Assembly: GCA_965248835.1 (NCBI GenBank)
Contig: CBDFLJ010000002.1
Location: 2,048,001-2,112,000 of the forward strand
Reading direction: 5' to 3'
From: Alphaproteobacteria bacterium
GTDB lineage: Bacteria; Pseudomonadota; Alphaproteobacteria; MPNO01
Length of the DNA: 64,000 nt
Below, in pieces: positions 1-64,000 of the stretch. Under the pieces are notes generated by a model. It ran no database searches, was not told the DNA's origin, and saw only the letters and a list, made by a program, of their open reading frames with translations. The translations under genes were made by a program, and so were the position numbers. Positions within the stretch are counted from its first letter, which is position 1. The number at the start of each line of letters is the position of its first letter.

Positions 1-805
1 AGGTCAGCCCGTGATATGCCGGATCCGGCTCGGCCAGACCCGGGAACTTGTCGTTCTGCTGCCAGTCGAACCGGCCTGATTCGACGACCACGCCGCCCAT
101 CGTATTGCCGTGACCGCCGATATATTTGGTTGCCGAATGGACGACCAGATCGGCCCCCCAATCGAACGGCCGGCAGAGATAGGGCGAGGCCAGCGTGTTG
201 TCGACCACGACCGGGATGCCGAACTCCCGCCCGATGGCCGCGACCGCCTCGAGGTCGATGACCACCCCGCCCGGGTTGGCGAGGTTCTCGCAGAAGATGA
301 ACTTGACCCGCTCGGTCATCGCCGCGCGCACGTTCTCGGGTTCGGTCATGTCGACGAAGCGGCAGGTCCAGCCGAGCTTCGGGAAGCTATGGGCGAACTG
401 GGTGACCGATCCGCCGTAGAGGTTGCGCGATGCGACGAACTCGTCGCCGCTTTGCAGCAGCACGGCCGCGACCAGGAACTGGGCGGCGTGCCCGCTGGCG
501 GCCGCAACCGCGCCGCGCCCGTTCTCGAGCGCCGCAATCCGTTCCTCGAAGACGGCGACCGTCGGGTTGGTGATGCGCGAATAGATGTAGCCGAAGGTCT
601 GCAGATTGAAGAGTTCGGCGGCGTGATCGGCATCGTCGAAGACATAAGCAGTCGTCTGGTAGATCGGCGTCGTCCGCGCACCGGTGACCGGGTCGGGCCG
701 CGCGCCGGCATGGACTGCGATCGTCTCGATGCCGTATTCGCGCGGTGCGTCCTCGTCGGCCGGAAGGTCGTCGAAGGACGGGATGTCTTCGGTCCTTGTG
801 TTCAT
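1..805 (-). CDS. metY: O-acetylhomoserine aminocarboxypropyltransferase/sulfhydrylase (Cys/Met PLP family), 3' end outside window
   Basis: Manual translation from ATG at 805: ...TPIYQTTAYVFDDADHAAELFNLQTFGYIYSRITNPT...DNTLASPYLCRPFDWGADLVVHSATKYIGGHG (PLP lysine). ATGA overlap with the upstream gene. Absent from the ORF track because it runs off the window edge. Confidence 0.92.
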   Translation of the reverse strand, partial: MNTRTEDIPSFDDLPADEDAPREYGIETIAVHAGARPDPVTGARTTPIYQTTAYVFDDADHAAELFNLQTFGYIYSRITNPTVAVFEERIAALENGRGAVAAASGHAAQFLVAAVLLQSGDEFVASRNLYGGSVTQFAHSFPKLGWTCRFVDMTEPENVRAAMTERVKFIFCENLANPGGVVIDLEAVAAIGREFGIPVVVDNTLASPYLCRPFDWGADLVVHSATKYIGGHGNTMGGVVVESGRFDWQQNDKFPGLAEPDPAYHGLT

Positions 806-1338
806 GCCTTGGGTGGCCTCAGGCGTTTAGCCGTGATGATTCCGGAGTTGATGCCGCCCCAGCCGAGCTCGCCGGACAACCGGGCGTACTCGATTTTGGG
901 ACAGCGGTTCATGACGACAACCAGGCCTGCGTCCTCGGCAAGCCGGGCCGCCTCGTCGTTGCGGACCGAGAGTTGCATCCACAGCACCTTGATGCCTTTG
1001 TCTTCCTTGTTGGCGATCACCTCCTCGGTGATCGCCAACGCCTCTTCGGAGGTGCGAAAGATATCCACCATGTCGATCTGGACCGGGATGTCCCGGATAG
1101 CGCCGTAAACGGTCTCGCCCAGTATCTCCTGGCCCACACGGGCCGGGTTGACCGGGATGATGCGATAGCCACGCTTCTGGAGATATTTCATCGCGTAGAA
1201 GCTGGGCCGCCGCCACACCGTGCTGGCCCCGACCATCGCGAAGGTCCGCACGCGGCGGAGGATCGCCCGCAGCCGCCGATCGGCGTAGTGGTCGTGATGG
1301 GCGAGGTGGAATGGCGCGTCCGCTATTTGTCCCTGCAT
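802..1338 (-). CDS. CoA-binding protein (YccU-like)
   Basis: AMVGAS..RPS..MKYLQKRGYRIIPVNP, DMVDIFR, WMQL, VVMNRCPKIE motifs; commonly adjacent to metY. Confidence 0.9.
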   Translation of the reverse strand: MQGQIADAPFHLAHHDHYADRRLRAILRRVRTFAMVGASTVWRRPSFYAMKYLQKRGYRIIPVNPARVGQEILGETVYGAIRDIPVQIDMVDIFRTSEEALAITEEVIANKEDKGIKVLWMQLSVRNDEAARLAEDAGLVVVMNRCPKIEYARLSGELGWGGINSGIITAKRLRPPKA

Positions 1339-1451
1339 CCTCGCCTCGAACCTTCCGCTGTCATCGGCGTTCCGAGGCTACAGGTCGGGGAGGCGGCGGA
1401 CAACGACCGGATGCGGCGGGACCAGCGCGTCCAGAGCGTCCGGAGCGTGCT

Positions 1452-1766
1452 TCAGACCGTCTCGTTCTCGATCCAGTCGAGGAATTCCCGATTGCCGCTC
1501 TGCACCGCGATCTCCAGGACGCAGGGCGTGTCGGCATCATGCAGTTCCTTCACCCGCTTGATGACCGAATCGACCAGGGTCGTCCGCGTTTTGATGATCA
1601 GGATTGCTTCCCCGGCCTCCTCGATTTCGCCGTTCCACCAATATATCGACCTCATGCCGTCAAGGATGTTGACACAGGCCGCCATCCGAACTTCGATCAG
1701 CGCACGCCCGATCCGGCGGGCCTGCGCCACTCCCGCAGTCGTGACATAGACTAGGCTGATCGACAT
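1452..1766 (-). CDS. cutA: Divalent-cation tolerance protein CutA
   Basis: LVYVTT...AACVNILDGMRSIYWWNGEIEEAGE...IKT...HDADTPC; start placed at MSISLV (1766). Confidence 0.9.
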   Translation of the reverse strand: MSISLVYVTTAGVAQARRIGRALIEVRMAACVNILDGMRSIYWWNGEIEEAGEAILIIKTRTTLVDSVIKRVKELHDADTPCVLEIAVQSGNREFLDWIENETV

Positions 1767-1924
1767 CTTGCAGTCCCGACGAATTGCCATAAAGTGTTCG
1801 GAGTCGGTGGGACATCGCAAAATATCCGGGAATCGTCAATCCGAGCCGCGGTCGGGATCGGTGAAATGAAATCCGGGCGATGGCCGTATTCGGGGGTTTG
1901 CTTGGGACAGGATGAGGAGCCGTC

Positions 1925-2737
1925 ATGGCGCTTAGTGACAACCTGAAGAAATTGATCACCGTTTCCGCCCCGCTGTGGGCCGGCGAGGCCGAGGTCGTGC
2001 GATCCTACTGGGACTCGCCGATCCGCTCGCACGACACCGAGCTGCTGTGGCTGGGGCGTCAATGCTCCAAGGAGTTCAACGGCACCGGGATCGGCGAGTT
2101 CAAGAATCTCGGCGTCTTCCTGGGGCCGGTCACCGAGCTCGGCGAGATCTTTCGCCGCATCGATACCGGTGCACCCGACAGCGTCGACCGCCGCTACGCG
2201 CTCGAGCTGATCGAGATCCTGCACGACGAGTTCGACCATTACATCCGCTTCGCCAATGTCTACGATGCGATCCGCGGGCCGGACGCACCACCGATGAACC
2301 CGCACGCGCTGCAGACCTGGGACGAGGACGCCGAGCTCACGCGGGTGCGGCACGCACACAACGAAAAGCACGGCGCGCTCGGCATCCGGGCCAGCCGGTT
2401 CACCGAAGGCGGCTATTGCGCGCTGTTCCGCGAGGGCACGCGGCTGAAGGGCCGCGGCGGCGTCGACGACATGATCGCCGATGCCTGCACGAAGGTCTAC
2501 GAGGACGAGTTCGGCCACATGCTCGAGGGCATCGTCGGCCTGGACGACGAGGGCTGGTCCGACGAGCAGTTTGCGCTGATGGGCGAACTGGTGGTCGAGC
2601 AGCTCCGGCTGCGCATCCGCATGCGCAACGCCGAATTCAGCTTCCCGCTGAGCGAGGAGCGCGTCCAGGCGATCTATGCCGGTGATATCGAGCCCGAGCC
2701 CTTCGACTACGAGCGTGCCACCGCGGCGATGCACTGA
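1925..2737 (+). CDS. Ferritin-like diiron-carboxylate protein of unknown function
   Basis: Two DExxH motifs (HDEFDH, EDEFGH) with an intervening TEGG; GAGGAG RBS; typical codon usage. Confidence 0.7.
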   Translation: MALSDNLKKLITVSAPLWAGEAEVVRSYWDSPIRSHDTELLWLGRQCSKEFNGTGIGEFKNLGVFLGPVTELGEIFRRIDTGAPDSVDRRYALELIEILHDEFDHYIRFANVYDAIRGPDAPPMNPHALQTWDEDAELTRVRHAHNEKHGALGIRASRFTEGGYCALFREGTRLKGRGGVDDMIADACTKVYEDEFGHMLEGIVGLDDEGWSDEQFALMGELVVEQLRLRIRMRNAEFSFPLSEERVQAIYAGDIEPEPFDYERATAAMH

Positions 2738-2771
2738 GCAGCACCGCCCGCTCGCTGTCCGGGTCTTGTTT

Positions 2772-3272
2772 TCACAGGATGAAGCTCACCGAGCCAAGCG
2801 CGCCGAGCTCCTGGCAATCGAGGATCGCGCGGCGTTCGACGATCCTGAGCCCGTCCTCGCCCGGCCGCAGCCGGAAGACGTAGCGGCCGACATATTCGCC
2901 GACGCGCTCGTTGCGTCGGAAGCGGTAGACGACGAAGTTCGCCTCGGCCTCGATCTCGACCGCGGTTCGTTCGGTGATGCGGACGTTCGAGATCATCCGC
3001 CGGGTCCGCGACCGGGGCGCCTCGGCATGGGCCTGGCCGCTTTTCAGCCGCTTGACGCGGCCGCGAATCCGATCGATGTCGTCGGCTATGGTGAACAGGG
3101 TCGAACGGTGGTCCCCGTCGGGGACGTCATTCGGCGGGACCAGGTAACGCGCGTCCTCGGTCAGGAGCGCCAGCCAGTCATCGAGCCGCCAGGCGTCGAG
3201 CAGCGCGGCTTCTTCGAACAGGAACGCCTCGACATCGGCGCGGGTGATCTCGGCCGGGGTGCCCGCGCTCAT
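2772..3272 (-). CDS. Aromatic ring-hydroxylating dioxygenase beta subunit
   Basis: VEAFLFEEAALLDAWRLDDWL...RTRRMISNV...YVGRY; ATGA-coupled to the alpha subunit. Confidence 0.92.
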   Translation of the reverse strand: MSAGTPAEITRADVEAFLFEEAALLDAWRLDDWLALLTEDARYLVPPNDVPDGDHRSTLFTIADDIDRIRGRVKRLKSGQAHAEAPRSRTRRMISNVRITERTAVEIEAEANFVVYRFRRNERVGEYVGRYVFRLRPGEDGLRIVERRAILDCQELGALGSVSFIL

Positions 3273-4534
3273 GACAGCATCAGCGCGTTCCACTGGCGCC
3301 AGAACGCCCGCAGGTGCAGCTCGTCGGTATTCAACTGCTCGCCGTCCTTGTTCATGCCTCGCGAGATCTCCGACCAGCTGATCTCCCGCCAGGTCGCGAG
3401 CCCGTCCTGGACCGACTCCAGCGCTTCCACGTCGTCGGGCGTCGCCAGCCCGCCGGGGCCGTAGAACGTCAAGAAGCTGTCCAGGCGGCGGGCCCGCGAG
3501 GTCTCGGATTCCTCGACCGGGCCGCCGGCCCAGGCGGTCACCCGCATGCGATCGACCGCGGTCGGCCAGAAGGTGCGCACCGTCACCGCCGAGCCGTCGT
3601 TGATCACGAGGTTGGGGAAGACCACCAGGTTGCGGTTGGTATCGGCGATGCGCCGGGCCCGCTCTTCGCCCAGGCGCGCGACCAGCCCGGCACGGACCGC
3701 CTCGATCTCGGGTTTCGCGTCCGCGCCGTAGAGCGGGATCCAGGCGGCGATCGGCCGGCCGCGGAAATTGACGTTGTCGACCACCGCATGGCCGTTGCCC
3801 AGCGCCTTGCCGATGCCGCGGGTGGGCATCATCAGCCCCTTGCCCATGGCGACCGAGACGCCGGAGTCCTTCATGTAATCGAGATAGGTCGAATGGGTCG
3901 AATGCAGGTGATAGTCATCGAAGCTGTTCTCGACCAGAAGCTTCCAGTTTGCGCGGATGTCATATTCCTGGGTGCCTGAGACGATCTCCAGCCGCCCCGA
4001 CGGCGACTGATCGACGACCAGATCGATGTACTCGCGCGCGCCGGCCAGATAGTCCGCCAGCGCCTCGGCCCGCGCGCCGAAATGGGCGAACCAGAACCCG
4101 CGGTAGCTCTCCAGCCGCGGCACCTCGGCCAGCGCGAAATCGGCCTGGTCGAAGGCCTCGCCATAGGCGTCCTTGCCGGGAACGTTCCTGAGCGCGCCGT
4201 CGATGTCATAGGTCCAGCCGTGATAGAGGCAGGTGAAGCGCTGGCGGTTGCCTTCCCGTTCGCGGCAGACCACGGTGCCGCGGTGACGGCAGGAATTGAG
4301 GAACGCGCGGACGGTGCCGGCGTTGTCGCGCGCCAAGATGACCGGCCGGCCGGCCACGGTTCGGGTCCGGAAATCTCCCGGACTGCCGACCTCGGACTCG
4401 TGGCCGACATAGATCCAGCAGCGATCGAAGATCCGCGCGTGCTCGGCTTTCAGGATTTCCGGGTCGACCAGCACCGAACGGCTCAGCCGGAAACGTTCCC
4501 TCTCCGGCTCGTCGATGATAAAGGGACCGTCCAT
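3269..4534 (-). CDS. Rieske ring-hydroxylating dioxygenase alpha subunit (p-cumate dioxygenase-like)
   Basis: Rieske CRHRG-x15-CLYHGW; NWKLLVENSFDDYHLHSTH; TPDD. Real start MDGPFII at 4534 lies inside the 741 aa track ORF. Confidence 0.9.
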   Translation of the reverse strand: MDGPFIIDEPERERFRLSRSVLVDPEILKAEHARIFDRCWIYVGHESEVGSPGDFRTRTVAGRPVILARDNAGTVRAFLNSCRHRGTVVCREREGNRQRFTCLYHGWTYDIDGALRNVPGKDAYGEAFDQADFALAEVPRLESYRGFWFAHFGARAEALADYLAGAREYIDLVVDQSPSGRLEIVSGTQEYDIRANWKLLVENSFDDYHLHSTHSTYLDYMKDSGVSVAMGKGLMMPTRGIGKALGNGHAVVDNVNFRGRPIAAWIPLYGADAKPEIEAVRAGLVARLGEERARRIADTNRNLVVFPNLVINDGSAVTVRTFWPTAVDRMRVTAWAGGPVEESETSRARRLDSFLTFYGPGGLATPDDVEALESVQDGLATWREISWSEISRGMNKDGEQLNTDELHLRAFWRQWNALMLS

Positions 4535-4548
4535 CCTCAGCGGTGGGT

Positions 4549-5454
4549 TCAGGCGCCGCCGCCCGGCAGCGTGCCCGCGGGCAAGGATTCGATGTGATCG
4601 ACGACATCGCGCGGCCGGGTGAACCAGATCCGGTCGGCCCACTCGTGATTGAGGATGTATTTGAGAATCTTGCGGAGTTGCACCATGCGGGACGGCTGGC
4701 CGACGATGAAGGTGTGCAGCGACAGAGCGTAGCACAACGGCTGGTGCACGCACTGCTCCAGCATCTCGTCGACTTGGTCGATCACCATATCGGTGAACGC
4801 GCGCGCGGTGTGATGGCGGTTGAGCATCGCCGGCGAATCGTTGAGCTCCACCGGATAAGGCACCGACAGGATCCGTCCGTTGCGCGTCTTCATCCACACC
4901 GGCTGGTCGTCGATCGGCCAGTCGAGCACGTAGCGGTAGCCGTTCTCCTGCAGCACATCGAGCGTGGTCGCGGTCTCGGAGATCCACGGCCCGAGCCAGC
5001 CGCTGGGTTGGACACCTTCCTGCTGGCGCAGGATTTCGGTCGCCTCCTTGATCAGGACCGCCTCGTCTTCGGACGACAGATCTCCCTGGCGTTCGCTGTT
5101 GGTCCGGCCGTGGCCGACCACCTCGTCGCCGCGCGCGCGGATGCGGTCGATGATCTGCGGCGCGTAGTCGTAGATCGTCGTGTTCACCAGGTGGCAGGCC
5201 GGCAATTCCAGCTCGTCGAACAGATCGAGGATCCGCCAGACACCGACGCGCAACCCGTAGTCCCGCCAGGCGTAGTTGCGGATATCGGGCTGCGGCCCGG
5301 GCGCGGTGGGAGTGTGGCCCATCCCCTCGCCGAAATGGAAGTGCTCGACGTTCAGCCCGATATAGAACGCCAGCCGCTTGCCGCCCGGCCAGTCGTATTG
5401 CGGGCGCTCGACGATCGGCGAGTACTCGTAGCGGCCGTGCTTCTTCAGTTCCAT
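4549..5454 (-). CDS. Polysaccharide deacetylase family hydrolase (PuuE/allantoinase-like)
   Basis: WPGGKRLAFYIGLNVEHF, RDYGLRVGVWR, EVVGHG, GWLGPW, DDQPVW, PYPVELND, LHTFIVGQPSR. Confidence 0.88.
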   Translation of the reverse strand: MELKKHGRYEYSPIVERPQYDWPGGKRLAFYIGLNVEHFHFGEGMGHTPTAPGPQPDIRNYAWRDYGLRVGVWRILDLFDELELPACHLVNTTIYDYAPQIIDRIRARGDEVVGHGRTNSERQGDLSSEDEAVLIKEATEILRQQEGVQPSGWLGPWISETATTLDVLQENGYRYVLDWPIDDQPVWMKTRNGRILSVPYPVELNDSPAMLNRHHTARAFTDMVIDQVDEMLEQCVHQPLCYALSLHTFIVGQPSRMVQLRKILKYILNHEWADRIWFTRPRDVVDHIESLPAGTLPGGGA

Positions 5455-5500
5455 CGCGTGCCCCCTGGATCCATTCCTTGGCCGAACGGTACACAAACGA

Positions 5501-5896
5501 TCAGGGTTCGGGAACCACGGCGGTCGCTTCGATCTCGACCTTGGCGCGGTCCTCCATCAGGGCCGAGACCTCCACGGCAGCCATGACGGGATAGTTGCGC
5601 CCCATCACTTCGCGGTAGGCCGCGCCGACATCGGCGATGCTGTCCAGATATTCCCGCTTGGAGGTGAAATACATCGTCATCCGGACCACATGCTGGGGCC
5701 CTGCCCCGCCCTCGGCGAGGACGGCGCGGATGTTGAGCAGCGCCTGCCGGAACTGATCGGCGAAGTCGTCGCTTTCGAACGTTTCCTCGGGGGTCCAGCC
5801 GATCTGGCCGGCGACGAACACCAGCCTGCCGCTGGCCGATACGCCGTTGGAATAACCCTTGGGCCGCGGCCAGCCGGGCGGTTGCAGGATCTCCAT
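5501..5896 (-). CDS. RidA/YjgF family protein
   Basis: LQPPGWPRPKGYSNG, FVAGQIGW, YPVMAAVEVSAL, KVEIEATAV. Confidence 0.92.
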   Translation of the reverse strand: MEILQPPGWPRPKGYSNGVSASGRLVFVAGQIGWTPEETFESDDFADQFRQALLNIRAVLAEGGAGPQHVVRMTMYFTSKREYLDSIADVGAAYREVMGRNYPVMAAVEVSALMEDRAKVEIEATAVVPEP

Positions 5897-5930
5897 CGCG
5901 ACGATCTCCGAGTCTTGTCAGGAACAGGCG

Positions 5931-5952
5931 GTTGTTTTAAGTTTAAAATAAC
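5931..5952. promoter_or_regulatory. Imperfect palindromic operator (TTTA-N4-TAAA core), probable MarR site in a divergent promoter
   Basis: GTTGTTTTAAGTTTAAAATAAC, an AT-rich dyad between ridA and the SDR gene; same core recurs upstream of the gene starting at 16027. Confidence 0.65.
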
Positions 5953-5996
5953 TAGCCGACAGCCGTCCAGCCTGCCGCGGAGCAAAGACATCGCCT

Positions 5997-6824
5997 ATGA
6001 ACAGCGCCCTACCGAACCCATCCGGCGCGGGCCCCGCCGACGAAGCCGCGCCGCTCGCCGGTCGCCATGCGGTGGTCACCGGCGCCGGGCGCGGGATCGG
6101 CCGGACGATCTCAGAGACCCTGGCACGGCTGGGCGCGGATCTTACCCTGCTCGGCCGGAATCTCGAACGGCTGGCGGGCGCGGCCGCAAGCATCGGTGCG
6201 GCGTCGGGGGCGACGCCGCGGACCTTCGCGGGCGACGTTGCCGATGCCGATGCGATCGCGGCCGCGTTTGCGCGCGCGCGCGAGACCGCGGGCCCGGTTG
6301 CGATCCTGATCAACAACGCCGGTATCTCCGGCAGCGCGCCGTTCACCCGGACCGGCGCGGCACTCTGGCAGTCGATGCTGGAGACCAACCTGACCGGGAC
6401 CTTCCGCTGTACGCAGCTCGTCTATCCAGCAATGGTTGAGGCGGGCTGGGGCCGGATCGTCAACATCGCCTCGACCTCGGGGCTGAAGGGCTATGCCTAC
6501 ACCGCGGCCTATTGCGCCTCCAAGCACGGCGTGGTCGGCCTGACCCGAGCGCTCGCGCTGGAAGCCGCCAGGACGGGGGTCACCGTCAACGCCGTCTGCC
6601 CGGGCTTTACCGAGACCGGGATGGTCGCGGATACGCTGGCAAATATCGTCGAGAAGACCGGCCGGACCGAGGAGCAGGCCCGCGCCGAGCTTACGGCTCT
6701 GAACCCGCAGGGCCGCCTGGTCGACCCACAGGAGGTCGCCGATGCGGTTGCCTGGCTGTGCCTGCCGTCGTCGGGGGCAATCACCGGCCAGGCGATCGCG
6801 GTCGCCGGCGGCGAGGTGATGTGA
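5997..6824 (+). CDS. SDR family oxidoreductase
   Basis: TGAGRGIG, NNAG, YCASK, NAVCPGF. Confidence 0.92.
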   Translation: MNSALPNPSGAGPADEAAPLAGRHAVVTGAGRGIGRTISETLARLGADLTLLGRNLERLAGAAASIGAASGATPRTFAGDVADADAIAAAFARARETAGPVAILINNAGISGSAPFTRTGAALWQSMLETNLTGTFRCTQLVYPAMVEAGWGRIVNIASTSGLKGYAYTAAYCASKHGVVGLTRALALEAARTGVTVNAVCPGFTETGMVADTLANIVEKTGRTEEQARAELTALNPQGRLVDPQEVADAVAWLCLPSSGAITGQAIAVAGGEVM

Positions 6825-7348
6825 TGACCGATGCGATTCCGGTTTCCGGCGGTGCTGCGCGCGGCGATTACGAGAGCGATGTCGGTGCCGGCGACGGGCT
6901 CGAGCTCCGGGTCTGGCTGCGGCTGTTGACCTGCTCCAACCTCATCGGACAGGGCGTCCGCCAAGGGCTGCATCAGGGCTTCGAGACGACTCTGCCGCGC
7001 TTCGACATCCTGGCCCAGCTCCACCGCGCCGAGAAGCCGTTGTCGATGGGCGCGCTGTCTGAGCGGCTGATGGTCACCAACGGCAACATCACCGGGCTGG
7101 TCGACCGGCTGGCGCGCGAGGGCAAGGTTGCGCGCAGCCCTTCAGCGGCCGACCGGCGGGTCCAGATGGTCTCTCTGACCGAGGCCGGCAGGGCGCAGTT
7201 CGCCGACATGGCCCGCGACAACCGGCGCTGGGTCAGCGCTATGATGGCCGGACTGAGCCGCGAGGAGATGCAGGCCCTGTTCGACCTGCTCGGCCGGCTC
7301 AAGCAGTCCATCCACCAGCCCACGCGCAACACGGAGAGCATGGTATGA
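6824..7348 (+). CDS. MarR family transcriptional regulator
   Basis: [10 protein letters not shown]...[12 protein letters not shown]...[15 protein letters not shown]...[10 protein letters not shown]; ATG at 6824 overlaps the SDR stop. Confidence 0.92.
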
Positions 7349-8163
7349 AAGAGACCAGGGGCGCGGACCTGAAGCCCGAGCATTTCGCCTGGTCGGTCGA
7401 GGGCAAGGTCGGCACGCTGACCATCGACCGCCCGGAAAAGAAGAACGCCCTGACGTTCCACTCCTATGGCGAAATCCGCGATACCTTCCGCGCTCTGAGA
7501 TACGCAAGCGACGTCAAGGCGGTGGTGGTCACCGGCGCCGGCGGGGACTTCTGCTCCGGCGGCGACATCCGTGACATCATCGGCCCGCTGCTCGAGATGG
7601 ACATGCCGGAGCTGGTGGAATTCACCCGCATGACCGGCGACCTGGTCAAGGCGATGCGCGCCTGCCCACAGCCGATCATTGCCGCTGTCGAGGGGATCTG
7701 CGCCGGCGCAGGTGCCGCGATCGCGATGCACGCGGATATGCGTTTTGGGACCGCCGACAGCAAAATCGCCTTCCTGTTCACCCGGGTCGGGCTCGCCGGA
7801 TGCGACATGGGCGCATGCAGCGTGCTGCCGCGGATCATCGGCCAGGGCCGCGCGGCGGAACTCCTCTATTCCGGGCGCAGCATGGACGGCGAGGAAGCCT
7901 TGGCGTGGGGCTTCTACAACCGGTTGTGCCCGGCGGGCGAGGTGCTGGCCGCCGCACAGGAAGAGGCCCGGCGCCTTGCGGACGGCCCGACCTTCGCGCA
8001 CGCGATGACCAAGCACATGCTGCATGCCGAATGGCCGATGGCGCTCGACGATGCGATCGATGCCGAGGCCGACGCTCAGGCGATCTGCATGCAGACCCGC
8101 GATTTCCGCCGCGCCTATGACGCTTTCACCAACAAGCGGCGGCCGGTCTTCGAAGGCGACTGA
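7345..8163 (+). CDS. Enoyl-CoA hydratase/isomerase family protein
   Basis: [24 protein letters not shown]. Confidence 0.92.
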
Positions 8164-9341
8164 TGCCCGATCGTACTTTCCTCGACTGGCCTTTCTTCGA
8201 AGACGAGCACCGCGCGCTCGCCGCTTCGCTGGAAGACTGGGCCGATGTCGAGATCGCGCCGCTGGAGCATGTCGAGCCCGAGGGCGACGCCGCGCTCGAT
8301 ACCCATTGCCGGCAGCTCGTGTCGATCCTTGCCGACGGCGGCTGGTTGCGCCACTGCGTGCCGCTGGGCTATGGCGGGCTGAAGCCTGTGCTCGACGTCA
8401 GAAGCCTGTGCCTGATCCGCGAGATCCTTGCCCGCCATTCGGGACTGGCCGATTTCTGCTTCGTCATGCAGGGGCTCGGGACCGGCGCGATCACGCTGTT
8501 CGGCACCGAGGAGCAGAAATCACGTTACCTGCCGGGCGCGGCCTCCGGCGAGCGGATCGCTGCGTTCGCGCTCAGCGAGCCGGCGAGCGGTTCCGATGTC
8601 GCGGCGATGACGACGACCGCGCGGCCGGAGGGCAACGGCTATGTGCTGGACGGCGAAAAGACGCTGATCTCCAATGCCGGCATCGCCGCCCAATACGTCG
8701 TCTTCGCACGCACCGGCGAAGACGACGGCGCCAGGGGGATCTCCGCTTTCATCGTCGACGCCGATGCGCCGGGGCTCAGCGTGCCGGAACGCTTCCCGGT
8801 CATCGCGCCCCATCCGCTGGGGACCGTCCGGTTCGAGAACTGCCGCATCGACGGCGCGCAGCTCCTGGCCACGCCGGGCGAGGGTTTCAAGATCGCGATG
8901 TCCTCGCTTGACGTCTTTCGCTCAACGGTCGGGGCGGCTGCGCTCGGGTTCGCGCGCCGCGCACTGGATGAGGCGCTCGCCCGCAGCCGGGAGCGCATCG
9001 CCTTCGGCCGGCCGATCGCGGACACACAGCTCATCCAGCAGAAGATCGCCGACATGGTCGTCCATATCGACGCCGCGGCCCTGCTGGTGTACCGGTCGGC
9101 CTGGACCAAGGATGTCTCCCAGGGCCGGGTGACGCGCGAGGCCGCGATTGCCAAGCTCTATGCCACCGAGGCCGCCCAGGAGGTGGTCGACCAGGCGGTC
9201 CAGATCTTCGGCGGCCAGGGCGTGATCGTCGGCAACATCGTCGAGCGGCTCTACCGCGACGTCCGCGCCCTTCGGATCTACGAGGGGACCAGCGAGATCC
9301 AGAAACTGATCATCGCCGGCCAGACGCTGGCGAGCCTTTGA
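8163..9341 (+). CDS. Acyl-CoA dehydrogenase
   Basis: [38 protein letters not shown]. Confidence 0.93.
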
Positions 9342-9369
9342 GGAACGACGCCCGAGATCGGAGTGTGTG

Positions 9370-11046
9370 ATGCCTGAACCCGGCGGCGGTCCCAGCGCCC
9401 ATCGCGATCAGTTCGCGGCCGAACATCTTCCGCCCCGCGAGCTGTGGCCCGCCTTCGACTACGACAGCCTGCCGGAGCTGCGCGCCTATCCGGCGCGGAT
9501 GAATTGCGGCGCCGTACTGCTGGACGAGACCGCTGCATCGGGCCACCGCGACCGCCCGGTCCTGCACCTGGACGAGACGACCTGGACCTACGGCCAGCTT
9601 CTCGATCTGTCGAACCGCATCGCCCGGGTGCTGGTCGAGGATTGCGGGCTGGTGCCCGGCAACCGCGTTCTGCTGCGCTCGGCGAACACGCCGATGCTGG
9701 TGGCCTGCTGGTTCGCGGTCCTGAAGGCCGGCGGTATCTGCGTGACGACGATGCAGCTCCTGCGCGCGCGCGAGCTGACCTACATCATCGAGAAATCCCA
9801 GGTCAGCCACGCGCTCTGCGACACGGCCCTGTTCGGGGAGCTCGAAGAAGCGAAGGACCGCACCGGCGGGCTGCTCAAGCACCTGCTGGGCTTCACCCCT
9901 CTCGGAGACCGGCCGGGCGAGGCCACGCTCGACAAGGCCGCGGCGGGAAAGCCTTCCGGCTTCCGGGCCTGCGATACCGCAGCCGATGATACCGCGCTGA
10001 TCGCCTTCACCTCCGGCACGACAGGCAGCCCCAAGGCCACCATGCACTTCCACCGCGACGTGATCGCGATGTGCGACTGCTTCCCGCGCTACCTCGATAT
10101 GTCGGCGCCGGAGGACATCTTCACCGGCACCCCGCCGCTCGCCTTCACCTTCGGGCTCGGAGGGCTGACGGCCTTCCCGATGCGCTTCGGCGCATCGACG
10201 CGGTATTTCCGCAAGCCCATGGCGCCGGAGGAGATGCTGGAGGCGATCGAGCGCTATCGCATCACCAGTCTGTACACCGCGCCCACCGCGTATCGGGTGA
10301 TGGCCGGGCTGGCCGACAAGTTCGACCTGTCGAGCCTGACCAAATGCGTCTCGGCCGGCGAGACCCTGCCCAAGGCGACCTGGGAGGCCTTCCACCAGGC
10401 GACCGGTTTGCCAATCGTCGACGGGCTGGGCTCGACGGAGATGCTGCACATCTTCGTGGCCGCATCGCGCCCGGAAATGCGTGCCGGCTTCACCGGCAAG
10501 GCGATTCCCGGCTATCAGGCCCGCGTGGTCGATGACCAGGGCAATCCGCTGCCGCCCGGCCGGGCCGGGCTGCTGGCCACCCGCGGACCCACCGGATGCC
10601 GCTATCTCGACGATCAGGAGCGCCAGCAGATCTATGTCCGCAAGGGCTGGAACTATCCGGGCGACGTCTACGAGATCAACGACGACGGCTATTTCCGCTA
10701 TGTCGCCCGCGCCGACGACATGATCATCTCGGCCGGCTACAACATCTCGGGGCCCGAAGTGGAGGGTGCGCTGCTCGACCATCCCGCGGTCGCCGAATGC
10801 GCGGTCATCGCAAAGCCCGATGTCCAGCGCACCAACATCGTCAAGGCCTTCGTGGTCTTGCGCGAGGGCGCCGGCCGGGACGATGCAACGGCGCAGGCGT
10901 TGCAGGACTTCGTCAAGGCCGAGATCGCGCCCTACAAATATCCACGCGAGATCGAGTTCGTCGACGAACTGCCCAAGACCGAAACCGGCAAGCTGCAGCG
11001 CTTTCGCCTGCGTCGGCAGGAAGCCGGGGAGCCGTCGCAGACGTGA
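9370..11046 (+). CDS. Benzoate/2-aminobenzoate-CoA ligase family protein (AbmG-like)
   Basis: FTSGTTGSPKATMHFH, DGLGSTE, GPTGCRY, RADDMIISAGYNISGPEVE, PKTETGK. Confidence 0.9.
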   Translation: MPEPGGGPSAHRDQFAAEHLPPRELWPAFDYDSLPELRAYPARMNCGAVLLDETAASGHRDRPVLHLDETTWTYGQLLDLSNRIARVLVEDCGLVPGNRVLLRSANTPMLVACWFAVLKAGGICVTTMQLLRARELTYIIEKSQVSHALCDTALFGELEEAKDRTGGLLKHLLGFTPLGDRPGEATLDKAAAGKPSGFRACDTAADDTALIAFTSGTTGSPKATMHFHRDVIAMCDCFPRYLDMSAPEDIFTGTPPLAFTFGLGGLTAFPMRFGASTRYFRKPMAPEEMLEAIERYRITSLYTAPTAYRVMAGLADKFDLSSLTKCVSAGETLPKATWEAFHQATGLPIVDGLGSTEMLHIFVAASRPEMRAGFTGKAIPGYQARVVDDQGNPLPPGRAGLLATRGPTGCRYLDDQERQQIYVRKGWNYPGDVYEINDDGYFRYVARADDMIISAGYNISGPEVEGALLDHPAVAECAVIAKPDVQRTNIVKAFVVLREGAGRDDATAQALQDFVKAEIAPYKYPREIEFVDELPKTETGKLQRFRLRRQEAGEPSQT

Positions 11047-12227
11047 GCCGGCGCAAGATCCTGATCGCCGGCGCGGGGCTCGGCGGCCTGTCCGCCGCAT
11101 GCTGCCTGCTCCAGGCCGGACACGATGTCGAGATATACGAACAGGCGTCCGAACTGGGCGAGGTCGGCGCCGGGATCCAACTCAGCGCCAACGCGATGCA
11201 CGTGCTCGCCTCGCTCGGTCTGGCCGACGCGATCTCGGCGATCTCCGTCCGGCCGGGAGCCTATGTCTTCCGGCTGTTCGATACCGGCGAGATCATCGAC
11301 CAGTTCCCGCTGTCCGATGCGCATCTGGCGCTTCACGGCGCACCCTACAACCAGATCCACCGCGCGGACCTTCACGACCTGCTGGCCGCCCGTGTCGGCG
11401 CGCTCAAGCCCGATGTCATCCACCTCGACAAACGCGTGACCGGCTTCACCGAGGGCGATGACGGCGTCGTGCTGCGCTTTGCCGATGGAACGCGCGCCCG
11501 CGGCGACCTGCTGATCGGGGCCGACGGGCTCAAGTCGGTGGTCCGCGACGGGATCTGCGGCGCGATGCCGGCGTTCTATACCGGCAATGCGGTCTGGCGG
11601 TTGATCGTGCCGCGCGCGCAACTGCCCCGGGACTTCATCGAACAGGTCATGTCGGTGTGGATGGGTCCCGGCCGCCATGCGGTGGGCTATTACATCCGCG
11701 GCGGCGCGCTGTTCAATTTCGCCGGCAGCGTCGAGACCGAAGACGTCAGCGAGGAATCCTGGACCACGCGGCTTCCCTGGGAGACCCTGATGGCCGATTT
11801 CTCCGGGTGGAACCGGACCGTCCAGACGATCATCGAGCTTGCCGACCGGGAGGCCTGCTATCGCTGGTCGCTGTTCCGCCGCCCGGTGCCCGATGTGTGG
11901 AGTTCAGCGTGCGCGACCATCCTGGGCGATGCCGCGCATGCCACGCTCCCCTATCTCGCCCAGGGGGCTGCGATGGCGATCGAGGATGGCGCGGTCCTTG
12001 CCCGCGCACTCGACCAGGCCGACGCGCTGGCCGATGCGCTGGAGCTCTACCAGCGCAACCGGATCGAGCGCACCAGGCGGGTGGTCGATCAATCGAAAGT
12101 CATGGGGCGGCGGTTTCATCTCGACAGCGAGGCGGCGATTCGCGCTTCTTTCGCCGACCGCAACGAGGGCGCGGACCGCAACGATTGGCTGTATTCCTAC
12201 AACCCGCTGACGGTCCCGCTGACCTGA
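11043..12227 (+). CDS. FAD-dependent monooxygenase (salicylate/3-hydroxybenzoate hydroxylase-like)
   Basis: GAGLGG, EVGAGIQ, IGADG, GDAAHATLPYLAQGAAMAIED; GTG start overlaps the ligase stop. Confidence 0.9.
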   Translation: MSRRKILIAGAGLGGLSAACCLLQAGHDVEIYEQASELGEVGAGIQLSANAMHVLASLGLADAISAISVRPGAYVFRLFDTGEIIDQFPLSDAHLALHGAPYNQIHRADLHDLLAARVGALKPDVIHLDKRVTGFTEGDDGVVLRFADGTRARGDLLIGADGLKSVVRDGICGAMPAFYTGNAVWRLIVPRAQLPRDFIEQVMSVWMGPGRHAVGYYIRGGALFNFAGSVETEDVSEESWTTRLPWETLMADFSGWNRTVQTIIELADREACYRWSLFRRPVPDVWSSACATILGDAAHATLPYLAQGAAMAIEDGAVLARALDQADALADALELYQRNRIERTRRVVDQSKVMGRRFHLDSEAAIRASFADRNEGADRNDWLYSYNPLTVPLT

Positions 12228-13555
12228 TCGCGGCCCAGCGGCAGCGGCTGCTCGGCGAGCATGGCGGCCAGGACGACCTCGCGGACGCGTTCGGGGTCCA
12301 GGCCGTAGGACTCGATCATGTCGGCGGTCTCGGCAATGATCGCGTCGGCGTCCTGCATGAGTTTCAGGCGCTTGAACAGGTCGGGACGGGCGAGCCCCAT
12401 GCTCTCACCGACCAGTTCCATGAAATTGACCACCTCGAAGGGCCAGTCGCGCTCGTGGCTGCAGAGCTCGCGGTGACAGGCGTGGTAAATGCCGGCGAGC
12501 GCCGTGACGCCCGCCGCCTCGGCCGCCGCGAGCTGTTCGGCATGGACATCGCGCTTGTACTCGGGGAGCACCGAGAGCGTGTTGCACATGTAGCCCACGC
12601 GCGGCTGTGCGAGATCGACGAATTCGAGCCCGGGGATCGCGCGCAGGATCTTCTCGGCGGCCTCGGTGATGCCAGGAACGCCGGGATGCTCGTGAAGGCC
12701 GACCCGCTTGTCGACCGGTCGGGTCATCAGCGGACGCAGCGCATCGAGCCTGCCTGCGAGATAGACGACGAACGGCGTCAGGTCGAAGGGTGAGCCTTCG
12801 ACGCGGGCGTAGGTCTCCAGCGCCGCCTCGCCGAGATGGACCTGACAGCTCGGACACCAGGACAGGACCTCGCCGACGCCGGTCTCGGCGAACCGGTCGA
12901 TCGTGCGGTAGGCGCTCGCGCCGAATTTTTCCAGGTCGCCCGAAGTGAACTGATAGACCCCACAGCAAAACGACGGACCGCCGCGCACGACATAGCGCAC
13001 GCCCAGCGCGTCCATCACATCCAGGCACAACAGCGCGATGTGCGGGGTCTTCAGGACATTGCAGCCGGTGTAGAAGACGGTGTCGGGATCCTCCGGCTCG
13101 GGGTCGGGATCGTCGAGCTGTCCCAGCCGTGCCAGCAGGTCCGGCGCGAGCTGCAGCCGTGACAGCGTGCGCACGCCGCGGCTCATGGCCCCGAACTGCT
13201 TGCCGCCGCCGGCCCGCAGCGCCGCCGGGTCGAGATCGCCGCGCAGCCCGCTGATCCGCGCAAGCCGCAGCATAAAACGCGGGTTGACGCCGTACTCGCA
13301 GGCCGAGATGCAGTGCCCGCTCCCGGTGCAGATTTCGGACCAGCGGCGCGCGGCTTCCGGCCCCTGTCCGGTCTTCAGCAACGCGATCACGCCGGCGGTC
13401 ACGGCAGCGGAGTCCGTCACGTCCAGCCCGGCGGGCCCGGGCATCGGGCAGACCTCGACACATTTGCCGCACTTGACGCAGCTTTCCAGGATCTCGGCAC
13501 GCCGTGAGTCCAGCGCCCGCATGAAATCAACAGATCGGTCCGAACCGTCAGGCAT
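12197..13555 (-). CDS. Fe-S binding protein with 4Fe-4S and CCG domains (HdrD/GlpC-like)
   Basis: CVKCGKCVEVCP, CTGSGHCISAC, YTGC, FCCG, WCPSC, YHAC; start uncertain (13522-13579). Confidence 0.85.
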   Translation of the reverse strand: MPDGSDRSVDFMRALDSRRAEILESCVKCGKCVEVCPMPGPAGLDVTDSAAVTAGVIALLKTGQGPEAARRWSEICTGSGHCISACEYGVNPRFMLRLARISGLRGDLDPAALRAGGGKQFGAMSRGVRTLSRLQLAPDLLARLGQLDDPDPEPEDPDTVFYTGCNVLKTPHIALLCLDVMDALGVRYVVRGGPSFCCGVYQFTSGDLEKFGASAYRTIDRFAETGVGEVLSWCPSCQVHLGEAALETYARVEGSPFDLTPFVVYLAGRLDALRPLMTRPVDKRVGLHEHPGVPGITEAAEKILRAIPGLEFVDLAQPRVGYMCNTLSVLPEYKRDVHAEQLAAAEAAGVTALAGIYHACHRELCSHERDWPFEVVNFMELVGESMGLARPDLFKRLKLMQDADAIIAETADMIESYGLDPERVREVVLAAMLAEQPLPLGRDQVSGTVSGL

Positions 13556-13612
13556 GAGACCGCTTCCCTCGACAATCATTCGTCGTTCATCATAACACAG
13601 CCCGGGCGCGGC

Positions 13613-16027
13613 TCACCCCGGGCGTGCGCCGCTCGCGCCGGCGGCGCCGACCGCGGCGCCCTTCTGTTCCCATTCCTCGGAGCCGGCGTCGGTGCGGAAG
13701 CGGCGTCTTGCGGCATGCTCGGCCGGCTTGGCCGCCTCGCGCAGCTCCTCGACCGCCTCGCGCTCGCGCGCGAACTGGCGGTAGGCGGCGAACTTCGCCG
13801 AGATGTACTGGTCCGGCCAGTCGATCGGCTCATAGCCGTAATGGGCCGCAGCCTGCTGGGTGAAATAGGGGTTGTAGAGATGGGTGCGGGCAAGCGCCAC
13901 CAGGTCGGCGCGGCCCGCCGCGACGATGGTGTTGACCTGGTCCCAGGTGAAGATGTTGCCGGCGACCAAGGTCGGGACCCCGGCATCGATCCGGATCTGC
14001 TCGGAGAACGGGGTCTGGAACATCCTCCCGTAGACCGGCTTTTCTTCCGATGCGGTCTGGCCGGTGGAGACGTTGACCAGATCGACCCCGTGGGCACGGA
14101 ACGCCTTGGCGATCGCCACCGCGTCCTCGCCCTGGTTGCCGCCGGGGACCCAGTCATGGGCCGAGATCCTGGTCGACAGCGCCCGGTCGGACGGCCAGAC
14201 GGCCTTGACCGCATCGAAGACCTCCAGCGGGTAGCGCAGCCTGTTCTCCACGCTGCCGCCGTATTCGTCGGTCCGCCGGTTGGTATAGGGCGACAGGAAC
14301 TCGGCCAGGAGATAGCCGTGGGCGCAGTGGAGCTCGGCCATGTCGAAGCCGGCCCGCGCCGCGCGCTCGAACGCGGCCACGAAATCGGCCTTCACCCGGT
14401 CCATGTCCTCGCGCGTCATCGCGCGCGGGACCTGGGAATGGGGCAGGTACGGCAAGGGCGAGGGCGCGATGATCGGCCACGCCTGGGCATCGTCCAGCGG
14501 CTGGTCGATCCCTTCCCAGGCGAGCTTCGTTGCGCCCTTGCGCCCGGCATGGCCGATTTGCATGCAGATCTTGGCCGGCGTGTATTGGTGCACGAAGTCG
14601 ACCACCCGCTTCCAGGCGGCCTCGTGGCCGTCGGTCCAGATGCCGGCGCAGCCGTGGGTTATCCGCGCGTCGGGCGCGATGCAGCTCATCTCGGTGAACA
14701 CCAGCCCTGGCCCGCCCATCGCCCGGCTGGTGAGATGGACGTAGTGCCAGTCACCGGGCATTCCGTCCTCGGCGCAGTACTGGCACATCGGCGCGACGAC
14801 GACGCGGTTGGCGAGCCGGATCCCGCCGATGGTTGCCGGCGTAAACATCGGTGGCGCGGGGTCCTCGGCCAGCGCGGTCACGCCTTCGGCCGTGGCGACC
14901 GCCGACGAGAACGCGCGGTCGACCTCGGCGACGAAGGACGCATCGCGGATCCTGAGGTTGTCGTAGGTGAGCGCCTTGGAACGCGACATCAGGCTGAAGG
15001 CGAACTGCATCGGCTCCATGTCCCAATAGCGCTCGACGTGCTCGAACCAGGACAGCGAGACGTCGGCGGCGTGCTGCAGCCGACCGACATCGTCGCGCCG
15101 GTTGACGTCGTAGGCGGCCAGCGCCCCGGCGACGCTGCCGTGTTGGTTGAACTCCTCGAACAGCGCGATCGCGTCCTCCATCGCGAGCTTGGTGCCCGAG
15201 CCGATCGAGAAATGCGCGGTGTGAGCGGCATCGCCCATGAGCACCATGTTGTCCCGCACCCAGGTCTCGCAGCGGATGGTCGGGAAGTTCCGCCACAATG
15301 AGCGGTTGGCGATCACCGGATGTCCGTCGAGCAGATCGGCGTAGAGCTCGCTGACATAGGCGATCGTGTCGTCTTCGGATGCCTCGGCGAGACCGGCCTT
15401 GTCCCAAACCTCGTCCGTGGTCTCGACGATCCAGGTCGTCATTTCGTTGTTGTACTGGTAGGCGTGCAGGTTCCAGATGCCGACATTGTTCTCGCGGAAA
15501 TCGAAGGTGAAGGCCGGCAGCGGCCGCGTGCTGCCGAGCCAGACGAATTTGTTGGGCCGCCAGTCGACGCTCGGCCGGAAATGCTCGGCGTAGGTGTCGC
15601 GGATCCAGCTATTGATGCCGTTGCATGCGAGCACCAAATCGGCGCCTCCGACCTCCTCGAGCGAGCGGATCTCGTGCTCGAAGACCATCTCGATGCCGAG
15701 CTCGCGGCAGCGGTCCTGGAGCAGCAGCAGCAGCTCCTTGCGCGACATGCCGCAGAAGCCGTGGCCGCCGGAGGTGATCTTGCGGCCCCTGAAATAGATG
15801 TCGATGTCATCCCAATAGGCGAAGCTCGACCGGATCCGGTCGTAGGACGGCGCGTCGTAGTCGCGGAAATGACCCAATGTCTCGGCCGAGAAGACCACGC
15901 CGAAGCCGAACGTGTCGTCGGGCTTGTTCTGCTCGTAGATCGTGATTTCGTGGCTCGGGTCGTTGCCCTTCATCAGCAACGAGAAATAGAACCCTGCCGG
16001 CCCACCGCCGATCACCTCGATCTTCAT
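13613..16027 (-). CDS. abmA: Bifunctional salicylyl-CoA 5-hydroxylase / 2-aminobenzoyl-CoA monooxygenase-reductase (FAD monooxygenase fused to an OYE-like domain)
   Basis: GGGPAG, DTFGFGVVFS, GDAAHTAHFSIGSGTKLAMED, then NRVVVAPMCQY, HAGRKG, HCAHGYLL, NRRTDEYGGS. Confidence 0.9.
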   Translation of the reverse strand: MKIEVIGGGPAGFYFSLLMKGNDPSHEITIYEQNKPDDTFGFGVVFSAETLGHFRDYDAPSYDRIRSSFAYWDDIDIYFRGRKITSGGHGFCGMSRKELLLLLQDRCRELGIEMVFEHEIRSLEEVGGADLVLACNGINSWIRDTYAEHFRPSVDWRPNKFVWLGSTRPLPAFTFDFRENNVGIWNLHAYQYNNEMTTWIVETTDEVWDKAGLAEASEDDTIAYVSELYADLLDGHPVIANRSLWRNFPTIRCETWVRDNMVLMGDAAHTAHFSIGSGTKLAMEDAIALFEEFNQHGSVAGALAAYDVNRRDDVGRLQHAADVSLSWFEHVERYWDMEPMQFAFSLMSRSKALTYDNLRIRDASFVAEVDRAFSSAVATAEGVTALAEDPAPPMFTPATIGGIRLANRVVVAPMCQYCAEDGMPGDWHYVHLTSRAMGGPGLVFTEMSCIAPDARITHGCAGIWTDGHEAAWKRVVDFVHQYTPAKICMQIGHAGRKGATKLAWEGIDQPLDDAQAWPIIAPSPLPYLPHSQVPRAMTREDMDRVKADFVAAFERAARAGFDMAELHCAHGYLLAEFLSPYTNRRTDEYGGSVENRLRYPLEVFDAVKAVWPSDRALSTRISAHDWVPGGNQGEDAVAIAKAFRAHGVDLVNVSTGQTASEEKPVYGRMFQTPFSEQIRIDAGVPTLVAGNIFTWDQVNTIVAAGRADLVALARTHLYNPYFTQQAAAHYGYEPIDWPDQYISAKFAAYRQFAREREAVEELREAAKPAEHAARRRFRTDAGSEEWEQKGAAVGAAGASGARPG

Positions 16028-16051
16028 CGCCGTCTCCCGGTTCGCTCAAAA

Positions 16052-16107
16052 TTTATTTGAAGCTTAAATTATTTTCGCCTTCAAGGTCAATTTATTTTAG
16101 GTCTAAA
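16052..16107. promoter_or_regulatory. Two operator-like dyads (TTGAAGCTTAAA, TTTAGGTCTAAA) upstream of abmA
   Basis: AT-rich patch matching the TTTA-N4-TAAA core at 5931-5952. Confidence 0.6.
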
Positions 16108-16170
16108 CGATTATCCCAACGACGCCGCGGACGAGCGGGGCCGCCCCGCCTCCCGGGCTTGAGACCCGGC

Positions 16171-16689
16171 TCAGTCGAACAGGTCGGGCTGGCGGCCGTC
16201 GCGCTTGGGGCGGTCCCGCGCCGCGACCGTCGCCTCGTCCTCGATACGGCCGTCGCCGCGGATATGGAGCACCCGAGCACCCTTGGCCCGGAGCGGCGGG
16301 ACAAGCAGGAACCGGCGGTGGCAGCGGCGCGGATCCTCCTCGGCGCAGACCAGTGCCAGGCGCCGGGAGCCGGCGCGGTCGTATACCGCATCGATGTCGG
16401 CCTGAAAGGCGGGCCAGGCACGCACCGCGTCCCAGTCGGGCGCGCCATCGGCGTCACGCAAGCCGGACGCGCTCGGCCGTCCCGACAAGGTCTCGCCGAA
16501 CCAGGCGTAGGCGATGCCGGAAGCTTCGAGCGCTGCGCGGAAGCGCTCTCGGTTGAACTGCGGGTTGAAGCGGGAATAGGGCTGGCCCCGGACATCGACG
16601 ATCAGGGCGACGTCATGCCGGCGGGCGAGCTCGACGAATCTCGCAATCGGATGGCGCGAATGGCCGAGCGTCCAGAGCGTGCGGCTCAT
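16171..16689 (-). CDS. DUF488 family protein
   Basis: WTLGHS, VDVRGQPYSRFNPQFN, LSGRP, LVCAEEDPRRCHR. Confidence 0.88.
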   Translation of the reverse strand: MSRTLWTLGHSRHPIARFVELARRHDVALIVDVRGQPYSRFNPQFNRERFRAALEASGIAYAWFGETLSGRPSASGLRDADGAPDWDAVRAWPAFQADIDAVYDRAGSRRLALVCAEEDPRRCHRRFLLVPPLRAKGARVLHIRGDGRIEDEATVAARDRPKRDGRQPDLFD

Positions 16690-16776
16690 GATCCGATATC
16701 CAAGGCGAGAACCCGCGCATTGGACCGTGCAACGATCTCGAGCATCCCTGCGCCCCTCGCCGGAGCGGACAGACTA

Positions 16777-17478
16777 TCAAACGCCGAGATAGCGGTGCTG
16801 GATTTCCTCGGCGCCGCGCAGCGCCTCGGAATCGCCCTGCCAGACGATCTGGCCCCGCTCGACGATGTAGTGGCGGTCGCCGATCCGGGTCAGCGCCTCG
16901 ACCGACTTGTCGATCAACAGGATCGACTGACCTTCCGTCTTCAGGCTGGCCAGGCATTTCCAGATCTCGGTGCGGACCAGCGGCGCCAAGCCTTCGGTCG
17001 CCTCGTCGAGAATCAGAAGCTTGGGATTGGTCATCAGCGCGCGGCCTACCGCCAGCATCTGCTGTTCACCGCCGGACAGCTGCACGCCCATGTTGCCGGC
17101 GCGCTCGGCGAGCCCGGGGAAAAGATCGAAGACCCGATCCTGCGTCCACGGTGTGGGGTTGTCCGCCCGGTTCGCGGCCGTCGCCACCAGGTTCTCCCGG
17201 ACGGTGAGATTGGGGAAGATCTGGCGTCCCTCGGGGACCAGCCCCAGCCCCTTCTGGCCGATCCGGTAGGACGGGCTGCCGCGGATCTCATCGCCCTCGA
17301 AACGGATCGAGCCCGCCTTGGTCGGCGTCAGCCCCATGATCGAGCGGATGGTGGTGGTCTTGCCCATGCCGTTGCGGCCCATCAGGGTGACCACCTCCCC
17401 GGCTTCGACGGAAAACGTCATGCCGAACAGCACCTGGGAGGGACCGTAGGCGGTCTCGAGGTCCTTTACCTCAAGCAA
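16777..17478 (-). CDS. Branched-chain-type ABC transporter ATP-binding protein (LivF-like)
   Basis: GRNGMGKTT, LSGGEQQML, LILDE; TTG start inferred. Confidence 0.92.
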   Translation of the reverse strand: MLEVKDLETAYGPSQVLFGMTFSVEAGEVVTLMGRNGMGKTTTIRSIMGLTPTKAGSIRFEGDEIRGSPSYRIGQKGLGLVPEGRQIFPNLTVRENLVATAANRADNPTPWTQDRVFDLFPGLAERAGNMGVQLSGGEQQMLAVGRALMTNPKLLILDEATEGLAPLVRTEIWKCLASLKTEGQSILLIDKSVEALTRIGDRHYIVERGQIVWQGDSEALRGAEEIQHRYLGV

Positions 17479-18232
17479 CGGGCTGTTCCTCCTCGCCGAG
17501 ATAGGCCGCGCGCACCTCGGCATTGGCGCGGATCGCCTTGGGCGTGCCGGTTGCGATCGCCCGGCCGTAGACCAGGACCGTGATGCGATCGGCCAGCGCG
17601 AAGACGGTGTCCATGTCGTGCTCGATCAGCAGCATCGAGTAGTTGCCCTTGAGCGATCCGAGGAACGCCGTCATCTGCTGGGAGTCCTCGGCCCCCATGC
17701 CGGCGGTTGGCTCGTCCAGCAGAAGCAGCTTCGGCCCGGTGGCCAGCGCCATTGCGATCTCGAGTTGGCGCTGCTCGCCGTGGGCGAGATTGGCGGCGAG
17801 CACTCCGGCGCGTTCGCCGAGACCGACCCGGCCGAGGATCTCCCGCGCCGGCCCGTTCAATGCCTCGTCGTTGAGCGCCGGTCGCCACATCCGGAAGCTG
17901 TGCCCGGAATGCGCCTGGATCGACAGTGCGACATTCTCCAGAGCGGAGAAGTTCTTGAAGATCGAGGTGATCTGGAACGAGCGCGCAAGCCCGGCGTGCG
18001 AGCGCGCCGGCGCCTTGAGGTCGGTGATGTCCTTGCCGTCGAACAGAATGCGGCCGCTGTCGGGGGTGATCATGCCCGAGAGCTGGGCAACGAACGTCGT
18101 CTTGCCGGCGCCGTTGGGGCCGATCACCGCGTGGATCTCGCCCGGCATGACCTCGAAGTCGAGGTTCTCGGTCGCGACCACCCCGCCGAAATGCTTGTTC
18201 AGCCCCTCGACCTTGAGGATCGGCTCAGCCAT
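17471..18232 (-). CDS. ABC transporter ATP-binding protein (LivG-like)
   Basis: GPNGAGKTT, LLLDEPTAG, IEHDM. Confidence 0.93.
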   Translation of the reverse strand: MAEPILKVEGLNKHFGGVVATENLDFEVMPGEIHAVIGPNGAGKTTFVAQLSGMITPDSGRILFDGKDITDLKAPARSHAGLARSFQITSIFKNFSALENVALSIQAHSGHSFRMWRPALNDEALNGPAREILGRVGLGERAGVLAANLAHGEQRQLEIAMALATGPKLLLLDEPTAGMGAEDSQQMTAFLGSLKGNYSMLLIEHDMDTVFALADRITVLVYGRAIATGTPKAIRANAEVRAAYLGEEEQPVA

Positions 18233-19193
18233 CGCGCGCCCGGCCGCCGGGGATCAGCCCCCACAGACCCTGCTTGGCGAACAGCACGAGAATGACCAGG
18301 AGCGGGCCGAAGATGAAATGCCAGTTCTCGCCCGAGCCGGCGATGAAGAGCTCCATCACCTCGGGCACCCACTCCTCGAACAGGAGATAAGCCGCGGCCC
18401 CGAAGGCCGGCCCGAACAGCGAGCCCATGCCGCCCACGAGCACCATGATCATGATCTCGCCCGAACGGAACCAGTGCATGAATTCCGGGGTGACGAACTC
18501 GGTGAGGTTGGCCAGCAGGGCGCCGGCGACTCCGCACATGGCCCCCGAGATGACGAAGGCGATCAGCTTGTACTGGAACGTCGGGAAGCCGATCGCCTGC
18601 ATCCGGTCTTCGTTGGAGTGGCAACCGCGCACGACCATGCCGAAGCGCGAATTGATCAGCCGGTGCATCAAAAAGACGGTGACGATCAGGAAGGCGAGGA
18701 TGACGTAGTAGAGGTTGACCTCCTCATAGAGGTCGAAGCCGGCGAAGAACTCGCTGCGGTCCGAATTGAGCCCGTCGTCGCCGCCATACTCCTCCAGGCT
18801 GATGCCCAGGAAATAGAGCATCTGGGTCAGGGCCAGGGTGATCATGATGAAATAGATCCCGCGGGTCCTGAGGCAGATCGCGCCGATGACCAGGGCGACC
18901 AGGGCAGAGCCGATGATGGCGATCGCGAATTGCAGCCACCCGTTGGTCACGCCATAGAACGACATGATGCCGACCGCATAGGCGCCGAGGCCCAGATAGG
19001 CGGCATGTCCGAAGCTGATCATCCCGCCGAAACCGAGGATCAGGTCGAGGCTCACCGCCGCGATCGCGAAGATCATGATCCGCGCGAACAGCGTGACGTA
19101 GAAATCATCGCCCGCCGCCTCTGCGATCGGGGGGACCACCGCCAGGATGACGAGGCCGGCAGCCAGGACCCAGAGCTTCGTTCGGCTCAGCAC
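18225..19193 (-). CDS. ABC transporter permease (LivM-like)
   Basis: SFGHAAY, YFIMITLA, GGMGSLFGP; hydrophobic. Confidence 0.92.
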   Translation of the reverse strand: MLSRTKLWVLAAGLVILAVVPPIAEAAGDDFYVTLFARIMIFAIAAVSLDLILGFGGMISFGHAAYLGLGAYAVGIMSFYGVTNGWLQFAIAIIGSALVALVIGAICLRTRGIYFIMITLALTQMLYFLGISLEEYGGDDGLNSDRSEFFAGFDLYEEVNLYYVILAFLIVTVFLMHRLINSRFGMVVRGCHSNEDRMQAIGFPTFQYKLIAFVISGAMCGVAGALLANLTEFVTPEFMHWFRSGEIMIMVLVGGMGSLFGPAFGAAAYLLFEEWVPEVMELFIAGSGENWHFIFGPLLVILVLFAKQGLWGLIPGGRARDG

Positions 19194-19197
19194 GGCA

Positions 19198-20121
19198 TCA
19201 TCCCGTCTTCGCCGGGAACAGGCCCTCGGGCTTGAAGAACAGCACCGCGGCCATCAGGACATAGATCAGCATGGAAGCGACCGCCGGCCCGGCGGTCTGG
19301 GCGGAGTCTTCGCTGATGAAGTTTGCCATCGTAAACGGCAGGATCGACCGGCCGACCACCTCGACGATGCCGACCAGCACCGAGGCGACCACCGCACCGC
19401 GCACCGAGCCGATGCCGCCGATGACGATGACCACGAAGGCCAGGATCAGCATGTCCTCGCCCATGCCCGGCTCGACCGACTGCAGCGGCCCGGCCATCAG
19501 GCCGGCGAACCCGGCGAGGACCGCGCCCAGCCCGAAAACCAGCGTGTACAGGAGCTGGATGTTGACTCCCAGCGCGCCGACCATCGACCGGTTGCTCGCA
19601 CCGGCGCGGATCAGCATGCCCATCCGGGTCCTGGTGATCAGGAAGAACAACGCAAACCCGATCGCAAGTCCGACCACGATAATCGCGACCCGGAACAGCG
19701 GGTACGGCGCTTCGGGGATGAACTCGACGCTGCCGTTGAGGAATTCCGGCACCGGCATCGGCTGGCTCTCCGCGCCCCAGACCAGACGCACCGCTTCGTT
19801 GAAAAACAGGATCAGCCCGAACGTCGCCAGCACCTGGTCCATGTGGTCGCGGTCGTACATGGTGCGCAGCGCGATCACCTCGATCAGGATCCCGCTGATC
19901 AGCGCGAGCGGCACCATGATCACGATCGCCAGCAGGAAGTTGCCGGTCCAGGCGTACATGGTCGCGGTGTAATAGGCGCCCAGCATGAACAGCGAGCCGT
20001 GCGCCAGGTTGACCACGTTCATGATGCCCAGCACCAGCGTGAGACCGGCGGAAACCAGGAACAGAAAGACGCCGAACTGGACGCCATTCAGAGTCTGCTC
20101 AATCAGCAGGAGCCAGGTCAT
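19198..20121 (-). CDS. ABC transporter permease (LivH-like)
   Basis: GLTLVLGIMNVVNLAHG, FVVIVIGGIGS. Confidence 0.93.
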   Translation of the reverse strand: MTWLLLIEQTLNGVQFGVFLFLVSAGLTLVLGIMNVVNLAHGSLFMLGAYYTATMYAWTGNFLLAIVIMVPLALISGILIEVIALRTMYDRDHMDQVLATFGLILFFNEAVRLVWGAESQPMPVPEFLNGSVEFIPEAPYPLFRVAIIVVGLAIGFALFFLITRTRMGMLIRAGASNRSMVGALGVNIQLLYTLVFGLGAVLAGFAGLMAGPLQSVEPGMGEDMLILAFVVIVIGGIGSVRGAVVASVLVGIVEVVGRSILPFTMANFISEDSAQTAGPAVASMLIYVLMAAVLFFKPEGLFPAKTG

Positions 20122-20162
20122 CGCGGAATGTTCTTGGTCGGGATCGGATTAAATCGTATCGC

Positions 20163-20202
20163 GGACCGTGGCGGGGATGCCGGTGCATCCCCGCCACGGT
20201 CC
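20163..20202 (-). terminator. Perfect 18-bp stem-loop after the binding-protein gene (intercistronic stabiliser/attenuator)
   Basis: GGACCGTGGCGGGGATGC-CGGT-GCATCCCCGCCACGGTCC; no poly-U tail. Confidence 0.7.
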
Positions 20203-20211
20203 TGTCGCCCG

Positions 20212-21384
20212 CTACCACTTCATCTTGCACTGATTGTAGTAGGCATCCTTGTGGTTCTCGAGCACCGCATTGGTGGTGACGATCTCGGGATCGCCGTTGG
20301 CATCGGCGCGCACTTCCCTGCGATAGAAGGTCTGGATCGGGATGTGGTTCATGTTGTAGGTGAACTTGCCGCGCACCGAGGCGAAGTCCGCCTTCTCCAT
20401 CGCCTGGATCATGCCCCGGATGTCGGACAGATCGCCGCCGACCCCCCTGACGCCGCTGTCGACCAGGAGCGGCATGTCATAGGCCTGGGCCGAGAACATC
20501 GAGGGGTGGTAGCCGTACTTGGCTTTGAAGTCCTTGATGAACCGCTGGTTCGCCGGGTTCTTGGAGCTGTTGTCCCAGTACGACGTGTGGTAGGTGCCGA
20601 TCGCCGCCTTACCGTGGCCCTTCAGCGTCAGGTAGTCCACGGTAAAGACCGAATAGAACGGAATCGTCTTGTGCAGGCCGGCGGCGCGGTACTGCTTGAT
20701 GAAGGCGATGCCCATCGGCCCGGGCACGAACCCGAACAGCGCCTTCGGCTTGACCGCGCGGATCTGCGAGATCTCGGCCTGATAGTCGCGCTGGCCGAGG
20801 CGGTAGAGAATGCGCCCGGTGACGTTGCCCTTATAGGTCCTTTCGAACCCGGTCAGCATGTCCTTGCCGGCCTGGTAGTTGGCCGAAATCAGGAACACGT
20901 TGTCGAGGTTCTCCTGGTTCATCAGCTGACCCATCGCCTCGGGCGTCTGGTCGTTGTTCCACGAGGTCGAGAAGAAATAGGGGCTGCAGTTCTTGCCGGC
21001 CATCGCCGACCAGCCGGCGTTGGTGCTGATGAGGATTTTCTTGGAGCGGATGACCCGACGCTGCACCGCCGCGAGTATGTTGGACCAGGTGATCCCGGCG
21101 ATGATGTGGGCCTTGTCCTTCTTGAGCAGCTTGTCCGCCTGCTGGCGGCCGACATCGGGCTTCCGTTGGTCGTCGCCATAGATCATCTTGACGTCGAGAC
21201 CGCCCATCTTGCGGCCCAGATGGTCGAGCGCGAGCTCGAGCCCGTCCTTCTGATGCTTGCCGTAGATCGCGGCACCGCCGGAGAAGGTGTTGATATAGCC
21301 GATGCGGACTTCCTTGTCCTGGGCAACCGCTTGGGAGGCAACCAGCATGGCCGCCGAAGCGATCAGCGCAATTCGGAACCTCAT
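20212..21384 (-). CDS. ABC transporter substrate-binding protein (LivK fold, likely aromatic acid ligand)
   Basis: Signal peptide MRFRIALIASAAMLVASQAVA; DDQRKPDVG; TSWNNDQTPEAMG; NYQAGKD. Confidence 0.9.
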   Translation of the reverse strand: MRFRIALIASAAMLVASQAVAQDKEVRIGYINTFSGGAAIYGKHQKDGLELALDHLGRKMGGLDVKMIYGDDQRKPDVGRQQADKLLKKDKAHIIAGITWSNILAAVQRRVIRSKKILISTNAGWSAMAGKNCSPYFFSTSWNNDQTPEAMGQLMNQENLDNVFLISANYQAGKDMLTGFERTYKGNVTGRILYRLGQRDYQAEISQIRAVKPKALFGFVPGPMGIAFIKQYRAAGLHKTIPFYSVFTVDYLTLKGHGKAAIGTYHTSYWDNSSKNPANQRFIKDFKAKYGYHPSMFSAQAYDMPLLVDSGVRGVGGDLSDIRGMIQAMEKADFASVRGKFTYNMNHIPIQTFYRREVRADANGDPEIVTTNAVLENHKDAYYNQCKMKW

Positions 21385-21477
21385 GACATCTCCCCGTTTG
21401 GTTGTTGAGGCTTTTATCGGTACCAAATTCCACCTTGGGGGCACAATTGTCAAATCCGGAACAAGGCGGGCCGGGGC

Positions 21478-22590
21478 CTATTCCGCCGCCGCCCGGCGTT
21501 CCTCCGGCCCGCGTGCCTCATCCTCGACCATGCGCCGCCAGGCGATGATCGAGTCATCGGGCCGAAAGAGCGGTGCCGGGTCGCTGTCGCCCATGAACGG
21601 GACGACGGAAAGGTCCTGGTTGTTGAAGTTGTAGTGGTGGACCCACAGGATGTAGGTCCAATAGCGCAGCCACCAGGCCAGTCGGCGCCAGCCGCCGAGC
21701 CAGGCCACGGCGAAGACGAGATAGTGATAGCGCCCGCGCTCGGACGGCGTGTACCACTCATAGTGGGTCCAGCCGGCGCGGCCGGGCTGGCGCACCCTGA
21801 GGACCGCCGGCAGCCGGATCGAGACCGTGTGCTCGTTCGAGCCCTGGGCGATGCGCCTCCGGCGGCGCTGCCAGAAATTGAACCGCGGCCAGCGGCCGAG
21901 ACCGGGATAGTCGTCATCGGCATGCACCGAATGCTGGTAGCGGCTGAGCCACGCTCCGTCATGGCTCCTGACGATCTCGGTGCGGTTCCAGCCGGCCACG
22001 CGGCGGAAAAAGACCCAGTAGGAGGTCCGATGCAGCATCTTGCCGTGGGCCTCGTCGAACCCGTTCTCGGCGGCATGGCGCCAGTCACCCTTGGCATGGC
22101 GGTGGAGCGCGAAGATCCTTGCGTCGGGCCGCAGCAGCTCTTCGGGCAGATCGTCCTCGATCGCGACCGGGCTGCCCTCGCCCATCCACACCCAGACCAT
22201 GCCGCAGCGTTCCTCGACCGGGAAGCTCTTGACCCGCACCTTGCCGATGACCGGGGAGTCGGGCCCGTCGGTGAGCGCGGCGACCAGCCGGCCGTCGCTG
22301 ACGTCGAACGTCCAGCCGTGATAGGCGCAACTGATCGTGCCGGGAAACTCGCACCGCCCGGCCGACAGCGGAATATGGCGGTGAGGGCAGCGGTCCTCCA
22401 GTGCGTAGGCGCGCCCGGCATGGCGGACGAACACCAGGTCCTTGCCGAGCAGCCGCCAGTGCATCGGCTTCGACCGGAGCTTCGATGAGGCCATCGCCGG
22501 ATGCCAGTATTCGGTCAGCCCCACGGACGCAGATGCATAACGCTGCCAGCGGTCGATGTCCCCTCCAGCTATCCTTTCCTCGGTGCTCAC
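21478..22590 (-). CDS. Rieske oxygenase, alpha3 type (CarAa / 2-oxoquinoline 8-monooxygenase-like)
   Basis: GLTEYWHPA, DRCPHR...SCAYHGWTF, ALTDGPDSP, WRHAAENGFDEAHGKMLH; GTG start overlaps the upstream stop. Confidence 0.85.
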   Translation of the reverse strand: MSTEERIAGGDIDRWQRYASASVGLTEYWHPAMASSKLRSKPMHWRLLGKDLVFVRHAGRAYALEDRCPHRHIPLSAGRCEFPGTISCAYHGWTFDVSDGRLVAALTDGPDSPVIGKVRVKSFPVEERCGMVWVWMGEGSPVAIEDDLPEELLRPDARIFALHRHAKGDWRHAAENGFDEAHGKMLHRTSYWVFFRRVAGWNRTEIVRSHDGAWLSRYQHSVHADDDYPGLGRWPRFNFWQRRRRRIAQGSNEHTVSIRLPAVLRVRQPGRAGWTHYEWYTPSERGRYHYLVFAVAWLGGWRRLAWWLRYWTYILWVHHYNFNNQDLSVVPFMGDSDPAPLFRPDDSIIAWRRMVEDEARGPEERRAAAE

Positions 22591-23933
22591 AGCCCGACCT
22601 CCGCTCTCGTGCGCGTGCAGGTGTCGACGATGGTATAGACCAAGCAGCGTGCATAGCGCTCCATTCCGGCGAGTTCGGCAAGCCCCATCGTGTGCCTGGG
22701 CCGTTCGGCCGAGGCGGTCATGACCGCGGGCAGGCCGAAGCGCGCGGTGGGGATCCCGGCTGCGCGCAGGATCACCGCCTCGGTCTGGCCGCTGGTCTGC
22801 AGGTAGGGCGCGTGCGCGACACCTTCGGTGTCCTCGAAGCCGCGGATGCAGGACTGGATGATCCAGTTCCGCGGGTCGGTGCCCGCGCCGGGGATCGACA
22901 GGATCATCTCGCACGCGGTCTCGAGCCCCGGATGATCGGCGGCGATCGCCGCCAGTTCCGCCTCCAGCGCACGCCGGGCCTGCATCGGGGTCGTGCGCGG
23001 GCTGATCCTGAGATCGACATAGAGGTCGCAGGCCGCCGGCACCATCGACGGCTTGTAGGTCCAGCCTCCCTCGATCGCACCGACCGCGCCCTGCGGGGCG
23101 ACCAGCCCGTCGGTGTGGCGCCGGGCGTAGTCGTCGAACCACGCCTCCAGCCGCGTGACAACCCTCGCCGCCTCGGCGATCGGGTTGCGGTATTGCAGAA
23201 AATGCTTGCGCCCGACATAGGTCTGCACGCCGCGCACCCGGATGCGGAACCAGCACAGCCCGACTTCCTCCCAGGCAACCGCGTAGCCGGGCTTGGCGAT
23301 GATCGCGAAATCGCCGCGCACGCCTCGCTCCAGCATGAACCGGCAGCCGCGGCCGTGGCCGACCGAGGCGCGCCGATCGCCCGGCCTCGGGTTGGCCGGC
23401 GCACCGCCGGCGCCAAAGCACAGCCGGACCGGGCCGGTCAGGCCGATCTCGGCCGCACCGACCGCGTGCGCCGCAGCGATCGCCGAGACGATGTGCGCCT
23501 TCGGGTTGTCGGCGCTGAGGCCGGTAACGGTGCCCGGACCGACCACCGCCCGGGCGCGCATGTGCTCGGGCAGAACATCGCCCACCCAGGGGACCTCGTC
23601 CTCCGCCCTGCCGGTGAACGGGCTGTCGAGCGGAGCGAAGATCATCAGCTGCGGCCCTTCGCCGGAACCCGGCAGTTCGCCGATCGCATTGGCCGAGCGG
23701 TCGTCGAGCCGCTGCAGGCTCGCCTTCAGGCCGCAGCCTTCCATGACCTCGACCAGGGCCTCGGCGATCGCCATTTCCTCGCCGAACGGGCTGGGGATTT
23801 CGACCAGACGGACCAGGAGATCGGTCATCCAGGCCCGGTCGATCCTGGACGAAGCACCCTCGACCGCACGCCGGCGACCGGCGTCAAGCGGCAGGGTGAT
23901 GGTCTCCACGGCGCTGGGAACTGTCACGGTCAC
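22587..23933 (-). CDS. M20/ArgE-DapE-like protein with degenerate metal/catalytic motifs
   Basis: LVEIPSPFGEE, NAIGELPGSGEGPQL, GAIEGG, YVDLRISP; HxD is replaced by PLD and EE by GG. Confidence 0.8.
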   Translation of the reverse strand: MTVTVPSAVETITLPLDAGRRRAVEGASSRIDRAWMTDLLVRLVEIPSPFGEEMAIAEALVEVMEGCGLKASLQRLDDRSANAIGELPGSGEGPQLMIFAPLDSPFTGRAEDEVPWVGDVLPEHMRARAVVGPGTVTGLSADNPKAHIVSAIAAAHAVGAAEIGLTGPVRLCFGAGGAPANPRPGDRRASVGHGRGCRFMLERGVRGDFAIIAKPGYAVAWEEVGLCWFRIRVRGVQTYVGRKHFLQYRNPIAEAARVVTRLEAWFDDYARRHTDGLVAPQGAVGAIEGGWTYKPSMVPAACDLYVDLRISPRTTPMQARRALEAELAAIAADHPGLETACEMILSIPGAGTDPRNWIIQSCIRGFEDTEGVAHAPYLQTSGQTEAVILRAAGIPTARFGLPAVMTASAERPRHTMGLAELAGMERYARCLVYTIVDTCTRTRAEVGL

Positions 23934-24033
23934 CGTCCTCTCCTCCGCTATCGAGTCTGCCCAAGAACGGGCTGGAGCTCAATCCACCGGCAGGTGTAGG
24001 TTTGCCGCGGATAAGTCGGGGAAGCGTGGCGTG

Positions 24034-24222
24034 GTGGAAAAGCCAATCGGGGATGCCGGCGCGTTTGTCGATCACAGCGCCGCAGTGCTGGGCATCGCGC
24101 TCGATCCGGCGGTGCGCGAGGCCGTGATCGTCAATTTCAAGCTTTTCGCCGGCCTGGCGGCCGCGATCGAGGGGTTCGAGGAGCCGGAGACGCATGAGCC
24201 GCCGGCGGTGTTCCGGCCATGA
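24034..24222 (+). CDS. AtzG/HpxX-like (DUF4089) small amidase partner
   Basis: VDHSAAVLGIALDPAVREAVIVNF...EPPAVFRP, ATGA-coupled to the AtzE-like gene; not called separately in the track. Confidence 0.8.
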   Translation: MEKPIGDAGAFVDHSAAVLGIALDPAVREAVIVNFKLFAGLAAAIEGFEEPETHEPPAVFRP

Positions 24223-25523
24223 CCGAGGCCAAGCGAGCCGCGGTCGGCGAAGCGCTCGCCCGCGTCGCCGGCGAGAACGGGCGGATCAACGCCTTCAGGA
24301 CCGTTCTTGACGATCTGGCGTTGTCGGCGGCGGCGCAGCCGGCGACCGGCCACCGGCTGGACGGTGTCCCGTTCGCGGTCAAGGACCTGTTCGACATCGC
24401 CGGGCAGACCACGCTCGCCGGCTCGAAGATGCGCCGGGGCGATGCACCCGCGGTCCGCGATGCCACCGCCGTCGCCCGTTTGCGGGAGACCGGCGCGGTG
24501 CTCCTGGGCACGCTCAACATGGACGAGTTCGCTTACGGCTTCACCGGCGAGAACGCCCATACCGGGGCCACGCGGAACCCGCGCGATCCCGATCACATGA
24601 CCGGCGGATCCTCGTCGGGCTCGGGCGCCGCGGTCGCCGCGGGCCTGGTGCCGTTCGCCCTGGGCTCCGACACCAACGGTTCGGTCCGGGTGCCGGCGGC
24701 GCTCTGCGGCGTTTACGGCCTCAAGCCGACCTTCGGGCGCATCCCGAGGGCCGGCGTCGCACCGCTCGCCTGGAGCTTCGATCATGTCGGCGTGCTGGCG
24801 AGGGACGTCCGCGACATCGCGGCGGTGCTGGACGCCACCCAGGGACCCGACGAGCGCGATCCGGCGGCTTCGGCCGAGCATCGGGCAGCGACATCGGACA
24901 CGCTGGGCGCCGGGGTGGCGGGGCTGCGAATCGCGCGCGCCGGAGGGCATTTCGCGACCGGCGGGCTCGCGGAGGCCTTTACCGCGGCCGACCGCGTCGC
25001 CAAGGCGCTCGATGCCTCGCGCACGGTGGAGTTGGCGGATTCCGGCCGCGCGGGCCAGGCCGGGCTCCTGATCACGTCGGCCGAGGCGGCGAGCATCCAT
25101 CTCGAGGATATCCGCTCGCGCGACGCCCTGTTCGACCCGCACACGCGGGCGCGCTGGATCGCGGCCGCGATGATCCCATCGATCTGGGTGGCGGCCGCGC
25201 AGCGCTTCCGGCGTTCCTATCAGGCCAGGATGAGGGCGCTGTTCGAGGAGATCGACATTCTGGTGACGCCGACGACTCCGTTCCCGCCGCCGCGGATCGG
25301 CCAGTCGACCATCGAGATCGACGGACAGGAACTGCCGACCCGCGGGACGCTGGGGCGCTTCACCGCACCGTTCTCGTTCGTCGGCGTGCCCGCGATCTCG
25401 GTCCCGGTCGATATCGGCGGACGGTTTCCGATGGGCGTTCAGCTCGTCGCCGGACCCGGCAAGGACGCGTTGCTGCTGCGTGCCGCGGCCTCGCTCGCCC
25501 AACGGGGCGTGAGCCTGTCATGA
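24219..25523 (+). CDS. AtzE-family amidase-signature amidohydrolase
   Basis: AVKDLFD, NMDEFAYGFTGEN, GGSSSGSG, GSDTNGSVRVPA. Confidence 0.9.
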   Translation: MTEAKRAAVGEALARVAGENGRINAFRTVLDDLALSAAAQPATGHRLDGVPFAVKDLFDIAGQTTLAGSKMRRGDAPAVRDATAVARLRETGAVLLGTLNMDEFAYGFTGENAHTGATRNPRDPDHMTGGSSSGSGAAVAAGLVPFALGSDTNGSVRVPAALCGVYGLKPTFGRIPRAGVAPLAWSFDHVGVLARDVRDIAAVLDATQGPDERDPAASAEHRAATSDTLGAGVAGLRIARAGGHFATGGLAEAFTAADRVAKALDASRTVELADSGRAGQAGLLITSAEAASIHLEDIRSRDALFDPHTRARWIAAAMIPSIWVAAAQRFRRSYQARMRALFEEIDILVTPTTPFPPPRIGQSTIEIDGQELPTRGTLGRFTAPFSFVGVPAISVPVDIGGRFPMGVQLVAGPGKDALLLRAAASLAQRGVSLS

Positions 25524-26952
25524 CCGGCAGGGAAGGAGACGGGCTGCTGCAGCGCACCGTCCAGCGCGTGCTCGAGCAATGGCGCGAGATCGCGGGCGGG
25601 TCGCTGGAGGACACCGCCGAGGCGCTGCGGCCCGACCTGCCTGACCGTGACGCCGAACGGGTCCGCAAGCAGATGCGCGCGTGCCTGGAAGCGCGCGGCG
25701 GCGAGGTCTCGGCGCGGTCGCGGGCGGCGGCCCTGGGGCGTGCCTATCTGTCGCTCAACGCCGACGGCCGCACCCGGTTCCTGCGGATCCTGGCCACCGA
25801 CTTCGACACCGACCGGCAGGCGGTCGCGGCCGCGGCCATCGGGCTCGACGAGCTCGACGACTGGGGCGGACGCAAGCGGCGGAGCGCCAGCTCCGCGAAG
25901 CGCTGGAGCCGCCGCGTCGGCGGCTGTTGACACAGTTCAACGCGCTGCCCGACGGGGTGAAGTTCCTGGTCGACATGCGCGCGAGCCTGCTCGAACTGTC
26001 GGCCGAGGACCCGGCGCTCGACGACCTGGAAGCCGACCTCAAAGCGCTGCTGACGAGCTGGTTCGATATCGGCTTCCTTGAGCTCAAACGCATCACCTGG
26101 GAGACCCCGGCCGCGGTCATCGAGAAGCTGATCGAGTACGAGGCCGTGCACGAGATCCGCGACTGGGAGGACATGAAGTCGAGGCTCGCCTCGGACCGGC
26201 GCTGCTACGCCTATTTCCATCCGCGGATGCCCGAAGAGCCGCTGATCTTCGTCGAGGTCGCGCTGACCGAGGGGATGGCAAGCTCGATCAGCGCGCTGCT
26301 CGGGGAGCGCGAGCACCCCGAAGAAGCCTCGGCAGCCGACTGTGCGATCTTCTATTCGATCTCCACCGCCCAGCGCGGCCTCGACGGCATCGGCTTCGGC
26401 GGCTTCCTGATCAAGCGCGTGGTCGAGCAGCTCGCCCAGGAGTTCGAGCACCTGGAGACCTTTGCGACCCTGTCGCCGATCCCGGGGTTCCGGCGTTGGC
26501 TCGACGACCACCTCGCCGAGCCGGCGGCCGACCTGCTTACCCGCGGCGAGCACCGGGCGCTCGCCGCGTTCCTGGAAGACGGCGGCGACCAGGATTTCGA
26601 CGAGGCCTCCTTCCTGGCCCGGCTCCTCGACCGGCCGGATTGGCAGGACGACGAGGCGCTGGCCAAGGCCCTGTGCGGCCCGCTGAGCCGGCTTTGCGCC
26701 CACTACCTCGTGCGTGAGAAACGCAACGGCCGTCGGGTGCGCGACCCCGTGGCCCATTTTCACCTTTCCAACGGCGCCCGGATGGAGCGGCTCAACTGGC
26801 TCGCCGACCGCTCGGCCAAGGGGCTGGCCCAGTCCGCCGGGCTGATGATCAACTATCTCTATGCCGTCGACGACATCCCGGCCAACCACGAGGCCTATGC
26901 CGGCGAGGGCGAGATCCCGGCGTCCTCGAAGTTCCGCGCGCTGCTGCGTTAG
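25520..26952 (+). pseudogene. Malonyl-CoA decarboxylase, frameshifted near 25862-25876 (real lesion or sequencing error)
   Basis: N-terminal part in the frame of 25520 (RGGEVSARSRA), C-terminal part in the frame of 25681 (LLTQFNALPDGVKFLVDMR, YEAVHEI, FATLSPIPGF, DPVAHFHLSNGA). Confidence 0.85.
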
Positions 26953-27016
26953 ACCCTGCCCCTGACCGGTTGGGTGCGCCAAAGCGGCGAGGCCCGGTTT
27001 GTGCTATGGAAATGCG

Positions 27017-28660
27017 GTGGACTATGACGCGATCATCATCGGGGCCGGCCATAACGGACTGATCCTGCAAGCCTATCTCTGCCGCGCCGGGCTGAAGGTG
27101 CTGAGCCTGGAGCGGCTTGAGGTCGCCGGCGGCGGGCTTTCCACCGTCGAGGATCCGCGCAACCCCGGCTTCTGGCACAACACCCACGCCTTCTTCCACC
27201 GCGCTATCACCGCGATGCCGTGGTATGCCGACCTGGGTCTGGAGGCCAAGGGCGCCGAATACATCGAGCCGGCGCTGAATGTCGCCATGGTGCTCGCCGA
27301 CGGCCGGACGATCCAGTGGTGGACCGACCCGGAGCGCACCGCGGACTCCTTCGCCGCGATCAACCGGCGTGATGCGGCGACGCTCAAGCGCTGGCACGCG
27401 CAGTTCGTCGGCATCACCGAGACGATCCTGCGTCCGGAGGCGATGGCCCCGCCCCTCCCGGTCGCCGAGCGCCGCGCTCTCCTGGAGCGCAGCGCTGCGG
27501 GCCGCCGGCTGCTCGAGGTCGCCGCGCTGTCCCCGCTCGAATTCGTCCGTCGGGAATTCGAGGATCCGGCGATCCAGGCCGGGCTTCTGTTCTTCAACGG
27601 GCTCCGCGAGGTCGATCCCCGGGTCCGCGGCTTCGGCCACCATATCGCGATGCTGCTGGCGAGCCCGGCCAAGGCGCAGATGTGCCGGGGCGGCGCCGCT
27701 GCCCTCGCCCGCGCGCTGCTCGCCGATATCGAGGAGCATGGCGGCACGGTGCGCTGCGGCACGGTCCCGCGTTCGATCATGATCGAGGACGGACGAGCCG
27801 CCGGTGTGGTGCTCCGGGACGGCGAGGTCATCCGCTCGGGCAAGCTCGTCGCCTCTTCCCTCGATCCCCATCAGACCTTCCTCGGCCTGATCGAGGCGGA
27901 TCAACTGCCCGCGCCGTGGCGCGATGCGGCCGCCGGCTTCCGCTACAACCTGATCGCGCCTTTGTTCGCGATCAATCTGTGCCTGTCCGAGCCGCCGGCA
28001 TACGCGGCGGCCGAGCGGCATCCCGAGCTCGCAGAGGCGCTCATGGTCATCCTGGGGCTCGACCACGTCGAACAATACCCGGACCTCATCGGCCACCATG
28101 AGGCGGGGACGATCGGCGATCCCGTCATGTGGGGCGCCGCGCCGACGGTCTTCGATCCAACCCAGGCGCCGCCCGGCCGACACACGGCCTTCATGTGGGA
28201 GAAGGTGCCCTACGCGCTCGGCGGCGATCCGGCGCATTGGGACGCGCACAAGCAGACCCATGGCCAGCGCATGCTCGATCACTGGCGGTCCTATGCGCCC
28301 AACCTGGCCGAGGCGGTGATCGACTGGAGCCCGCAAAGCCCGCTCGACATCGAGCGGCGGTTCCCCAACATGCGCCGTGGCGATCTCCTGATCGGCGCGT
28401 TCACCGACGGTCAGATCGGCCACGACCGGCCGTTTCCTGGGGCCGGTTCATATCGCGGCCACGTGGCGGGGCTCTATCTGTGCGGTTCGTCCTCCCACCC
28501 GGGCGGCAACATTACCGGGCTGCCGGGCTACAACGCCGCCCAGGTGGTGCTGTCCGACCTCGGCATTGCCGCCGACTGGCTGCCGCCGCCGATCGCCGAC
28601 CGGCTGGCCGGTCTCGCCACACCGGACCGGCCGGAACCGGCGACGGAACCGTTCGCCTGA
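27017..28660 (+). CDS. Phytoene dehydrogenase-like NAD(P)/FAD-dependent oxidoreductase
   Basis: YDAIIIGAGHNGL, DPTQAPPG, SPLDIE, LYLCGSSSHPGGNITGLPGYNAA. Confidence 0.88.
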   Translation: MDYDAIIIGAGHNGLILQAYLCRAGLKVLSLERLEVAGGGLSTVEDPRNPGFWHNTHAFFHRAITAMPWYADLGLEAKGAEYIEPALNVAMVLADGRTIQWWTDPERTADSFAAINRRDAATLKRWHAQFVGITETILRPEAMAPPLPVAERRALLERSAAGRRLLEVAALSPLEFVRREFEDPAIQAGLLFFNGLREVDPRVRGFGHHIAMLLASPAKAQMCRGGAAALARALLADIEEHGGTVRCGTVPRSIMIEDGRAAGVVLRDGEVIRSGKLVASSLDPHQTFLGLIEADQLPAPWRDAAAGFRYNLIAPLFAINLCLSEPPAYAAAERHPELAEALMVILGLDHVEQYPDLIGHHEAGTIGDPVMWGAAPTVFDPTQAPPGRHTAFMWEKVPYALGGDPAHWDAHKQTHGQRMLDHWRSYAPNLAEAVIDWSPQSPLDIERRFPNMRRGDLLIGAFTDGQIGHDRPFPGAGSYRGHVAGLYLCGSSSHPGGNITGLPGYNAAQVVLSDLGIAADWLPPPIADRLAGLATPDRPEPATEPFA

Positions 28661-28837
28661 AATCAGCCCAAACCCGCCGCAACCTCGCCGCTACGCAACC
28701 AAATCCCTCGATCGACGCTCAAACAAACAAGACTTGCCTGCCATCAACCCTTCCTGAAATATCCGGGCCAAAGCGCTTGACGGATCCTGGGCCCCGCCGC
28801 ATGACACGCCGCAGCCAAAGAAGAGTTTGGAGGACAA

Positions 28838-29446
28838 ATGCCGGTCAAGGCAGCGGCCCGGTTCGTGCTTGCCTCGGCTTCGCCGCGGCGCCTGGAGCTG
28901 CTTAGGCAGATCGGGATCACCCCCGATGACATCGCGCCTGCCGATATCGACGAGGCTCCGGGCGAGCGCGAGCAGCCCCGGGCGCTGGCGCTGCGGCTCG
29001 CGCTGGACAAGGCCCGCCACGTCGCGCCCGACCATGCCGGAGACTGGATCCTCGCCGCCGATACCGTCGTCGCCTGCGGTCGCCGCATCCTGCCCAAGGC
29101 CACGGACCCCGAGACCGCGCGCAGATGCCTTGCGCTTCTGTCCGGCCGGCGGCACCGGGTCTATGGCGGGGTCTGCGTGATCGATCCCGGCGGCCGCCAC
29201 CGGACACGGCTCGGACAGACGGTGGTCACGTTCAAGCGGCTGTCGGCGAGCGAGACGGACGCCTATCTCGCGTGCGGCGAATGGCAGGGCAAGGCGGGCG
29301 GCTACGCGATCCAGGGCCGGGCCGCCGCGCTGGTGCGCAGCATCGGCGGTTCCTATTCCAATGTGGTGGGGCTACCCTTGTTCGAGACGGTGAGCCTGCT
29401 TGAGGGGCTCGGTTTCGACCGGTCGGGGGAACGCTCCGTTGGGTGA
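28838..29446 (+). CDS. maf: Maf/YhdE nucleoside triphosphate pyrophosphatase
   Basis: LASASPRRLELL, ADTVV, GKAGGYAIQG, GSYSNVVGLP. Confidence 0.95.
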   Translation: MPVKAAARFVLASASPRRLELLRQIGITPDDIAPADIDEAPGEREQPRALALRLALDKARHVAPDHAGDWILAADTVVACGRRILPKATDPETARRCLALLSGRRHRVYGGVCVIDPGGRHRTRLGQTVVTFKRLSASETDAYLACGEWQGKAGGYAIQGRAAALVRSIGGSYSNVVGLPLFETVSLLEGLGFDRSGERSVG

Positions 29447-30905
29447 GTCTTTGCTGATCAACGTCACGCCGGGCGAGATCCGGGCCGCGCTGGTCGAGGC
29501 CGGCCGGCCGGCCGAGCTGTTCATCGAGCGCGAGGCCCGTCGATCGGTGATCGGCAACATCTATCTCGGCCGGGTCGAACGCATCCTGCCGGGGATGGAT
29601 GCGGCCTTCGTCGATATCGGGCTGGACCGCGCCGGCTTCCTGGGTATCGACGGCGCGCGCCCCGCCGATGTCGACAGGCAGGACACCGGGCGGATCGCCG
29701 ACTATGTGCGCGAGGGCCAGGCCGTAAGGGTCCAGGTTTCCAAGGATGCGGCCGGCCGCAAGGGCGTTCAGCTCACCCGGCGCATCACCCTTGCCGGGCG
29801 CCACCTCGTCCACACCCCGCTGCATGGCCGGATTGCGATCTCGCGCCAGATCGAGGACGAGGACGAGCGCGAACGTCTGCGCTGCCTGGTCGCCGACGTC
29901 GCCCGGCCGGGCGAGGGCTTTATCGTCCGCACCGCCGCGGCCGGCCTCGGCGAGGGCGAACTGGCCCGCGACGCGGAATACCTGCGGCAGCTATGGCACG
30001 AGATCGAATTGCATCAGGCCCGCGCCAGCGCGCCGGCGCTTGTCCACGAGGACCTGAGCCCGCTGTTGCGGCTGTTTCGCGATCGGGTCGGCGAGACGAC
30101 CGGGGAGATACGCATCGATTCGCCGGGCGGCTTCGCCGCCGCGCGCGACTTCTGCAAGACCTTCATGCCCGCAATGGCCGAACGGCTGGTGTTGCATTCC
30201 GGCCCCCAGCCGATCTTCGAAGACGATGACGTCGAGGCCGAGATCGAGCGGGCGTTGGGCGCCCGGATCGATCTGCCCTCGGGCGGCGAAATCGTCATCG
30301 AGACGACCGAGGCGCTGACCGCCGTCGACGTCAACTCGGGCCGGTTCACCGGCGTCCACCGGCTCGAAGATACCGCCTGCACCACCAATCTCGAGGCCGC
30401 CGGCGAGATCGCGCGCCAGCTTCGGCTGCGCAATATCGGCGGCATGATCGTGATCGATTTCATCCACATGGCCGAGGAGGCGCACTGGCAAGCGGTGCTC
30501 GATGCGCTGGCCGCCGCGTTCGCGGGCGATCGCAACAACGTGCGGATCATGGGCCGGACCGGGGCCGGACTGGTCGAGCTTACCAGACAGCGCCGACGCG
30601 AATCCCTGGCACAGACCATGACCGAGGTCTGCCCGGGCTGCGACGGCCGGGGCCGCGTCGACTCCCCGGATACGGTTGCCTACCAGATCATGCGTGCGAT
30701 GAAACGGGAGGCGCGCTCGGCCCGGGCGGGCGCCCTTGTGGTGACGGCCTCGGGCGATACCATCGATTGCCTGGAGGCCGCCGGGGCCGGCACGCTGGAG
30801 ACGCTCGAAGCGAGCCTCGGCCGGCGCATCCGGTTCGACCGCGATCCCGTCTACGCACGCGGCGGCTTCGACATCGCCGTCGAGGATGTCGCTTTGCGGC
30901 GATGA
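29439..30905 (+). CDS. rng: Ribonuclease G (Rne/Rng family)
   Basis: [57 protein letters not shown]. Confidence 0.92.
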
Positions 30906-30915
30906 CGGGGCCGGG

Positions 30916-31101
30916 ATGATGCCGGACGCGACGAACACGCCGCGCTGTCCGATCTGCGGGCAGCCGCGCAAGGCTCTGCACCGGCCGTTCTGTTCGCGCC
31001 GATGCCGGGAGATCGACCTCGGCCGCTGGTTCTCCGGCTCCTATGCGGTCCCGACGGTCGAACCGCCCGACGACGTCGACGGCTTCGCGAAGGAAGACTG
31101 A
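30916..31101 (+). CDS. yacG: DNA gyrase inhibitor YacG
   Basis: CPICG...[15 protein letters not shown]. Confidence 0.92.
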
Positions 31102-31175
31102 ACGATCGCCGGCCGGGCCGTATGACGGCCTGTCTGGACAGTGCCGGCCGGTCTCCTCTATAAGCAACGGCTCGC

Positions 31176-31251
31176 GCCCAGGTAGCTCAGTCGGTAGAGC
31201 ACATGACTGAAAATCATGGTGTCGGTGGTTCGATTCCACCCCTGGGCACCA
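31176..31251 (+). tRNA. tRNA-Phe (GAA)
   Basis: GCCCAGG acceptor pairs with CCTGGGC; anticodon arm CATGA-CTGAAAA-TCATG; GGTTCGATTCC T-loop; encoded CCA. Confidence 0.97.
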
Positions 31252-31276
31252 TTTTTTCCCAAAATATTTCAAGGGA

Positions 31277-31565
31277 CTATGACAAAAACCGATCAAGGAA
31301 AAAACCTGACTTAGACACTTTCGTTCTCGATTCGAGCTTCACGATCGCCGATTCCGCGAGCCTCGCTTGGTCCGCCTGGCGCGTGTAGGGCCGGCCGTCG
31401 CGGCGGTGGACGATGAACAGATGATCGCGCGGGGCGTCCTCCAGAACGGACGCTAGGCGCTCGTGGATCGGGACCGCCAGACGCTCTCCGGTCTTGTTTT
31501 GCTTGGCCGAGACCCGCCCATCGACGGCGTGTCGCCATTGCATCGCCAAAACGTCGCTTTGCCTC
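31277..31565 (-). pseudogene. Tyrosine recombinase (phage integrase) remnant
   Basis: RQSDVLAMQW...KQNKTGERLAVPIH...RPYTRQADQARLAESA: the R-x-S-D box, the K motif and the C-terminal YT remain; N-terminus and HxxR/GH segment are missing. Confidence 0.65.
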
Positions 31566-31771
31566 TACAACACGCAGATCGGTGGGGCGCCGCATCGGGT
31601 GGCCAGGACACCGCCGCCCGCCCAACCGGCCCGCCAAACACCGGCTGTCATGACCACACACTTGCAGAAAACTATGGACATAACTCTGACGTCGACAAGG
31701 ATGGGGTAAGTGTACTAAGGTGGACACGGTAGGATGGAACATTCCACCCTCGACCGGCGAAAGGACGCCCA

Positions 31772-32161
31772 ATGAAAACGCCTTCTTTCTTGTCTCCTTA
31801 TGTTGATGGAAATTCTCCGACAAGGCTATTCCAGGGCTTAGTGGTGGGTGTAGTTGGCACCCTGATCATCGGCTTCACTTGGGGCGGATGGCTTATCGGT
31901 AGCACAGTTGACCAAATGGTGGAAACAGCGAGCCGGACGGCTACGGTCGAGGCTTTGGCACCCATCTGCGCTGACAAGTTTGAGCGGGCAGCTAGTGCCG
32001 ATGGCGACTTGATCACGAAACTAGCAGCGGTCGATTCCTGGCGGCGGGACGGCTATCTAATGAAAGCCGGGTGGGTAACGTTCCCGGGAGGAGCAAAGCC
32101 AAACGACAATGTGGCGGATGCGTGCGCCAAATTGCTCACCAAGGCCCTCGAACTCAAGTAG
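31772..32161 (+). CDS. Small membrane-anchored conserved hypothetical protein (islet cargo)
   Basis: TM segment ending IGFTWGGW; ALAPICADKF; GWVTFPG; ADACA; RBS AAGGA; followed by a terminator. Confidence 0.75.
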   Translation: MKTPSFLSPYVDGNSPTRLFQGLVVGVVGTLIIGFTWGGWLIGSTVDQMVETASRTATVEALAPICADKFERAASADGDLITKLAAVDSWRRDGYLMKAGWVTFPGGAKPNDNVADACAKLLTKALELK

Positions 32162-32201
32162 GCCGACTCAAGCAGGCCGATTGCGGCCTGCCTTCGACAG
32201 G

Positions 32202-32235
32202 AATCGCCCCCGTCTGCCATGGGGGCGGTTTTTTT
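32202..32235 (+). terminator. Rho-independent terminator
   Basis: AATCGCCCCCGT-CTGCC-ATGGGGGCGGTT followed by a T-run. Confidence 0.8.
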
Positions 32236-32258
32236 CGTCAAACGGTTTCCAACGTCGT

Positions 32259-32600
32259 CTAGCAGGCGGAGCGTTGAGGTGATGGGTCGACCAGCGCGCC
32301 GGAGCGCAAGACCTCATCAACGAGCCCCTTGGTCTGCCCGGTATCTTCGAGACAGCAATCGACGACCTGTCCGCGCTGGCCGCTCTGCCACTGGACCGGG
32401 GCGAGTGCGCCGTGCCCCGTCTTGCCGGTGAGCCCGTTGGCCTTGGCAGTCGCATCGAGCCCGAATCCGGCGTGCGACGGGTGCTCGAACTTCGGGCCGA
32501 GCCCGACCGAGTTCCAGAGTTCAACCGGCAGGTCGTAACTCCTTGATTTCTGGTCGTGCAAAACCAATTCGTTCCTGTCTAAGCGCCATAGCCACGCTTG
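32259..32600 (-). pseudogene. Possible fragment of a phage-type RNase H-fold 3'-5' exonuclease
   Basis: SYDL...FGLDATAKANGLTGKTGHGALAPVQWQSGQRGQVVDCCLEDT resembles the C-terminal half ending in the exoIII YCxxD motif (here C for Y); N-terminus absent. Confidence 0.4.
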
Positions 32601-32612
32601 AGAAGTTCGTGC

Positions 32613-32657
32613 CTGAAAATCATGGTGTCGGCGGTTCGATTCCACCCCTGGGCACCA
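32613..32657 (+). repeat. attR: duplicated 3' 45 nt of tRNA-Phe
   Basis: CTGAAAATCATGGTGTCGGCGGTTCGATTCCACCCCTGGGCACCA, one mismatch to 31207-31251. Confidence 0.95.
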
Positions 32658-32722
32658 CCCCCCTATCGCGGTAGCCGGCCGGCGGCGTTTCTCGATGACC
32701 GGCGAAGGGATCGTTTGAGGCG

Positions 32723-33973
32723 ATGGCGGCGAGACCGCACGGGTTGATCATCGGCGGCTCGGTCGGGGGCCTGATAGCAGGCAGCCTGCTGCGCGCGGTC
32801 GGCTGGGACGTGACGGTGTTCGAGCGCACGGTGGGCGATCTCGCCGGGCGGGGCGCGGGGCTCGGGATCTCGGCGGAGCTTCTTGCCGTCATGAAGCGCA
32901 TCGGTGCGCCTTTCGAGCCTTCGGCCGGGGTGGCGCACAACGCCTATGTCTGGCTAGACGGCGCCGGCGGCATCGTCTTCGAGCACCGCAGACCAACCGT
33001 GGGCAGCACCTGGACACGGGTCTACCAGCCGCTGCGCGACATCTTGCCGGCACACTGCTACCGCCAGGGCATGAACCTCGAGCGTGTCGAGCAGAAACCG
33101 GGATCGGTCACCGCGCTGTTCGCCGACGGAACCCGCATCGCGGGCGACCTGCTGGTCGCCGCCGATGGGGTGTTCTCGACCGTGCGCGCCCAATTCATGC
33201 CCGATGTCGCGCCGCGCTATGCCGGCTACGTCGCCTGGCGCGGCATCGTCGAGGAGCGTGATGTCCCCGACGCCACGCGCGAGATCATCGCCGACCACAT
33301 CGTGCTCTGCTTCCCCGAGGGCGAGATGCTGCTGGCCATGGCGGTGCCCGGTGCCGGCGAGGACATGCGCCCCGGGCATCGGCGGATTTATTTCATCTGG
33401 TACCGGCCGGTTGCCGAAAATGCCCTGGCCGATATGTTCACCGATCGGACTGGCAAGAACCACGGCATATCGATCCCGCCGCCGTTGATCCGCGATGCGT
33501 TCGTACACGAGATGAAGGCGCGCGCGGGCGCGGTCCTGCCGCCGACAGTCGCCGACATCGTCGAGCGGGTGGCGCAGCCCCTGTTGCAGGCGATCACCGA
33601 CATGGAATCGACGCGGCTATCGTTCGGCCGGGTGGCGATCATCGGCGATGCGGCGTTCGTTGCCCGGCCGCATACCGCCGGAGGCGTCTCGAAGGCGGCC
33701 CTGGATGCGCAATGCCTTGCGGATTCGCTTGCCGGGGCGCCAGGCGACGTTGCCGCCGCACTGGCGCGATACGAGGAGGCCCAACTCGATTTCGGCAGCC
33801 GCCTGGTTGCGCATTCGCGCTATCTCGGCGCCTCGCTCGAAGGAAGGGCGCAGGCGCCCGTCCGCGACGAACGGCGCATCATCCGCGACTACGGCGCCCC
33901 CGGTATGCTGCACGATGTCGATGTCGCCGCATTCCGGCCCGGCGCCGATCCGGTGACGCCGGCCGGACCGTGA
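32723..33973 (+). CDS. FAD-dependent monooxygenase (2,6-dihydroxypyridine 3-monooxygenase-like)
   Basis: GGSVGGL, RGAG, AADG, YAGYVAWRG, GDAAFVARPHTAGGVSKA. Confidence 0.85.
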   Translation: MAARPHGLIIGGSVGGLIAGSLLRAVGWDVTVFERTVGDLAGRGAGLGISAELLAVMKRIGAPFEPSAGVAHNAYVWLDGAGGIVFEHRRPTVGSTWTRVYQPLRDILPAHCYRQGMNLERVEQKPGSVTALFADGTRIAGDLLVAADGVFSTVRAQFMPDVAPRYAGYVAWRGIVEERDVPDATREIIADHIVLCFPEGEMLLAMAVPGAGEDMRPGHRRIYFIWYRPVAENALADMFTDRTGKNHGISIPPPLIRDAFVHEMKARAGAVLPPTVADIVERVAQPLLQAITDMESTRLSFGRVAIIGDAAFVARPHTAGGVSKAALDAQCLADSLAGAPGDVAAALARYEEAQLDFGSRLVAHSRYLGASLEGRAQAPVRDERRIIRDYGAPGMLHDVDVAAFRPGADPVTPAGP

Positions 33974-34080
33974 GACCTGCCGCGACGGCGTGGTGCTGCG
34001 GCGCGATCGGGCCCATACTGTATCCGTTTGAACAGTGAAACGTCACCGGTCGAGAGCCGACCGAAGGGGGAGTCGAAGCC

Positions 34081-34518
34081 ATGGCAACCACCCGAACGCG
34101 CATCCCGGCGCTTACGTTCACCGGATCCGTTCACGAAGGCATCCCCGTCGCCACCAGAAACCTCGATGCCTGTATCACCTTCTACACCGAGGTGCTGGGA
34201 CTGAAGCTGCTGCCGCGGCCAAAGGCGCTGGACGACTTGGGTCCCGGCGCGTGGCTCGGCGATGAGAACGACACCGTCCAGTTCCACCTCATCGCCAATG
34301 ACGGCGCGCTCAAGCCGTCGGAGGATGCAAAGGTCGAGCCGGCGGGCCGGCACACCGCCTGGCGCATCGCCGATGTCGAGGCCTTCCGCGACCGGATGCG
34401 GGCGCTCGACGTGCCGTTCCAGGAGATCTCGGGCCTGATCGGCGATCCCCAGCTCTTCGTCACCGATCCCCAGGGCCATACCTGGGAGTTCCAGGGACCG
34501 CCCGGCTCGGGCGCGTGA
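34081..34518 (+). CDS. VOC/glyoxalase family protein
   Basis: FYTEVLGL, GAWL, HLI, RHTAW, FVTDPQGHTWE. Confidence 0.85.
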   Translation: MATTRTRIPALTFTGSVHEGIPVATRNLDACITFYTEVLGLKLLPRPKALDDLGPGAWLGDENDTVQFHLIANDGALKPSEDAKVEPAGRHTAWRIADVEAFRDRMRALDVPFQEISGLIGDPQLFVTDPQGHTWEFQGPPGSGA

Positions 34519-34637
34519 AGACCGGCCGCAGGCCGGCACAGGGTGAAACCTCAAGCGACGATCCGCGGCTCGACGCCGGTCCCGGGACCGTCACGCCGTC
34601 GGGGACCGGATTGCCAAACAGCGACAGGAGGCTCTCG

Positions 34638-35714
34638 ATGGACTCTGTTTCACGAATAACCGGGTTTTGCGTCCTCGGCACCGTTGCGCTTGCGGCGATG
34701 GCCACCGTTGGACAGGCCAAGACGATAAAGCTGACCGTGGTCGGCGCCCCGCCGCCGATCGTCACCCCGGTCCAGGTCACCAAGACCTATTTCGTCCCCG
34801 AGGTCGACAAGCGGCTCGCGGCATCGGGCAAGGATTTCAAGATCGAGTGGACCCAGGCCTATTCCTTCACGCTGGCGGGCTTTCACGAGGTGCTGGAGGC
34901 GGTCGAGGAAGGCATTGCCGACGTCGGCGTCCAGATCCACGTCTTCGAGGAATCCAAGCTGCCGCTGGAGAACATCTCGACCTACGTCCCGTTCGGCACC
35001 GCCGATATCCACGCGCTCACCCGGATCATGCGCGATGTGCGCAAGACCGTGCCGGAGATGGACGACACCTGGACCAATCTCAACCAGGTCTATCTGGGGA
35101 CCGGCGTCAACGACACGATCCACATGATGACCAAATTTCCGGTCAGACGTTACGAGGACCTCAAGGGCCACAAGCTCGGCGCGAGCGGAACAATGGGCAA
35201 CTATCTGCTCAACACCGGGGCGGTGGTCGTCAGCTCCAGCATGAACCAGGCCTATCTCCACATAAAGAACGGCCTTTATGACGGATACCCGATCTCCTGG
35301 GGTCTCGGTTTCGCCTACAAGGTCTACCAATCGGCGCCCTATCTGACCAAGGTCAACATCGGCGCCATCGCCGCGACCGGCCTCAGCGTCAACACCGATA
35401 GCTGGAAGAAGCTTCCGGGCTGGGTGCAGACCATCTTCCGCGAAGTCGCGGTCAGCTGGCAGGACCGCCACGCGTCGGTCAGCCTGGGCAAATCGAAGAA
35501 GTTCGAATCCATCATGGTCAAGGCCGGCGCCAAGGTCTCCGAGTTCCCGATGGAAGAGCGCCGCCGGTGGGCCCACGCGCTGCCCAACGTCGCCAAGCAA
35601 TGGGCGGACAGGCTGGAGAAGAAGGGCCTGCCGGCACGCCGCGTGCTCGCGGCCTACATGGGGGGCCTGCGCGCGGTCAAGGCGGAGATCGTCCGCGACT
35701 GGGACAAGGAATAG
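34638..35714 (+). CDS. TRAP transporter substrate-binding protein (DctP family)
   Basis: Signal peptide; VLEAVEEGIADVG; FEESKLPL; DLKGHKLG; NTDSWKKLP; AGGAGG RBS. Confidence 0.88.
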   Translation: MDSVSRITGFCVLGTVALAAMATVGQAKTIKLTVVGAPPPIVTPVQVTKTYFVPEVDKRLAASGKDFKIEWTQAYSFTLAGFHEVLEAVEEGIADVGVQIHVFEESKLPLENISTYVPFGTADIHALTRIMRDVRKTVPEMDDTWTNLNQVYLGTGVNDTIHMMTKFPVRRYEDLKGHKLGASGTMGNYLLNTGAVVVSSSMNQAYLHIKNGLYDGYPISWGLGFAYKVYQSAPYLTKVNIGAIAATGLSVNTDSWKKLPGWVQTIFREVAVSWQDRHASVSLGKSKKFESIMVKAGAKVSEFPMEERRRWAHALPNVAKQWADRLEKKGLPARRVLAAYMGGLRAVKAEIVRDWDKE

Positions 35715-35828
35715 CGGCGGGCCGGACCGCACCGTTCGTCGCTGCTCGCGGCGCGGGTGGAGGCGGATTCCGGGGCACGCCTCCACCCGTAGCCGGGTAA
35801 GAGGGCGCCTCGAAGGAGACCTTTGGAC

Positions 35829-37799
35829 ATGGCGGACACGCCTGCGAGCGGTCACCCGCCGGCTCGAACGGCCGGGCGGCGCCGGCTTGACCCGACCGCG
35901 ATCGTCGATGCGGCGATCTCCGGCCTGAACGCGGTCGGCACGCTGTGGATCTTCGTGATCATGGTGGCGATCAACACCGACGTGTTCAGCCGCTATCTGT
36001 TCAACGCGCCGGTAAGCGGCGTGCCTCTGGTCATCGAGCTGTCAATCGTCGCCATCGTGTTCGTCCAGCTTGCGGCCGCGTTGCGCGGCGGCCGGATGAC
36101 ACGCTCGGACATCCTGATCGGACGCTTGCTCGCTGCCCGGCCGATGGCAGGGCATACGTTGCAGGCCATCTACCACCTCGCCGGCGCGGTGCTGATGGCC
36201 GGGATCTTCAACTATGTGCTGCCGGTCCTGGAAAAGACCTGGAAGCGCGACACCTATGCCGGCCTCGAAGGCGACGTCACGATCCAGGTGTGGCCGTTCA
36301 AGCTCCTGGTCGTCATGGGCGCCGGGTTCTGCGCGGTTCAGTTCTTGCGGGCATTTTGGGCCGATCTCCGGTTCCTCGCCGAACAGCGCCGGGCGGGCAA
36401 CAAAGACCTGCGCGGCCCGCTGGTCGGGATCGCTGCGTCGGCGGCGGTGGGCGCGGTCTTTCTGGCGATAGGCCTGGCGTTGGATTTGACGTCGGTGCAG
36501 GTCGCGCTGATCTCGGTGCTGTTCGTCCTGTTCCTGGTCTATGTCGGCGTGCATGTCGGGGTCGCGCTGTCGCTGTTGTCCTTCGTGTGCGTGTGGATCA
36601 TGCGCGACAACTTCACGATCGCCGGCAAGCTGCTGGCGTTGGCCGCCGCGGAAGGGCTGCAGCGCTACGAATTCGGCGTCATCCCGCTGTTCGTGCTCAT
36701 GGGGCTACTGGTGAGCGTATCGGACATCGGCAAGGATACCTACGACGTCGCCAACCACCTGTTCCGTCGGGTCAGGGCGGGGCTCGGGACCGCGACGGTT
36801 GGCGCGAACGCGGTTTTCGCCGCGGTCACCGGGACCTCGATCGCCTCGGCCTCGGTGTTCACCAAGGTCGCGGTGCCGGAGATGCTGCGGCTCGGCTATC
36901 GGCCCCGCTTCGCGGTCGGCGTGGTCGCCGGCTCCTCGGTCCTCGGCATGCTGATCCCGCCGAGCCTGCTGCTCATCCTGTTCGGCATCCTCGCGGAGAC
37001 CTCGATCGGGGATCTGTTCATCGCCGGCATCGTCCCCGGCATCCTTTTATCGGTCGCTTATTGCGTGCTGATCTGGTTCCTCGCGCACCGTTTTCCCGAC
37101 CGCGTCGCATCGCGCGAAGCGTTGGAGCGCAAGCCCCGATCCGGCCTGTCAACCGGCGCGCTGTGGATCAAGGTCTTACCCATCATCATCCTGATCGTGA
37201 TCGTGCTCGGCGGCATCTATGGCGGCGTGTTCACCGCGACCGAAGCGGGCGGCGTCGGCGCGCTGGGCGCCCTGATCCTGACCGTCATCAAGCGCAAGCT
37301 GAGCTGGCGCACGTTATGGCAGGCGCTCTCGGAGACCGGGCACGTGACGGCGGCGATCTGCTTCCTGCTGGTCGCAGCCCAGCTCTATTCCCGGATGATC
37401 GCGATGTCCGGGCTCCCGAACGTGATGGAGCACTACATCGTCGCATCGGGGCTCGGCTACGCCAGCCTGATCGCGATCTATATCGTCGCGATCATCCTGC
37501 TGGGCACCATCCTCGACGCCGGCTCGATCATGCTGATCACAGTACCGCTCGCGGTCCCCGCGCTGGCCTCATTCAACATAGACCTCGTCTGGTTCGGAAT
37601 CGTGACCATCATCGCTGTCGAGATCGGGCTGCTCACCCCGCCGCTCGGGCTTGCGTGCTTCGTGATCCACAACAACCTGCAGGACGACCGGATCAAGATC
37701 GAGGACATCTTCTGGGGCGCCGCCCCGTTCGCGCTCACCATGCTGGTCGTGCTGATCCTGGTCACCCTTTTCCCCGAGATCGCGCTCACGCTGGTCTGA
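35829..37799 (+). CDS. Fused TRAP small+large permease (DctQM)
   Basis: N-terminal DctQ (DVFSRYLFNAPVSG) plus DctM (IPLFVLMG, LGMLIPPS, FTATEAG, LLTPPLG). Confidence 0.9.
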   Translation: MADTPASGHPPARTAGRRRLDPTAIVDAAISGLNAVGTLWIFVIMVAINTDVFSRYLFNAPVSGVPLVIELSIVAIVFVQLAAALRGGRMTRSDILIGRLLAARPMAGHTLQAIYHLAGAVLMAGIFNYVLPVLEKTWKRDTYAGLEGDVTIQVWPFKLLVVMGAGFCAVQFLRAFWADLRFLAEQRRAGNKDLRGPLVGIAASAAVGAVFLAIGLALDLTSVQVALISVLFVLFLVYVGVHVGVALSLLSFVCVWIMRDNFTIAGKLLALAAAEGLQRYEFGVIPLFVLMGLLVSVSDIGKDTYDVANHLFRRVRAGLGTATVGANAVFAAVTGTSIASASVFTKVAVPEMLRLGYRPRFAVGVVAGSSVLGMLIPPSLLLILFGILAETSIGDLFIAGIVPGILLSVAYCVLIWFLAHRFPDRVASREALERKPRSGLSTGALWIKVLPIIILIVIVLGGIYGGVFTATEAGGVGALGALILTVIKRKLSWRTLWQALSETGHVTAAICFLLVAAQLYSRMIAMSGLPNVMEHYIVASGLGYASLIAIYIVAIILLGTILDAGSIMLITVPLAVPALASFNIDLVWFGIVTIIAVEIGLLTPPLGLACFVIHNNLQDDRIKIEDIFWGAAPFALTMLVVLILVTLFPEIALTLV

Positions 37800-37923
37800 A
37801 GCGGCAATCTCCGGGAAACCGGCCAGTTGCGCGGGGTCGTGGACGGCAGCCGCTGTTCGCCGGCGGTCATGGGTGTCCCAAGTTCCAGCCGGCCACCACG
37901 TTCGTCACCGTGCTCAACGGCGG

Positions 37924-39162
37924 CTACGTCCCGAATGCGGCGACGCGGGCGGTCGGGCGGTCGTCCATGAAGATCTGGGCGATGCCGGCGGTGATGCCGA
38001 TGGCGACACCGATCTGCCAGGCGAGGTCGTAGGAACCGGTCGCATCGACGATCAGGCCGGCGCCCCAGGCGCCGAGGAACGATCCGAGCTGGTGACTGAG
38101 AAACGCGATCCCGGCGAGCGTTGCGACATAACCGAGCCCGAAGATGCGCACGACCAGCCCGTTGACCAGAGGAGCGACGCCGAGCCACAGGATGCCCATG
38201 ACCGCAGCGAAGATCAAAGTGGTCGCGGTCGAGGGCGGGATCATGAAATACACCACGATCGTCAGAGACCGCAGGATGTAGACGGACCCGAGCAGGATGT
38301 GCTTGGGGAACCTGTCGCCGAGCCAGCCCAGGATGTAGCAGCCGAGGGCGTTGAACCCGCCGATCACCGCCAGCGCCGTGGCGCCGAGCGCCGGCGGCTG
38401 GCCGCAGAGCGCGAGATAGGCGGGCAGATGGATGGCGATAAAGACAAGCTGCAGCCCGCAGACGAAGAACGCCACCGCCATGACGATATAGCCCCGGTGG
38501 CCAGCGGCTTCGGCGAGCACCGCCTTGAACGACATCGGCGTCCCGCCGGCCGCCCCCATGTCGAGGGCTTCCCTGTTCACACTGTCACCCGCGCCGGCGA
38601 AGAACGCCGCCGGCAGCATCACCGTGCACAGCCCGATGAATCCGACCATCGCGACCTGCCAGCCCGCACCGTCGATCAGCCCGTGGGCCAGGGGTGCGCA
38701 GATGAACGTCCCGATCGAGCCCACGGCGGCGACCGCGCCCAGGATCGTCGACTGCTTGAGCGGGGAGACCGCCCGCGCCGTCGCGGCGAGCCCGATGTTG
38801 AGCGCGGTGCACGACAGCGCCATACCGACCATCACGCCGAGCCCGATCACCAGTTCGATCGGCTCGGTCGCGTAAATCGTCGCCGCCAGCCCCGCCGCGT
38901 AGAGCAGCGTACCGAGCAACGTCACCACCCGGCAGCCGAAACGGTCGGCGATGCCGCCGATGAACGGCTGGCTGATCCCCCAGACCAGGTTCTGGACCGC
39001 AAGCGCGAGCGTGAAGTCCGCGACGGTGATGCCGATGTCCTGGGTGACCGGGGTGACGAACAGACCGAAGCTTTGGCGCATCCCCATGCTGAGCGTCAGC
39101 ATCGCGCCGGCCCCTGCAAGCACCGTGAGGGTCTGCGGGCGGGTATAGCCGGCCCTGTTCAT
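37924..39162 (-). CDS. MFS transporter
   Basis: GMRQSFGLF, GGIADRFG, FFVCGLQL, SHQLGSFLG. Confidence 0.92.
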   Translation of the reverse strand: MNRAGYTRPQTLTVLAGAGAMLTLSMGMRQSFGLFVTPVTQDIGITVADFTLALAVQNLVWGISQPFIGGIADRFGCRVVTLLGTLLYAAGLAATIYATEPIELVIGLGVMVGMALSCTALNIGLAATARAVSPLKQSTILGAVAAVGSIGTFICAPLAHGLIDGAGWQVAMVGFIGLCTVMLPAAFFAGAGDSVNREALDMGAAGGTPMSFKAVLAEAAGHRGYIVMAVAFFVCGLQLVFIAIHLPAYLALCGQPPALGATALAVIGGFNALGCYILGWLGDRFPKHILLGSVYILRSLTIVVYFMIPPSTATTLIFAAVMGILWLGVAPLVNGLVVRIFGLGYVATLAGIAFLSHQLGSFLGAWGAGLIVDATGSYDLAWQIGVAIGITAGIAQIFMDDRPTARVAAFGT

Positions 39163-40049
39163 GCGCTCTCTCCATGGCGCGCGATCAGGGCGCGCATCGC
39201 ATCGGCCGCGGCCACGCCCTTGCGGGCCCGGCGCCAGAGATCCTCGACGGTCTTATCGTGCAGCGCCAGCGCCTCGGGCGCCGAGGTGATCATCGCAACG
39301 CCGGCGTGGATGTTGGGCTGCTCGCCCAGCCGGAAGGGGCTGAGCGCGAGCACCCGCCGGTCGGGCTGCCGGAAGATCTGGAAGCTGGTCGGCGGCAGGG
39401 TGCTCGGCACCAGGCCGATCTGGATGCCGATCGGCTGCGTGTCCATCAGCGAGACGAAATGTAGCGCCTCCGCCCGGGCGATCGCCAGCCGTTCACGCAC
39501 CACCGCGCCCGGCAGGTCGAGCCGACCGACCAGGCCGTTGCGCAGGAAGCGGCCCATCTCGGCCTCGGAGATCAGGTTGAGCACGCCGGGCCGGCGCGTG
39601 CGGTAGGCTTGCTTGCGTCCGTGCAGGATCTCCATCAGCTCGCCCACCAGGGCCAGCGCGCCGGCCCGGTCCTCCGCCCCATCGGGGATGCTTTCCGAAA
39701 GCACCGCCTCCAGGGTGTCCAGGAAGGCATCCGATGCCAGCAGGAACGAAATCGGCCCGGCCAGCACCACGATATGCTCGGACGTCTCCTCGATCTGGCG
39801 CAGCCGCTCGAAATAGCTGACGGCCGAGCCGATATATTCGACGCCGACGCCCAGGAGCGTCGGCACCGAGACCGCGAGCAGTTCGGCCAGCCGCTCCAGC
39901 GCCTCGATCTTTGCGACCTCGCCCTTCTCGAAGCGGTAGAGCGCGGTCCGCGAAATACCGATCCTTGCCGCCACCTCGTCCGCGCTCAGCCCCGAGCCCA
40001 GCCGGAAGGCGCGCAGCCGGTCCCCGATCTCGGCAAAGCGAATGCTCAT
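39159..40049 (-). CDS. XRE-family HTH regulator with a large C-terminal domain
   Basis: IGDRLRAFRLGSGLSADEVAARIGISRTALYRFEKG; ATGA overlaps at both ends. Confidence 0.88.
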   Translation of the reverse strand: MSIRFAEIGDRLRAFRLGSGLSADEVAARIGISRTALYRFEKGEVAKIEALERLAELLAVSVPTLLGVGVEYIGSAVSYFERLRQIEETSEHIVVLAGPISFLLASDAFLDTLEAVLSESIPDGAEDRAGALALVGELMEILHGRKQAYRTRRPGVLNLISEAEMGRFLRNGLVGRLDLPGAVVRERLAIARAEALHFVSLMDTQPIGIQIGLVPSTLPPTSFQIFRQPDRRVLALSPFRLGEQPNIHAGVAMITSAPEALALHDKTVEDLWRRARKGVAAADAMRALIARHGESA

Positions 40050-42340
40050 CCGGACAGCATAGCCACGATGTCGGCCGGCGAAACCGGGGCGGAAGATAAG
40101 CGGACGCCGCGGGCCGAGAGCGCGTCCTCGATAGCCGAGACGATGGCCGCTGCCGTCGGCACGACGCCGCATTCGCCGACACCCTTGACCCCGATGGGGT
40201 TGAGCGGGCTCGGCGATTCCTGGTGGACGGTGGCGATGCGCGGCATTTCCGGAGCGGAGACCAGCAGATACTCGGCCAGGCTCGTGGTCAAAGGCTGGGC
40301 CTCGTCGTCGAAGCCCATCCATTCGAACAGCGCGTTGCCCACCGCGTGCGCCGCGCCGCCGACGATCTGGCCCTCGACGATAGCCGGGTTGACGATGCGC
40401 CCGCAATCATGCGCCAGCACGAGGTTGAGCAGCCTCACGCCGCCGGTTTCGGGGTCGACCTCGAGCTCGGCCACCGCGGTCCCGTTGGCGAACGGCATGT
40501 CGTCGAGCACCAGGGCCTCGGTGGCGGCGAGCTCCGGCGCGATCCCGGCGGGCAGCGAGAAGCCGGGCGTGCCGGCGACCATCTCCGCAAGATGGCCGAG
40601 GGCGACAGAGATGTCCGGGGCGCCGCGCACCCGCACGTGTCCATCTGCGATCTCCAGATCCTCCGGCGCGGCTTCCAGGACGTGCGCCGCGATCGCCAGC
40701 GCCTTGTCGCGCACGCGGCGGGCCGCCTGGAACGCCGAGCTGCCGGCAGTCACCGCCTGGCGGCTGTTGAACCCGCCGATGCCGAGCGCGATCGCTGCCG
40801 TATCGCCGCTGGTGACCGCGATGTCAGACGGTCTGGCGCCGAGTTCGGCCGCGACCAGGCTGGCAAGCAGGGTCTCGATCCCCTGCCCCATCGCCGCGGC
40901 CCCGGTCGCGACCTCGATACGGCCCGAGGCGTCTATCCTGACGCTTGCCGATTCGAAGGGACCGCGCCCGGTGCCCTTGACGAAGTTGGCCACCCCGATG
41001 CCGCGCAGCCCGCCGGTTGCGGCAGCGCGGCGGCTCGGGAAGCCGTCCCAATCCGCCGCCGCGAGCGCCGCGGCCTGACAGGCCGGGTAGTCGCCGCTGT
41101 CGAGCACGACCGGCTTGCCGGCGCGGTTCTTGAGCGGGCGCGTGCACGGCATCCGTTCGGGCCCGATCAGGTTGCGCCGGCGGATCTCGTCGCGGCCGAG
41201 CCCGAGCATCCGGGCCGACCGGTCGAGCAGGCGCTCCATCACGAACACCGCTTGAGGATGGCCCGCACCACGGACCGGAGTGGCCGGCACCTTGTTGGTG
41301 AGCACCGCACGTGCACGCACGGCATAGGCCGGCACGTCGTACGGCAAGGTCACCGTGAGCGCGGATTCGTAAGGCAGGTTGACCCCGCGCGCGGTGTAGG
41401 CGCCGTGGTCATGGGTGAGAGTGCCGCGAATGCCGCGGATCCGACCATCGGAGTCGAAGGCCGCCTCGAGCTCCCAATGCTGGTCGCGCTCCTGGGTGGC
41501 GGCGACGAAATGCTCGCGCCGATCCTCGATCCACTTGACCGGTGCCCCGACGATCAGGGCGGCGAGCGCGACCACGATCTCCTCGGGGTAGGTGACCAGC
41601 TTGGGGCCGAACCCGCCGCCGACCGCCGGTGTGGCCACCCGCACCGCGCTTTCCGGCCAGCCCAGCATGCCGGCCAGCACCTTGCGCCCGGCATGCGGGG
41701 TCTGGGTCGAGCTCCACAGGCTCAGCCGGTCCTCGAGCGGGTCGACCTGCGCCACCGCGCCGCGACCCTCGATCGAATGCCCGCCGCCGCGATGGATCGA
41801 GAACGACTCGGCGACGACAAGGGGCGCGCCGGCAAATGCGGCTTCGATGTCGCCGAAGCCCGTCTCGAGCTCGGCCAACAGGTTGTGCGGCGCATCGCGA
41901 TGGACCGTCGGGGCGCCAGCGGCCATCGCATCGCGGCAGTCGGCGACCACCGGCAGCGGCCGGTAATCGACTTCGACAAACGGCACCGCATCCTCGGCGC
42001 GATAGCGGCTGTCGGCGATCACCATCGCCACCGGCTCGCCGACATGGACGACCTCGCCGGCGGCAAGCACCGGGCGGTCGCGCATCTGCTGGTAGGCCGG
42101 GCTCGGCAGCCCGACCACCAGCCGCTCGGCGGCAAGATGCGGGCGCAGGTCATCGATCGTCAGCACCGCGCGAACGCCGGGGCGGCCAAGCGCGGCGTCC
42201 TTTTCGATGCCGGCGACCGCGGCATGGGCGTAAGCGCTGCGCACGAAGGCCGCATGCAGCATGCCCGGCAGATGAATGTCGTCGACGAAGCGGGCCCGGC
42301 CGCGCAACAGCCGGGGGTCCTCGACCCGCGCCTCAGCCAC
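40046..42340 (-). CDS. Xanthine dehydrogenase family molybdopterin-binding large subunit (CoxL-like, not a form I CODH)
   Basis: RVEDPRLLRG, VGGGFGPK, PVKWIEDRRE, TPVRGAGHPQ, DSGDYP, MGQG, HDCG..VNP..VEGQ..GG, KGVGE. Confidence 0.92.
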   Translation of the reverse strand: MAEARVEDPRLLRGRARFVDDIHLPGMLHAAFVRSAYAHAAVAGIEKDAALGRPGVRAVLTIDDLRPHLAAERLVVGLPSPAYQQMRDRPVLAAGEVVHVGEPVAMVIADSRYRAEDAVPFVEVDYRPLPVVADCRDAMAAGAPTVHRDAPHNLLAELETGFGDIEAAFAGAPLVVAESFSIHRGGGHSIEGRGAVAQVDPLEDRLSLWSSTQTPHAGRKVLAGMLGWPESAVRVATPAVGGGFGPKLVTYPEEIVVALAALIVGAPVKWIEDRREHFVAATQERDQHWELEAAFDSDGRIRGIRGTLTHDHGAYTARGVNLPYESALTVTLPYDVPAYAVRARAVLTNKVPATPVRGAGHPQAVFVMERLLDRSARMLGLGRDEIRRRNLIGPERMPCTRPLKNRAGKPVVLDSGDYPACQAAALAAADWDGFPSRRAAATGGLRGIGVANFVKGTGRGPFESASVRIDASGRIEVATGAAAMGQGIETLLASLVAAELGARPSDIAVTSGDTAAIALGIGGFNSRQAVTAGSSAFQAARRVRDKALAIAAHVLEAAPEDLEIADGHVRVRGAPDISVALGHLAEMVAGTPGFSLPAGIAPELAATEALVLDDMPFANGTAVAELEVDPETGGVRLLNLVLAHDCGRIVNPAIVEGQIVGGAAHAVGNALFEWMGFDDEAQPLTTSLAEYLLVSAPEMPRIATVHQESPSPLNPIGVKGVGECGVVPTAAAIVSAIEDALSARGVRLSSAPVSPADIVAMLSG

Positions 42341-42878
42341 CGTGTTCGGGCGGTAGCGCGAGGGTGCCGAAGAAGATCTGCATCCCGTAGTGGAAGGCGA
42401 TGAAGGCGCCGAGATCCATGATCCCGGCCTCGCTGTAGTGGGTCTTGCCTTCCTCGTAGAACGCCTTGTCGACCCGCTTGGGCTCGCGGAACATCAGCCA
42501 GGCGTAGCGCAGCGCCCATTTCTCCGCCGGCGAGAACCGCAGATCGGTCTCGAAATCGCCGCAGCCGGCTTCGATCATGTCCTCGGTGAGCCCCGCCTCC
42601 TGGGCGCGCTTGGACCGCAAAGCGGAAAAATAGGGATCGTTCGCGAGCCGGGCGAGCTGGATGCGGATAATCTCCTTCAGCCGGTGGTCGAGGTTGCCGC
42701 CGGCATGCGAGCGCTCCAGCGCATCGTGCAGCGTCTCGGCATAGCCCGGCACATGGGCGAGCAGCCGAACAAACCGACTGTCGGGCACGCCGGCCTCCTC
42801 GGAGCGGGCGATCAGGGCCTGGAGCGTCTCGTCCCCGATCGCCTCGCGGGGCACCGGCTTGATCACGGCGCGGCCCAC
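42333..42878 (-). CDS. AhpD/CMD-like protein lacking the redox CxxC (DPYF)
   Basis: LDHRLKEIIRIQLARLANDPYFSALRS...GLTEDMI...FSPAEK; clear paralog of the upstream gene. Confidence 0.85.
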   Translation of the reverse strand: MGRAVIKPVPREAIGDETLQALIARSEEAGVPDSRFVRLLAHVPGYAETLHDALERSHAGGNLDHRLKEIIRIQLARLANDPYFSALRSKRAQEAGLTEDMIEAGCGDFETDLRFSPAEKWALRYAWLMFREPKRVDKAFYEEGKTHYSEAGIMDLGAFIAFHYGMQIFFGTLALPPEHGG

Positions 42879-42882
42879 CGCC

Positions 42883-43530
42883 CTACTCCGCAGCCGGCGC
42901 GAGGCCGGCGCGCCGGGCCGCCCCCTTCAGGTGCGAGACCGGGCTGTCGCCGTAGATCCGCCGCGACTCCGCCTGATCGACCAGTCGGCCGTCCGGGGTG
43001 AACATCGGGAAGAAATCGAGCGTGCCGAAGAAGGTGTGGAAGCCGATGTTGAAACCGACGAAGGCCCCGAGCTCGACGATCTCCGCGACCGTGTAGTGCT
43101 CTGCGAGTTCCTCGTAGAACGCCGCATCGATCTTCTCGGGCGCGGTGGCCATAAGCTCGCTATAGAGAAGGGCGATCTTCTCGGCCGGCGTGAAGCGCTG
43201 CGAGCCGGCATGGTTGTCGATGCCCTCGTCGATCAGATCTTCCGTGAGGCCCTGCTGCTTCGCCGAAGCAGACCGGACATTGCCTCAATAGTTGCAATCG
43301 GCCATCCGCGAGAGTTGCACGCGAATGACCTCCTTGAGCTTGTGATCGATCTGCCCGGTGTTGAAAACCGCCCCCCAGGCCAGGTACATCGCGCGCGAAA
43401 GATCCGGGTTATGACCCATCATCGCATGAAACGCGGGATCCGGCGCCTTGTGCCGCAACGCCTTGTTAATCAGCGGTTTCAGGCTGGTCTTCTTGAGATC
43501 GTCGATGTCGAGCATCGAAATGTTGGGCAT
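42883..43530 (-). CDS. AhpD/CMD-like putative selenoprotein (CxxU, Sec at codon 82, 215 aa)
   Basis: Track ORFs 43285..43554 and 42883..43152 are one frame separated only by TGA: RMADCNY-U-GNVRSASAKQQGLTEDL; downstream hairpin; final stop TAG. Confidence 0.85.
43246..43287 (-). promoter_or_regulatory. Candidate bacterial SECIS element
   Basis: UGA+13 nt, then CTGCTTC-GGC-GAAGCAG; possible lower stem GAGGC/GCCTC. Confidence 0.6.
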
Positions 43531-43590
43531 AGCCGGATTGCTCCCGAAGCGCATGTACTCATCAGGATGCCAATGACATCATGCGCGGTC

Positions 43591-43626
43591 AATATAAGCA
43601 GGCGGTTCTGCTGTTTGAAACGGCAG
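43591..43626 (-). promoter_or_regulatory. Candidate promoter (TTCAAA-17-TATATT) overlapped by the palindrome CTGCTGTTTGAAACGGCAG
   Basis: Dyad at 43608-43626 with 8 of 9 arm positions matching, covering the putative -35. Confidence 0.45.
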
Positions 43627-43850
43627 TTCAATTTTCGACTCGACGGCTCGCGAGAGTTTCTCGATCTCCACACGATAGCCGGGCCGATCACGGGCCGCGA
43701 TCACGGCGCCGGCGCAGCGACCGGGAATGGAAGCATGCTCGACCTGCCCGGAGACGTTCGAATCTTGACTCGGATCGAGGACACCGGTGATCTTCTTATC
43801 GGAGGCGAGGTTGAACTCGCCGTCGGCTTTCCAACCAGACGAGGCGGGAC

Positions 43851-45203
43851 ATGGCAGACTCTCATCCGCAATACTGGGCGGGTCCGATCGAGACCGCGAG
43901 CCGCGAGGAACTGCGCGCCTGGCAGGAGGAGCGGCTCGCTCCCCTGGTCGATTGGCTGGGCGAACGCTGCCCTTACTGGCGACGGAAATTCGGCGAGATC
44001 GGCATCGCGCCCGGCGACGTCAGGACGCTCGAGGACCTCGCCGCCCTGCCCCACGTCACCAAGGCGATCTATGCCGAGAACATGGACGCCAACCCGCCCT
44101 ACGGCGACTTCCTGTGCTATCCGGAAGAGGAGGTCCACCGCATGGGTGCGATCGTCTTCCGGACGACCGGGACGACCGGTCGGCAGCGCTGGTTCATCAA
44201 CACGCATGAGGGCTACCAGCATTTCGGCAACCAGGGACTCCGCTGCCTGTGGTGCGCCGGCATCCGCCCCGGCGAAATGGTGATGTCGATCCTGCCGCTG
44301 TCGCTGTGGTCGGCCGGCTGGGGGTTCTATTACGGATGCCGCAAGGCCGGCATGACCTACCTGTCGGCGGGGCCGCCCTACGACACGCGCATGCGGCTCG
44401 ATCTGATCGGCGACTACCGCCCGGCGGCGATCTGCCTGACCCCGTCCTACGCGCTGACGCTGGCAAGCGCCGCGCAGGAGAACGGGATCGACATCAAGAA
44501 CGCCGGCGTCCGCGCGCTGATCATGGGCGGCGAGCCGTTCCCCGAGTCGCGTCGGCGCAAGATCGAGGAGGCCTGGGGCATCCCCGGCGGGGCGCGGGAT
44601 TTTTCCGGCATCACCGAGGGCGGGCCGCTCTACATGGGCTCGGAGTGCGATGCCCAACAGGGCGAGCACCTCTACGAGGACGAGGCGATCTTCGAGTTCG
44701 TCGAGATCGGCGGAACCAAACCGGTCGGGCCGGGTGAGCTGGGCGAGTTGGTCTTCACCGCGCTGAACCAGCGGGTGATGGGCACCAGCTTCCATTACCG
44801 CACCGGCGATATCGTCCGCTATAGAGAGGAACCGTGCTCCTGTGGCCGCACCCATCGGCGGATCAACGGCATCGAGGGGCGGGTCGACGACATGGTCAAG
44901 GTGCGCGGCGTGAATATCTTCCCTTCGGCGATCGAAGAGATCATCCGCCAGATCCCGAGCCTCGCCGACGACTTCATGCTGGTGCTCGAACGCGGCACGG
45001 CCGGCGACGAGGTGACGGTCGAGGTCGAGCCGGCCTCGGGTCTGGAGACCGGCAGCTACGCCGATGCAGGCGGCGCGCTCGAGGCCGAACTGCGCCGGGC
45101 GATGGCGATCCGCATCCCGGTGCGCATCGCCGAGCCCGGCTCGTTGCCCCGGTTCGAGCTCAAGGCCCAGCGCTGGATCGACCGCCGACCGGACGAGGGT
45201 TAG
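43851..45203 (+). CDS. Phenylacetate-CoA ligase family protein (PaaK-like)
   Basis: RTTGTTG, TPSYA, GGEP, GELVFT, YRTGD, GRVDDMVKVRGVNIFPS. Confidence 0.88.
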   Translation: MADSHPQYWAGPIETASREELRAWQEERLAPLVDWLGERCPYWRRKFGEIGIAPGDVRTLEDLAALPHVTKAIYAENMDANPPYGDFLCYPEEEVHRMGAIVFRTTGTTGRQRWFINTHEGYQHFGNQGLRCLWCAGIRPGEMVMSILPLSLWSAGWGFYYGCRKAGMTYLSAGPPYDTRMRLDLIGDYRPAAICLTPSYALTLASAAQENGIDIKNAGVRALIMGGEPFPESRRRKIEEAWGIPGGARDFSGITEGGPLYMGSECDAQQGEHLYEDEAIFEFVEIGGTKPVGPGELGELVFTALNQRVMGTSFHYRTGDIVRYREEPCSCGRTHRRINGIEGRVDDMVKVRGVNIFPSAIEEIIRQIPSLADDFMLVLERGTAGDEVTVEVEPASGLETGSYADAGGALEAELRRAMAIRIPVRIAEPGSLPRFELKAQRWIDRRPDEG

Positions 45204-45213
45204 GCGGGCCGGC

Positions 45214-45990
45214 CTACCAACCGGCGCCCTCGGGCAGGCGCAAACCCGTCGCGCGGACCTCCGCGGGCGTCGGTGCTCGCAGCTTCAGCCGGTCCATAAC
45301 CGGCATCACGTTGCCCAGCCAGATCGGAAGCTGGTCCTCGCTGTCTTCCTTCTTGAGTCCGTAATAGTGGAATTTCTGCTGCTTTTCGCTGCGCGGATTG
45401 CCCAGCAGGCGGATCGACTTGGCGAACCACTCATCGACGCTTTCCTGGACCCTTGCCCGCGCCTGGCCTCCGTTGTCTTCGATGTGCCGGATCAGATGGA
45501 CCGGCCCCCCCTCGGCATGCTCCTCCTCCTCGGCGATGATGGCCTGGTTGGCGTCGGCATAGGGCGCATAGCTCGAATCGCGCATCGACCACAGGAACAA
45601 CCGGCCGCTCTCCTCGGCAAGCCAGTTGAACACCAGCACGTCCTCCCAATTGCGCGGGAAGTCCGCGGCGCCGTAAAAGTCCGCCGCGAACGGCCGGTCG
45701 TGGTTCCTGAACAGGCTGTAGTCCAGCCCGATACCGGGAAGGATGCCGGCAATGACCTGGCAGTGCTCGGATTCCTCCTCCGCCAAGTGGGCGCAGTAGA
45801 GCACCTTGTCAGGCCCTTCCCGATAGAAATGGGAAGCCGCCTTGGCGAAGATGCACGCTGCGGACAACTCTTCCAGGAGCTGGCGAGAGACCACCCAGCG
45901 GAGCAGGTCCTTGTACTCCTGCGGCGTGGTCTCGAACGTCTCTTCGGTGATCTCCCGCGGGACGTAAATCGGCGTGACCATGTCGGACAT
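45214..45990 (-). CDS. PaaA/PaaC/BoxB-like ferritin-fold diiron protein
   Basis: EEESEH and EEEEH motifs, DSSYAPYA, VDEWF, YGLK; GGAGG RBS. Confidence 0.75.
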   Translation of the reverse strand: MSDMVTPIYVPREITEETFETTPQEYKDLLRWVVSRQLLEELSAACIFAKAASHFYREGPDKVLYCAHLAEEESEHCQVIAGILPGIGLDYSLFRNHDRPFAADFYGAADFPRNWEDVLVFNWLAEESGRLFLWSMRDSSYAPYADANQAIIAEEEEHAEGGPVHLIRHIEDNGGQARARVQESVDEWFAKSIRLLGNPRSEKQQKFHYYGLKKEDSEDQLPIWLGNVMPVMDRLKLRAPTPAEVRATGLRLPEGAGW

Positions 45991-46133
45991 CGAAACCTCC
46001 TGCGCCGCGGATGATCGACGTTTTCCGTCCGATTCCGCTTGTGAAATATTGCCCGATGCATTTCATTCCACCTGCCGGAGCGCTGTCAACGAACGCGAGG
46101 GACTTGCAAGCACCCGGCCCGGGAGGCTACGCG

Positions 46134-47324
46134 ATGACAGATCAGACACCGGAGCATGAAAGCGCGCGGGCGGGGGCGTTGCGGGACCGTGCGCTGTCAC
46201 TCGTCCCGGTTCTGGCCGAGCGGGCCGCGGCGTGCGAACGGCAGCGCCAGCTCCTGCCCGAGACGATCGCGGATCTCAAGGCCAACGGCTTGCACAAGCT
46301 CTGCCAGCGGGCGCGCTTCGGCGGTACCGAGCTTCCGCTCGACAAGGCCGCCGACATCATCTCGGTGTTGGCGCGCGGCTGCTCGTCCACTGCCTGGGTG
46401 TGTGCGATCTACTGCGATCATTCGATCCTGCTCGGCCGGTTCGACGATGCGGCGGCCGACGATGTCTGGGCCGAATCGCCCGATGCTCTGGTATCGGCCG
46501 GGTTCATCCCCTCCGGCACCGCCGAGCGCACCAGCGAGGGCTGGCGGGTGTCCGGCACCTGGGACTTCTCCAGCGGCTGCGACTATGCGGACTGGCTCCT
46601 GGTCGGAAGCCCGCTGCCGACGCAGGACGGCGAGATCCAGCCCAGCCTCTGCCTGGTGCCGCGGAGCGAGGTCGAGATCGACGACAACTGGTACGCGATG
46701 GGGCTGGCCGGGACCGGCAGCAAGAACCTCGTCATCGAGAGCACCATCGTGCCGGAATACCGCACGCTGCCGCTGTGGAAGGTGGGCGGCGGCGCGGCCG
46801 GGGGCGGGCGCGCCGACGTGCCGCCGCTCTATCGGCTGCCCCACTTTCCGACCGTGCCGTTCCTGTTCCTGTCGACCGGTCTCGGGGTCGCCGAGAGCTT
46901 GCTCGAGGCGACGATCGCCGAGCTCGGCGAGCGCACCTCGCGGCTCGGCGACAAGATCTCGCAGATGCAGTCCATCCAGCTCCGCATCGCGGAGTCCGCC
47001 GCGGAGATCGACTGCGCCCGCATGCTGATCATGCGCGGCTGCGGCGAAGCGATGGCGGCGATGCGCGCCGACAGGGCCTTCAGCATCGACCAGAGGGCAC
47101 GGAACCGGCGCGATCAGGCCTATGCCGGCAGGCTGTGCCGCCGCGCGGTCGATCGCCTGTTCGAATCCCTCGGCGGGCACGGGCTTTATGCCGACAACGC
47201 CTCGCAACGGAAGTTCCGCGACATGTACGCGGTCAACGGCCACATTTCCGGCAACTGGGATATCGCCGGCACGACCTACGGCCGCATCGCCTTCGGCCTC
47301 GACCCGGAAACCATCTTCATCTGA
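46134..47324 (+). CDS. Two-component flavin-dependent monooxygenase, oxygenase subunit (acyl-CoA dehydrogenase fold, HsaA-like)
   Basis: GCSSTAWV, SGTWDFSSGCD, DNWYAMGLAGTGS, QRKFRD. Confidence 0.88.
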   Translation: MTDQTPEHESARAGALRDRALSLVPVLAERAAACERQRQLLPETIADLKANGLHKLCQRARFGGTELPLDKAADIISVLARGCSSTAWVCAIYCDHSILLGRFDDAAADDVWAESPDALVSAGFIPSGTAERTSEGWRVSGTWDFSSGCDYADWLLVGSPLPTQDGEIQPSLCLVPRSEVEIDDNWYAMGLAGTGSKNLVIESTIVPEYRTLPLWKVGGGAAGGGRADVPPLYRLPHFPTVPFLFLSTGLGVAESLLEATIAELGERTSRLGDKISQMQSIQLRIAESAAEIDCARMLIMRGCGEAMAAMRADRAFSIDQRARNRRDQAYAGRLCRRAVDRLFESLGGHGLYADNASQRKFRDMYAVNGHISGNWDIAGTTYGRIAFGLDPETIFI

Positions 47325-47361
47325 GAACGAAAAAGAACATCGTGCCTGTTTGTTCTCTGTA

Positions 47362-48105
47362 TCAGATCTGTGCGTGACCGCCGTCGACCATCAGCTCCGA
47401 GCCGGCCATGAAGCGTGAATCCGACGAGGCGAGGAAGACCGCGGCGCGCGCGATCTCGCTCGGATCGCCGAAACGCTTCATCGGCACGTCGGCGAGCAAG
47501 ATCTGATCGCGGTTCTCCAGGACCTCCCGCGGCAGTCCCATCTTCTCGAAGATCGGCGTTTCGACCGGGCCGGGGCTGAGCACGTTGACCCGGATCCCGC
47601 GTGGCACCAGGGCGGCGCACAGCGTCCGGCCGAGCGACCGGATCGCGGCCTTGGTCGCGGCGTAGACCGCCTGCTCGGCGACTCCCAGATGCCCGAGAGC
47701 CGAGGACAGAAGGATGACGGAGCCGCCGTCCTTCAGATACGGCAGCGCCTTCTGCACGGTGAAGAAGGTGCCCTTGAAGTTGGTCTCCGACATGGCTGCG
47801 AACGTCGCCTCGTCGACGTCCTCGAACGGACGGGCCAGCGAGATGCCGGCGTTGGCGACGACGACGTCGATCCGCCCGAAATGGTCGTGGGCATCGTGAA
47901 ACAGCCGCTCGAGATCGGACACCGCGCGGACATCGCCCGAGACCGCGAGGCTTTTCGGAAGCTCCGCCCGCGCCGCCTCGAGCGCCGCCGCGTCGCGCCC
48001 GAAGATCGCCACCTGGGCGCCTTCGACCGTGAACGCTCCGGCGATCGCACGCCCGATGCCGCTGGAGCCGCCGGTTACCACGGCCACGAGCCCTTCGAGC
48101 CTCAT
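47362..48105 (-). CDS. SDR family oxidoreductase
   Basis: TGGSSGIG, ANAG, YAATK, SPGPVETP. Confidence 0.92.
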   Translation of the reverse strand: MRLEGLVAVVTGGSSGIGRAIAGAFTVEGAQVAIFGRDAAALEAARAELPKSLAVSGDVRAVSDLERLFHDAHDHFGRIDVVVANAGISLARPFEDVDEATFAAMSETNFKGTFFTVQKALPYLKDGGSVILLSSALGHLGVAEQAVYAATKAAIRSLGRTLCAALVPRGIRVNVLSPGPVETPIFEKMGLPREVLENRDQILLADVPMKRFGDPSEIARAAVFLASSDSRFMAGSELMVDGGHAQI

Positions 48106-48234
48106 CGTATCCCTCCGTCCGACAATTGCGGCCTCGATGCATCAATCCCAAGACCTTGGCGTCTTGGACGGCAGCCGCAGGTCAAAAGCATGTTCCAATC
48201 GGATCGAACCCGTCCAGTTCGTTCAGAACATGCT

Positions 48235-49314
48235 CTAAGCCCGCCGCGGGACAAGGACCGTGTAGTCGAGGTCGAGCACGACGGCAGGATCGTACTTGCC
48301 GGCACCGTCGCGGTCGGGGAACTCCTCGCAGGTGCGGTTCTTGAGGGCGAGCGTGCGGATGCGCAGGGCGCCGACATCGGTCCGGCCGGGCAGCACCATC
48401 TTGTGCAGGACCTCGGTCCAGGCATGGAGCGTGTCGCCTGCAAAGGCCGGTGCGGTGTGGCGCCCGGCATTGATCGCGGCCACCTTGAAGGCATTCGGGA
48501 AGCCGTTGAACGTCAGGCTCCGGGCGAGGCCGATGACGTGGCCGCCCATGACCACGCGGCGCCCGAAGCGGCTGTCCGCGCTCAACTGCGCATTGAAATG
48601 GATCGGTGCGGGGTTCTGGGAAAGCCGCGTCAGCATCATGTGCTCGGCCTCCTCGATGGTGAGGCCGTCGCGGTGGTCGATCCGCTCACCCGGCGCGTAG
48701 TCGTCCCAGAAATAGGGCCCGCCCGCCCGGACAGTGTCATAGGCCGTCAGATCCAACGCCGTGGGCACGACGACCGCCTCGGCCGGCACCGCCGGGGGAA
48801 GCTCCGGCACGCAAGGCTCCGGCGCGGCCGATGCCGGATCACGCTTGCGCACCAGGACCCAGCGCACATAGGACGCGACGACCTCCTCGCGCTGGTTGAC
48901 GCCGATGGTGCGGACATAGACCACGCCCGCCTGCCCGCTGGAGGCCTCGCGGAGACCGATTACCGTCGAGGCGGCGCGCAGCGTGTCGCCGGGATAGACG
49001 AACCCGTCGAGCCGCCCGTCGGCGTAGCCGAGGTTCGAGACCGCGTTGAACGAGATGTCGGTAACCGTCTTGCCGAGGATGACGTTGAACACCAGGACAT
49101 CGTCGATCGGTGTCGTCTCCAGGCCCAGCCCCCTGGCGAACTCCCGGGAGGAATTGACCACGAACCGCGAGCCGGAAAGCGCGAGGTTAAGGGCCGCATC
49201 GCCCTCGGTGAGCGTGCGGGGACCCGCATGAACGATCTCCTGGCCCGCGCGGAAATCTTCAAAGAAGTTGCCGCGCGCGGCCTTGTCGCCGATCGTTTGC
49301 TTGCGTGAGGTCAT
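48235..49314 (-). CDS. Double MaoC dehydratase (mesaconyl-CoA hydratase / beta-methylmalyl-CoA dehydratase-like)
   Basis: GNFFEDF, GKTVTDISFNAVSNLGY, WVLVRKRD, GERIDHRDG.TIEEAEH, INAGRHTAP, VVLDLDY. Confidence 0.85.
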   Translation of the reverse strand: MTSRKQTIGDKAARGNFFEDFRAGQEIVHAGPRTLTEGDAALNLALSGSRFVVNSSREFARGLGLETTPIDDVLVFNVILGKTVTDISFNAVSNLGYADGRLDGFVYPGDTLRAASTVIGLREASSGQAGVVYVRTIGVNQREEVVASYVRWVLVRKRDPASAAPEPCVPELPPAVPAEAVVVPTALDLTAYDTVRAGGPYFWDDYAPGERIDHRDGLTIEEAEHMMLTRLSQNPAPIHFNAQLSADSRFGRRVVMGGHVIGLARSLTFNGFPNAFKVAAINAGRHTAPAFAGDTLHAWTEVLHKMVLPGRTDVGALRIRTLALKNRTCEEFPDRDGAGKYDPAVVLDLDYTVLVPRRA

Positions 49315-49420
49315 CGAGTGCCGTCTGCACGCTATCCTACCGCCGAGGATCGAGCCGCGCCAATATACGCGGGCCGCACGCAAGCCGTCCTGAGGGCGGG
49401 AAGAGATCGGGAGAGAGACG

Positions 49421-50230
49421 ATGACGACGCAATACGGATCTTACACCGGCCTGAAATTCGCCTGGCCCATGAAGCGGGTGCTCGAGGTGATCTTCGACCG
49501 CCCCGGCAAGCTCAACGCGCTCACCGAGCAGATGCACCGCGAGCTCGGCACGATCTGGCGCGACGTCGATGCCGACCCGGAGGTCTCTTGCGTGTTGCTG
49601 CGCGGTGCAAACGACGTCTATTCGGCCGGCGGCGACCTGTCGCTGGTCCACGAAATGACCGAAAGCTTCGATGCACGGGCGAAAATCTGGCGGGAAACCC
49701 GCGACCTCGTCTACAACGTGATCAACTGCTCCAAGCCGATCGTCGCCGCGATCAACGGCCCCGCGGTGGGAGCAGGGCTCGCCGCGGCGCTGCTGGCGGA
49801 CATCTCCATCGCCGCCAGGACGGCGCGGATCATCGACGGCCACACGCGGCTGGGCGTCGCCGCGGGCGACCACGCGGCAATCATCTGGCCGCTGCTGTGC
49901 GGCATGGCGAAGGCCAAATATTACCTGCTGCTGTGCGAGCAGATCAGCGGCGAGGAAGCCGAGCGCATCGGGCTTGTCTCGATGTGTGTCGACGACGACC
50001 GGCTCTATGACAGTGCGCTGGAGGTGTGCGGCAAGCTGGCCGCAGGCGCGCCGTCGGCCATAAGCTGGACCAAATACGCCCTCAACAACTGGCTCCGGAT
50101 GGCCGGACCCATCTTCGATACATCGCTCGCGCTGGAGATCCTCGGCATGACCGGACCGGATGTGGAGGAAGGCGTCCGGTCGCTGCGCGAGAAACGCCCG
50201 CCGGCGTTCGTTCCCGGAGGCGGGGTTTAG
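49421..50230 (+). CDS. Enoyl-CoA hydratase/isomerase family protein
   Basis: [26 protein letters not shown]. Confidence 0.92.
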
Positions 50231-50244
50231 GCCATGTCCGCCGA

Positions 50245-51867
50245 TCAATGCGCGCGGCGTTCGCGGACCATCCGCACGAGCTCGTGCCGCTGGATCTTGC
50301 CGGTCGGGGTGAACGGGAACTCGTCGAAGATCTCCATCGTCTCGGGCAGCTTGTAGGTTGCGACCTGATCCTGGAGCAGCGCCACGAAGTCCTCAAGCGC
50401 GGCGTCCTCGCCGGGCCGTGGGATCACGCACAGGCAGTTGCGCTCGCCCAGCCTTGGATCGGCGATGCCCACGATCGCGGCATGCAGGACCTTGGGGTGG
50501 GTGTAGAGGATCTCCTCGATCTCGCGCGGATGGAACTTCTTGCCGCCGCGGTTGATCATCTCCTTGTTGCGGCCGACGATCTTCAGGTTGCCCCGCTCGT
50601 CGAACGCGCCGATGTCGCCGGTGCGGAACCAGCCGCCGCTGGTGAAGAGCTCGGCGTTCGCGGTCGGGTTCTTGGCATAGCCCAGATGAACCGAGGGGCC
50701 GATCGCTGCGATCTCCCCCTCGCCGCCCTCGGGCATGTCGCCGCCGCTCTCGTCGACCAGCCTCAAGCCCAGCGACTTCTGGGGCCGCCCGCACGTGCCG
50801 CTGACCAGCTCAGGGTCGTCGGACAGCCGCGTATAGGTGTGAAAACCGGTCTCCAGCATGCCGTAAAGCTCGGTGAATTCGCCCTTCATCTTGGCCTGGA
50901 ACTCGCGGATGGTCTCCAGCGGGCAGGATGCGCCCCCGCTCATCACGACCCTGACCGAGGACAGATCGAATGTCTCCAGGTCGGGCTCGTTCAGCATGGC
51001 AATGATGGAGGCCGGCGCGGTCGGGATGAACGTCACCCGCTCATCGGCGATGAGCCGCAGGGCGCCGCGGGCGCTGAACCGGTCGAGCAGCACCGCGCGG
51101 GCGCCGGCGAGCAGCGTCTGCAGGAGGGCGAGATAGCCCCAGTTCAGCCCGAGCGGCAGGTAGATCAGGATCACGTCGTCTTGGGTGATCGCCAGATCCT
51201 CGTTCTGGTAGATCGCCGTCGGCAGCGTGGTGTTGTGCGTATGAAGAACCGCCTTCGGATTGCCGGTCGTCCCCGAGGTGAAGGCCATGCGGAAGATCTC
51301 GTTGGCGCCGGTCTCGACGGGATGCAGAGGCCCGACGGGCTCGGATCCCTCGATCACCCCGGCCAGCGGCACCACGCCCTCCCCGCCCGCGCCCTCGACC
51401 ACGCAGACATGGCGCAGGTCGGGGAGGCCGGGGCGCAGCGCCGCGACCATCTTCAGATAGTCGAAATCCCGGAAGGTCTCGGGACAGATATAGGCCGCGC
51501 TTTCGGAAAAGCGCAGGATGTAGTCGACCTCGGCGCTGCGAAAATCCGGGTTGATCTGGTTCGCGATCCCACCGATGCGCTCGACGGCGAAGAAGGCGCA
51601 GGCAAACGCGATCCAGTTGGGCAACTGGATGGTCACCACCTCGCCGCGCCCGATGCCGAGCGCCTGCAACTTGGCGGCCACGCGATCGACCCGCTGCCGC
51701 AGCTCGCCATAGGTGATGCGCCTGCCGCGGTCATACAGCGCCTCCCGGTCGGGGTGGGCGTCAGCCCGCTCGGCAAGGAGATCGAAGAACGTCCTGGTGC
51801 CCCAATCGCCCGACCTGGTGTAGGCCTCGATCATCTCTTGCGTCAGGCGCGTTTCGAATCTCGGCAT
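50245..51867 (-). CDS. AMP-binding acyl-CoA ligase (cyclohexanecarboxylate-CoA ligase-like)
   Basis: FTSGTTGNPK, YGMLE, WFRTGD, RGGKK, TPTGKIQ. Confidence 0.9.
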   Translation of the reverse strand: MPRFETRLTQEMIEAYTRSGDWGTRTFFDLLAERADAHPDREALYDRGRRITYGELRQRVDRVAAKLQALGIGRGEVVTIQLPNWIAFACAFFAVERIGGIANQINPDFRSAEVDYILRFSESAAYICPETFRDFDYLKMVAALRPGLPDLRHVCVVEGAGGEGVVPLAGVIEGSEPVGPLHPVETGANEIFRMAFTSGTTGNPKAVLHTHNTTLPTAIYQNEDLAITQDDVILIYLPLGLNWGYLALLQTLLAGARAVLLDRFSARGALRLIADERVTFIPTAPASIIAMLNEPDLETFDLSSVRVVMSGGASCPLETIREFQAKMKGEFTELYGMLETGFHTYTRLSDDPELVSGTCGRPQKSLGLRLVDESGGDMPEGGEGEIAAIGPSVHLGYAKNPTANAELFTSGGWFRTGDIGAFDERGNLKIVGRNKEMINRGGKKFHPREIEEILYTHPKVLHAAIVGIADPRLGERNCLCVIPRPGEDAALEDFVALLQDQVATYKLPETMEIFDEFPFTPTGKIQRHELVRMVRERRAH

Positions 51868-51888
51868 GCCAGCCTCCGCACAACCCGT

Positions 51889-52656
51889 TTATCCGGCGAT
51901 GATCTGCCCGCCATCGACCTGGATCACCTTGCCGGTGATGTAGCCGCCCTCCTGGCCCGCGAGGAAGGCAACCACCTCGGCGATCTCCTCGGGCCGGGCG
52001 ATGCGGCCCAGGGGGATGCCCGCCACCACCTTCCGGCTCGCCTCCGGACCCCAGCGCTCGAAGGCGGTCGCCGTCTGGTCGGTATCGGTCAGCCCGATCG
52101 AGACCACGTTGGCGCGGATGCCGTGGCGCCCTTCCTCGCGCGCGACCACCCGGACAAGGGCTTCCATGCCGGCCTTCGCCGCCGCCCCCTGGGCGTTGCG
52201 CGACTGGCACATCTGGGCCGCGATCGAGGAGATCGCGATGATGACGCCGCTCCCGCGCTCGTGCATGTGCCGCAGGACCGCCTGAATGCTGTGGAAGGCA
52301 CCCTTGAGGTCGACATCGATATAGCGCGACCAGTCCTCGACGCCGAGCTCGCGCACCGGTGCCCAGGCGGTCGGCGCACCGGCCGAATGCACCAGGACGT
52401 CGATCGGTCCGAGTTCGGCAACGACGCGCGCGACGGCCTCCTCGACGCTCCGCGGGTTCGCCACGTCGACCTGGAGCGCCAGCGCACGGCGGCCCAGCGC
52501 CCGGATGCCCTCGCACGCGGCATCGGCCAGACCGGTTTGGCTCAGGTAGAACAAAGCGACATCGGAACCGCGCCGGGCGAGATCGAGACAGACCGCACGA
52601 CCGACCCCGCGGCTGCCGCCGGTCACCAGTGAGACCTGCCCTGCGAAATCGGCCAT
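51889..52656 (-). CDS. SDR family oxidoreductase (atypical catalytic motif)
   Basis: TGGSRGVG; QGAAAK in place of YxxxK; ITGKVIQVDGG. Confidence 0.88.
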   Translation of the reverse strand: MADFAGQVSLVTGGSRGVGRAVCLDLARRGSDVALFYLSQTGLADAACEGIRALGRRALALQVDVANPRSVEEAVARVVAELGPIDVLVHSAGAPTAWAPVRELGVEDWSRYIDVDLKGAFHSIQAVLRHMHERGSGVIIAISSIAAQMCQSRNAQGAAAKAGMEALVRVVAREEGRHGIRANVVSIGLTDTDQTATAFERWGPEASRKVVAGIPLGRIARPEEIAEVVAFLAGQEGGYITGKVIQVDGGQIIAG

Positions 52657-52855
52657 CCTCGTCGCCCGCGACTCGATCCGGTGGGATAGTGGAGCCCGGC
52701 CGCCGCGGCATCAAGCGCGGTTTTCATTTCCGCCGCCGGAATCCAGGCCGAGAGCCTTCCTTGACTCCGATAAATCACCGTGTCTTGCTTCGAAGACGAA
52801 CCGTAAGCCGGGAATATTAAGGCGCGGAATTCAATCGATCGGGAGGAGCCATCTC

Positions 52856-53860
52856 ATGGCTTTGAGAAAGGCTTCGGCATGGACGGCGGCGGTCGTCGGC
52901 GCAATCATCGCCATATCGGCGCCGCTGGCGGCTGCGGATTTCACCATGAAGATCGGCTTCGTGACGCGGGCCGATCAGCAGAACGCCTGGGGCAACTGGT
53001 ATGTCGAAGGGGTCAACAGAGCCTCGAAGGGCAGGATCGCAGCCAAGACGTTTCCGGGCGGCCAGCTCGGCTCGATCCCGCGCCACGTCGAGGGCGTCCA
53101 GATCGGCACCGTGGAGGTGGCGATCTTTCCCGCCGACTTCTTTGTCGGCGTCGACCCGCGGTTCGGTGTCTTCAGCATCCCGACCTTGTTCAAGAACCGC
53201 GAGCATGCGGCCAAGGTGCTTGTCGATCCGGAGGTCGCCGGCGAGATCGCCGGCCTCGGCGCGGCCCAGGGCATGATCGGCGTCACCGCCTTCGTCCATT
53301 CGACGGTGCACTATTTCGGCAAGAAACCGATCCGCGGGCTTGACGACTTCAAGGGCAAGAAGATGCGGGTCAACGCGACGCCGGCGGAGCGCGAGCGGAT
53401 GCGGCGGCTGGGTGCGACGGCCATTCCCCTGCCGCTGGGCGAGCTCGTCCCGGCGCTGCAACGCGGCGTCGTCGACGGCACCATGAGCGGCATCGGGATC
53501 TACGTAAACTTCAAGTTCCAGAAACTGGGCACCATCCTGACCCAGACCGACGATACGCTCCTGGTGTCGATGGGTCTGGTTTCCAAGAAATGGATGAACA
53601 AGCTGCCGTCGGACCTTCGCAAGGTCGTCATCGACGAAGGACGCAAGGCCCAGGACAGGATCATCGTCGAATCTCCGAAGATGGAAGACAGCTTCACGGC
53701 GAGGTGGAAAGCCTCCGGCGGGACGATCGTGCGGTTCTCCAAACCGGACCAGGCCAAGCTGCTGGCGACCATCAGGACCGTGGGCGAGGAAGTTACCAAG
53801 TCGGATCCGCAGGTCAGCGCGTTCTACAAGAAGCTGCTGGCCGTGGGCGCGAAGTACTGA
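52856..53860 (+). CDS. TRAP substrate-binding protein DctP
   Basis: Signal peptide; FPGGQLG; DFKGKKMRV; ALQRGVVDG. Confidence 0.92.
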   Translation: MALRKASAWTAAVVGAIIAISAPLAAADFTMKIGFVTRADQQNAWGNWYVEGVNRASKGRIAAKTFPGGQLGSIPRHVEGVQIGTVEVAIFPADFFVGVDPRFGVFSIPTLFKNREHAAKVLVDPEVAGEIAGLGAAQGMIGVTAFVHSTVHYFGKKPIRGLDDFKGKKMRVNATPAERERMRRLGATAIPLPLGELVPALQRGVVDGTMSGIGIYVNFKFQKLGTILTQTDDTLLVSMGLVSKKWMNKLPSDLRKVVIDEGRKAQDRIIVESPKMEDSFTARWKASGGTIVRFSKPDQAKLLATIRTVGEEVTKSDPQVSAFYKKLLAVGAKY

Positions 53861-53943
53861 GCGCGGCGCGCCCGAAGGCGTGACGGCGCGCGGCCCGGGG
53901 ACGCCCGCGCCCCCCGGCCGCAGCCGTCGTGGATCGACCGCCG

Positions 53944-54471
53944 ATGAACGATAACAGCGCCTCCGATGCACGCCGGGGCGAGGCAGAGGACCCGACACCG
54001 GCCCTGCGGGTCGTCTTCTCGTCGATCCCGCGGGCGGTCCTGGGGATCCTGATCCTCGCTGGCGTTGCCATCAATTTCGCCAATGTCCTCGGCCGCCATC
54101 TGTTCGCGACGGCTTTGTTCTGGGCCGAGGAGATCCTGGTTTTCATCCTCATCTGGAGCGTGTTCATCGGCATCATCGCCGTGTCTTTCAACGGCGCGCA
54201 CCTGCGCATGGACCTGCTGTCGGCGCGGTTTCCCGATTCCTTGCGCAAGCTCGTCAACGGCATGGCGTGGCTTATCTTTCTCGGCTCGGCGGTGTTCGTC
54301 GTCACCCAGTCCTACCGGGTGATCGCGACGCTCGGCGAAAGCGGCCTGGTCAGCAACGCGGCCGGCGTCCCCATGGTCGTGCCGCATACCGGGCTTCTGG
54401 TCGGCTTCGCTCTGGTGATCCTGGCGGTAGCGATCCGCGTGCGCGCCTATTTCTCGGACCGGTTCGATTGA
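53944..54471 (+). CDS. TRAP small permease DctQ
   Basis: NVLGRHLF...WAEEI...HLRMD. Confidence 0.9.
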   Translation: MNDNSASDARRGEAEDPTPALRVVFSSIPRAVLGILILAGVAINFANVLGRHLFATALFWAEEILVFILIWSVFIGIIAVSFNGAHLRMDLLSARFPDSLRKLVNGMAWLIFLGSAVFVVTQSYRVIATLGESGLVSNAAGVPMVVPHTGLLVGFALVILAVAIRVRAYFSDRFD

Positions 54472-54506
54472 ACGCGGCAACGCGATAGCGGGGGAGCGGC
54501 TGGAAG

Positions 54507-55781
54507 ATGGCCTGGGTGATGGTGCTCATGCCGGTGATCACTCTGATCCTGGGCTTTCCAATCTTCCTGGTCCTGTTGTCGACCTCCGCGGTGGTGTTGC
54601 TGTTCTTCGCCGATGTGCCCGCGGAGGCCGTCCACCAGGCGATGTACGGCAGCATCGACAAGCTCGCCCTCCTGGCCGTGCCGTTCTTCATCTTCACCGG
54701 CGAGCTGATGGCGCGCGGCAGCGTCTCCGAACGCCTGGTCGGCTGGGTGACCTCGATCATCGGCGGCGTCCGCGGCGCGCTGCCGCTGACGACGCTGGGG
54801 ACCGCGACCGTCTTCGGCGCCATATCGGGGGCGACGACCGCGACGGTGGCCGCCGTCGGCACGCTCACCTACCGCCCGCTGCGCGAGCGCGGATATACGG
54901 AGAAATTCTCCACCGGGCTCATCACCTCCTCGGGCGCCATCTCCAACATCATTCCGCCGTCGATCCCGATGATCCTCTACGGCATCGCCTCGGACAGCTC
55001 GATCGTCGAGCTGTTCACCGCCGGCATATTCCCCGGCCTGCTGATCGCCGCGGTCTTCGGCGTCTATATCTATCTCCATGCCCGCCGCATGAACATCCGC
55101 GAGACCCAGGGCTTCGTCTGGGCCGCCTTCGTCGCGGCCACGCGGCGCGGCGTCTGGGCGCTGGGAGCGCCGGCGATCATCCTCGGCGGGATCTATTCGG
55201 GCGCCTTCTCGCCGACCGAGGCGGCCGGTATCGCCTGCGTCTACGCCCTGGTCGTCACCATGGCGGTCTACCGCGAGATCGGCTTCCGCCAGATGTTCGA
55301 CATCGCCGCGAGCTCGATGTACCTGACGACGCAGATCTTCATCATCGTCGCCGTCGCCGGGGTCTACTCCTGGCTGCTGACGATCGCAGGCGCCGCCCAG
55401 TTCGCGGCGGAATTCATCGGCGGGCTCGAGGTCGCGCCCTGGGTCATCCTTCTGATCATCAACATCTTCCTGCTGCTGATCGGCACCGTCCTCGACACCG
55501 CCTCGGCGATCCTGGTGCTGACGCCGCTGCTGGTGCCGATCGCCAAGCTGATCGAGGTCGACCTGGTCCATTTCGGTATCATCGTCGTCTTCAACCTCAC
55601 CATCGGCACCTTCACGCCGCCGTTCGGCCTGAACATCTTCGTCGGCCAGGCGATCTTCAAGGCGCCGCTGTCGAGCATCTATCCCGGGCTGCTGCCGTTT
55701 ATCCTGCTCGCCATCGGCGCCTTGATGGTCGTCACCTACGTCCCGGCGCTGTCGATGTCGCTGATCCCCTTTCTCTATTGA
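54507..55781 (+). CDS. TRAP large permease DctM
   Basis: LLAVPFFIFTG, IIPPSIPMILY, FSPTEAA, FTPPFGLNIF. Confidence 0.93.
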   Translation: MAWVMVLMPVITLILGFPIFLVLLSTSAVVLLFFADVPAEAVHQAMYGSIDKLALLAVPFFIFTGELMARGSVSERLVGWVTSIIGGVRGALPLTTLGTATVFGAISGATTATVAAVGTLTYRPLRERGYTEKFSTGLITSSGAISNIIPPSIPMILYGIASDSSIVELFTAGIFPGLLIAAVFGVYIYLHARRMNIRETQGFVWAAFVAATRRGVWALGAPAIILGGIYSGAFSPTEAAGIACVYALVVTMAVYREIGFRQMFDIAASSMYLTTQIFIIVAVAGVYSWLLTIAGAAQFAAEFIGGLEVAPWVILLIINIFLLLIGTVLDTASAILVLTPLLVPIAKLIEVDLVHFGIIVVFNLTIGTFTPPFGLNIFVGQAIFKAPLSSIYPGLLPFILLAIGALMVVTYVPALSMSLIPFLY

Positions 55782-55891
55782 GCCGGTGCCCTTGACCTGC
55801 GCCGCCGGATGGGATGGCTTCGGCGGGGCGATCGAACACGACGCCGATCGGAACGCTCTCCAGGGATCCGTTTCAACCAAGCGAGGCCGAT

Positions 55892-56869
55892 ATGCGGACA
55901 TTGACCATTGCGCTCGAACGGCTCGACCGGCACGCGCCCTTTTTCATGGGCACGGTCGCTGCGCCCGACGGGGTCGTGTTCAGGGCGCTGGAAGTCGGTG
56001 TCGGCTTCGATCCCGGCCGGCGCGACGGCATCGACCGGCACGGCCGCATGTTCCGCGACCGCGAGTTCGACATCTGTGAGCAGTCGCTCGCCTCGTTCAT
56101 CATGTCGCGCAGCCGAAGCGAGGATTTCATCGCGACGCCGGTTTTCCCGCGCCGGCTGTTCAGCCAGAACTGCATGTTCGTCAACGTCGACGCCGGGATC
56201 GAGGCGCCAATCGACCTGGTCGGCAAGCGGGTCGGCGTGTGGTCGTTCCAGACAACGCTGTGCGTGCTGGCCAAGGGTGATCTCAAGGCCGAATACGGCG
56301 TGCCCTGGCAGGAGATCGACTGGTACATCCAATACCATGAGGAGCTTCCCTGGGCCGCCGAAGGGGTGTCGATCCAGGACATCCCCGACGGCAAGGATGC
56401 CGGCCGGATGCTGGTGGACGGCGAGCTCGATGCGATGTTCCATCCGTTGCCGCCTTCGGCCGTGCTGGCCAATCCCGACCGCGTCCGCCGGCTGTTTCCC
56501 GACGCCCGCGCCGAGTCGATCCAGCATTTCCGGAAATTCGGCTACTGCCCGATCATGCATCTGCTGTCGTTTCCCCGCGCGCTTGTCGAGGCCGAACCGT
56601 GGCTGCCGCGCGCGATGATCGACTGCTGGGAGGATGCCAAGCGCAAGACCGCCGCGTTCTACGAGGACCCCGCCTACTCGATGCTGGTCTTTGCCCGAAA
56701 CGAGTTCGAATGGCAGCGCGATGCGATGGGCGCGGACCTGTTTCCGTCCGGGCTCGCGGCCAACCGCACGAATCTCGAGCAGTTCATCGGCTATCTCGCC
56801 GACCAGCGGTTGATCGACGAGCCGATGCCGGTCGAACTTCTGTTCGACGACTCGGTGCTCGATAGCTAG
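55892..56869 (+). CDS. 4,5-dihydroxyphthalate decarboxylase-like protein (periplasmic-binding-protein fold)
   Basis: FDICEQSLAS, PVFPRRLF, DLVGKRVG, GELDA, RRLFPD, PIMH, GLAANR. Confidence 0.8.
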   Translation: MRTLTIALERLDRHAPFFMGTVAAPDGVVFRALEVGVGFDPGRRDGIDRHGRMFRDREFDICEQSLASFIMSRSRSEDFIATPVFPRRLFSQNCMFVNVDAGIEAPIDLVGKRVGVWSFQTTLCVLAKGDLKAEYGVPWQEIDWYIQYHEELPWAAEGVSIQDIPDGKDAGRMLVDGELDAMFHPLPPSAVLANPDRVRRLFPDARAESIQHFRKFGYCPIMHLLSFPRALVEAEPWLPRAMIDCWEDAKRKTAAFYEDPAYSMLVFARNEFEWQRDAMGADLFPSGLAANRTNLEQFIGYLADQRLIDEPMPVELLFDDSVLDS

Positions 56870-57037
56870 GACTATCACCGTCGAGGCTGGAGCCCGTGGG
56901 CGCGCCAAATGCGTTGCACGGAAGAGACGGAAACGCCGAGCTTCCCGGCGCGAGACCTGGCCGGCGACCGCGCCGCCCATGATAGAATCACCGACATGCT
57001 TCATAGACCGACAGCCCCGAACAGGAGGATGAAGAAC

Positions 57038-57673
57038 ATGGAATGGACCAACGAGAACGGGTTCGAGTGGTGCGAGCTATTGGATGTCGATACCTATGTC
57101 AGCCGGCTGCTGCAGCCCGACACCCGCCCCGCCAAGTGGTCGGGCGATGACATCCGCAAGGCCATGGGCATGTTCACCGCCGAGAACCGGCGCCACACCG
57201 ACCAGCGGCGCGGCGTCACGCTGGTCAACAACGACATCAAGGGGACCGCCGGGGCCACGCCGAGCATCAGCTTGACGTTCCAGCCCCTCCTGCCGGGCGA
57301 GACTCTGGACTTCCACCGCCACAACTATGTCGCGATCTATTACTGGATCGAAGGCGAGGGATATACCGTGATCGACGACGACGGCATCGACCGCGAGGAG
57401 CACCGGCAGTACTGGAAGGCGGGTGATGTGACGGTCTCCCCGGCCTGGTCGAACCACGCCCACGTCTGCACCTCCGAAGAGCCGGCGCTGCAACTGGCGA
57501 TCCACGACTTCCCCGAGCTCTGCTTCAAACGCAATATGATGTCCGAGGACCCCGACGGGCACGAGCATCTGCGCCACATGGTCAAGGGCGTCGTGCCGAG
57601 CTTCAACGCGCTCGATACGGTGGAAGACCTGGAGAAACGCGGCCTGAAGATCGCGGTGACCACCGAAGGCTGA
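57038..57673 (+). CDS. Cupin protein (gentisate 1,2-dioxygenase-like single domain)
   Basis: HRHN...IEGEGYT...WKAGD..VSPAWSNHAH; AGGAGG RBS. Confidence 0.8.
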   Translation: MEWTNENGFEWCELLDVDTYVSRLLQPDTRPAKWSGDDIRKAMGMFTAENRRHTDQRRGVTLVNNDIKGTAGATPSISLTFQPLLPGETLDFHRHNYVAIYYWIEGEGYTVIDDDGIDREEHRQYWKAGDVTVSPAWSNHAHVCTSEEPALQLAIHDFPELCFKRNMMSEDPDGHEHLRHMVKGVVPSFNALDTVEDLEKRGLKIAVTTEG

Positions 57674-57680
57674 CCGGAGC

Positions 57681-57716
57681 GCGCCATGGACCGCCCCGCA
57701 CGGCGGTCCATGGCGC
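57681..57716. terminator. 15-bp perfect stem-loop between convergent genes
   Basis: GCGCCATGGACCGCC-CCGCAC-GGCGGTCCATGGCGC. Confidence 0.7.
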
Positions 57717-57727
57717 AGCAAGCGCCC

Positions 57728-58825
57728 TCAAGCCAGCGCGTCGATGCCGAGTTCGGCGCGGATTTCCGCGGTGTTGGCCTCCTTGACCGCCTCCAGCGGG
57801 ATGCCGGTCGCATCGGCCACCCGGTCGAGTGCGCTGTAGTTGGCGATGACGGCTGCCGCATCGACCAGCCCGGCATCGCCCACCGCATCGCGGAGCCGCC
57901 GACGGGCCGCACCCAGCCGGGGCTGGTCATCGCCGAGCACCGCCTCGACGAAGTCGATCAACTGCGCGCCGTACCGCACCCCGCCGCCGCCGGCACCGCC
58001 CATGACCGCCTTGAAATCGATGTCCTCGCCGGTGGCATTTGCGCTCGCACGGAGCATCTCAACATGGGTGGTGGTTCAGTAGAAGCACCCGTTGATCGCC
58101 GAGACCCGTCCGGCGATCAACTCCATCTGGGCGCGCGTGATGGCACGGTGGCGGGACGCGGGATCGGCCATGAACGCGGGCGGGAGGTATTGCGCATCGA
58201 CCATGTCGAACAGGCCGCAGGCCTCGGCCGGCACCAGGCTCAGGGCGCACCGAATATAGGTCGGATCGGGCGAGGGATAGACCTTCTCCAGACACGCCTC
58301 GTCCGCGGTCATGTCTGCGGGCGCCAGCATCGCGACCCACGCCGGCCCGGGTTTCGCGCCGACGGGGCGCACGCGCGACGGCGCGCCGGCCGTGGGCTGC
58401 GGCAGCGGATGGAGCGGCACGCCGAGAGCCCGGGCGAAGATGTCCACGGCGATCGTGGTCACCACCACGCCGATGGTCTCGACGAACGCTTCTTCGCTGA
58501 GGCCGCCGGCGATCGCGCGCTCGTACCAGGCGCGGGTGAGCCTGCCGGGGTCGGTAGCGGTCCGGTGGACGACCTCCACCACGATTTCAGGCAGATCGCC
58601 CAGGCCCCTGTGTCCGCCGGCAACCGCATAAGGTGTCAGCGCCGCCTTGGCCTCGCGGCAGTAACCGCAGCGCGCGGCGTTCCGCGTCTCCGCGGCGATT
58701 GCGATCCGCCGCTCGGCGTCCCACCACGTCCCCGGCTCGGCAAGACGCTGCCAGGCCCGTCGGTGCGCCGCCGTCAGGTCCTGCCGCACCGGCGTCGCCG
58801 CTGCATCGTAGCTCAGCACAGCCAC
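57728..58825 (-). CDS. Alkylhydroperoxidase (AhpD)-related putative selenoprotein (CxxUxxxH, about 365 aa)
   Basis: Track ORFs 58076..58882 and 57728..58057 are in frame across one TGA: RVSAINGCFY-U-TTTHVEMLRAS; hairpin downstream; start uncertain (58825-58882). Confidence 0.85.
58036..58078 (-). promoter_or_regulatory. Candidate bacterial SECIS element
   Basis: After UGA: CAT(G)TTG(AGA)TGCTC-CGTGC-GAGCG CAA ATG; GU in the apical loop at +26/+27. Confidence 0.55.
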
Positions 58826-58908
58826 CGCCGGTCCCCGGTCATGACGATACCGATAATGTGCATACGGCGTTCGGTCCATCAAGGCGGCCGGACGCGGCGC
58901 GGGCCGGT

Positions 58909-60282
58909 TCAGCGCCTGGGCCAGTCCAGGTGATGCAGGTCGATCACGTAAGGATGGCTGTGTCTCATTGGGCCGTGCCGGTGTGGATGACGGTGCGGCT
59001 CGGGTCCCTCCCAGCCCTCGTGCTCGTGCCGGTGGTGTTCGTCATGGACGTGCAGGTGCTCGTGGTCCATGGCCTCGTGCCGGTGATCCAACGTACTCGG
59101 CTCGCCGGCGGGCCAAAACGAAACGGCCGCCGCCGTCGCCGCCAGGGCCAGGGCCGCGAGAACCGCGAAGGCAACCGTCAACCCGAAAGCGGATCCGAGC
59201 CAGCCGGCGAGCGGGTAGGCGATCAACCAGCAGGCGTGCGACAGCGCGAACTGCGCGGCGTAGAGCGCCGGTCGGTCGGGTTCTCGAGCCGACCGCCGGA
59301 GAAGACGGCCGGCCGGGGTCTGGACCATCGAGGATCCGGCGCCGAGCACGAGCCAGACCGCCATTAGCCCGCCGAATCCGGGATCGGCCAGGCCGAAGAG
59401 AAGACCGCCGGCGAGGATCGCGCCGCCGGCAAGCATGAAAGTGCGATCGGAATGGCGATCCAGCAGGCGGGGCAGCAGGAGCGCAACGACCATCGAGCCC
59501 GCTCCCGAAGCCGCGAGAGTCAGCGCGGTTTCGCTTTCGCTGCCGCCGAGCCGGTCGCGTACATAGACGACGGTATTGACGATCACCATGGCGCCGGCGC
59601 TGGCGACGGCGAGCGAAAGAGCGAGCAAGCCGCGCAGTCGCGGTGTCTTGAGATAGGCCCTGAGGCCGAAGGTCAGGTCATCCCTCAAGCCCTGTTCGCG
59701 TTCGCGCGGTTTGGGCGGGGGCAACCGCACCGACAGGACCAGAAGCGCGGAAGCGACGAAGGCCACGGCGTTGACGCCGAACAGCGCATCGTAGCTCAGC
59801 ACGACCAGCGCCGCCGCGGCCAGTGCCGGGCTCAGCAGATTCTCGAGGTCGTAGGCCAGGCGCGACAAGGAAAGGGCGCGGGTGTAGCGGGCCTCATCGG
59901 GCAGGACATCGGGGATCGTCGCCTGGAAGGTCGGCGTGAAGCCCGCCGAGCAGGCATTCAGCAGGAATATCAGCAGATAGACCTGCCAGATCTCCGTGAC
60001 CAACGGCAGGCACGCCACCAGGCAAGCGCGCGCGACATCGAGCGCAACGAGCAGTCGCCGGCGCGGCAGGAGATGGGTCAGCCCGCCGATGACCGGGGCG
60101 AGGCAGACATAGGCCACCATCTTGAGGGCCAGCGCGGTGCCCAGGACGGCGCCGGCCTCCGCACCCGCCAGCTCGTAGGCAAGCAGCGCAAGCGCGACCG
60201 TCGACAGCCCGGTGCCCGCCAGCGCGACGACCTGCGCGGCAAACAGGCGGCGGTAGGTCGGTTCCCGCAGCGGCGATAGCAT
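58909..60282 (-). CDS. MFS transporter with His-rich C-terminus (NreB-like nickel efflux)
   Basis: YRRLFAAQVVALAGTGL, FTPTFQATIP, RLAYDLE, AAQFALSHACWL, tail HEHLHVHDEHHRHEH...HSHPYVIDLHH. Confidence 0.88.
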   Translation of the reverse strand: MLSPLREPTYRRLFAAQVVALAGTGLSTVALALLAYELAGAEAGAVLGTALALKMVAYVCLAPVIGGLTHLLPRRRLLVALDVARACLVACLPLVTEIWQVYLLIFLLNACSAGFTPTFQATIPDVLPDEARYTRALSLSRLAYDLENLLSPALAAAALVVLSYDALFGVNAVAFVASALLVLSVRLPPPKPREREQGLRDDLTFGLRAYLKTPRLRGLLALSLAVASAGAMVIVNTVVYVRDRLGGSESETALTLAASGAGSMVVALLLPRLLDRHSDRTFMLAGGAILAGGLLFGLADPGFGGLMAVWLVLGAGSSMVQTPAGRLLRRSAREPDRPALYAAQFALSHACWLIAYPLAGWLGSAFGLTVAFAVLAALALAATAAAVSFWPAGEPSTLDHRHEAMDHEHLHVHDEHHRHEHEGWEGPEPHRHPHRHGPMRHSHPYVIDLHHLDWPRR

Positions 60283-60322
60283 GACGGCCGGCGCCCGGCG
60301 TGCGTCCCCCGGACCGTTTCCG

Positions 60323-61267
60323 CTAGGCCGGCAGCGCCCGCATGATCCCCATCCCGGTGAGCCATTCGGGAATTGCGTGGTAGCACTCGATCGTGCCCCG
60401 GTAGGGGCCGTAGGCGCGCAGCGCCGCGAACGCGGCCGTCCAGGCGCGGACCTCGTGGACACCGACGCCGCCCACCGCCGACAGCGCCGCGTCATCCGTC
60501 TCGTCGAACGCTTCCAGCTCGTCCTCCAGCATCGAGCGCATGAAAGCCCGATCCCAGCGTTCGTCGGGCGGCAGGCAGGGCCGCCCGCCCGCCGCAAGCT
60601 CCCGGGCCGCCTGGACGATCCGGGCCTGGCGCGCATCGTAGTCAGCCTTGGTCTGCTCGCCCCCGTCGATCAGGCGGTCGGGCAGGCCGTCCTTGAACAT
60701 CGCCGGCCCGGCGTTGGGCGGGTCGTGCGACAGCCCGCCGGAGCCGACGATCAGGACCCGCTTGTCCAGGCCCGCGAGATAGCGGCCGACGGCGTGTCCG
60801 AACAGGCGCACCCGCTTGAAGCTCGGGTAGGGCGGCGCGTTGCAGTTGATCATCACCGGCAGGCAAGGCCGGGCGTCGAGCCCGCCGCCGAAGAACTTTA
60901 GCGGCAAGGTCATCCCGTGATCGACGAGCATGCGATGCGATACCGCAACGTCTATCCCGGCTTCGCGGACCGCTTCGATGCATGCTTGCGCGATGTCGGC
61001 CGGCACGTCGAGCGGACCCGGTTCGAGGCCCCAGTCGATGCCGCCATGCGCCTGGGTCGCGATGCAGAAGGACGGCATCGCCCGGTAGAAAAACCCGTTG
61101 AAGTGATCGGGGTAGAAGACCGCGATCAGTTCCGGATCGTAGTCCCGCACCCAGATCTCGAGTTCGGCGAGCGTGTCGCGCCAATCCCGTTCCGCCGACC
61201 TGTCGGCGACCTCGAGCGGGACCAGCATCAACGGGCTGTGCGAGCAGCAGATCAGCGCCAAAGCCAT
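60323..61267 (-). CDS. LigB-type extradiol dioxygenase (MhpB-like)
   Basis: SHSPL, PDHFNGFF, VDHG, GSGGLSHDPP, HEVRAW, IPEW. Confidence 0.88.
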   Translation of the reverse strand: MALALICCSHSPLMLVPLEVADRSAERDWRDTLAELEIWVRDYDPELIAVFYPDHFNGFFYRAMPSFCIATQAHGGIDWGLEPGPLDVPADIAQACIEAVREAGIDVAVSHRMLVDHGMTLPLKFFGGGLDARPCLPVMINCNAPPYPSFKRVRLFGHAVGRYLAGLDKRVLIVGSGGLSHDPPNAGPAMFKDGLPDRLIDGGEQTKADYDARQARIVQAARELAAGGRPCLPPDERWDRAFMRSMLEDELEAFDETDDAALSAVGGVGVHEVRAWTAAFAALRAYGPYRGTIECYHAIPEWLTGMGIMRALPA

Positions 61268-61424
61268 GGTCAGGCCCTCCTCCGGCGGAGCGATCATCCG
61301 ACACGGGCGGATCCCGATCAAGCGGGGCGTCCGCGGCTGCGGCGCCGCCTCGCCCGTGTCGACAGGTCGGACGGCGGCATGTTAGCGTCCGGTCGAGCCG
61401 GATCTCGTGCAAGAGGACGCGGTC

Positions 61425-62634
61425 ATGTCGCGCACGGCAGAGGAATTCACCCGCCGTCCGAGCCTTCCAGACATGCACTTCGTGGACAACCGGATATACG
61501 CCGATCCGGAGATCTTCCGCGAGGAACAGGAAAAGATTCTGAGCAAGGTATGGAAGTTCGTCGCCCACGAGAGCGAGATCGCCGAGGCCAACGATTACCG
61601 CACCACCAGCCTCGCCGGCACGCCGCTTGTGATCGCGCGCGGCCAGGACGGCGTCATCCGGACGTTCGTCAACGCGTGCTCGCACCGCGGCGCCCAGATC
61701 CTCCAGCGGCCGCGCGGCAACGCCAAGGAATGGGAATGCCTGTTCCACCGCTGGATCTATGACGGCACCACCGGAGCGTGCACCGCCATCCCGCGCCGCA
61801 AGGGGTTCGAGGCGGGCGGGCTGAGGGCCGAGGACTGCGGGCTGAGGCAGGTCAAGACCGAGACCAGGCTGGGGCTCGTCTTCGTCAACCTCGACGACGA
61901 CAGCGGATCGCTCGACGATTTCCTGGGCAATGCGCTGGAGCTCCACAACGAGACCCTCGGCAGCGGGGAGCTCGAGGTGTTCGACTATTTCGAGCACATG
62001 CTGGAGGCCAATTGGAAGAATTGGCAAGAGACCAACATGGACCTCTATCACGAGTTCATGCACGTGGTTAACCGGCGCCAGAGCGTGACCGAGAAGAGCT
62101 ACTACCGGCGCAAATGGCGGATACCGGCGCAAATGGCGGATCTATCCCAACGGCCACGTCGCACCGGAAAAATACGTGGTGCGCTACGGGCGCCAGGACG
62201 GCTGGAGCGAGCGGCAGGAGGCGCTGAAATTGCCGGGCATCGCGCCCAACGAATTCCAGATCGTCAACATCTTCCCCGACCTGGCGATCAACGCGCGCGG
62301 CACCGTGATCCGCATCGATTGCCAGATCCCGCTGGCGCCGGGGCGGACGCTCATCCAGTACCGCGGGCTCGGGGTCAAGGGGGACAGTTCCGAGATGCGC
62401 CGGCAAAGGATGCAGGACTTCAACGCCTTCTGGGGTCCGTTCGGGCGCAACCTGCCGGAGGATCTGTGGGCGTCGGTGCTTCAGCACCGGGCCATGCAGG
62501 GCGGCCAGGTGCCCTATACCTATTGGGCGCGGGAAGAAGACAACCTCTCGCACGACGATGTCGCGCTGAGGTCCTATTACAGAGAATGGGGCCGCCTGAT
62601 GGGCCGCGACGCCAGCCGGCCGATGGCGGCCTGA
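61425..62634 (+). pseudogene. Rieske dioxygenase alpha subunit resembling 2-aminobenzenesulfonate 2,3-dioxygenase (AbsAa), frameshifted by a 19-bp tandem duplication
   Basis: CSHRG...CLFHRW, NWKNWQETNMDLYHEFMH; removing one repeat copy restores KWRIYPNGH...FPDLAINARGTVIRID...WGPFG. Confidence 0.85.
62103..62140 (+). repeat. Perfect 19-bp tandem duplication
   Basis: TACCGGCGCAAATGGCGGA x2. Confidence 0.97.
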
Positions 62635-62642
62635 CCGCCGGA

Positions 62643-63104
62643 ATGACCGCCGACCGCCAGGCGATAACCGATCTGATCGCGCACGCGTGCGCGCTGCTCG
62701 ACGATGAGCGGTTCGAGGATTGGATCGCGCTGTGCGCGCCCGACTTCCGGTATTCGATCACCGCGGTGAGCGAGGAGATCGGCCGCAAGATGGAGTGGAT
62801 GAACCGGGACCGGGAGAGCCTGCGGACCCTGCTCGCCAGCGTGCATGAGCACGAGCGCTCGGTCGGCCGGCTCAGCCGGCATGTCGGCCAGGTGCTGATC
62901 ACCGGCAAAGCGGACAACGGCATTGCCGATGTCGAGAGTCCGGTTGCGATCTACCATACCGACCTCGACGGCACGTCGAGCCTGTATGCCGTCGGGCGGT
63001 ATCTGGACCGCATCGTCCAAGACGGCGGCCGGCCGCTTCTGGCCGCGCGCGAAGTCGCCTTGCAGACGAGGCGCTTTCCCACCGGCTCGCACATTCCGCT
63101 ATGA
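62643..63104 (+). CDS. Dioxygenase beta subunit (AbsAb/MsmB-like)
   Basis: LLDDERFEDW...YSITAVSEEIGRKMEW...LYAVGRYLD...REVALQTR...GSHIPL. Confidence 0.85.
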   Translation: MTADRQAITDLIAHACALLDDERFEDWIALCAPDFRYSITAVSEEIGRKMEWMNRDRESLRTLLASVHEHERSVGRLSRHVGQVLITGKADNGIADVESPVAIYHTDLDGTSSLYAVGRYLDRIVQDGGRPLLAAREVALQTRRFPTGSHIPL

Positions 63105-63232
63105 CGTCCGAGGACGCCGCACCGATGCGCTTCACGGTGATCGGCTCGGGCCGGGGCGAATTCCCGTGCAGGTCCGGCCAAACCGTTGGCAAGCCGACGC
63201 GAATCAAGCAGGGAGCAAAGACATGGCGATGA
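63101..63232 (+). pseudogene. Truncated XylT-like ferredoxin remnant
   Basis: ATGA-coupled 43-codon ORF MTSEDAAPMRFTVIGSGRGEFPCRSGQTV|GKP... has the FxCxxGQTV start but no GCxxGGCGxC; sits in the xylT position. Confidence 0.5.
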
Positions 63233-64000
63233 CGGGGGTGCTGCGGCCGGGGTTCGTGCAGCTCCGGGTGCTCGATATGGACGAGGCGCTCAAGCACTAT
63301 GTCGGCATGATCGGTCTTTCCAAGGTCGATCGCGGCGATGACGGTCGGGTATATCTGCGCGCGTTCGACGAGTTCGACCGCCACTGCATTATCCTGCGCC
63401 GGAGCGACAGCGCCGGCATGGACGCGACCGGGTTCAAGGTCGCCGACGAGGGAACGCTGGACGAGCTCGCCGGCCGGGTCGAGGCCTTCGGCCTGAAGGT
63501 CGACGAGATCGCGGCAGGCGAGCAGCCCGGCGTCGGGCGCCGCATGGGCTTCACCGTCGCCTCCGGCCATCGGATCGAGCTCTACGCCCACATGGACCAG
63601 TCGCCGCACGCTCCTTCGACGACCAACCCGGACTTATGGCCGGAGGAGCCGCGCGGCATGAAGGCGGTCCGGTTTGACCACACCCTGCTCTACGGGCCGG
63701 ACATCGACAAGGTGACGGAGCTGTTCACCAAGGCGCTCGGGTTCAGCCTCGCCGAGCAGCTGGTGATGCCGGACGGGGTCCTGGGAGTGTGGCTGTCCTG
63801 TTCGACCAAGGCGCACGACATCGCGTTTGTGAAACACGCCGAGCCCGGCAGGTTCCACCACGCCTCGTTCTTCCTCGAATCCTGGCATGATGTCGGCCAC
63901 GCCGCAGACCTGATCGCGCGGCACAATGTCTCGCTCGACATCGGTCCGACGCGGCACGGGATCACGAGGGGCCAGACGATCTATTTCTTCGACCCGTCGG
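63223..64000 (+). CDS. xylE: Catechol 2,3-dioxygenase (XylE-type), 3' end outside window
   Basis: MAMTGVLRPGFVQLRVLD, RFDHTLLYG, AHDIAF, FHHASF, DIGPTRHGITRGQTIYFFDPS. Confidence 0.92.
   Translation, partial: MAMTGVLRPGFVQLRVLDMDEALKHYVGMIGLSKVDRGDDGRVYLRAFDEFDRHCIILRRSDSAGMDATGFKVADEGTLDELAGRVEAFGLKVDEIAAGEQPGVGRRMGFTVASGHRIELYAHMDQSPHAPSTTNPDLWPEEPRGMKAVRFDHTLLYGPDIDKVTELFTKALGFSLAEQLVMPDGVLGVWLSCSTKAHDIAFVKHAEPGRFHHASFFLESWHDVGHAADLIARHNVSLDIGPTRHGITRGQTIYFFDPS

Follow-up and report, generated by a model that had tools for sequence, protein, structure and literature searches.

Two separately conserved modules, an AhpD-like selenoprotein pair and a CoxL-XRE gene pair, are probably joined in a lineage-specific operon

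The analysis of five minus-strand genes in a 64,000-nucleotide stretch of DNA (C2:2048001-2112000, hereafter the window) indicated that this locus is probably a lineage-specific operon in which two separately conserved modules have been joined. The first module is a two-gene cassette encoding the selenoprotein AhpD1 and AhpD2, an old tandem paralog in which the fold is kept but Cys, Sec and two conserved His residues have disappeared. The second consists of a CoxL-like large subunit translationally coupled to an XRE regulator. In one family-level clade the cassette would have come to lie 5' of CoxL-XRE, and two genera would have gained an MFS gene as well; the joining of the pair with CoxL-XRE is, as far as the compared loci indicate, a feature of one bacterial lineage. 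Re-analysis confirmed all five genes, the overlaps between them and the TGA within the AhpD1 frame (Table 1).

Table 1. Features of the AhpD1-AhpD2-CoxL-XRE-MFS locus (positions in the window)
Feature	Position	Strand	Basis
AhpD1 (AhpD-like/CMD selenoprotein)	42883-43554	-	ORF and read-through translation, CMD match
AhpD2 (CMD-fold paralog), GTG start	42333-42878	-	ORF, CMD match
CoxL-like large subunit, GTG start, 764 aa	40046-42340	-	profile matches, motifs
XRE-family regulator, 296 aa	39159-40049	-	HTH match
MFS transporter, 412 aa	37924-39162	-	MFS_1 match
In-frame UGA (very probable Sec codon)	43285-43287	-	TGA in 80/80 related loci listed
SECIS-like hairpin	43255-43271	-	fold and alignment of 62 distinct sequences
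Candidate promoter-like match and inverted repeat	43591-43626	-	single sigma-70-like match

The close packing of the five genes claimed in the original prediction was borne out by their coordinates and junctions, with 4 nt separating AhpD1 from AhpD2, an 8-nt overlap between AhpD2 and CoxL, and an ATGA overlap at both the CoxL/XRE and the XRE/MFS junctions. Because the AhpD pair is placed upstream of CoxL-XRE in one operon, the genes are probably co-transcribed. The single promoter/operator that had also been proposed fared less well; a sigma-70-like match does exist (TTCAAA-17-TATATT at 43619-43591 on the minus strand), but one such match is not above chance (0.6 +/- 0.8 expected from shuffles), and the inverted repeat TTGAA-N7-TTCAA that overlaps it is not conserved as such among relatives. 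The loci of genus g6 carry the upstream repeat CCAAC-N6-GTTGG, and no common upstream motif was found among the window, the g6 loci and the loci that have the XRE gene only. An Rfam scan of positions 37600-44000 (E <= 1) returned no curated SECIS or riboswitch family and a chance miRNA match only.

The in-frame TGA of AhpD1 corresponds to residue 90 when counted from the first ATG; the ATG at 43530 (M9) is the more probable start of translation, because conservation among the relatives begins at that residue. The redox motif reads C87-N-Y-U90, and C87 and U90 align with the CxxC of PA0269 (C-A-Y-C) and of Bmp8 (C-M-Y-C). Conventional translation (table 11) splits the frame into two 89-aa ORFs, and the fold of the 76-nt stretch was no better than that of shuffles (z = -0.45), as would be expected if the TGA were a true stop and AhpD1 a disrupted gene or a pair of short ORFs rather than a selenoprotein. 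The chances of this being so are slight in the extreme, given that TGA occupies the same codon in 80 of the 80 related loci listed and that the frame stays open beyond it, with a mean column identity of 73% on either side. Moreover, a hairpin lies 3' of the UGA, with a 7-bp stem (CUGCUUC/GAAGCAG) that begins 16 nt after the U of the UGA and closes a GGC loop. Over 62 distinct sequences, 87.9% of the hairpin cells are paired, vs 29.8-59.5% in slid registers and 83.9% in shuffles (the observed value being reached by 0 of 500), and the pair 18-32 covaries (CG 27, UA 27, UG 8, unpaired 0). Also speaking against a true stop, the search of the genome for selA, selB, selC and selD that had been proposed found the full Sec machinery (selA, selB, selD and tRNA-Sec), and four other CMD genes of this genome encode CxxU with an in-frame TGA. 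All of this upheld the prediction of a Sec residue in the CxxU motif, and the AhpD1 TGA very probably encodes selenocysteine.

AhpD1 matches the CMD profile (PF02627) with 34 bits, above the cut-off of 23, and falls below the NCBIfam cut-offs of TIGR01926 (30.3 vs 81.8), NF053654 (57.5 vs 310) and NF041047 (18.9 vs 110). Because it scores under these curated (seleno)protein cut-offs, AhpD1 is to be regarded, at the sequence level, as a distinct subfamily of the CxxU AhpD-like selenoproteins. The kind as such is already known: in the portions of the literature available, AhpD-like CxxU selenoproteins of the COG2128/YciW type are in print since the Sargasso Sea work of 2005 (PMC1088965), they recur as the family 'AhpD-like 1' in GOS 2008, where the AhpD-like CxxU family, with 299 genes, ranks fourth in size and is thus one of the commonest selenoprotein families of the sea (PMC2398784), and they are listed in the reviews PMC9312934 and PMC13188914. 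The same portions of the literature on AhpD-like selenoproteins yielded no function for these proteins and no description of a partner of the AhpD2 type devoid of Cys and Sec. AhpD1 shares with that family the CMD/AhpD fold, the Sec as second redox residue of CxxU and the SECIS-type hairpin after the UGA; it differs from the named models in staying under their cut-offs, and from the family as described in those portions in having a constant Cys/Sec-less paralog next to it.

That paralog, AhpD2, is 41% identical to AhpD1 and matches the CMD profile (PF02627) at the limit (23.2 bits vs a cut-off of 23). It carries D-P-Y-F where AhpD1 has C-x-x-U, the substitutions with respect to AhpD1 being C87 to D, U90 to F, H43 to V and H173 to Q. 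AhpD2 lies directly 3' of AhpD1 in 78 of the 80 loci listed; with one further copy that is cut by a contig end, the pair is counted in 79 of 80, the remaining contig being too short to judge. Most of these loci come from MAGs of the Rhodospirillales, the Burkholderiales and further groups. The adjacent pair is found in all 16 pair-bearing genomes of the order, and is single-copy in the genome studied here. D81, Y83 and R88 are shared by all of 38 AhpD2 sequences, at least 90% of which also have F84. Thus, the redox-dead paralog noted originally turned out to be a conserved partner and not a decaying copy.

Since the two genes are adjacent and the AhpD2 residues invariant, the heteromeric selenol module of the original prediction is a reasonable proposal as far as the pair itself is concerned, and AhpD1/AhpD2 is probably a heteromeric selenol oxidoreductase; the coupling of this module to the molybdenum enzyme found no support. 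CMD-fold proteins are oligomeric, and for this reason AhpD1 and AhpD2 are expected to form a hetero-oligomer. Within it, AhpD1 would carry out selenol/thiol redox chemistry, in which its Sec, occupying the place of the second CxxC cysteine, would form a selenenylsulfide with C87 and resolve it again, and AhpD2 would be a non-catalytic subunit with a structural or substrate-docking role. Candidate substrates would be peroxides, partner proteins of the peroxiredoxin type or small electrophilic molecules. If the AhpD1 subfamily is always encoded with its stripped paralog, an active subunit and a pseudo-subunit probably make up the working enzyme as a heteromer. This changes how AhpD1 should be expressed and assayed, and the pair then offers a clear-cut example of a selenoenzyme whose partner is dead.

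The AhpD and PA0269-type alkylhydroperoxidases of the CMD fold act through thiol redox chemistry and assemble into homo-oligomers. AhpD1 resembles Mycobacterium tuberculosis AhpD and the PA0269-type proteins (2ijc, 7xw1, 2o4d) in its fold and in the CxxC aligned to C87/U90. It differs from them in the replacement of the second Cys by Sec and in the predicted oligomer of two kinds of subunit, one without a redox centre, and from PA0269 also in having Arg for the His after CxxC. The tetrabromopyrrole debrominase Bmp8 (6ohi/6ohj) has the same fold, a similar length and a CxxC aligned to C87/U90 (E 1.1e-6); it has Cys where AhpD1 has Sec, and one gene suffices to encode it.

Regarding the second module, CoxL contains all three large-subunit domains (Ald_Xan_dh_C, 89.8 bits; MoCoBD_1, 252.1; MoCoBD_2, 225.1), an active-site loop PVRGAGH at residues 355-361, which is kept in 30 of the 30 members of its clade, and the motifs GGGFGPK and GVGECG. 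Its nearest solved relatives are 7dqx (6-hydroxypseudooxynicotine dehydrogenase; 1e-149), 8uem and 1t3q (quinoline 2-oxidoreductase), all of them large subunits of L-M-S enzymes. CoxL has in common with 7dqx, 1t3q and the form II CoxL-like proteins the three domains, GGGFGPK, GVGECG and an alignment over the full length, and it departs from the L-M-S hydroxylases in the lack of adjoining S/M genes, the PVRGAGH loop and the overlap of the XRE start with its 3' end. It scores under every curated equivalog cut-off (best, NF040766, 711.8 vs 950) and is not a form I CO dehydrogenase (TIGR02416, 484.1 vs 991.15), its loop being PVRGAGH and that of form I AYxCSFR. A literature search on orphan coxL genes, form II coxL copy numbers and the CO dehydrogenase of Defluviicoccus brought up nothing bearing on the locus.

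As originally stated, the window holds no CoxS or CoxM gene, since none of the 24 Fer2_2 and 23 FAD_binding_5 matches of the genome falls inside it. However, this does not single out the locus: of the 73 large-subunit genes of the genome, 24 are accompanied within 6 kb by S as well as M, 3 by just one of the two and 46 by neither, so that an orphan CoxL is no special trait. The genome-wide search for coxS and coxM found matches elsewhere, for instance beside a 52%-identical CoxL paralog at C2:1966564 that has its own S and M, and every S/M set of the genome already adjoins a large subunit. Because sister orthologs sit in CoxM-CoxS-CoxL operons, the partners of CoxL are most likely [2Fe-2S] and FAD subunits whose genes lie elsewhere and which it would borrow. 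A larger puzzle is thereby exposed, namely that the genomes of the order hold many large-subunit genes, 73 in this one, mostly without electron-transfer subunits.

The order pair-CoxL-XRE is kept, with tight or overlapping junctions, in 15 genomes of the genera g1, g5 and g6. A CoxL ortholog lies 3' of the pair in 11 of the 14 nearest loci and in none of the other 66 (80 loci listed), 49 of these 66 having at least 3 kb of sequence 3' of AhpD2. In L005 and L094, HD and nucleotidyltransferase genes stand between the pair and CoxL. Conversely, CoxL (60-64% identical) and XRE (67-73%) occur without the pair in 11 loci, and in two more (L103 and L111; CoxL 61-62%) the ortholog belongs to a CoxM-CoxS-CoxL operon with no AhpD. 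A quick tree groups the pair-linked CoxLs in a single clade (SH-aLRT 100), itself nested in a 30-row clade (97) that includes the XRE-only and M-S-L forms. These data indicate that the gene order is confined to one family-level, monophyletic CoxL clade; because it traces to this one clade, its occurrence in 15 genomes cannot separate function from inheritance. A functional link would likewise yield the kept order in the three genera. The five families did not recur together in independent lineages, which disagrees with a five-gene system acting as a unit, as each module also occurs alone, and with homologous CoxL genes being tied to AhpD.

The most far-reaching part of the original prediction was that the selenol module is a dedicated partner of CoxL, either an electron acceptor replacing the Fe-S and FAD subunits or the installer or repairer of the sulfido or seleno ligand of the Mo. 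The tight coupling of the genes, the order kept in 15 genomes, the absence of S and M genes from the window and the presence of a single XdhC-type gene for 73 large-subunit genes would all suit such a role. Nevertheless, we consider it very unlikely, because the pair stands without a CoxL ortholog in 66 loci, CoxL-XRE stands without the pair in 11, and the sister orthologs in M-S-L operons have the same PVRGAGH loop. In agreement with this, the nearest relative (L002, AhpD1 92% identical) has lost CoxL, of which a frameshifted remnant of residues 700-764 is left, and has retained AhpD2, XRE and MFS intact. Within the genome, the other 45 orphan large subunits have no neighbour like AhpD1 or AhpD2, in accordance with the single copy of the pair, and the 16 CMD matches of the genome provide at most three more CMD-CoxL adjacencies. 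YqeB is a marker of selenium-dependent Mo hydroxylases, and no TIGR03309 match for it was found in this genome, which is rated 100% complete; CoxL itself is below the cut-off of the model for selenium-dependent hydroxylases (TIGR03311, 263.4 vs 830.45). We also know of no enzyme of the xanthine-oxidase family that passes electrons from Mo directly to a thiol or selenol protein, and this want of a precedent counts against the proposal too. A coupling of the pair to the Mo enzyme is accordingly unproven and unlikely, and the analysis removes a tempting false lead from selenium to molybdenum.

Also very unlikely is the variant in which one clade alone recruited the AhpD1/AhpD2 heteromer as a working partner of a CoxL without S and M, to take the electrons of the Mo or to keep its sulfuration. 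If true, this partnership would be a new wiring of a xanthine-oxidase-family enzyme and would hint at how dozens of orphan large subunits function. A use of the pair as a general marker of Mo enzymes was rejected; 3 of the 66 loci outside the clade have a distant xanthine-oxidase-family gene (28-30% identical), which in each case lies no nearer than 6.6 kb, in opposite orientation and at the edge of the locus. Proximity of CMD and CoxL genes does recur in this genome, as a distance of about 1.9 kb, which includes an FAA hydrolase gene, separates a second, unrelated CMD gene without Sec from another orphan CoxL (C2:21219/23111), an arrangement with a mirrored copy on C1; a rough hand estimate gives about 1.3 such cases by chance, vs 3 found.

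A looser connection between the two modules, through a common pathway, was also considered. The MFS transporter would take up a substrate, CoxL would hydroxylate it with borrowed S/M subunits, and the pair would reduce or detoxify the product or a by-product; its step could be the removal of flavin-formed peroxide or a reductive dehalogenation like that of Bmp8. The overlapping genes, which suggest probable co-transcription, are consistent with this scheme, as is the catabolic neighbourhood that the window provides (a PaaK-like ligase, an acyl-CoA dehydrogenase, an SDR, a MaoC hydratase and a TRAP transporter). The pair lies among catabolic enzymes in other loci too, no solved protein is nearer to AhpD1 than Bmp8 (6ohi), and the nearest solved relative of CoxL comes from a nicotine pathway. 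However, the neighbours of the pair differ between loci (SDR, HMGL-like, cupin, FAA hydrolase, CoA-transferase, TRAP) with no common substrate theme, and the association with CoxL is a single event in the quick tree, so that a shared pathway appears rather unlikely, and the joining of two separately conserved modules remains the preferred reading. Besides the pair, no ORF cluster is common to more than 24 of 81 loci. No AhpC-type gene was present among the neighbours of the pair that were examined, and no halogenation genes were seen near it; selA/selB adjoin the pair in 8 loci.

The XRE regulator accompanies CoxL in 26 loci, whether the AhpD pair is present or not, and the columns of its alignment (A4) are on average 84% identical. 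Its HTH, at about residues 7-63, matches HTH_31 (47.9 bits) and HTH_3 (40.1 bits), and the profile matches to SinR and HipB extend across the HTH only. The C-terminal part is a domain of about 230 aa for which no Pfam, NCBIfam or PDB sequence match was obtained beyond the HTH; a comparison with the Atlas gave DUF5753 as a lead only (score 0.86), and the AlphaFold model built with 26 sequences was poor (mean pLDDT 57.5, with residues 211-261 below 50). The last gene encodes an MFS transporter of the monocarboxylate/oxalate-formate-like type, found in L001, L002 and L088, that is, in the nearest genera only. The loci of genus g6 lack it; there, the first gene identified beyond XRE encodes a semialdehyde dehydrogenase, in convergent orientation and at a distance of about 0.8 kb.

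The five genes of the locus are arranged head to tail on the minus strand, and from AhpD1 to the MFS gene they are joined by a 4-nt gap, an 8-nt overlap and then two ATGA overlaps. AhpD1 reads C87-N-Y-U90 where its paralog AhpD2 has D-P-Y-F, and residues 355-361 of the CoxL-like protein, a large subunit of the xanthine-oxidase family, are PVRGAGH. None of the 24 Fer2_2 and 23 FAD_binding_5 matches of the genome, which mark the [2Fe-2S] (CoxS) and FAD (CoxM) subunits, falls in the window. Layout, motifs, domain matches and the absence of S/M genes from the window therefore confirmed the observation behind the original prediction, with two small corrections. The true start of AhpD1 is probably at 43530, because conservation among the aligned relatives begins at M9, and the proposed promoter/operator is a single consensus match at chance level (1 found versus 0.6 +/- 0.8 expected). 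Catabolic genes occupy positions 43851-49383 (a PaaK-like CoA ligase divergent from AhpD1, a PaaA/PaaC-like protein, an acyl-CoA dehydrogenase, an SDR and a MaoC/mesaconyl-CoA hydratase), and a TRAP transporter (DctP, fused DctQM) at 34515-37799 is convergent with the MFS gene.

Coordinates of the five-gene locus and of a second CMD-family selenoprotein candidate in the window
Feature	Coordinates	Strand	Remarks
AhpD1	42883-43554	minus	in-frame TGA at 43287-43285; CMD match (Pfam/NCBIfam)
AhpD2	42333-42878	minus	CMD match (Pfam/NCBIfam)
CoxL-like	40046-42340	minus	three large-subunit domains of xanthine-oxidase family (Pfam/NCBIfam)
XRE-family regulator	39159-40049	minus	N-terminal HTH only (Pfam/NCBIfam)
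MFS transporter	37924-39162	minus	MFS_1 match (Pfam/NCBIfam)
Second CMD-family selenoprotein candidate	57728-58879	minus	383 aa, ends at second TGA

The genome was found to carry the whole selenocysteine machinery, with adjacent selA and selB genes (contig C1:1178871-1182127), a tRNA-Sec gene 2 kb beyond them, and selD. We compared AhpD1 with relatives at 80 loci (66-92% identical), whose records are labelled Rhodospirillales/Defluviicoccus, Burkholderiales or Xanthobacteraceae MAGs, a few bins being labelled otherwise. Despite a query that carried Cys at the Sec position, the codon was TGA in all 80. A hairpin with a 7-bp stem and a GGC loop begins 16 bases past the U of UGA, and across 62 distinct sequences 87.9% of the stem cells are paired, versus 29.8-59.5% when the partner strand is shifted by 1-3 columns. 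Pair 18-32, which in the alignment joins a synonymous Ser third position with a Gln/Arg second position, is C-G in 27 sequences, U-A in 27, U-G in 8 and unpaired in none. Because the other stem pairs are invariant or vary by loss only, covariation is confined to this one pair, and a single 76-nt stretch of AhpD1 folded no better than its shuffles. These data strongly suggested that the in-frame TGA is a selenocysteine codon, as had been predicted.

Selenoproteins of this kind are already known: AhpD-like (COG2128) CxxU proteins were described in Sargasso Sea data (27 sequences; PMC1088965), 'AhpD-like 1' ranked fourth in size among the GOS families (299 genes; PMC2398784), and reviews list them (PMC9312934, PMC13188914). 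AhpD1 forms a subfamily apart, because its scores against the curated NCBIfam models stay under their cut-offs. Its nearest solved proteins are PA0269 and the debrominase Bmp8, in both of which a CxxC aligns with C87/U90. Four further CMD genes of the genome, including one inside the window, also encode CxxU with an in-frame TGA. The 383-aa candidate has C-G-Y-C in its N-terminal half and C-F-Y-U in its C-terminal half (U codon 58078-58076); two-domain paralogs of it lie at C2:1306197 and C2:2479778, and a single-domain CMD protein with C-P-F-U at C2:185526.

AhpD2, 41% identical to AhpD1, follows it directly in 78 of the 80 loci; in the two exceptions the contig ends, after 68 residues of AhpD2 (L021) or before the gene (L011). 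Among 38 aligned AhpD2 sequences D81, Y83 and R88 are invariant and F84 almost so; relative to AhpD1, C87, U90, H43 and H173 are lost, and K74/E75, H71 and R94 are retained. Within the order, 16 of 78 genomes have the pair, adjacent every time and with one TGA per AhpD1, and a search with the window's AhpD2 through an even sample of 400 other genomes of the phylum found no match. No further ORF cluster around the pair was common to more than 24 of 81 loci, and nothing but AhpD1 and AhpD2 travels together, the nameable neighbours being as varied as SDR, HMGL-like, cupin, FAA hydrolase, CoA-transferase III, TRAP transporter, GFO/IDH/MocA and M24 peptidase genes. In 8 of 80 loci (L058, L059, L067, L068, L069, L072, L074 and L078) selA and selB are located a few kb away on the opposite strand, which suggests that the Sec machinery of those genomes has the pair as one of its main clients; their records are labelled Burkholderiales, Alphaproteobacteria and Pseudolabrys. 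We found no mention of the pairing in the AhpD-like selenoprotein literature consulted, and the constant dead paralog looks to be the part that is new and merits a bench test. Starting from the Sec codon, the CxxU motif and the pairing, which are read directly from the loci, we infer a heteromer with redox chemistry: AhpD1 would be an AhpD-fold selenol/thiol oxidoreductase, in which U90 attacks and C87 resolves, and AhpD2 a non-catalytic subunit of the mixed oligomer.

In 11 of the 14 nearest loci the pair has a CoxL ortholog (73-84%) downstream, and contig ends truncate two of the three exceptions. In the third, the closest relative (AhpD1 92%, XRE 94%, MFS 88%) CoxL is reduced to a frameshifted remnant of residues 700-764 between intact AhpD2 and XRE genes, and in one genome of genus g6 (L005/L094) HD-domain and nucleotidyltransferase-domain genes separate AhpD2 from CoxL (L005:9357-11367). 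The other 66 pair loci, 49 of which reach at least 3 kb past AhpD2, contain no CoxL ortholog; in three, a family member of 28-30% identity is present on the other strand, no closer than 6.6 kb. An order-wide search recovered, in the sister families f3 and f5, 11 loci with CoxL (60-64%) followed by XRE (67-73%) and no AhpD gene within 1.5 kb upstream, where a divergent znuA or CoxM is found instead; in L103 and L111 CoxL is the last gene of a classical CoxM-CoxS-CoxL operon, with MarR after it. In a quick maximum-likelihood tree all 15 CoxLs of the window's family-level clade (f1) formed one clade (SH-aLRT 100); 13 have the pair directly upstream, one has it 2.3 kb away and one is truncated by a contig end. 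This clade is nested in a 30-row clade (SH-aLRT 97) with XRE-only and M-S-L forms, and PVRGAGH, GGGFGPK and GVGECG are identical in all 30. Taken together, the locus distribution, the CoxL tree and the shared motifs indicate that CoxL-XRE and AhpD1-AhpD2 are two modules, probably joined once. Since each occurs without the other and the order is limited to one CoxL clade, the five-gene set is a clade-specific fusion rather than the new system proposed.

In nine f3 loci (L105-L112 and L114) a perfect palindrome, GTTATA(A/T)TATAAC, lies between divergent znuA and CoxL, about 170 nt upstream of the latter. It resembles a Zur box; if it is one, the znuA side would be under zinc control, and possibly CoxL-XRE too. 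The regulator is more conserved than CoxL (67-94% versus 60-84% identity to the window's copies), with a mean column identity of 84% over its whole length (alignment A4). Its approximately 230 residues past the HTH matched no Pfam or NCBIfam family and no PDB sequence; the Atlas lead for this C-terminal domain is DUF5753 (score 0.86), and the predicted model is poor (mean pLDDT 57.5).

The orphan state of CoxL is ordinary in this 4.9-Mb genome, which has 73 large-subunit genes of the family (among them C2:12608, C2:23111, C2:32146, C1:1662343 and C1:1664776) versus 24 [2Fe-2S] and 23 FAD subunit genes; both subunits lie within 6 kb of 24 large-subunit genes, one of 3 and neither of 46. The expansion looks order-wide, because other genomes of the order gave up to 98 first-look candidates, most about 35-90. 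The operon's CoxL has four paralogs in the genome (52-56% identity), one of them (C2:1966564) accompanied by S and M genes of its own. The closest solved relatives of the operon's CoxL are large subunits of L-M-S enzymes: 6-hydroxypseudooxynicotine dehydrogenase (1e-149), a mycobacterial CoxL and quinoline 2-oxidoreductase. Most simply, the operon's CoxL would work with S and M subunits encoded elsewhere; every S/M set in the genome already adjoins its own large subunit. The genome has one XdhC-type gene. No YqeB gene was found in it, so that nothing points to the labile-selenium trait seen in some Mo hydroxylases.

A loose pathway link between the pair and CoxL may exist: 15 genomes from three genera retain the tightly joined pair-CoxL-XRE order, another CMD gene, without Sec, is close to another orphan CoxL in an aromatic-catabolism cluster that includes Rieske oxygenase, FAA hydrolase and GST genes, and the window itself is a catabolic neighbourhood. 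These facts do not support the more specific proposal that the pair accepts electrons from the Mo enzyme or matures it. Two stretches of the genome, C1:266000-279000 and C2:15000-28000, are mirror images with the same ORF-size series (Rieske oxygenase, CMD, FAA hydrolase, CoxL, GST, Zn-ADH), with CoxL frames of 600 and 1086 aa; they may represent an inverted duplication or two haplotypes in an assembly with a contamination figure of 9.51%.

Follow-up and report, generated by a model that had tools for sequence, protein, structure and literature searches.

On the minus strand of an alphaproteobacterial contig, a reading frame that opens at ATG 43530 meets a TGA at its codon 82 and then stays open for 133 further codons, up to the TAG at 42885–42883. 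Does this locus hold a broken gene, a gene read with another genetic code, or a whole gene in which the TGA stands for selenocysteine (Sec)? The window—by which we mean the entire stretch of 64,000 nucleotides that was analysed—belongs to a genome assembled in two contigs, the second of which (C2) carries it; the contamination estimate for this genome is 9.5%. Read directly, the frame gives C79-N-Y-TGA-G-N-V-R-S around the apparent stop, and under translation table 11 it falls into two open reading frames of 89 residues each. An earlier note on this DNA, made from the letters alone, had placed the TGA (43287–43285) at the second position of a CxxC, had counted the 133 open codons to the TAG, and had described an alignment with the adjacent paralog (42878..42333) that continues across the TGA. 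All of this holds: the TGA is codon 82 within C-N-Y-[TGA]-G, the stop lies where it was said to lie, and the two proteins align as quoted, with 39–41% identity. From the sequence comparisons described in the following, the apparent stop in 43530..42883 is almost certainly a selenocysteine codon, and the gene is whole. The features of the locus are collected in Table 1.

Table 1. Features of the selenoprotein locus, in positions of the window.
Feature	Position	Strand	Remarks
AhpD/CMD-superfamily selenoprotein gene	42883..43530	minus	215 residues, Sec at 82; based on translation, Pfam and the AlphaFold2 model
UGA codon 82, almost certainly read as Sec	43285..43287	minus	second position of C-x-x-U; TGA in relatives, Cys in distant homologues
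Cys79 codon (TGC)	43294..43296	minus	first position of C-x-x-U; Cys in 96/96 orthologues; presumed resolving Cys
Putative bacterial SECIS hairpin	43255..43271	minus	5' arm 43271–43265, loop GGC 43264–43262, 3' arm 43261–43255
GGGAG, Shine-Dalgarno-like run	43541..43545	minus	10 bases before ATG 43530; putative function
Cys-less CMD paralog, presumed partner subunit	42333..42878	minus	181 residues; Pfam CMD 23.2 bits
Molybdenum hydroxylase large subunit (xanthine dehydrogenase/aldehyde oxidase type)	40046..42340	minus	Pfam Ald_Xan_dh_C, MoCoBD_1, MoCoBD_2

The fate of codon 82 can be followed through three sets of relatives. Searched in all six frames, 61 related genomes gave 16 orthologues with 75–100% identity, one per genome and all from three genera of a single family; each has exactly one in-frame TGA, which lies at codon 82 within C-[NRT]-Y-TGA-G. 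A wider search over one genome per prokaryotic species gave 162 relatives, of which 80 were kept (64–92% identity); the aligned codon is TGA in every one of these 80 loci, whose record titles name Rhodospirillales, Rhodospirillaceae, Nitrospinaceae, Chloroflexota, Acidimicrobiia, Nitrospirota, Burkholderiales/Betaproteobacteria, Xanthobacteraceae and others. The third set comes from metagenomes and was searched from a single database homologue (P0005); here, 80 of 342 relatives were kept, with 76–93% identity to P0005, and all 80 likewise have TGA at codon 82. Taken over the three sets, TGA is present at 176 of 176 loci, two duplicates included, and TGG, TGC or TGT occurs at codon 82 in none of them; such agreement goes far beyond chance. 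The 16 and the 80 genome loci overlap at two places, which leaves 94 distinct coding sequences among the 96.

Beyond this single codon, the gene is kept intact. All 96 genome loci share the position of the start codon (ATG, GTG or TTG) as well as the cysteine at 79, and their frame remains open without any indel up to a stop at codon 204–228. A single metagenome locus out of the 80 kept, L187, bears an extra in-frame stop at the conserved Trp52, and this copy may be damaged or contain a sequence error. Distant homologues from the same order, with 32–34% identity, read C-E-[FY]-C-G-N-Q-R without a stop and carry cysteine at the UGA position in four of four cases; a profile search of PDB sequences also aligns the C-M-Y-C of the debrominase Bmp8 and the C-A-Y-C of PA0269 with C-x-Y-U. 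The earlier note had expected homologues to show either TGA or cysteine at this codon, and this is the pattern observed—TGA throughout the close relatives, cysteine in the distant ones and in the two proteins of solved structure.

If the UGA is read through, selection should act on the protein on both sides of it. Averaged over 4371 sequence pairs, pN/pS amounts to 0.264 in codons 1–81 and to 0.289 in codons 96–181, whereby synonymous differences are near saturation on either side of the TGA (pS ~0.71). These similar values argue that the downstream part is under a like protein-level selection, which in turn excludes, by any practical measure, a pseudogene. The final stop is itself a TGA in 12 of the 16 related-genome orthologues, and hence TGA is normally a stop in these organisms. 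The locus thus shows an in-frame UGA that is conserved and, behind it, a frame that is open and under selection—as a selenoprotein gene does.

The hallmark of bacterial SECIS elements is a small apical loop with a G (PMC1088965). Downstream of the UGA, the window bears the hairpin CUGCUUC-GGC-GAAGCAG with a stem of 7 bp that begins at 43271, the 14th base past the UGA; this structure had been proposed from the letters, and both the sequence and its folding bear it out. Its 12-base core is fixed in 95–96 of the 96 aligned sequences. On the level of codons, none of the 94 sequences deviates at the four-fold degenerate third positions of codons 89 and 90, whereas 13 other four-fold sites with an invariant prefix use three or four bases, the commonest at a frequency of 0.47–0.80. 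Codon 87, with T and C only, makes an exception among the four-fold sites and is itself the covarying position of the stem. There, at stem pair 2, the 84 distinct rows hold U-A 40 times, C-G 36 times and U-G 8 times, and the pair is never broken; stem pair 1 fails to pair in 10 of these rows, and stem pair 3 in 6. The stem has seven pairs, four of which show no variation at all and are hence uninformative on pairing either way. In a FastTree phylogeny built without codons 83–95, pair 2 switches between U-A and C-G at least three times, with a U-G clade nested among the C-G sequences and 44 of 91 inner branches weakly supported; the covariation amounts to about three events on this tree. A second double change from U-A to C-G, at another stem pair, is found in one metagenome copy.

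Folded singly, five sequence variants arrive at one common hairpin top. The folding energy is ordinary, with a z-score of −0.38 over 71 nt and scores between −0.4 and −2.1 for the five variants (45 nt each). RNAalifold, run on the 96 sequences, does not return the 7-bp stem and gives a 3-bp GC-UUCG-GC alternative instead; we keep the 7-bp stem because the five single-sequence folds contain it and because pair 2 covaries. A scan of positions 42800–43700 against Rfam, with E values up to 10, retrieved no SECIS family and two chance matches. The fold of the window's own sequence suggests an extended lower stem, UGAGGC/GCCUCA, which was rejected as its 3' side is not conserved in relatives, and three intermediate lower pairs are weak (unpaired in 12, 35 and 32 of the 84 rows). 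The folding check proposed in the earlier note hence finds, immediately behind the UGA, a conserved hairpin whose small loop contains a G; this hairpin would be the binding site of SelB.

Decoding of such an element requires a dedicated machinery, for which the earlier note had suggested a search, and the genome encodes it. On the other contig (C1), selA (559 bits) adjoins selB (444 bits); the tRNA-Sec (selC) is found with 74.7 bits and the anticodon tca (ARAGORN), and selD with 309 bits—all four of them above curated cut-offs. G002, the closest complete relative, carries both the orthologue and selB on one single contig. Although selB accompanies the orthologue in 15 of 16 genomes, the exception being a metagenome-assembled genome (MAG) that is 64% complete, it is present in 56 of all 61 relatives, and its presence hence has no discriminating value. 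With the hairpin conserved and the machinery present, SelB with its Sec-tRNA(Sec) would be recruited by the hairpin, and UGA82 would be decoded as Sec.

Two explanations would do without selenocysteine. A nonsense mutation, or else a mistake in assembly, could have created the TGA and so split an ordinary CxxC AhpD-like gene, in line with the two short frames seen under table 11 and with the additional stop at codon 52 of the metagenome relative mentioned above. However, the TGA stands at the same codon in independent assemblies from several phyla, no orthologue shows cysteine there, no frameshift or further stop has accumulated in any of the 96 genome loci, and pN/pS after the TGA is close to that before it; a broken gene is therefore extremely improbable. 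Alternatively, Trp or Cys could be inserted at the UGA, through a different genetic code or through near-cognate suppression. Tryptophan in homologues had indeed been named in the earlier note as an observation that would refute selenocysteine, and residue 82 is given as W in seven database proteins (five of full length, two nearly so). However, the 80 nearest DNA relatives of one such protein (P0005) have TGA without exception, and none has TGG. For this reason, the W is most likely a TGA that a gene caller has translated as Trp. Four of the five full-length W-bearing proteins stem from contigs of 806–1319 bases, for which a caller may pick a code with TGA as Trp; a metagenome locus that matches P0005 exactly under table 4 was not found. 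Furthermore, 12 of the 16 orthologues end at TGA within the very same genomes, a Trp at the redox position of a CxxC and ahead of a conserved hairpin would lack a rationale, and the full Sec machinery is at hand. Readthrough with Trp or Cys is thus very unlikely. We hold with high confidence that 43530..42883 is one intact 215-residue AhpD/CMD selenoprotein gene, an explanation in which we include the decoding outlined above as well as the chemistry and the partner discussed below.

A protein database search gave 271 relatives, of which 120 were listed; 96 of these 120 are fragments of at most 151 residues that start at positions 71–99, and they are the downstream halves of split genes—just as the earlier note had expected standard pipelines to cut this gene. 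Since ordinary callers divide the gene in two and since no NCBIfam model reaches its cut-off for the protein, this selenoprotein, widespread among marine and soil bacteria, is for the most part absent from protein databases or wrongly written with Trp. The main value of the finding hence lies in annotation.

The read-through product matches the Pfam family CMD (PF02627) with 34.2 bits, compared with a cut-off of 23. Among NCBIfam models, the best match is NF053654, a YciW-related (seleno)protein, with 57.7 bits against a cut-off of 310; TIGR01926 (peroxid_rel), which a 2026 review gives as the model for 'AhpD-like protein' (PMC13188914), reaches 30.4 of the 81.8 bits demanded. An AlphaFold2 model calculated from a 98-sequence alignment is all-helical (pLDDT 89, pTM 0.85), with the last 16 residues disordered. 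Compared with the PDB by Foldseek, this model retrieves Bmp8, PA0269 and 'peroxidase-related' AhpD-core proteins with E values from 2e-5 to 2e-3, and an alkyl hydroperoxide reductase from D. radiodurans with TM scores of 0.71/0.81. There are 22 PDB matches with E ≤0.001, and among those listed all are of the AhpD/CMD type. A domain score above the Pfam gathering cut-off and an AhpD-core helical fold thus place the protein in the AhpD/CMD superfamily.

AhpD itself is defined by the motif CxxCxxxH, the second cysteine of which is the attacking one. The present protein lacks this histidine: its Arg86, invariant in 98 of 98 aligned sequences, aligns with the histidine that PA0269 bears four residues after the second Cys. 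With the histidine replaced by an invariant arginine, the protein is not a textbook AhpD, and its chemistry may differ from that of AhpD. By analogy with AhpD-type proteins, it is most likely a thiol/selenol oxidoreductase. In such a cycle, the selenolate of U82 would attack an oxidised substrate—for example, a peroxide or an oxidised partner protein—whereupon C79 would resolve the intermediate to form an internal selenenylsulfide, and a cellular thiol reductant would regenerate the C79-x-x-U82 enzyme.

Several known systems resemble the protein to different degrees. PA0269 (AhpD) of Pseudomonas aeruginosa (PDB 2ijc, 2o4d and 7xw1) shares the AhpD-core fold, with TM scores of 0.77–0.83 on the target, and a profile match of E 2e-12; it differs in carrying Cys instead of Sec and, with 145 residues, in lacking the N- and C-terminal extensions. 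The debrominase Bmp8 (PDB 6ohi and 6ohj; 195 residues) is the best solved relative by both profile (E 4e-14) and fold (Foldseek E 2e-5, TM 0.66/0.75). Identity to Bmp8 is, however, as low as 21–22%; Bmp8 also has Cys in place of Sec and sits in a bromopyrrole biosynthesis cluster, genes of which do not appear among the neighbours scanned here. Its debromination proceeds by oxidation of two cysteines to a disulfide (PMC5577590). The AhpD of Mycobacterium tuberculosis (PDB 1gu9 and 1lw1), the founding member of the superfamily, has the CxxC centre and the same helical core, whereas its fold match to the present model is weak (E 0.4–0.9, TM 0.38–0.47).

Selenoproteins of this kind have been in print since 2005, in agreement with the statement of the earlier note that AhpD-like CxxU selenoproteins occur in marine bacteria. 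For the Sargasso Sea, 27 sequences of an 'AhpD-like protein' (COG2128) and four of a 'CMD domain-containing protein' (Pfam02627) were reported among predicted CxxU selenoproteins (PMC1088965). Table 2 of the 2008 GOS survey gives 299 sequences for AhpD-like 1 and 70 for AhpD-like 2 (pfam02627) (PMC2398784), and AhpD/CMD-type selenoproteins are relisted in two publications of 2026, a review (PMC13188914) and a database paper (PMC13326102). With these, the present protein has in common the superfamily, the CxxU motif, a SECIS right behind the UGA whose small loop contains a G, and hosts among marine bacteria. By the Pfam02627 criterion of these papers and its CxxU motif it fits the class of CMD-like or AhpD-like 2 proteins—a placement by domain and motif—and its exact sub-family may already be among the published members. 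The gene is real, unannotated and well supported, and its kind has been known from ocean metagenomes since 2005. A further AhpD-type CxxU selenoprotein, NF041238 (AhpD_rel_CFYUT (seleno)protein), is encoded in the same window at 58879..57731; it differs by its 383 residues in two domains and its motif C-F-Y-U-T-T-T-H, and it scores 457 bits with the curated model. The selenoproteome of this uncultured alphaproteobacterial lineage thus comprises at least two AhpD-type selenoproteins within one 64-kb window.

The locus has a second gene. This paralog, which starts 4 bases past the selenoprotein stop, has D-P-Y-F in place of C-x-Y-U. In 93 of 94 loci, the next gene downstream is a homologue of it on the same strand, and the 94th locus ends too early to tell. 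Across 61 partner sequences, three residues in the surroundings of the dead site (D81, Y83 and R88) are conserved, and so is E69. By comparison, the distant Cys homologues have no paralog neighbour within their loci. Fusions of the two proteins occur as well: 15 of the 120 listed database proteins (out of 271), with lengths of 281–371 residues, join in one frame the C-terminal part of the selenoprotein, a linker of 40–60 residues rich in Pro/Ala/Ser/Gly, and the full partner. Three of these fusions, taken from NCBI records, come from SAR324 and Betaproteobacteria MAGs.

Such natural fusions suggest that both proteins act together. Because the adjacency is constant and the fusions are natural, the selenoprotein and its Cys-less paralog probably form a hetero-oligomer, and it is as such a complex that the selenoprotein would work. 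This pairing, together with the fusions, may be the part that has not been described before: in the portions of the published AhpD/CMD selenoprotein accounts considered here, a constant Cys-less partner gene is not mentioned for the marine-metagenome proteins. How proteins of this group assemble could be addressed through the constant pairing and the occasional fusion, which offer a concrete and testable lead.

The protein could also be a selenoprotein with another task than peroxide or disulfide reduction, namely a reductive dehalogenase of the Bmp8 type, or a helper of the adjacent molybdenum hydroxylase in cofactor or sulfur handling. The former draws on the rank of Bmp8 as the closest solved relative and on its mechanism of debromination through a cysteine pair (PMC5577590), the latter on the gene order in the window, where the start of the hydroxylase gene overlaps the end of the paralog by 8 bases. 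Against a dehalogenase, the identity to Bmp8 is low, PA0269-type AhpD proteins score nearly as well, and the Pfam matches of the neighbours scanned include no halogenase. As for the hydroxylase, it stands beside the pair within the window's own family alone, at 15 of 94 loci, and is hence lineage-specific; in the nearest relative (L022), a 45-residue match is all that is left of it. We consider either role unlikely, and a thiol/selenol oxidoreductase remains our preferred reading.

A bolder synthesis joins these threads. Possibly, the catalytic C-x-Y-U protein and the redox-dead D-P-Y-F paralog form an obligate hetero-oligomer, a module that would have travelled as one piece into at least six phyla, that became fused in some Betaproteobacteria and SAR324, and the chemistry of which is maybe nearer to that of Bmp8 than to peroxide reduction. 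We put this forward tentatively, as an idea that is rather less probable than not in its full extent. If it were true, the pair would represent a bacterial selenium-dependent reductive dehalogenase and, hence, a counterpart of the animal deiodinases.

The surroundings of the pair vary. In the window, genes for an HTH regulator and an MFS transporter come after the hydroxylase gene, and a PaaK-like ligase is divergent. A conserved wider operon was considered and rejected, as 57 flanking open reading frames from 18 loci contain no recurrent family; those seen more than once are aminotransferase class III (three loci), HMGL-like (two) and creatininase (two). The conserved unit is the two-gene pair, and the other neighbours change from lineage to lineage. 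One locus sits between selA and a Pyr_redox_2–SelD fusion.

The window encodes another predicted AhpD-type selenoprotein, whose gene carries its in-frame TGA at 58078-58076. Its 383-residue product bears the motif C-F-Y-[TGA]-T-T-T-H, with a CxxC in the N-terminal half, and matches the NCBIfam family NF041238 (AhpD_rel_CFYUT, alkylhydroperoxidase-related (seleno)protein) with 457 bits at a cut-off of 175. Outside the window, the same genome bears an AhpD-like frame of 22-27% identity to the main selenoprotein, which might be a third CxxU selenoprotein. This frame contains exactly one in-frame TGA—as it does in about a dozen relatives—and matches to it are present in many genomes of genus g6.

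Features discussed in the text (positions in the window unless a locus or contig is named)
Feature	Position	Strand	Remark
Second AhpD-type selenoprotein gene (predicted)	57731-58879	minus	in-frame TGA and NCBIfam match
AhpD-like frame, own genome	G000:C2:185430-185855		possible third CxxU frame
Gene flanking the pair in L075	L075:1423-2838		selA
Gene flanking the pair in L075	L075:4318-6576		SelD-type fusion
Divergent-side cluster ORF	43851-45203	plus
Divergent-side cluster ORF	45214-45990	minus
Divergent-side cluster ORF	47362-48105	minus
Divergent-side cluster ORF	48235-49383	minus
Divergent-side cluster ORF	49421-50230	plus
Divergent-side cluster ORF	50245-51867	minus

In one alphaproteobacterial MAG (locus L075), the pair of main selenoprotein and Cys-less partner is flanked by a divergent selA and by a fusion gene, in which SelD-type AIRS domains are joined to a domain of the pyridine-nucleotide disulfide oxidoreductase type. 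Hence, the pair adjoins the Sec machinery itself at this locus.

Among the metagenome copies of the main selenoprotein gene, L187 shows, besides the TGA at codon 82, an in-frame stop at codon 52—the position of the conserved Trp52. Damage to this copy and an error of assembly are among the possible causes. The selenoproteins of three MAG loci, L052, titled Chloroflexota, and L059 and L062, titled Nitrospinaceae, are close sisters in the tree (support 100), and L052 and L062 have common neighbours in a class III aminotransferase and a creatininase. Such likeness under titles of different phyla points to either a binning error or a recent transfer.

The molybdenum hydroxylase gene encodes 764 residues in the window, whereas the nearest relative (locus L022) retains a match of only 45 residues, about 1264-1398 bases after the selenoprotein start, and the HTH regulator comes immediately after this match. 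The gene is recently lost or gained between the two.

The genes clustered on the side divergent from the main selenoprotein gene serve to metabolise aromatic or organic acids as CoA thioesters. Their products comprise a PaaK-like ligase, a PaaA/PaaC-like protein, an SDR, hydratases of the MaoC/mesaconyl-CoA and enoyl-CoA kinds, and an AMP-dependent ligase.
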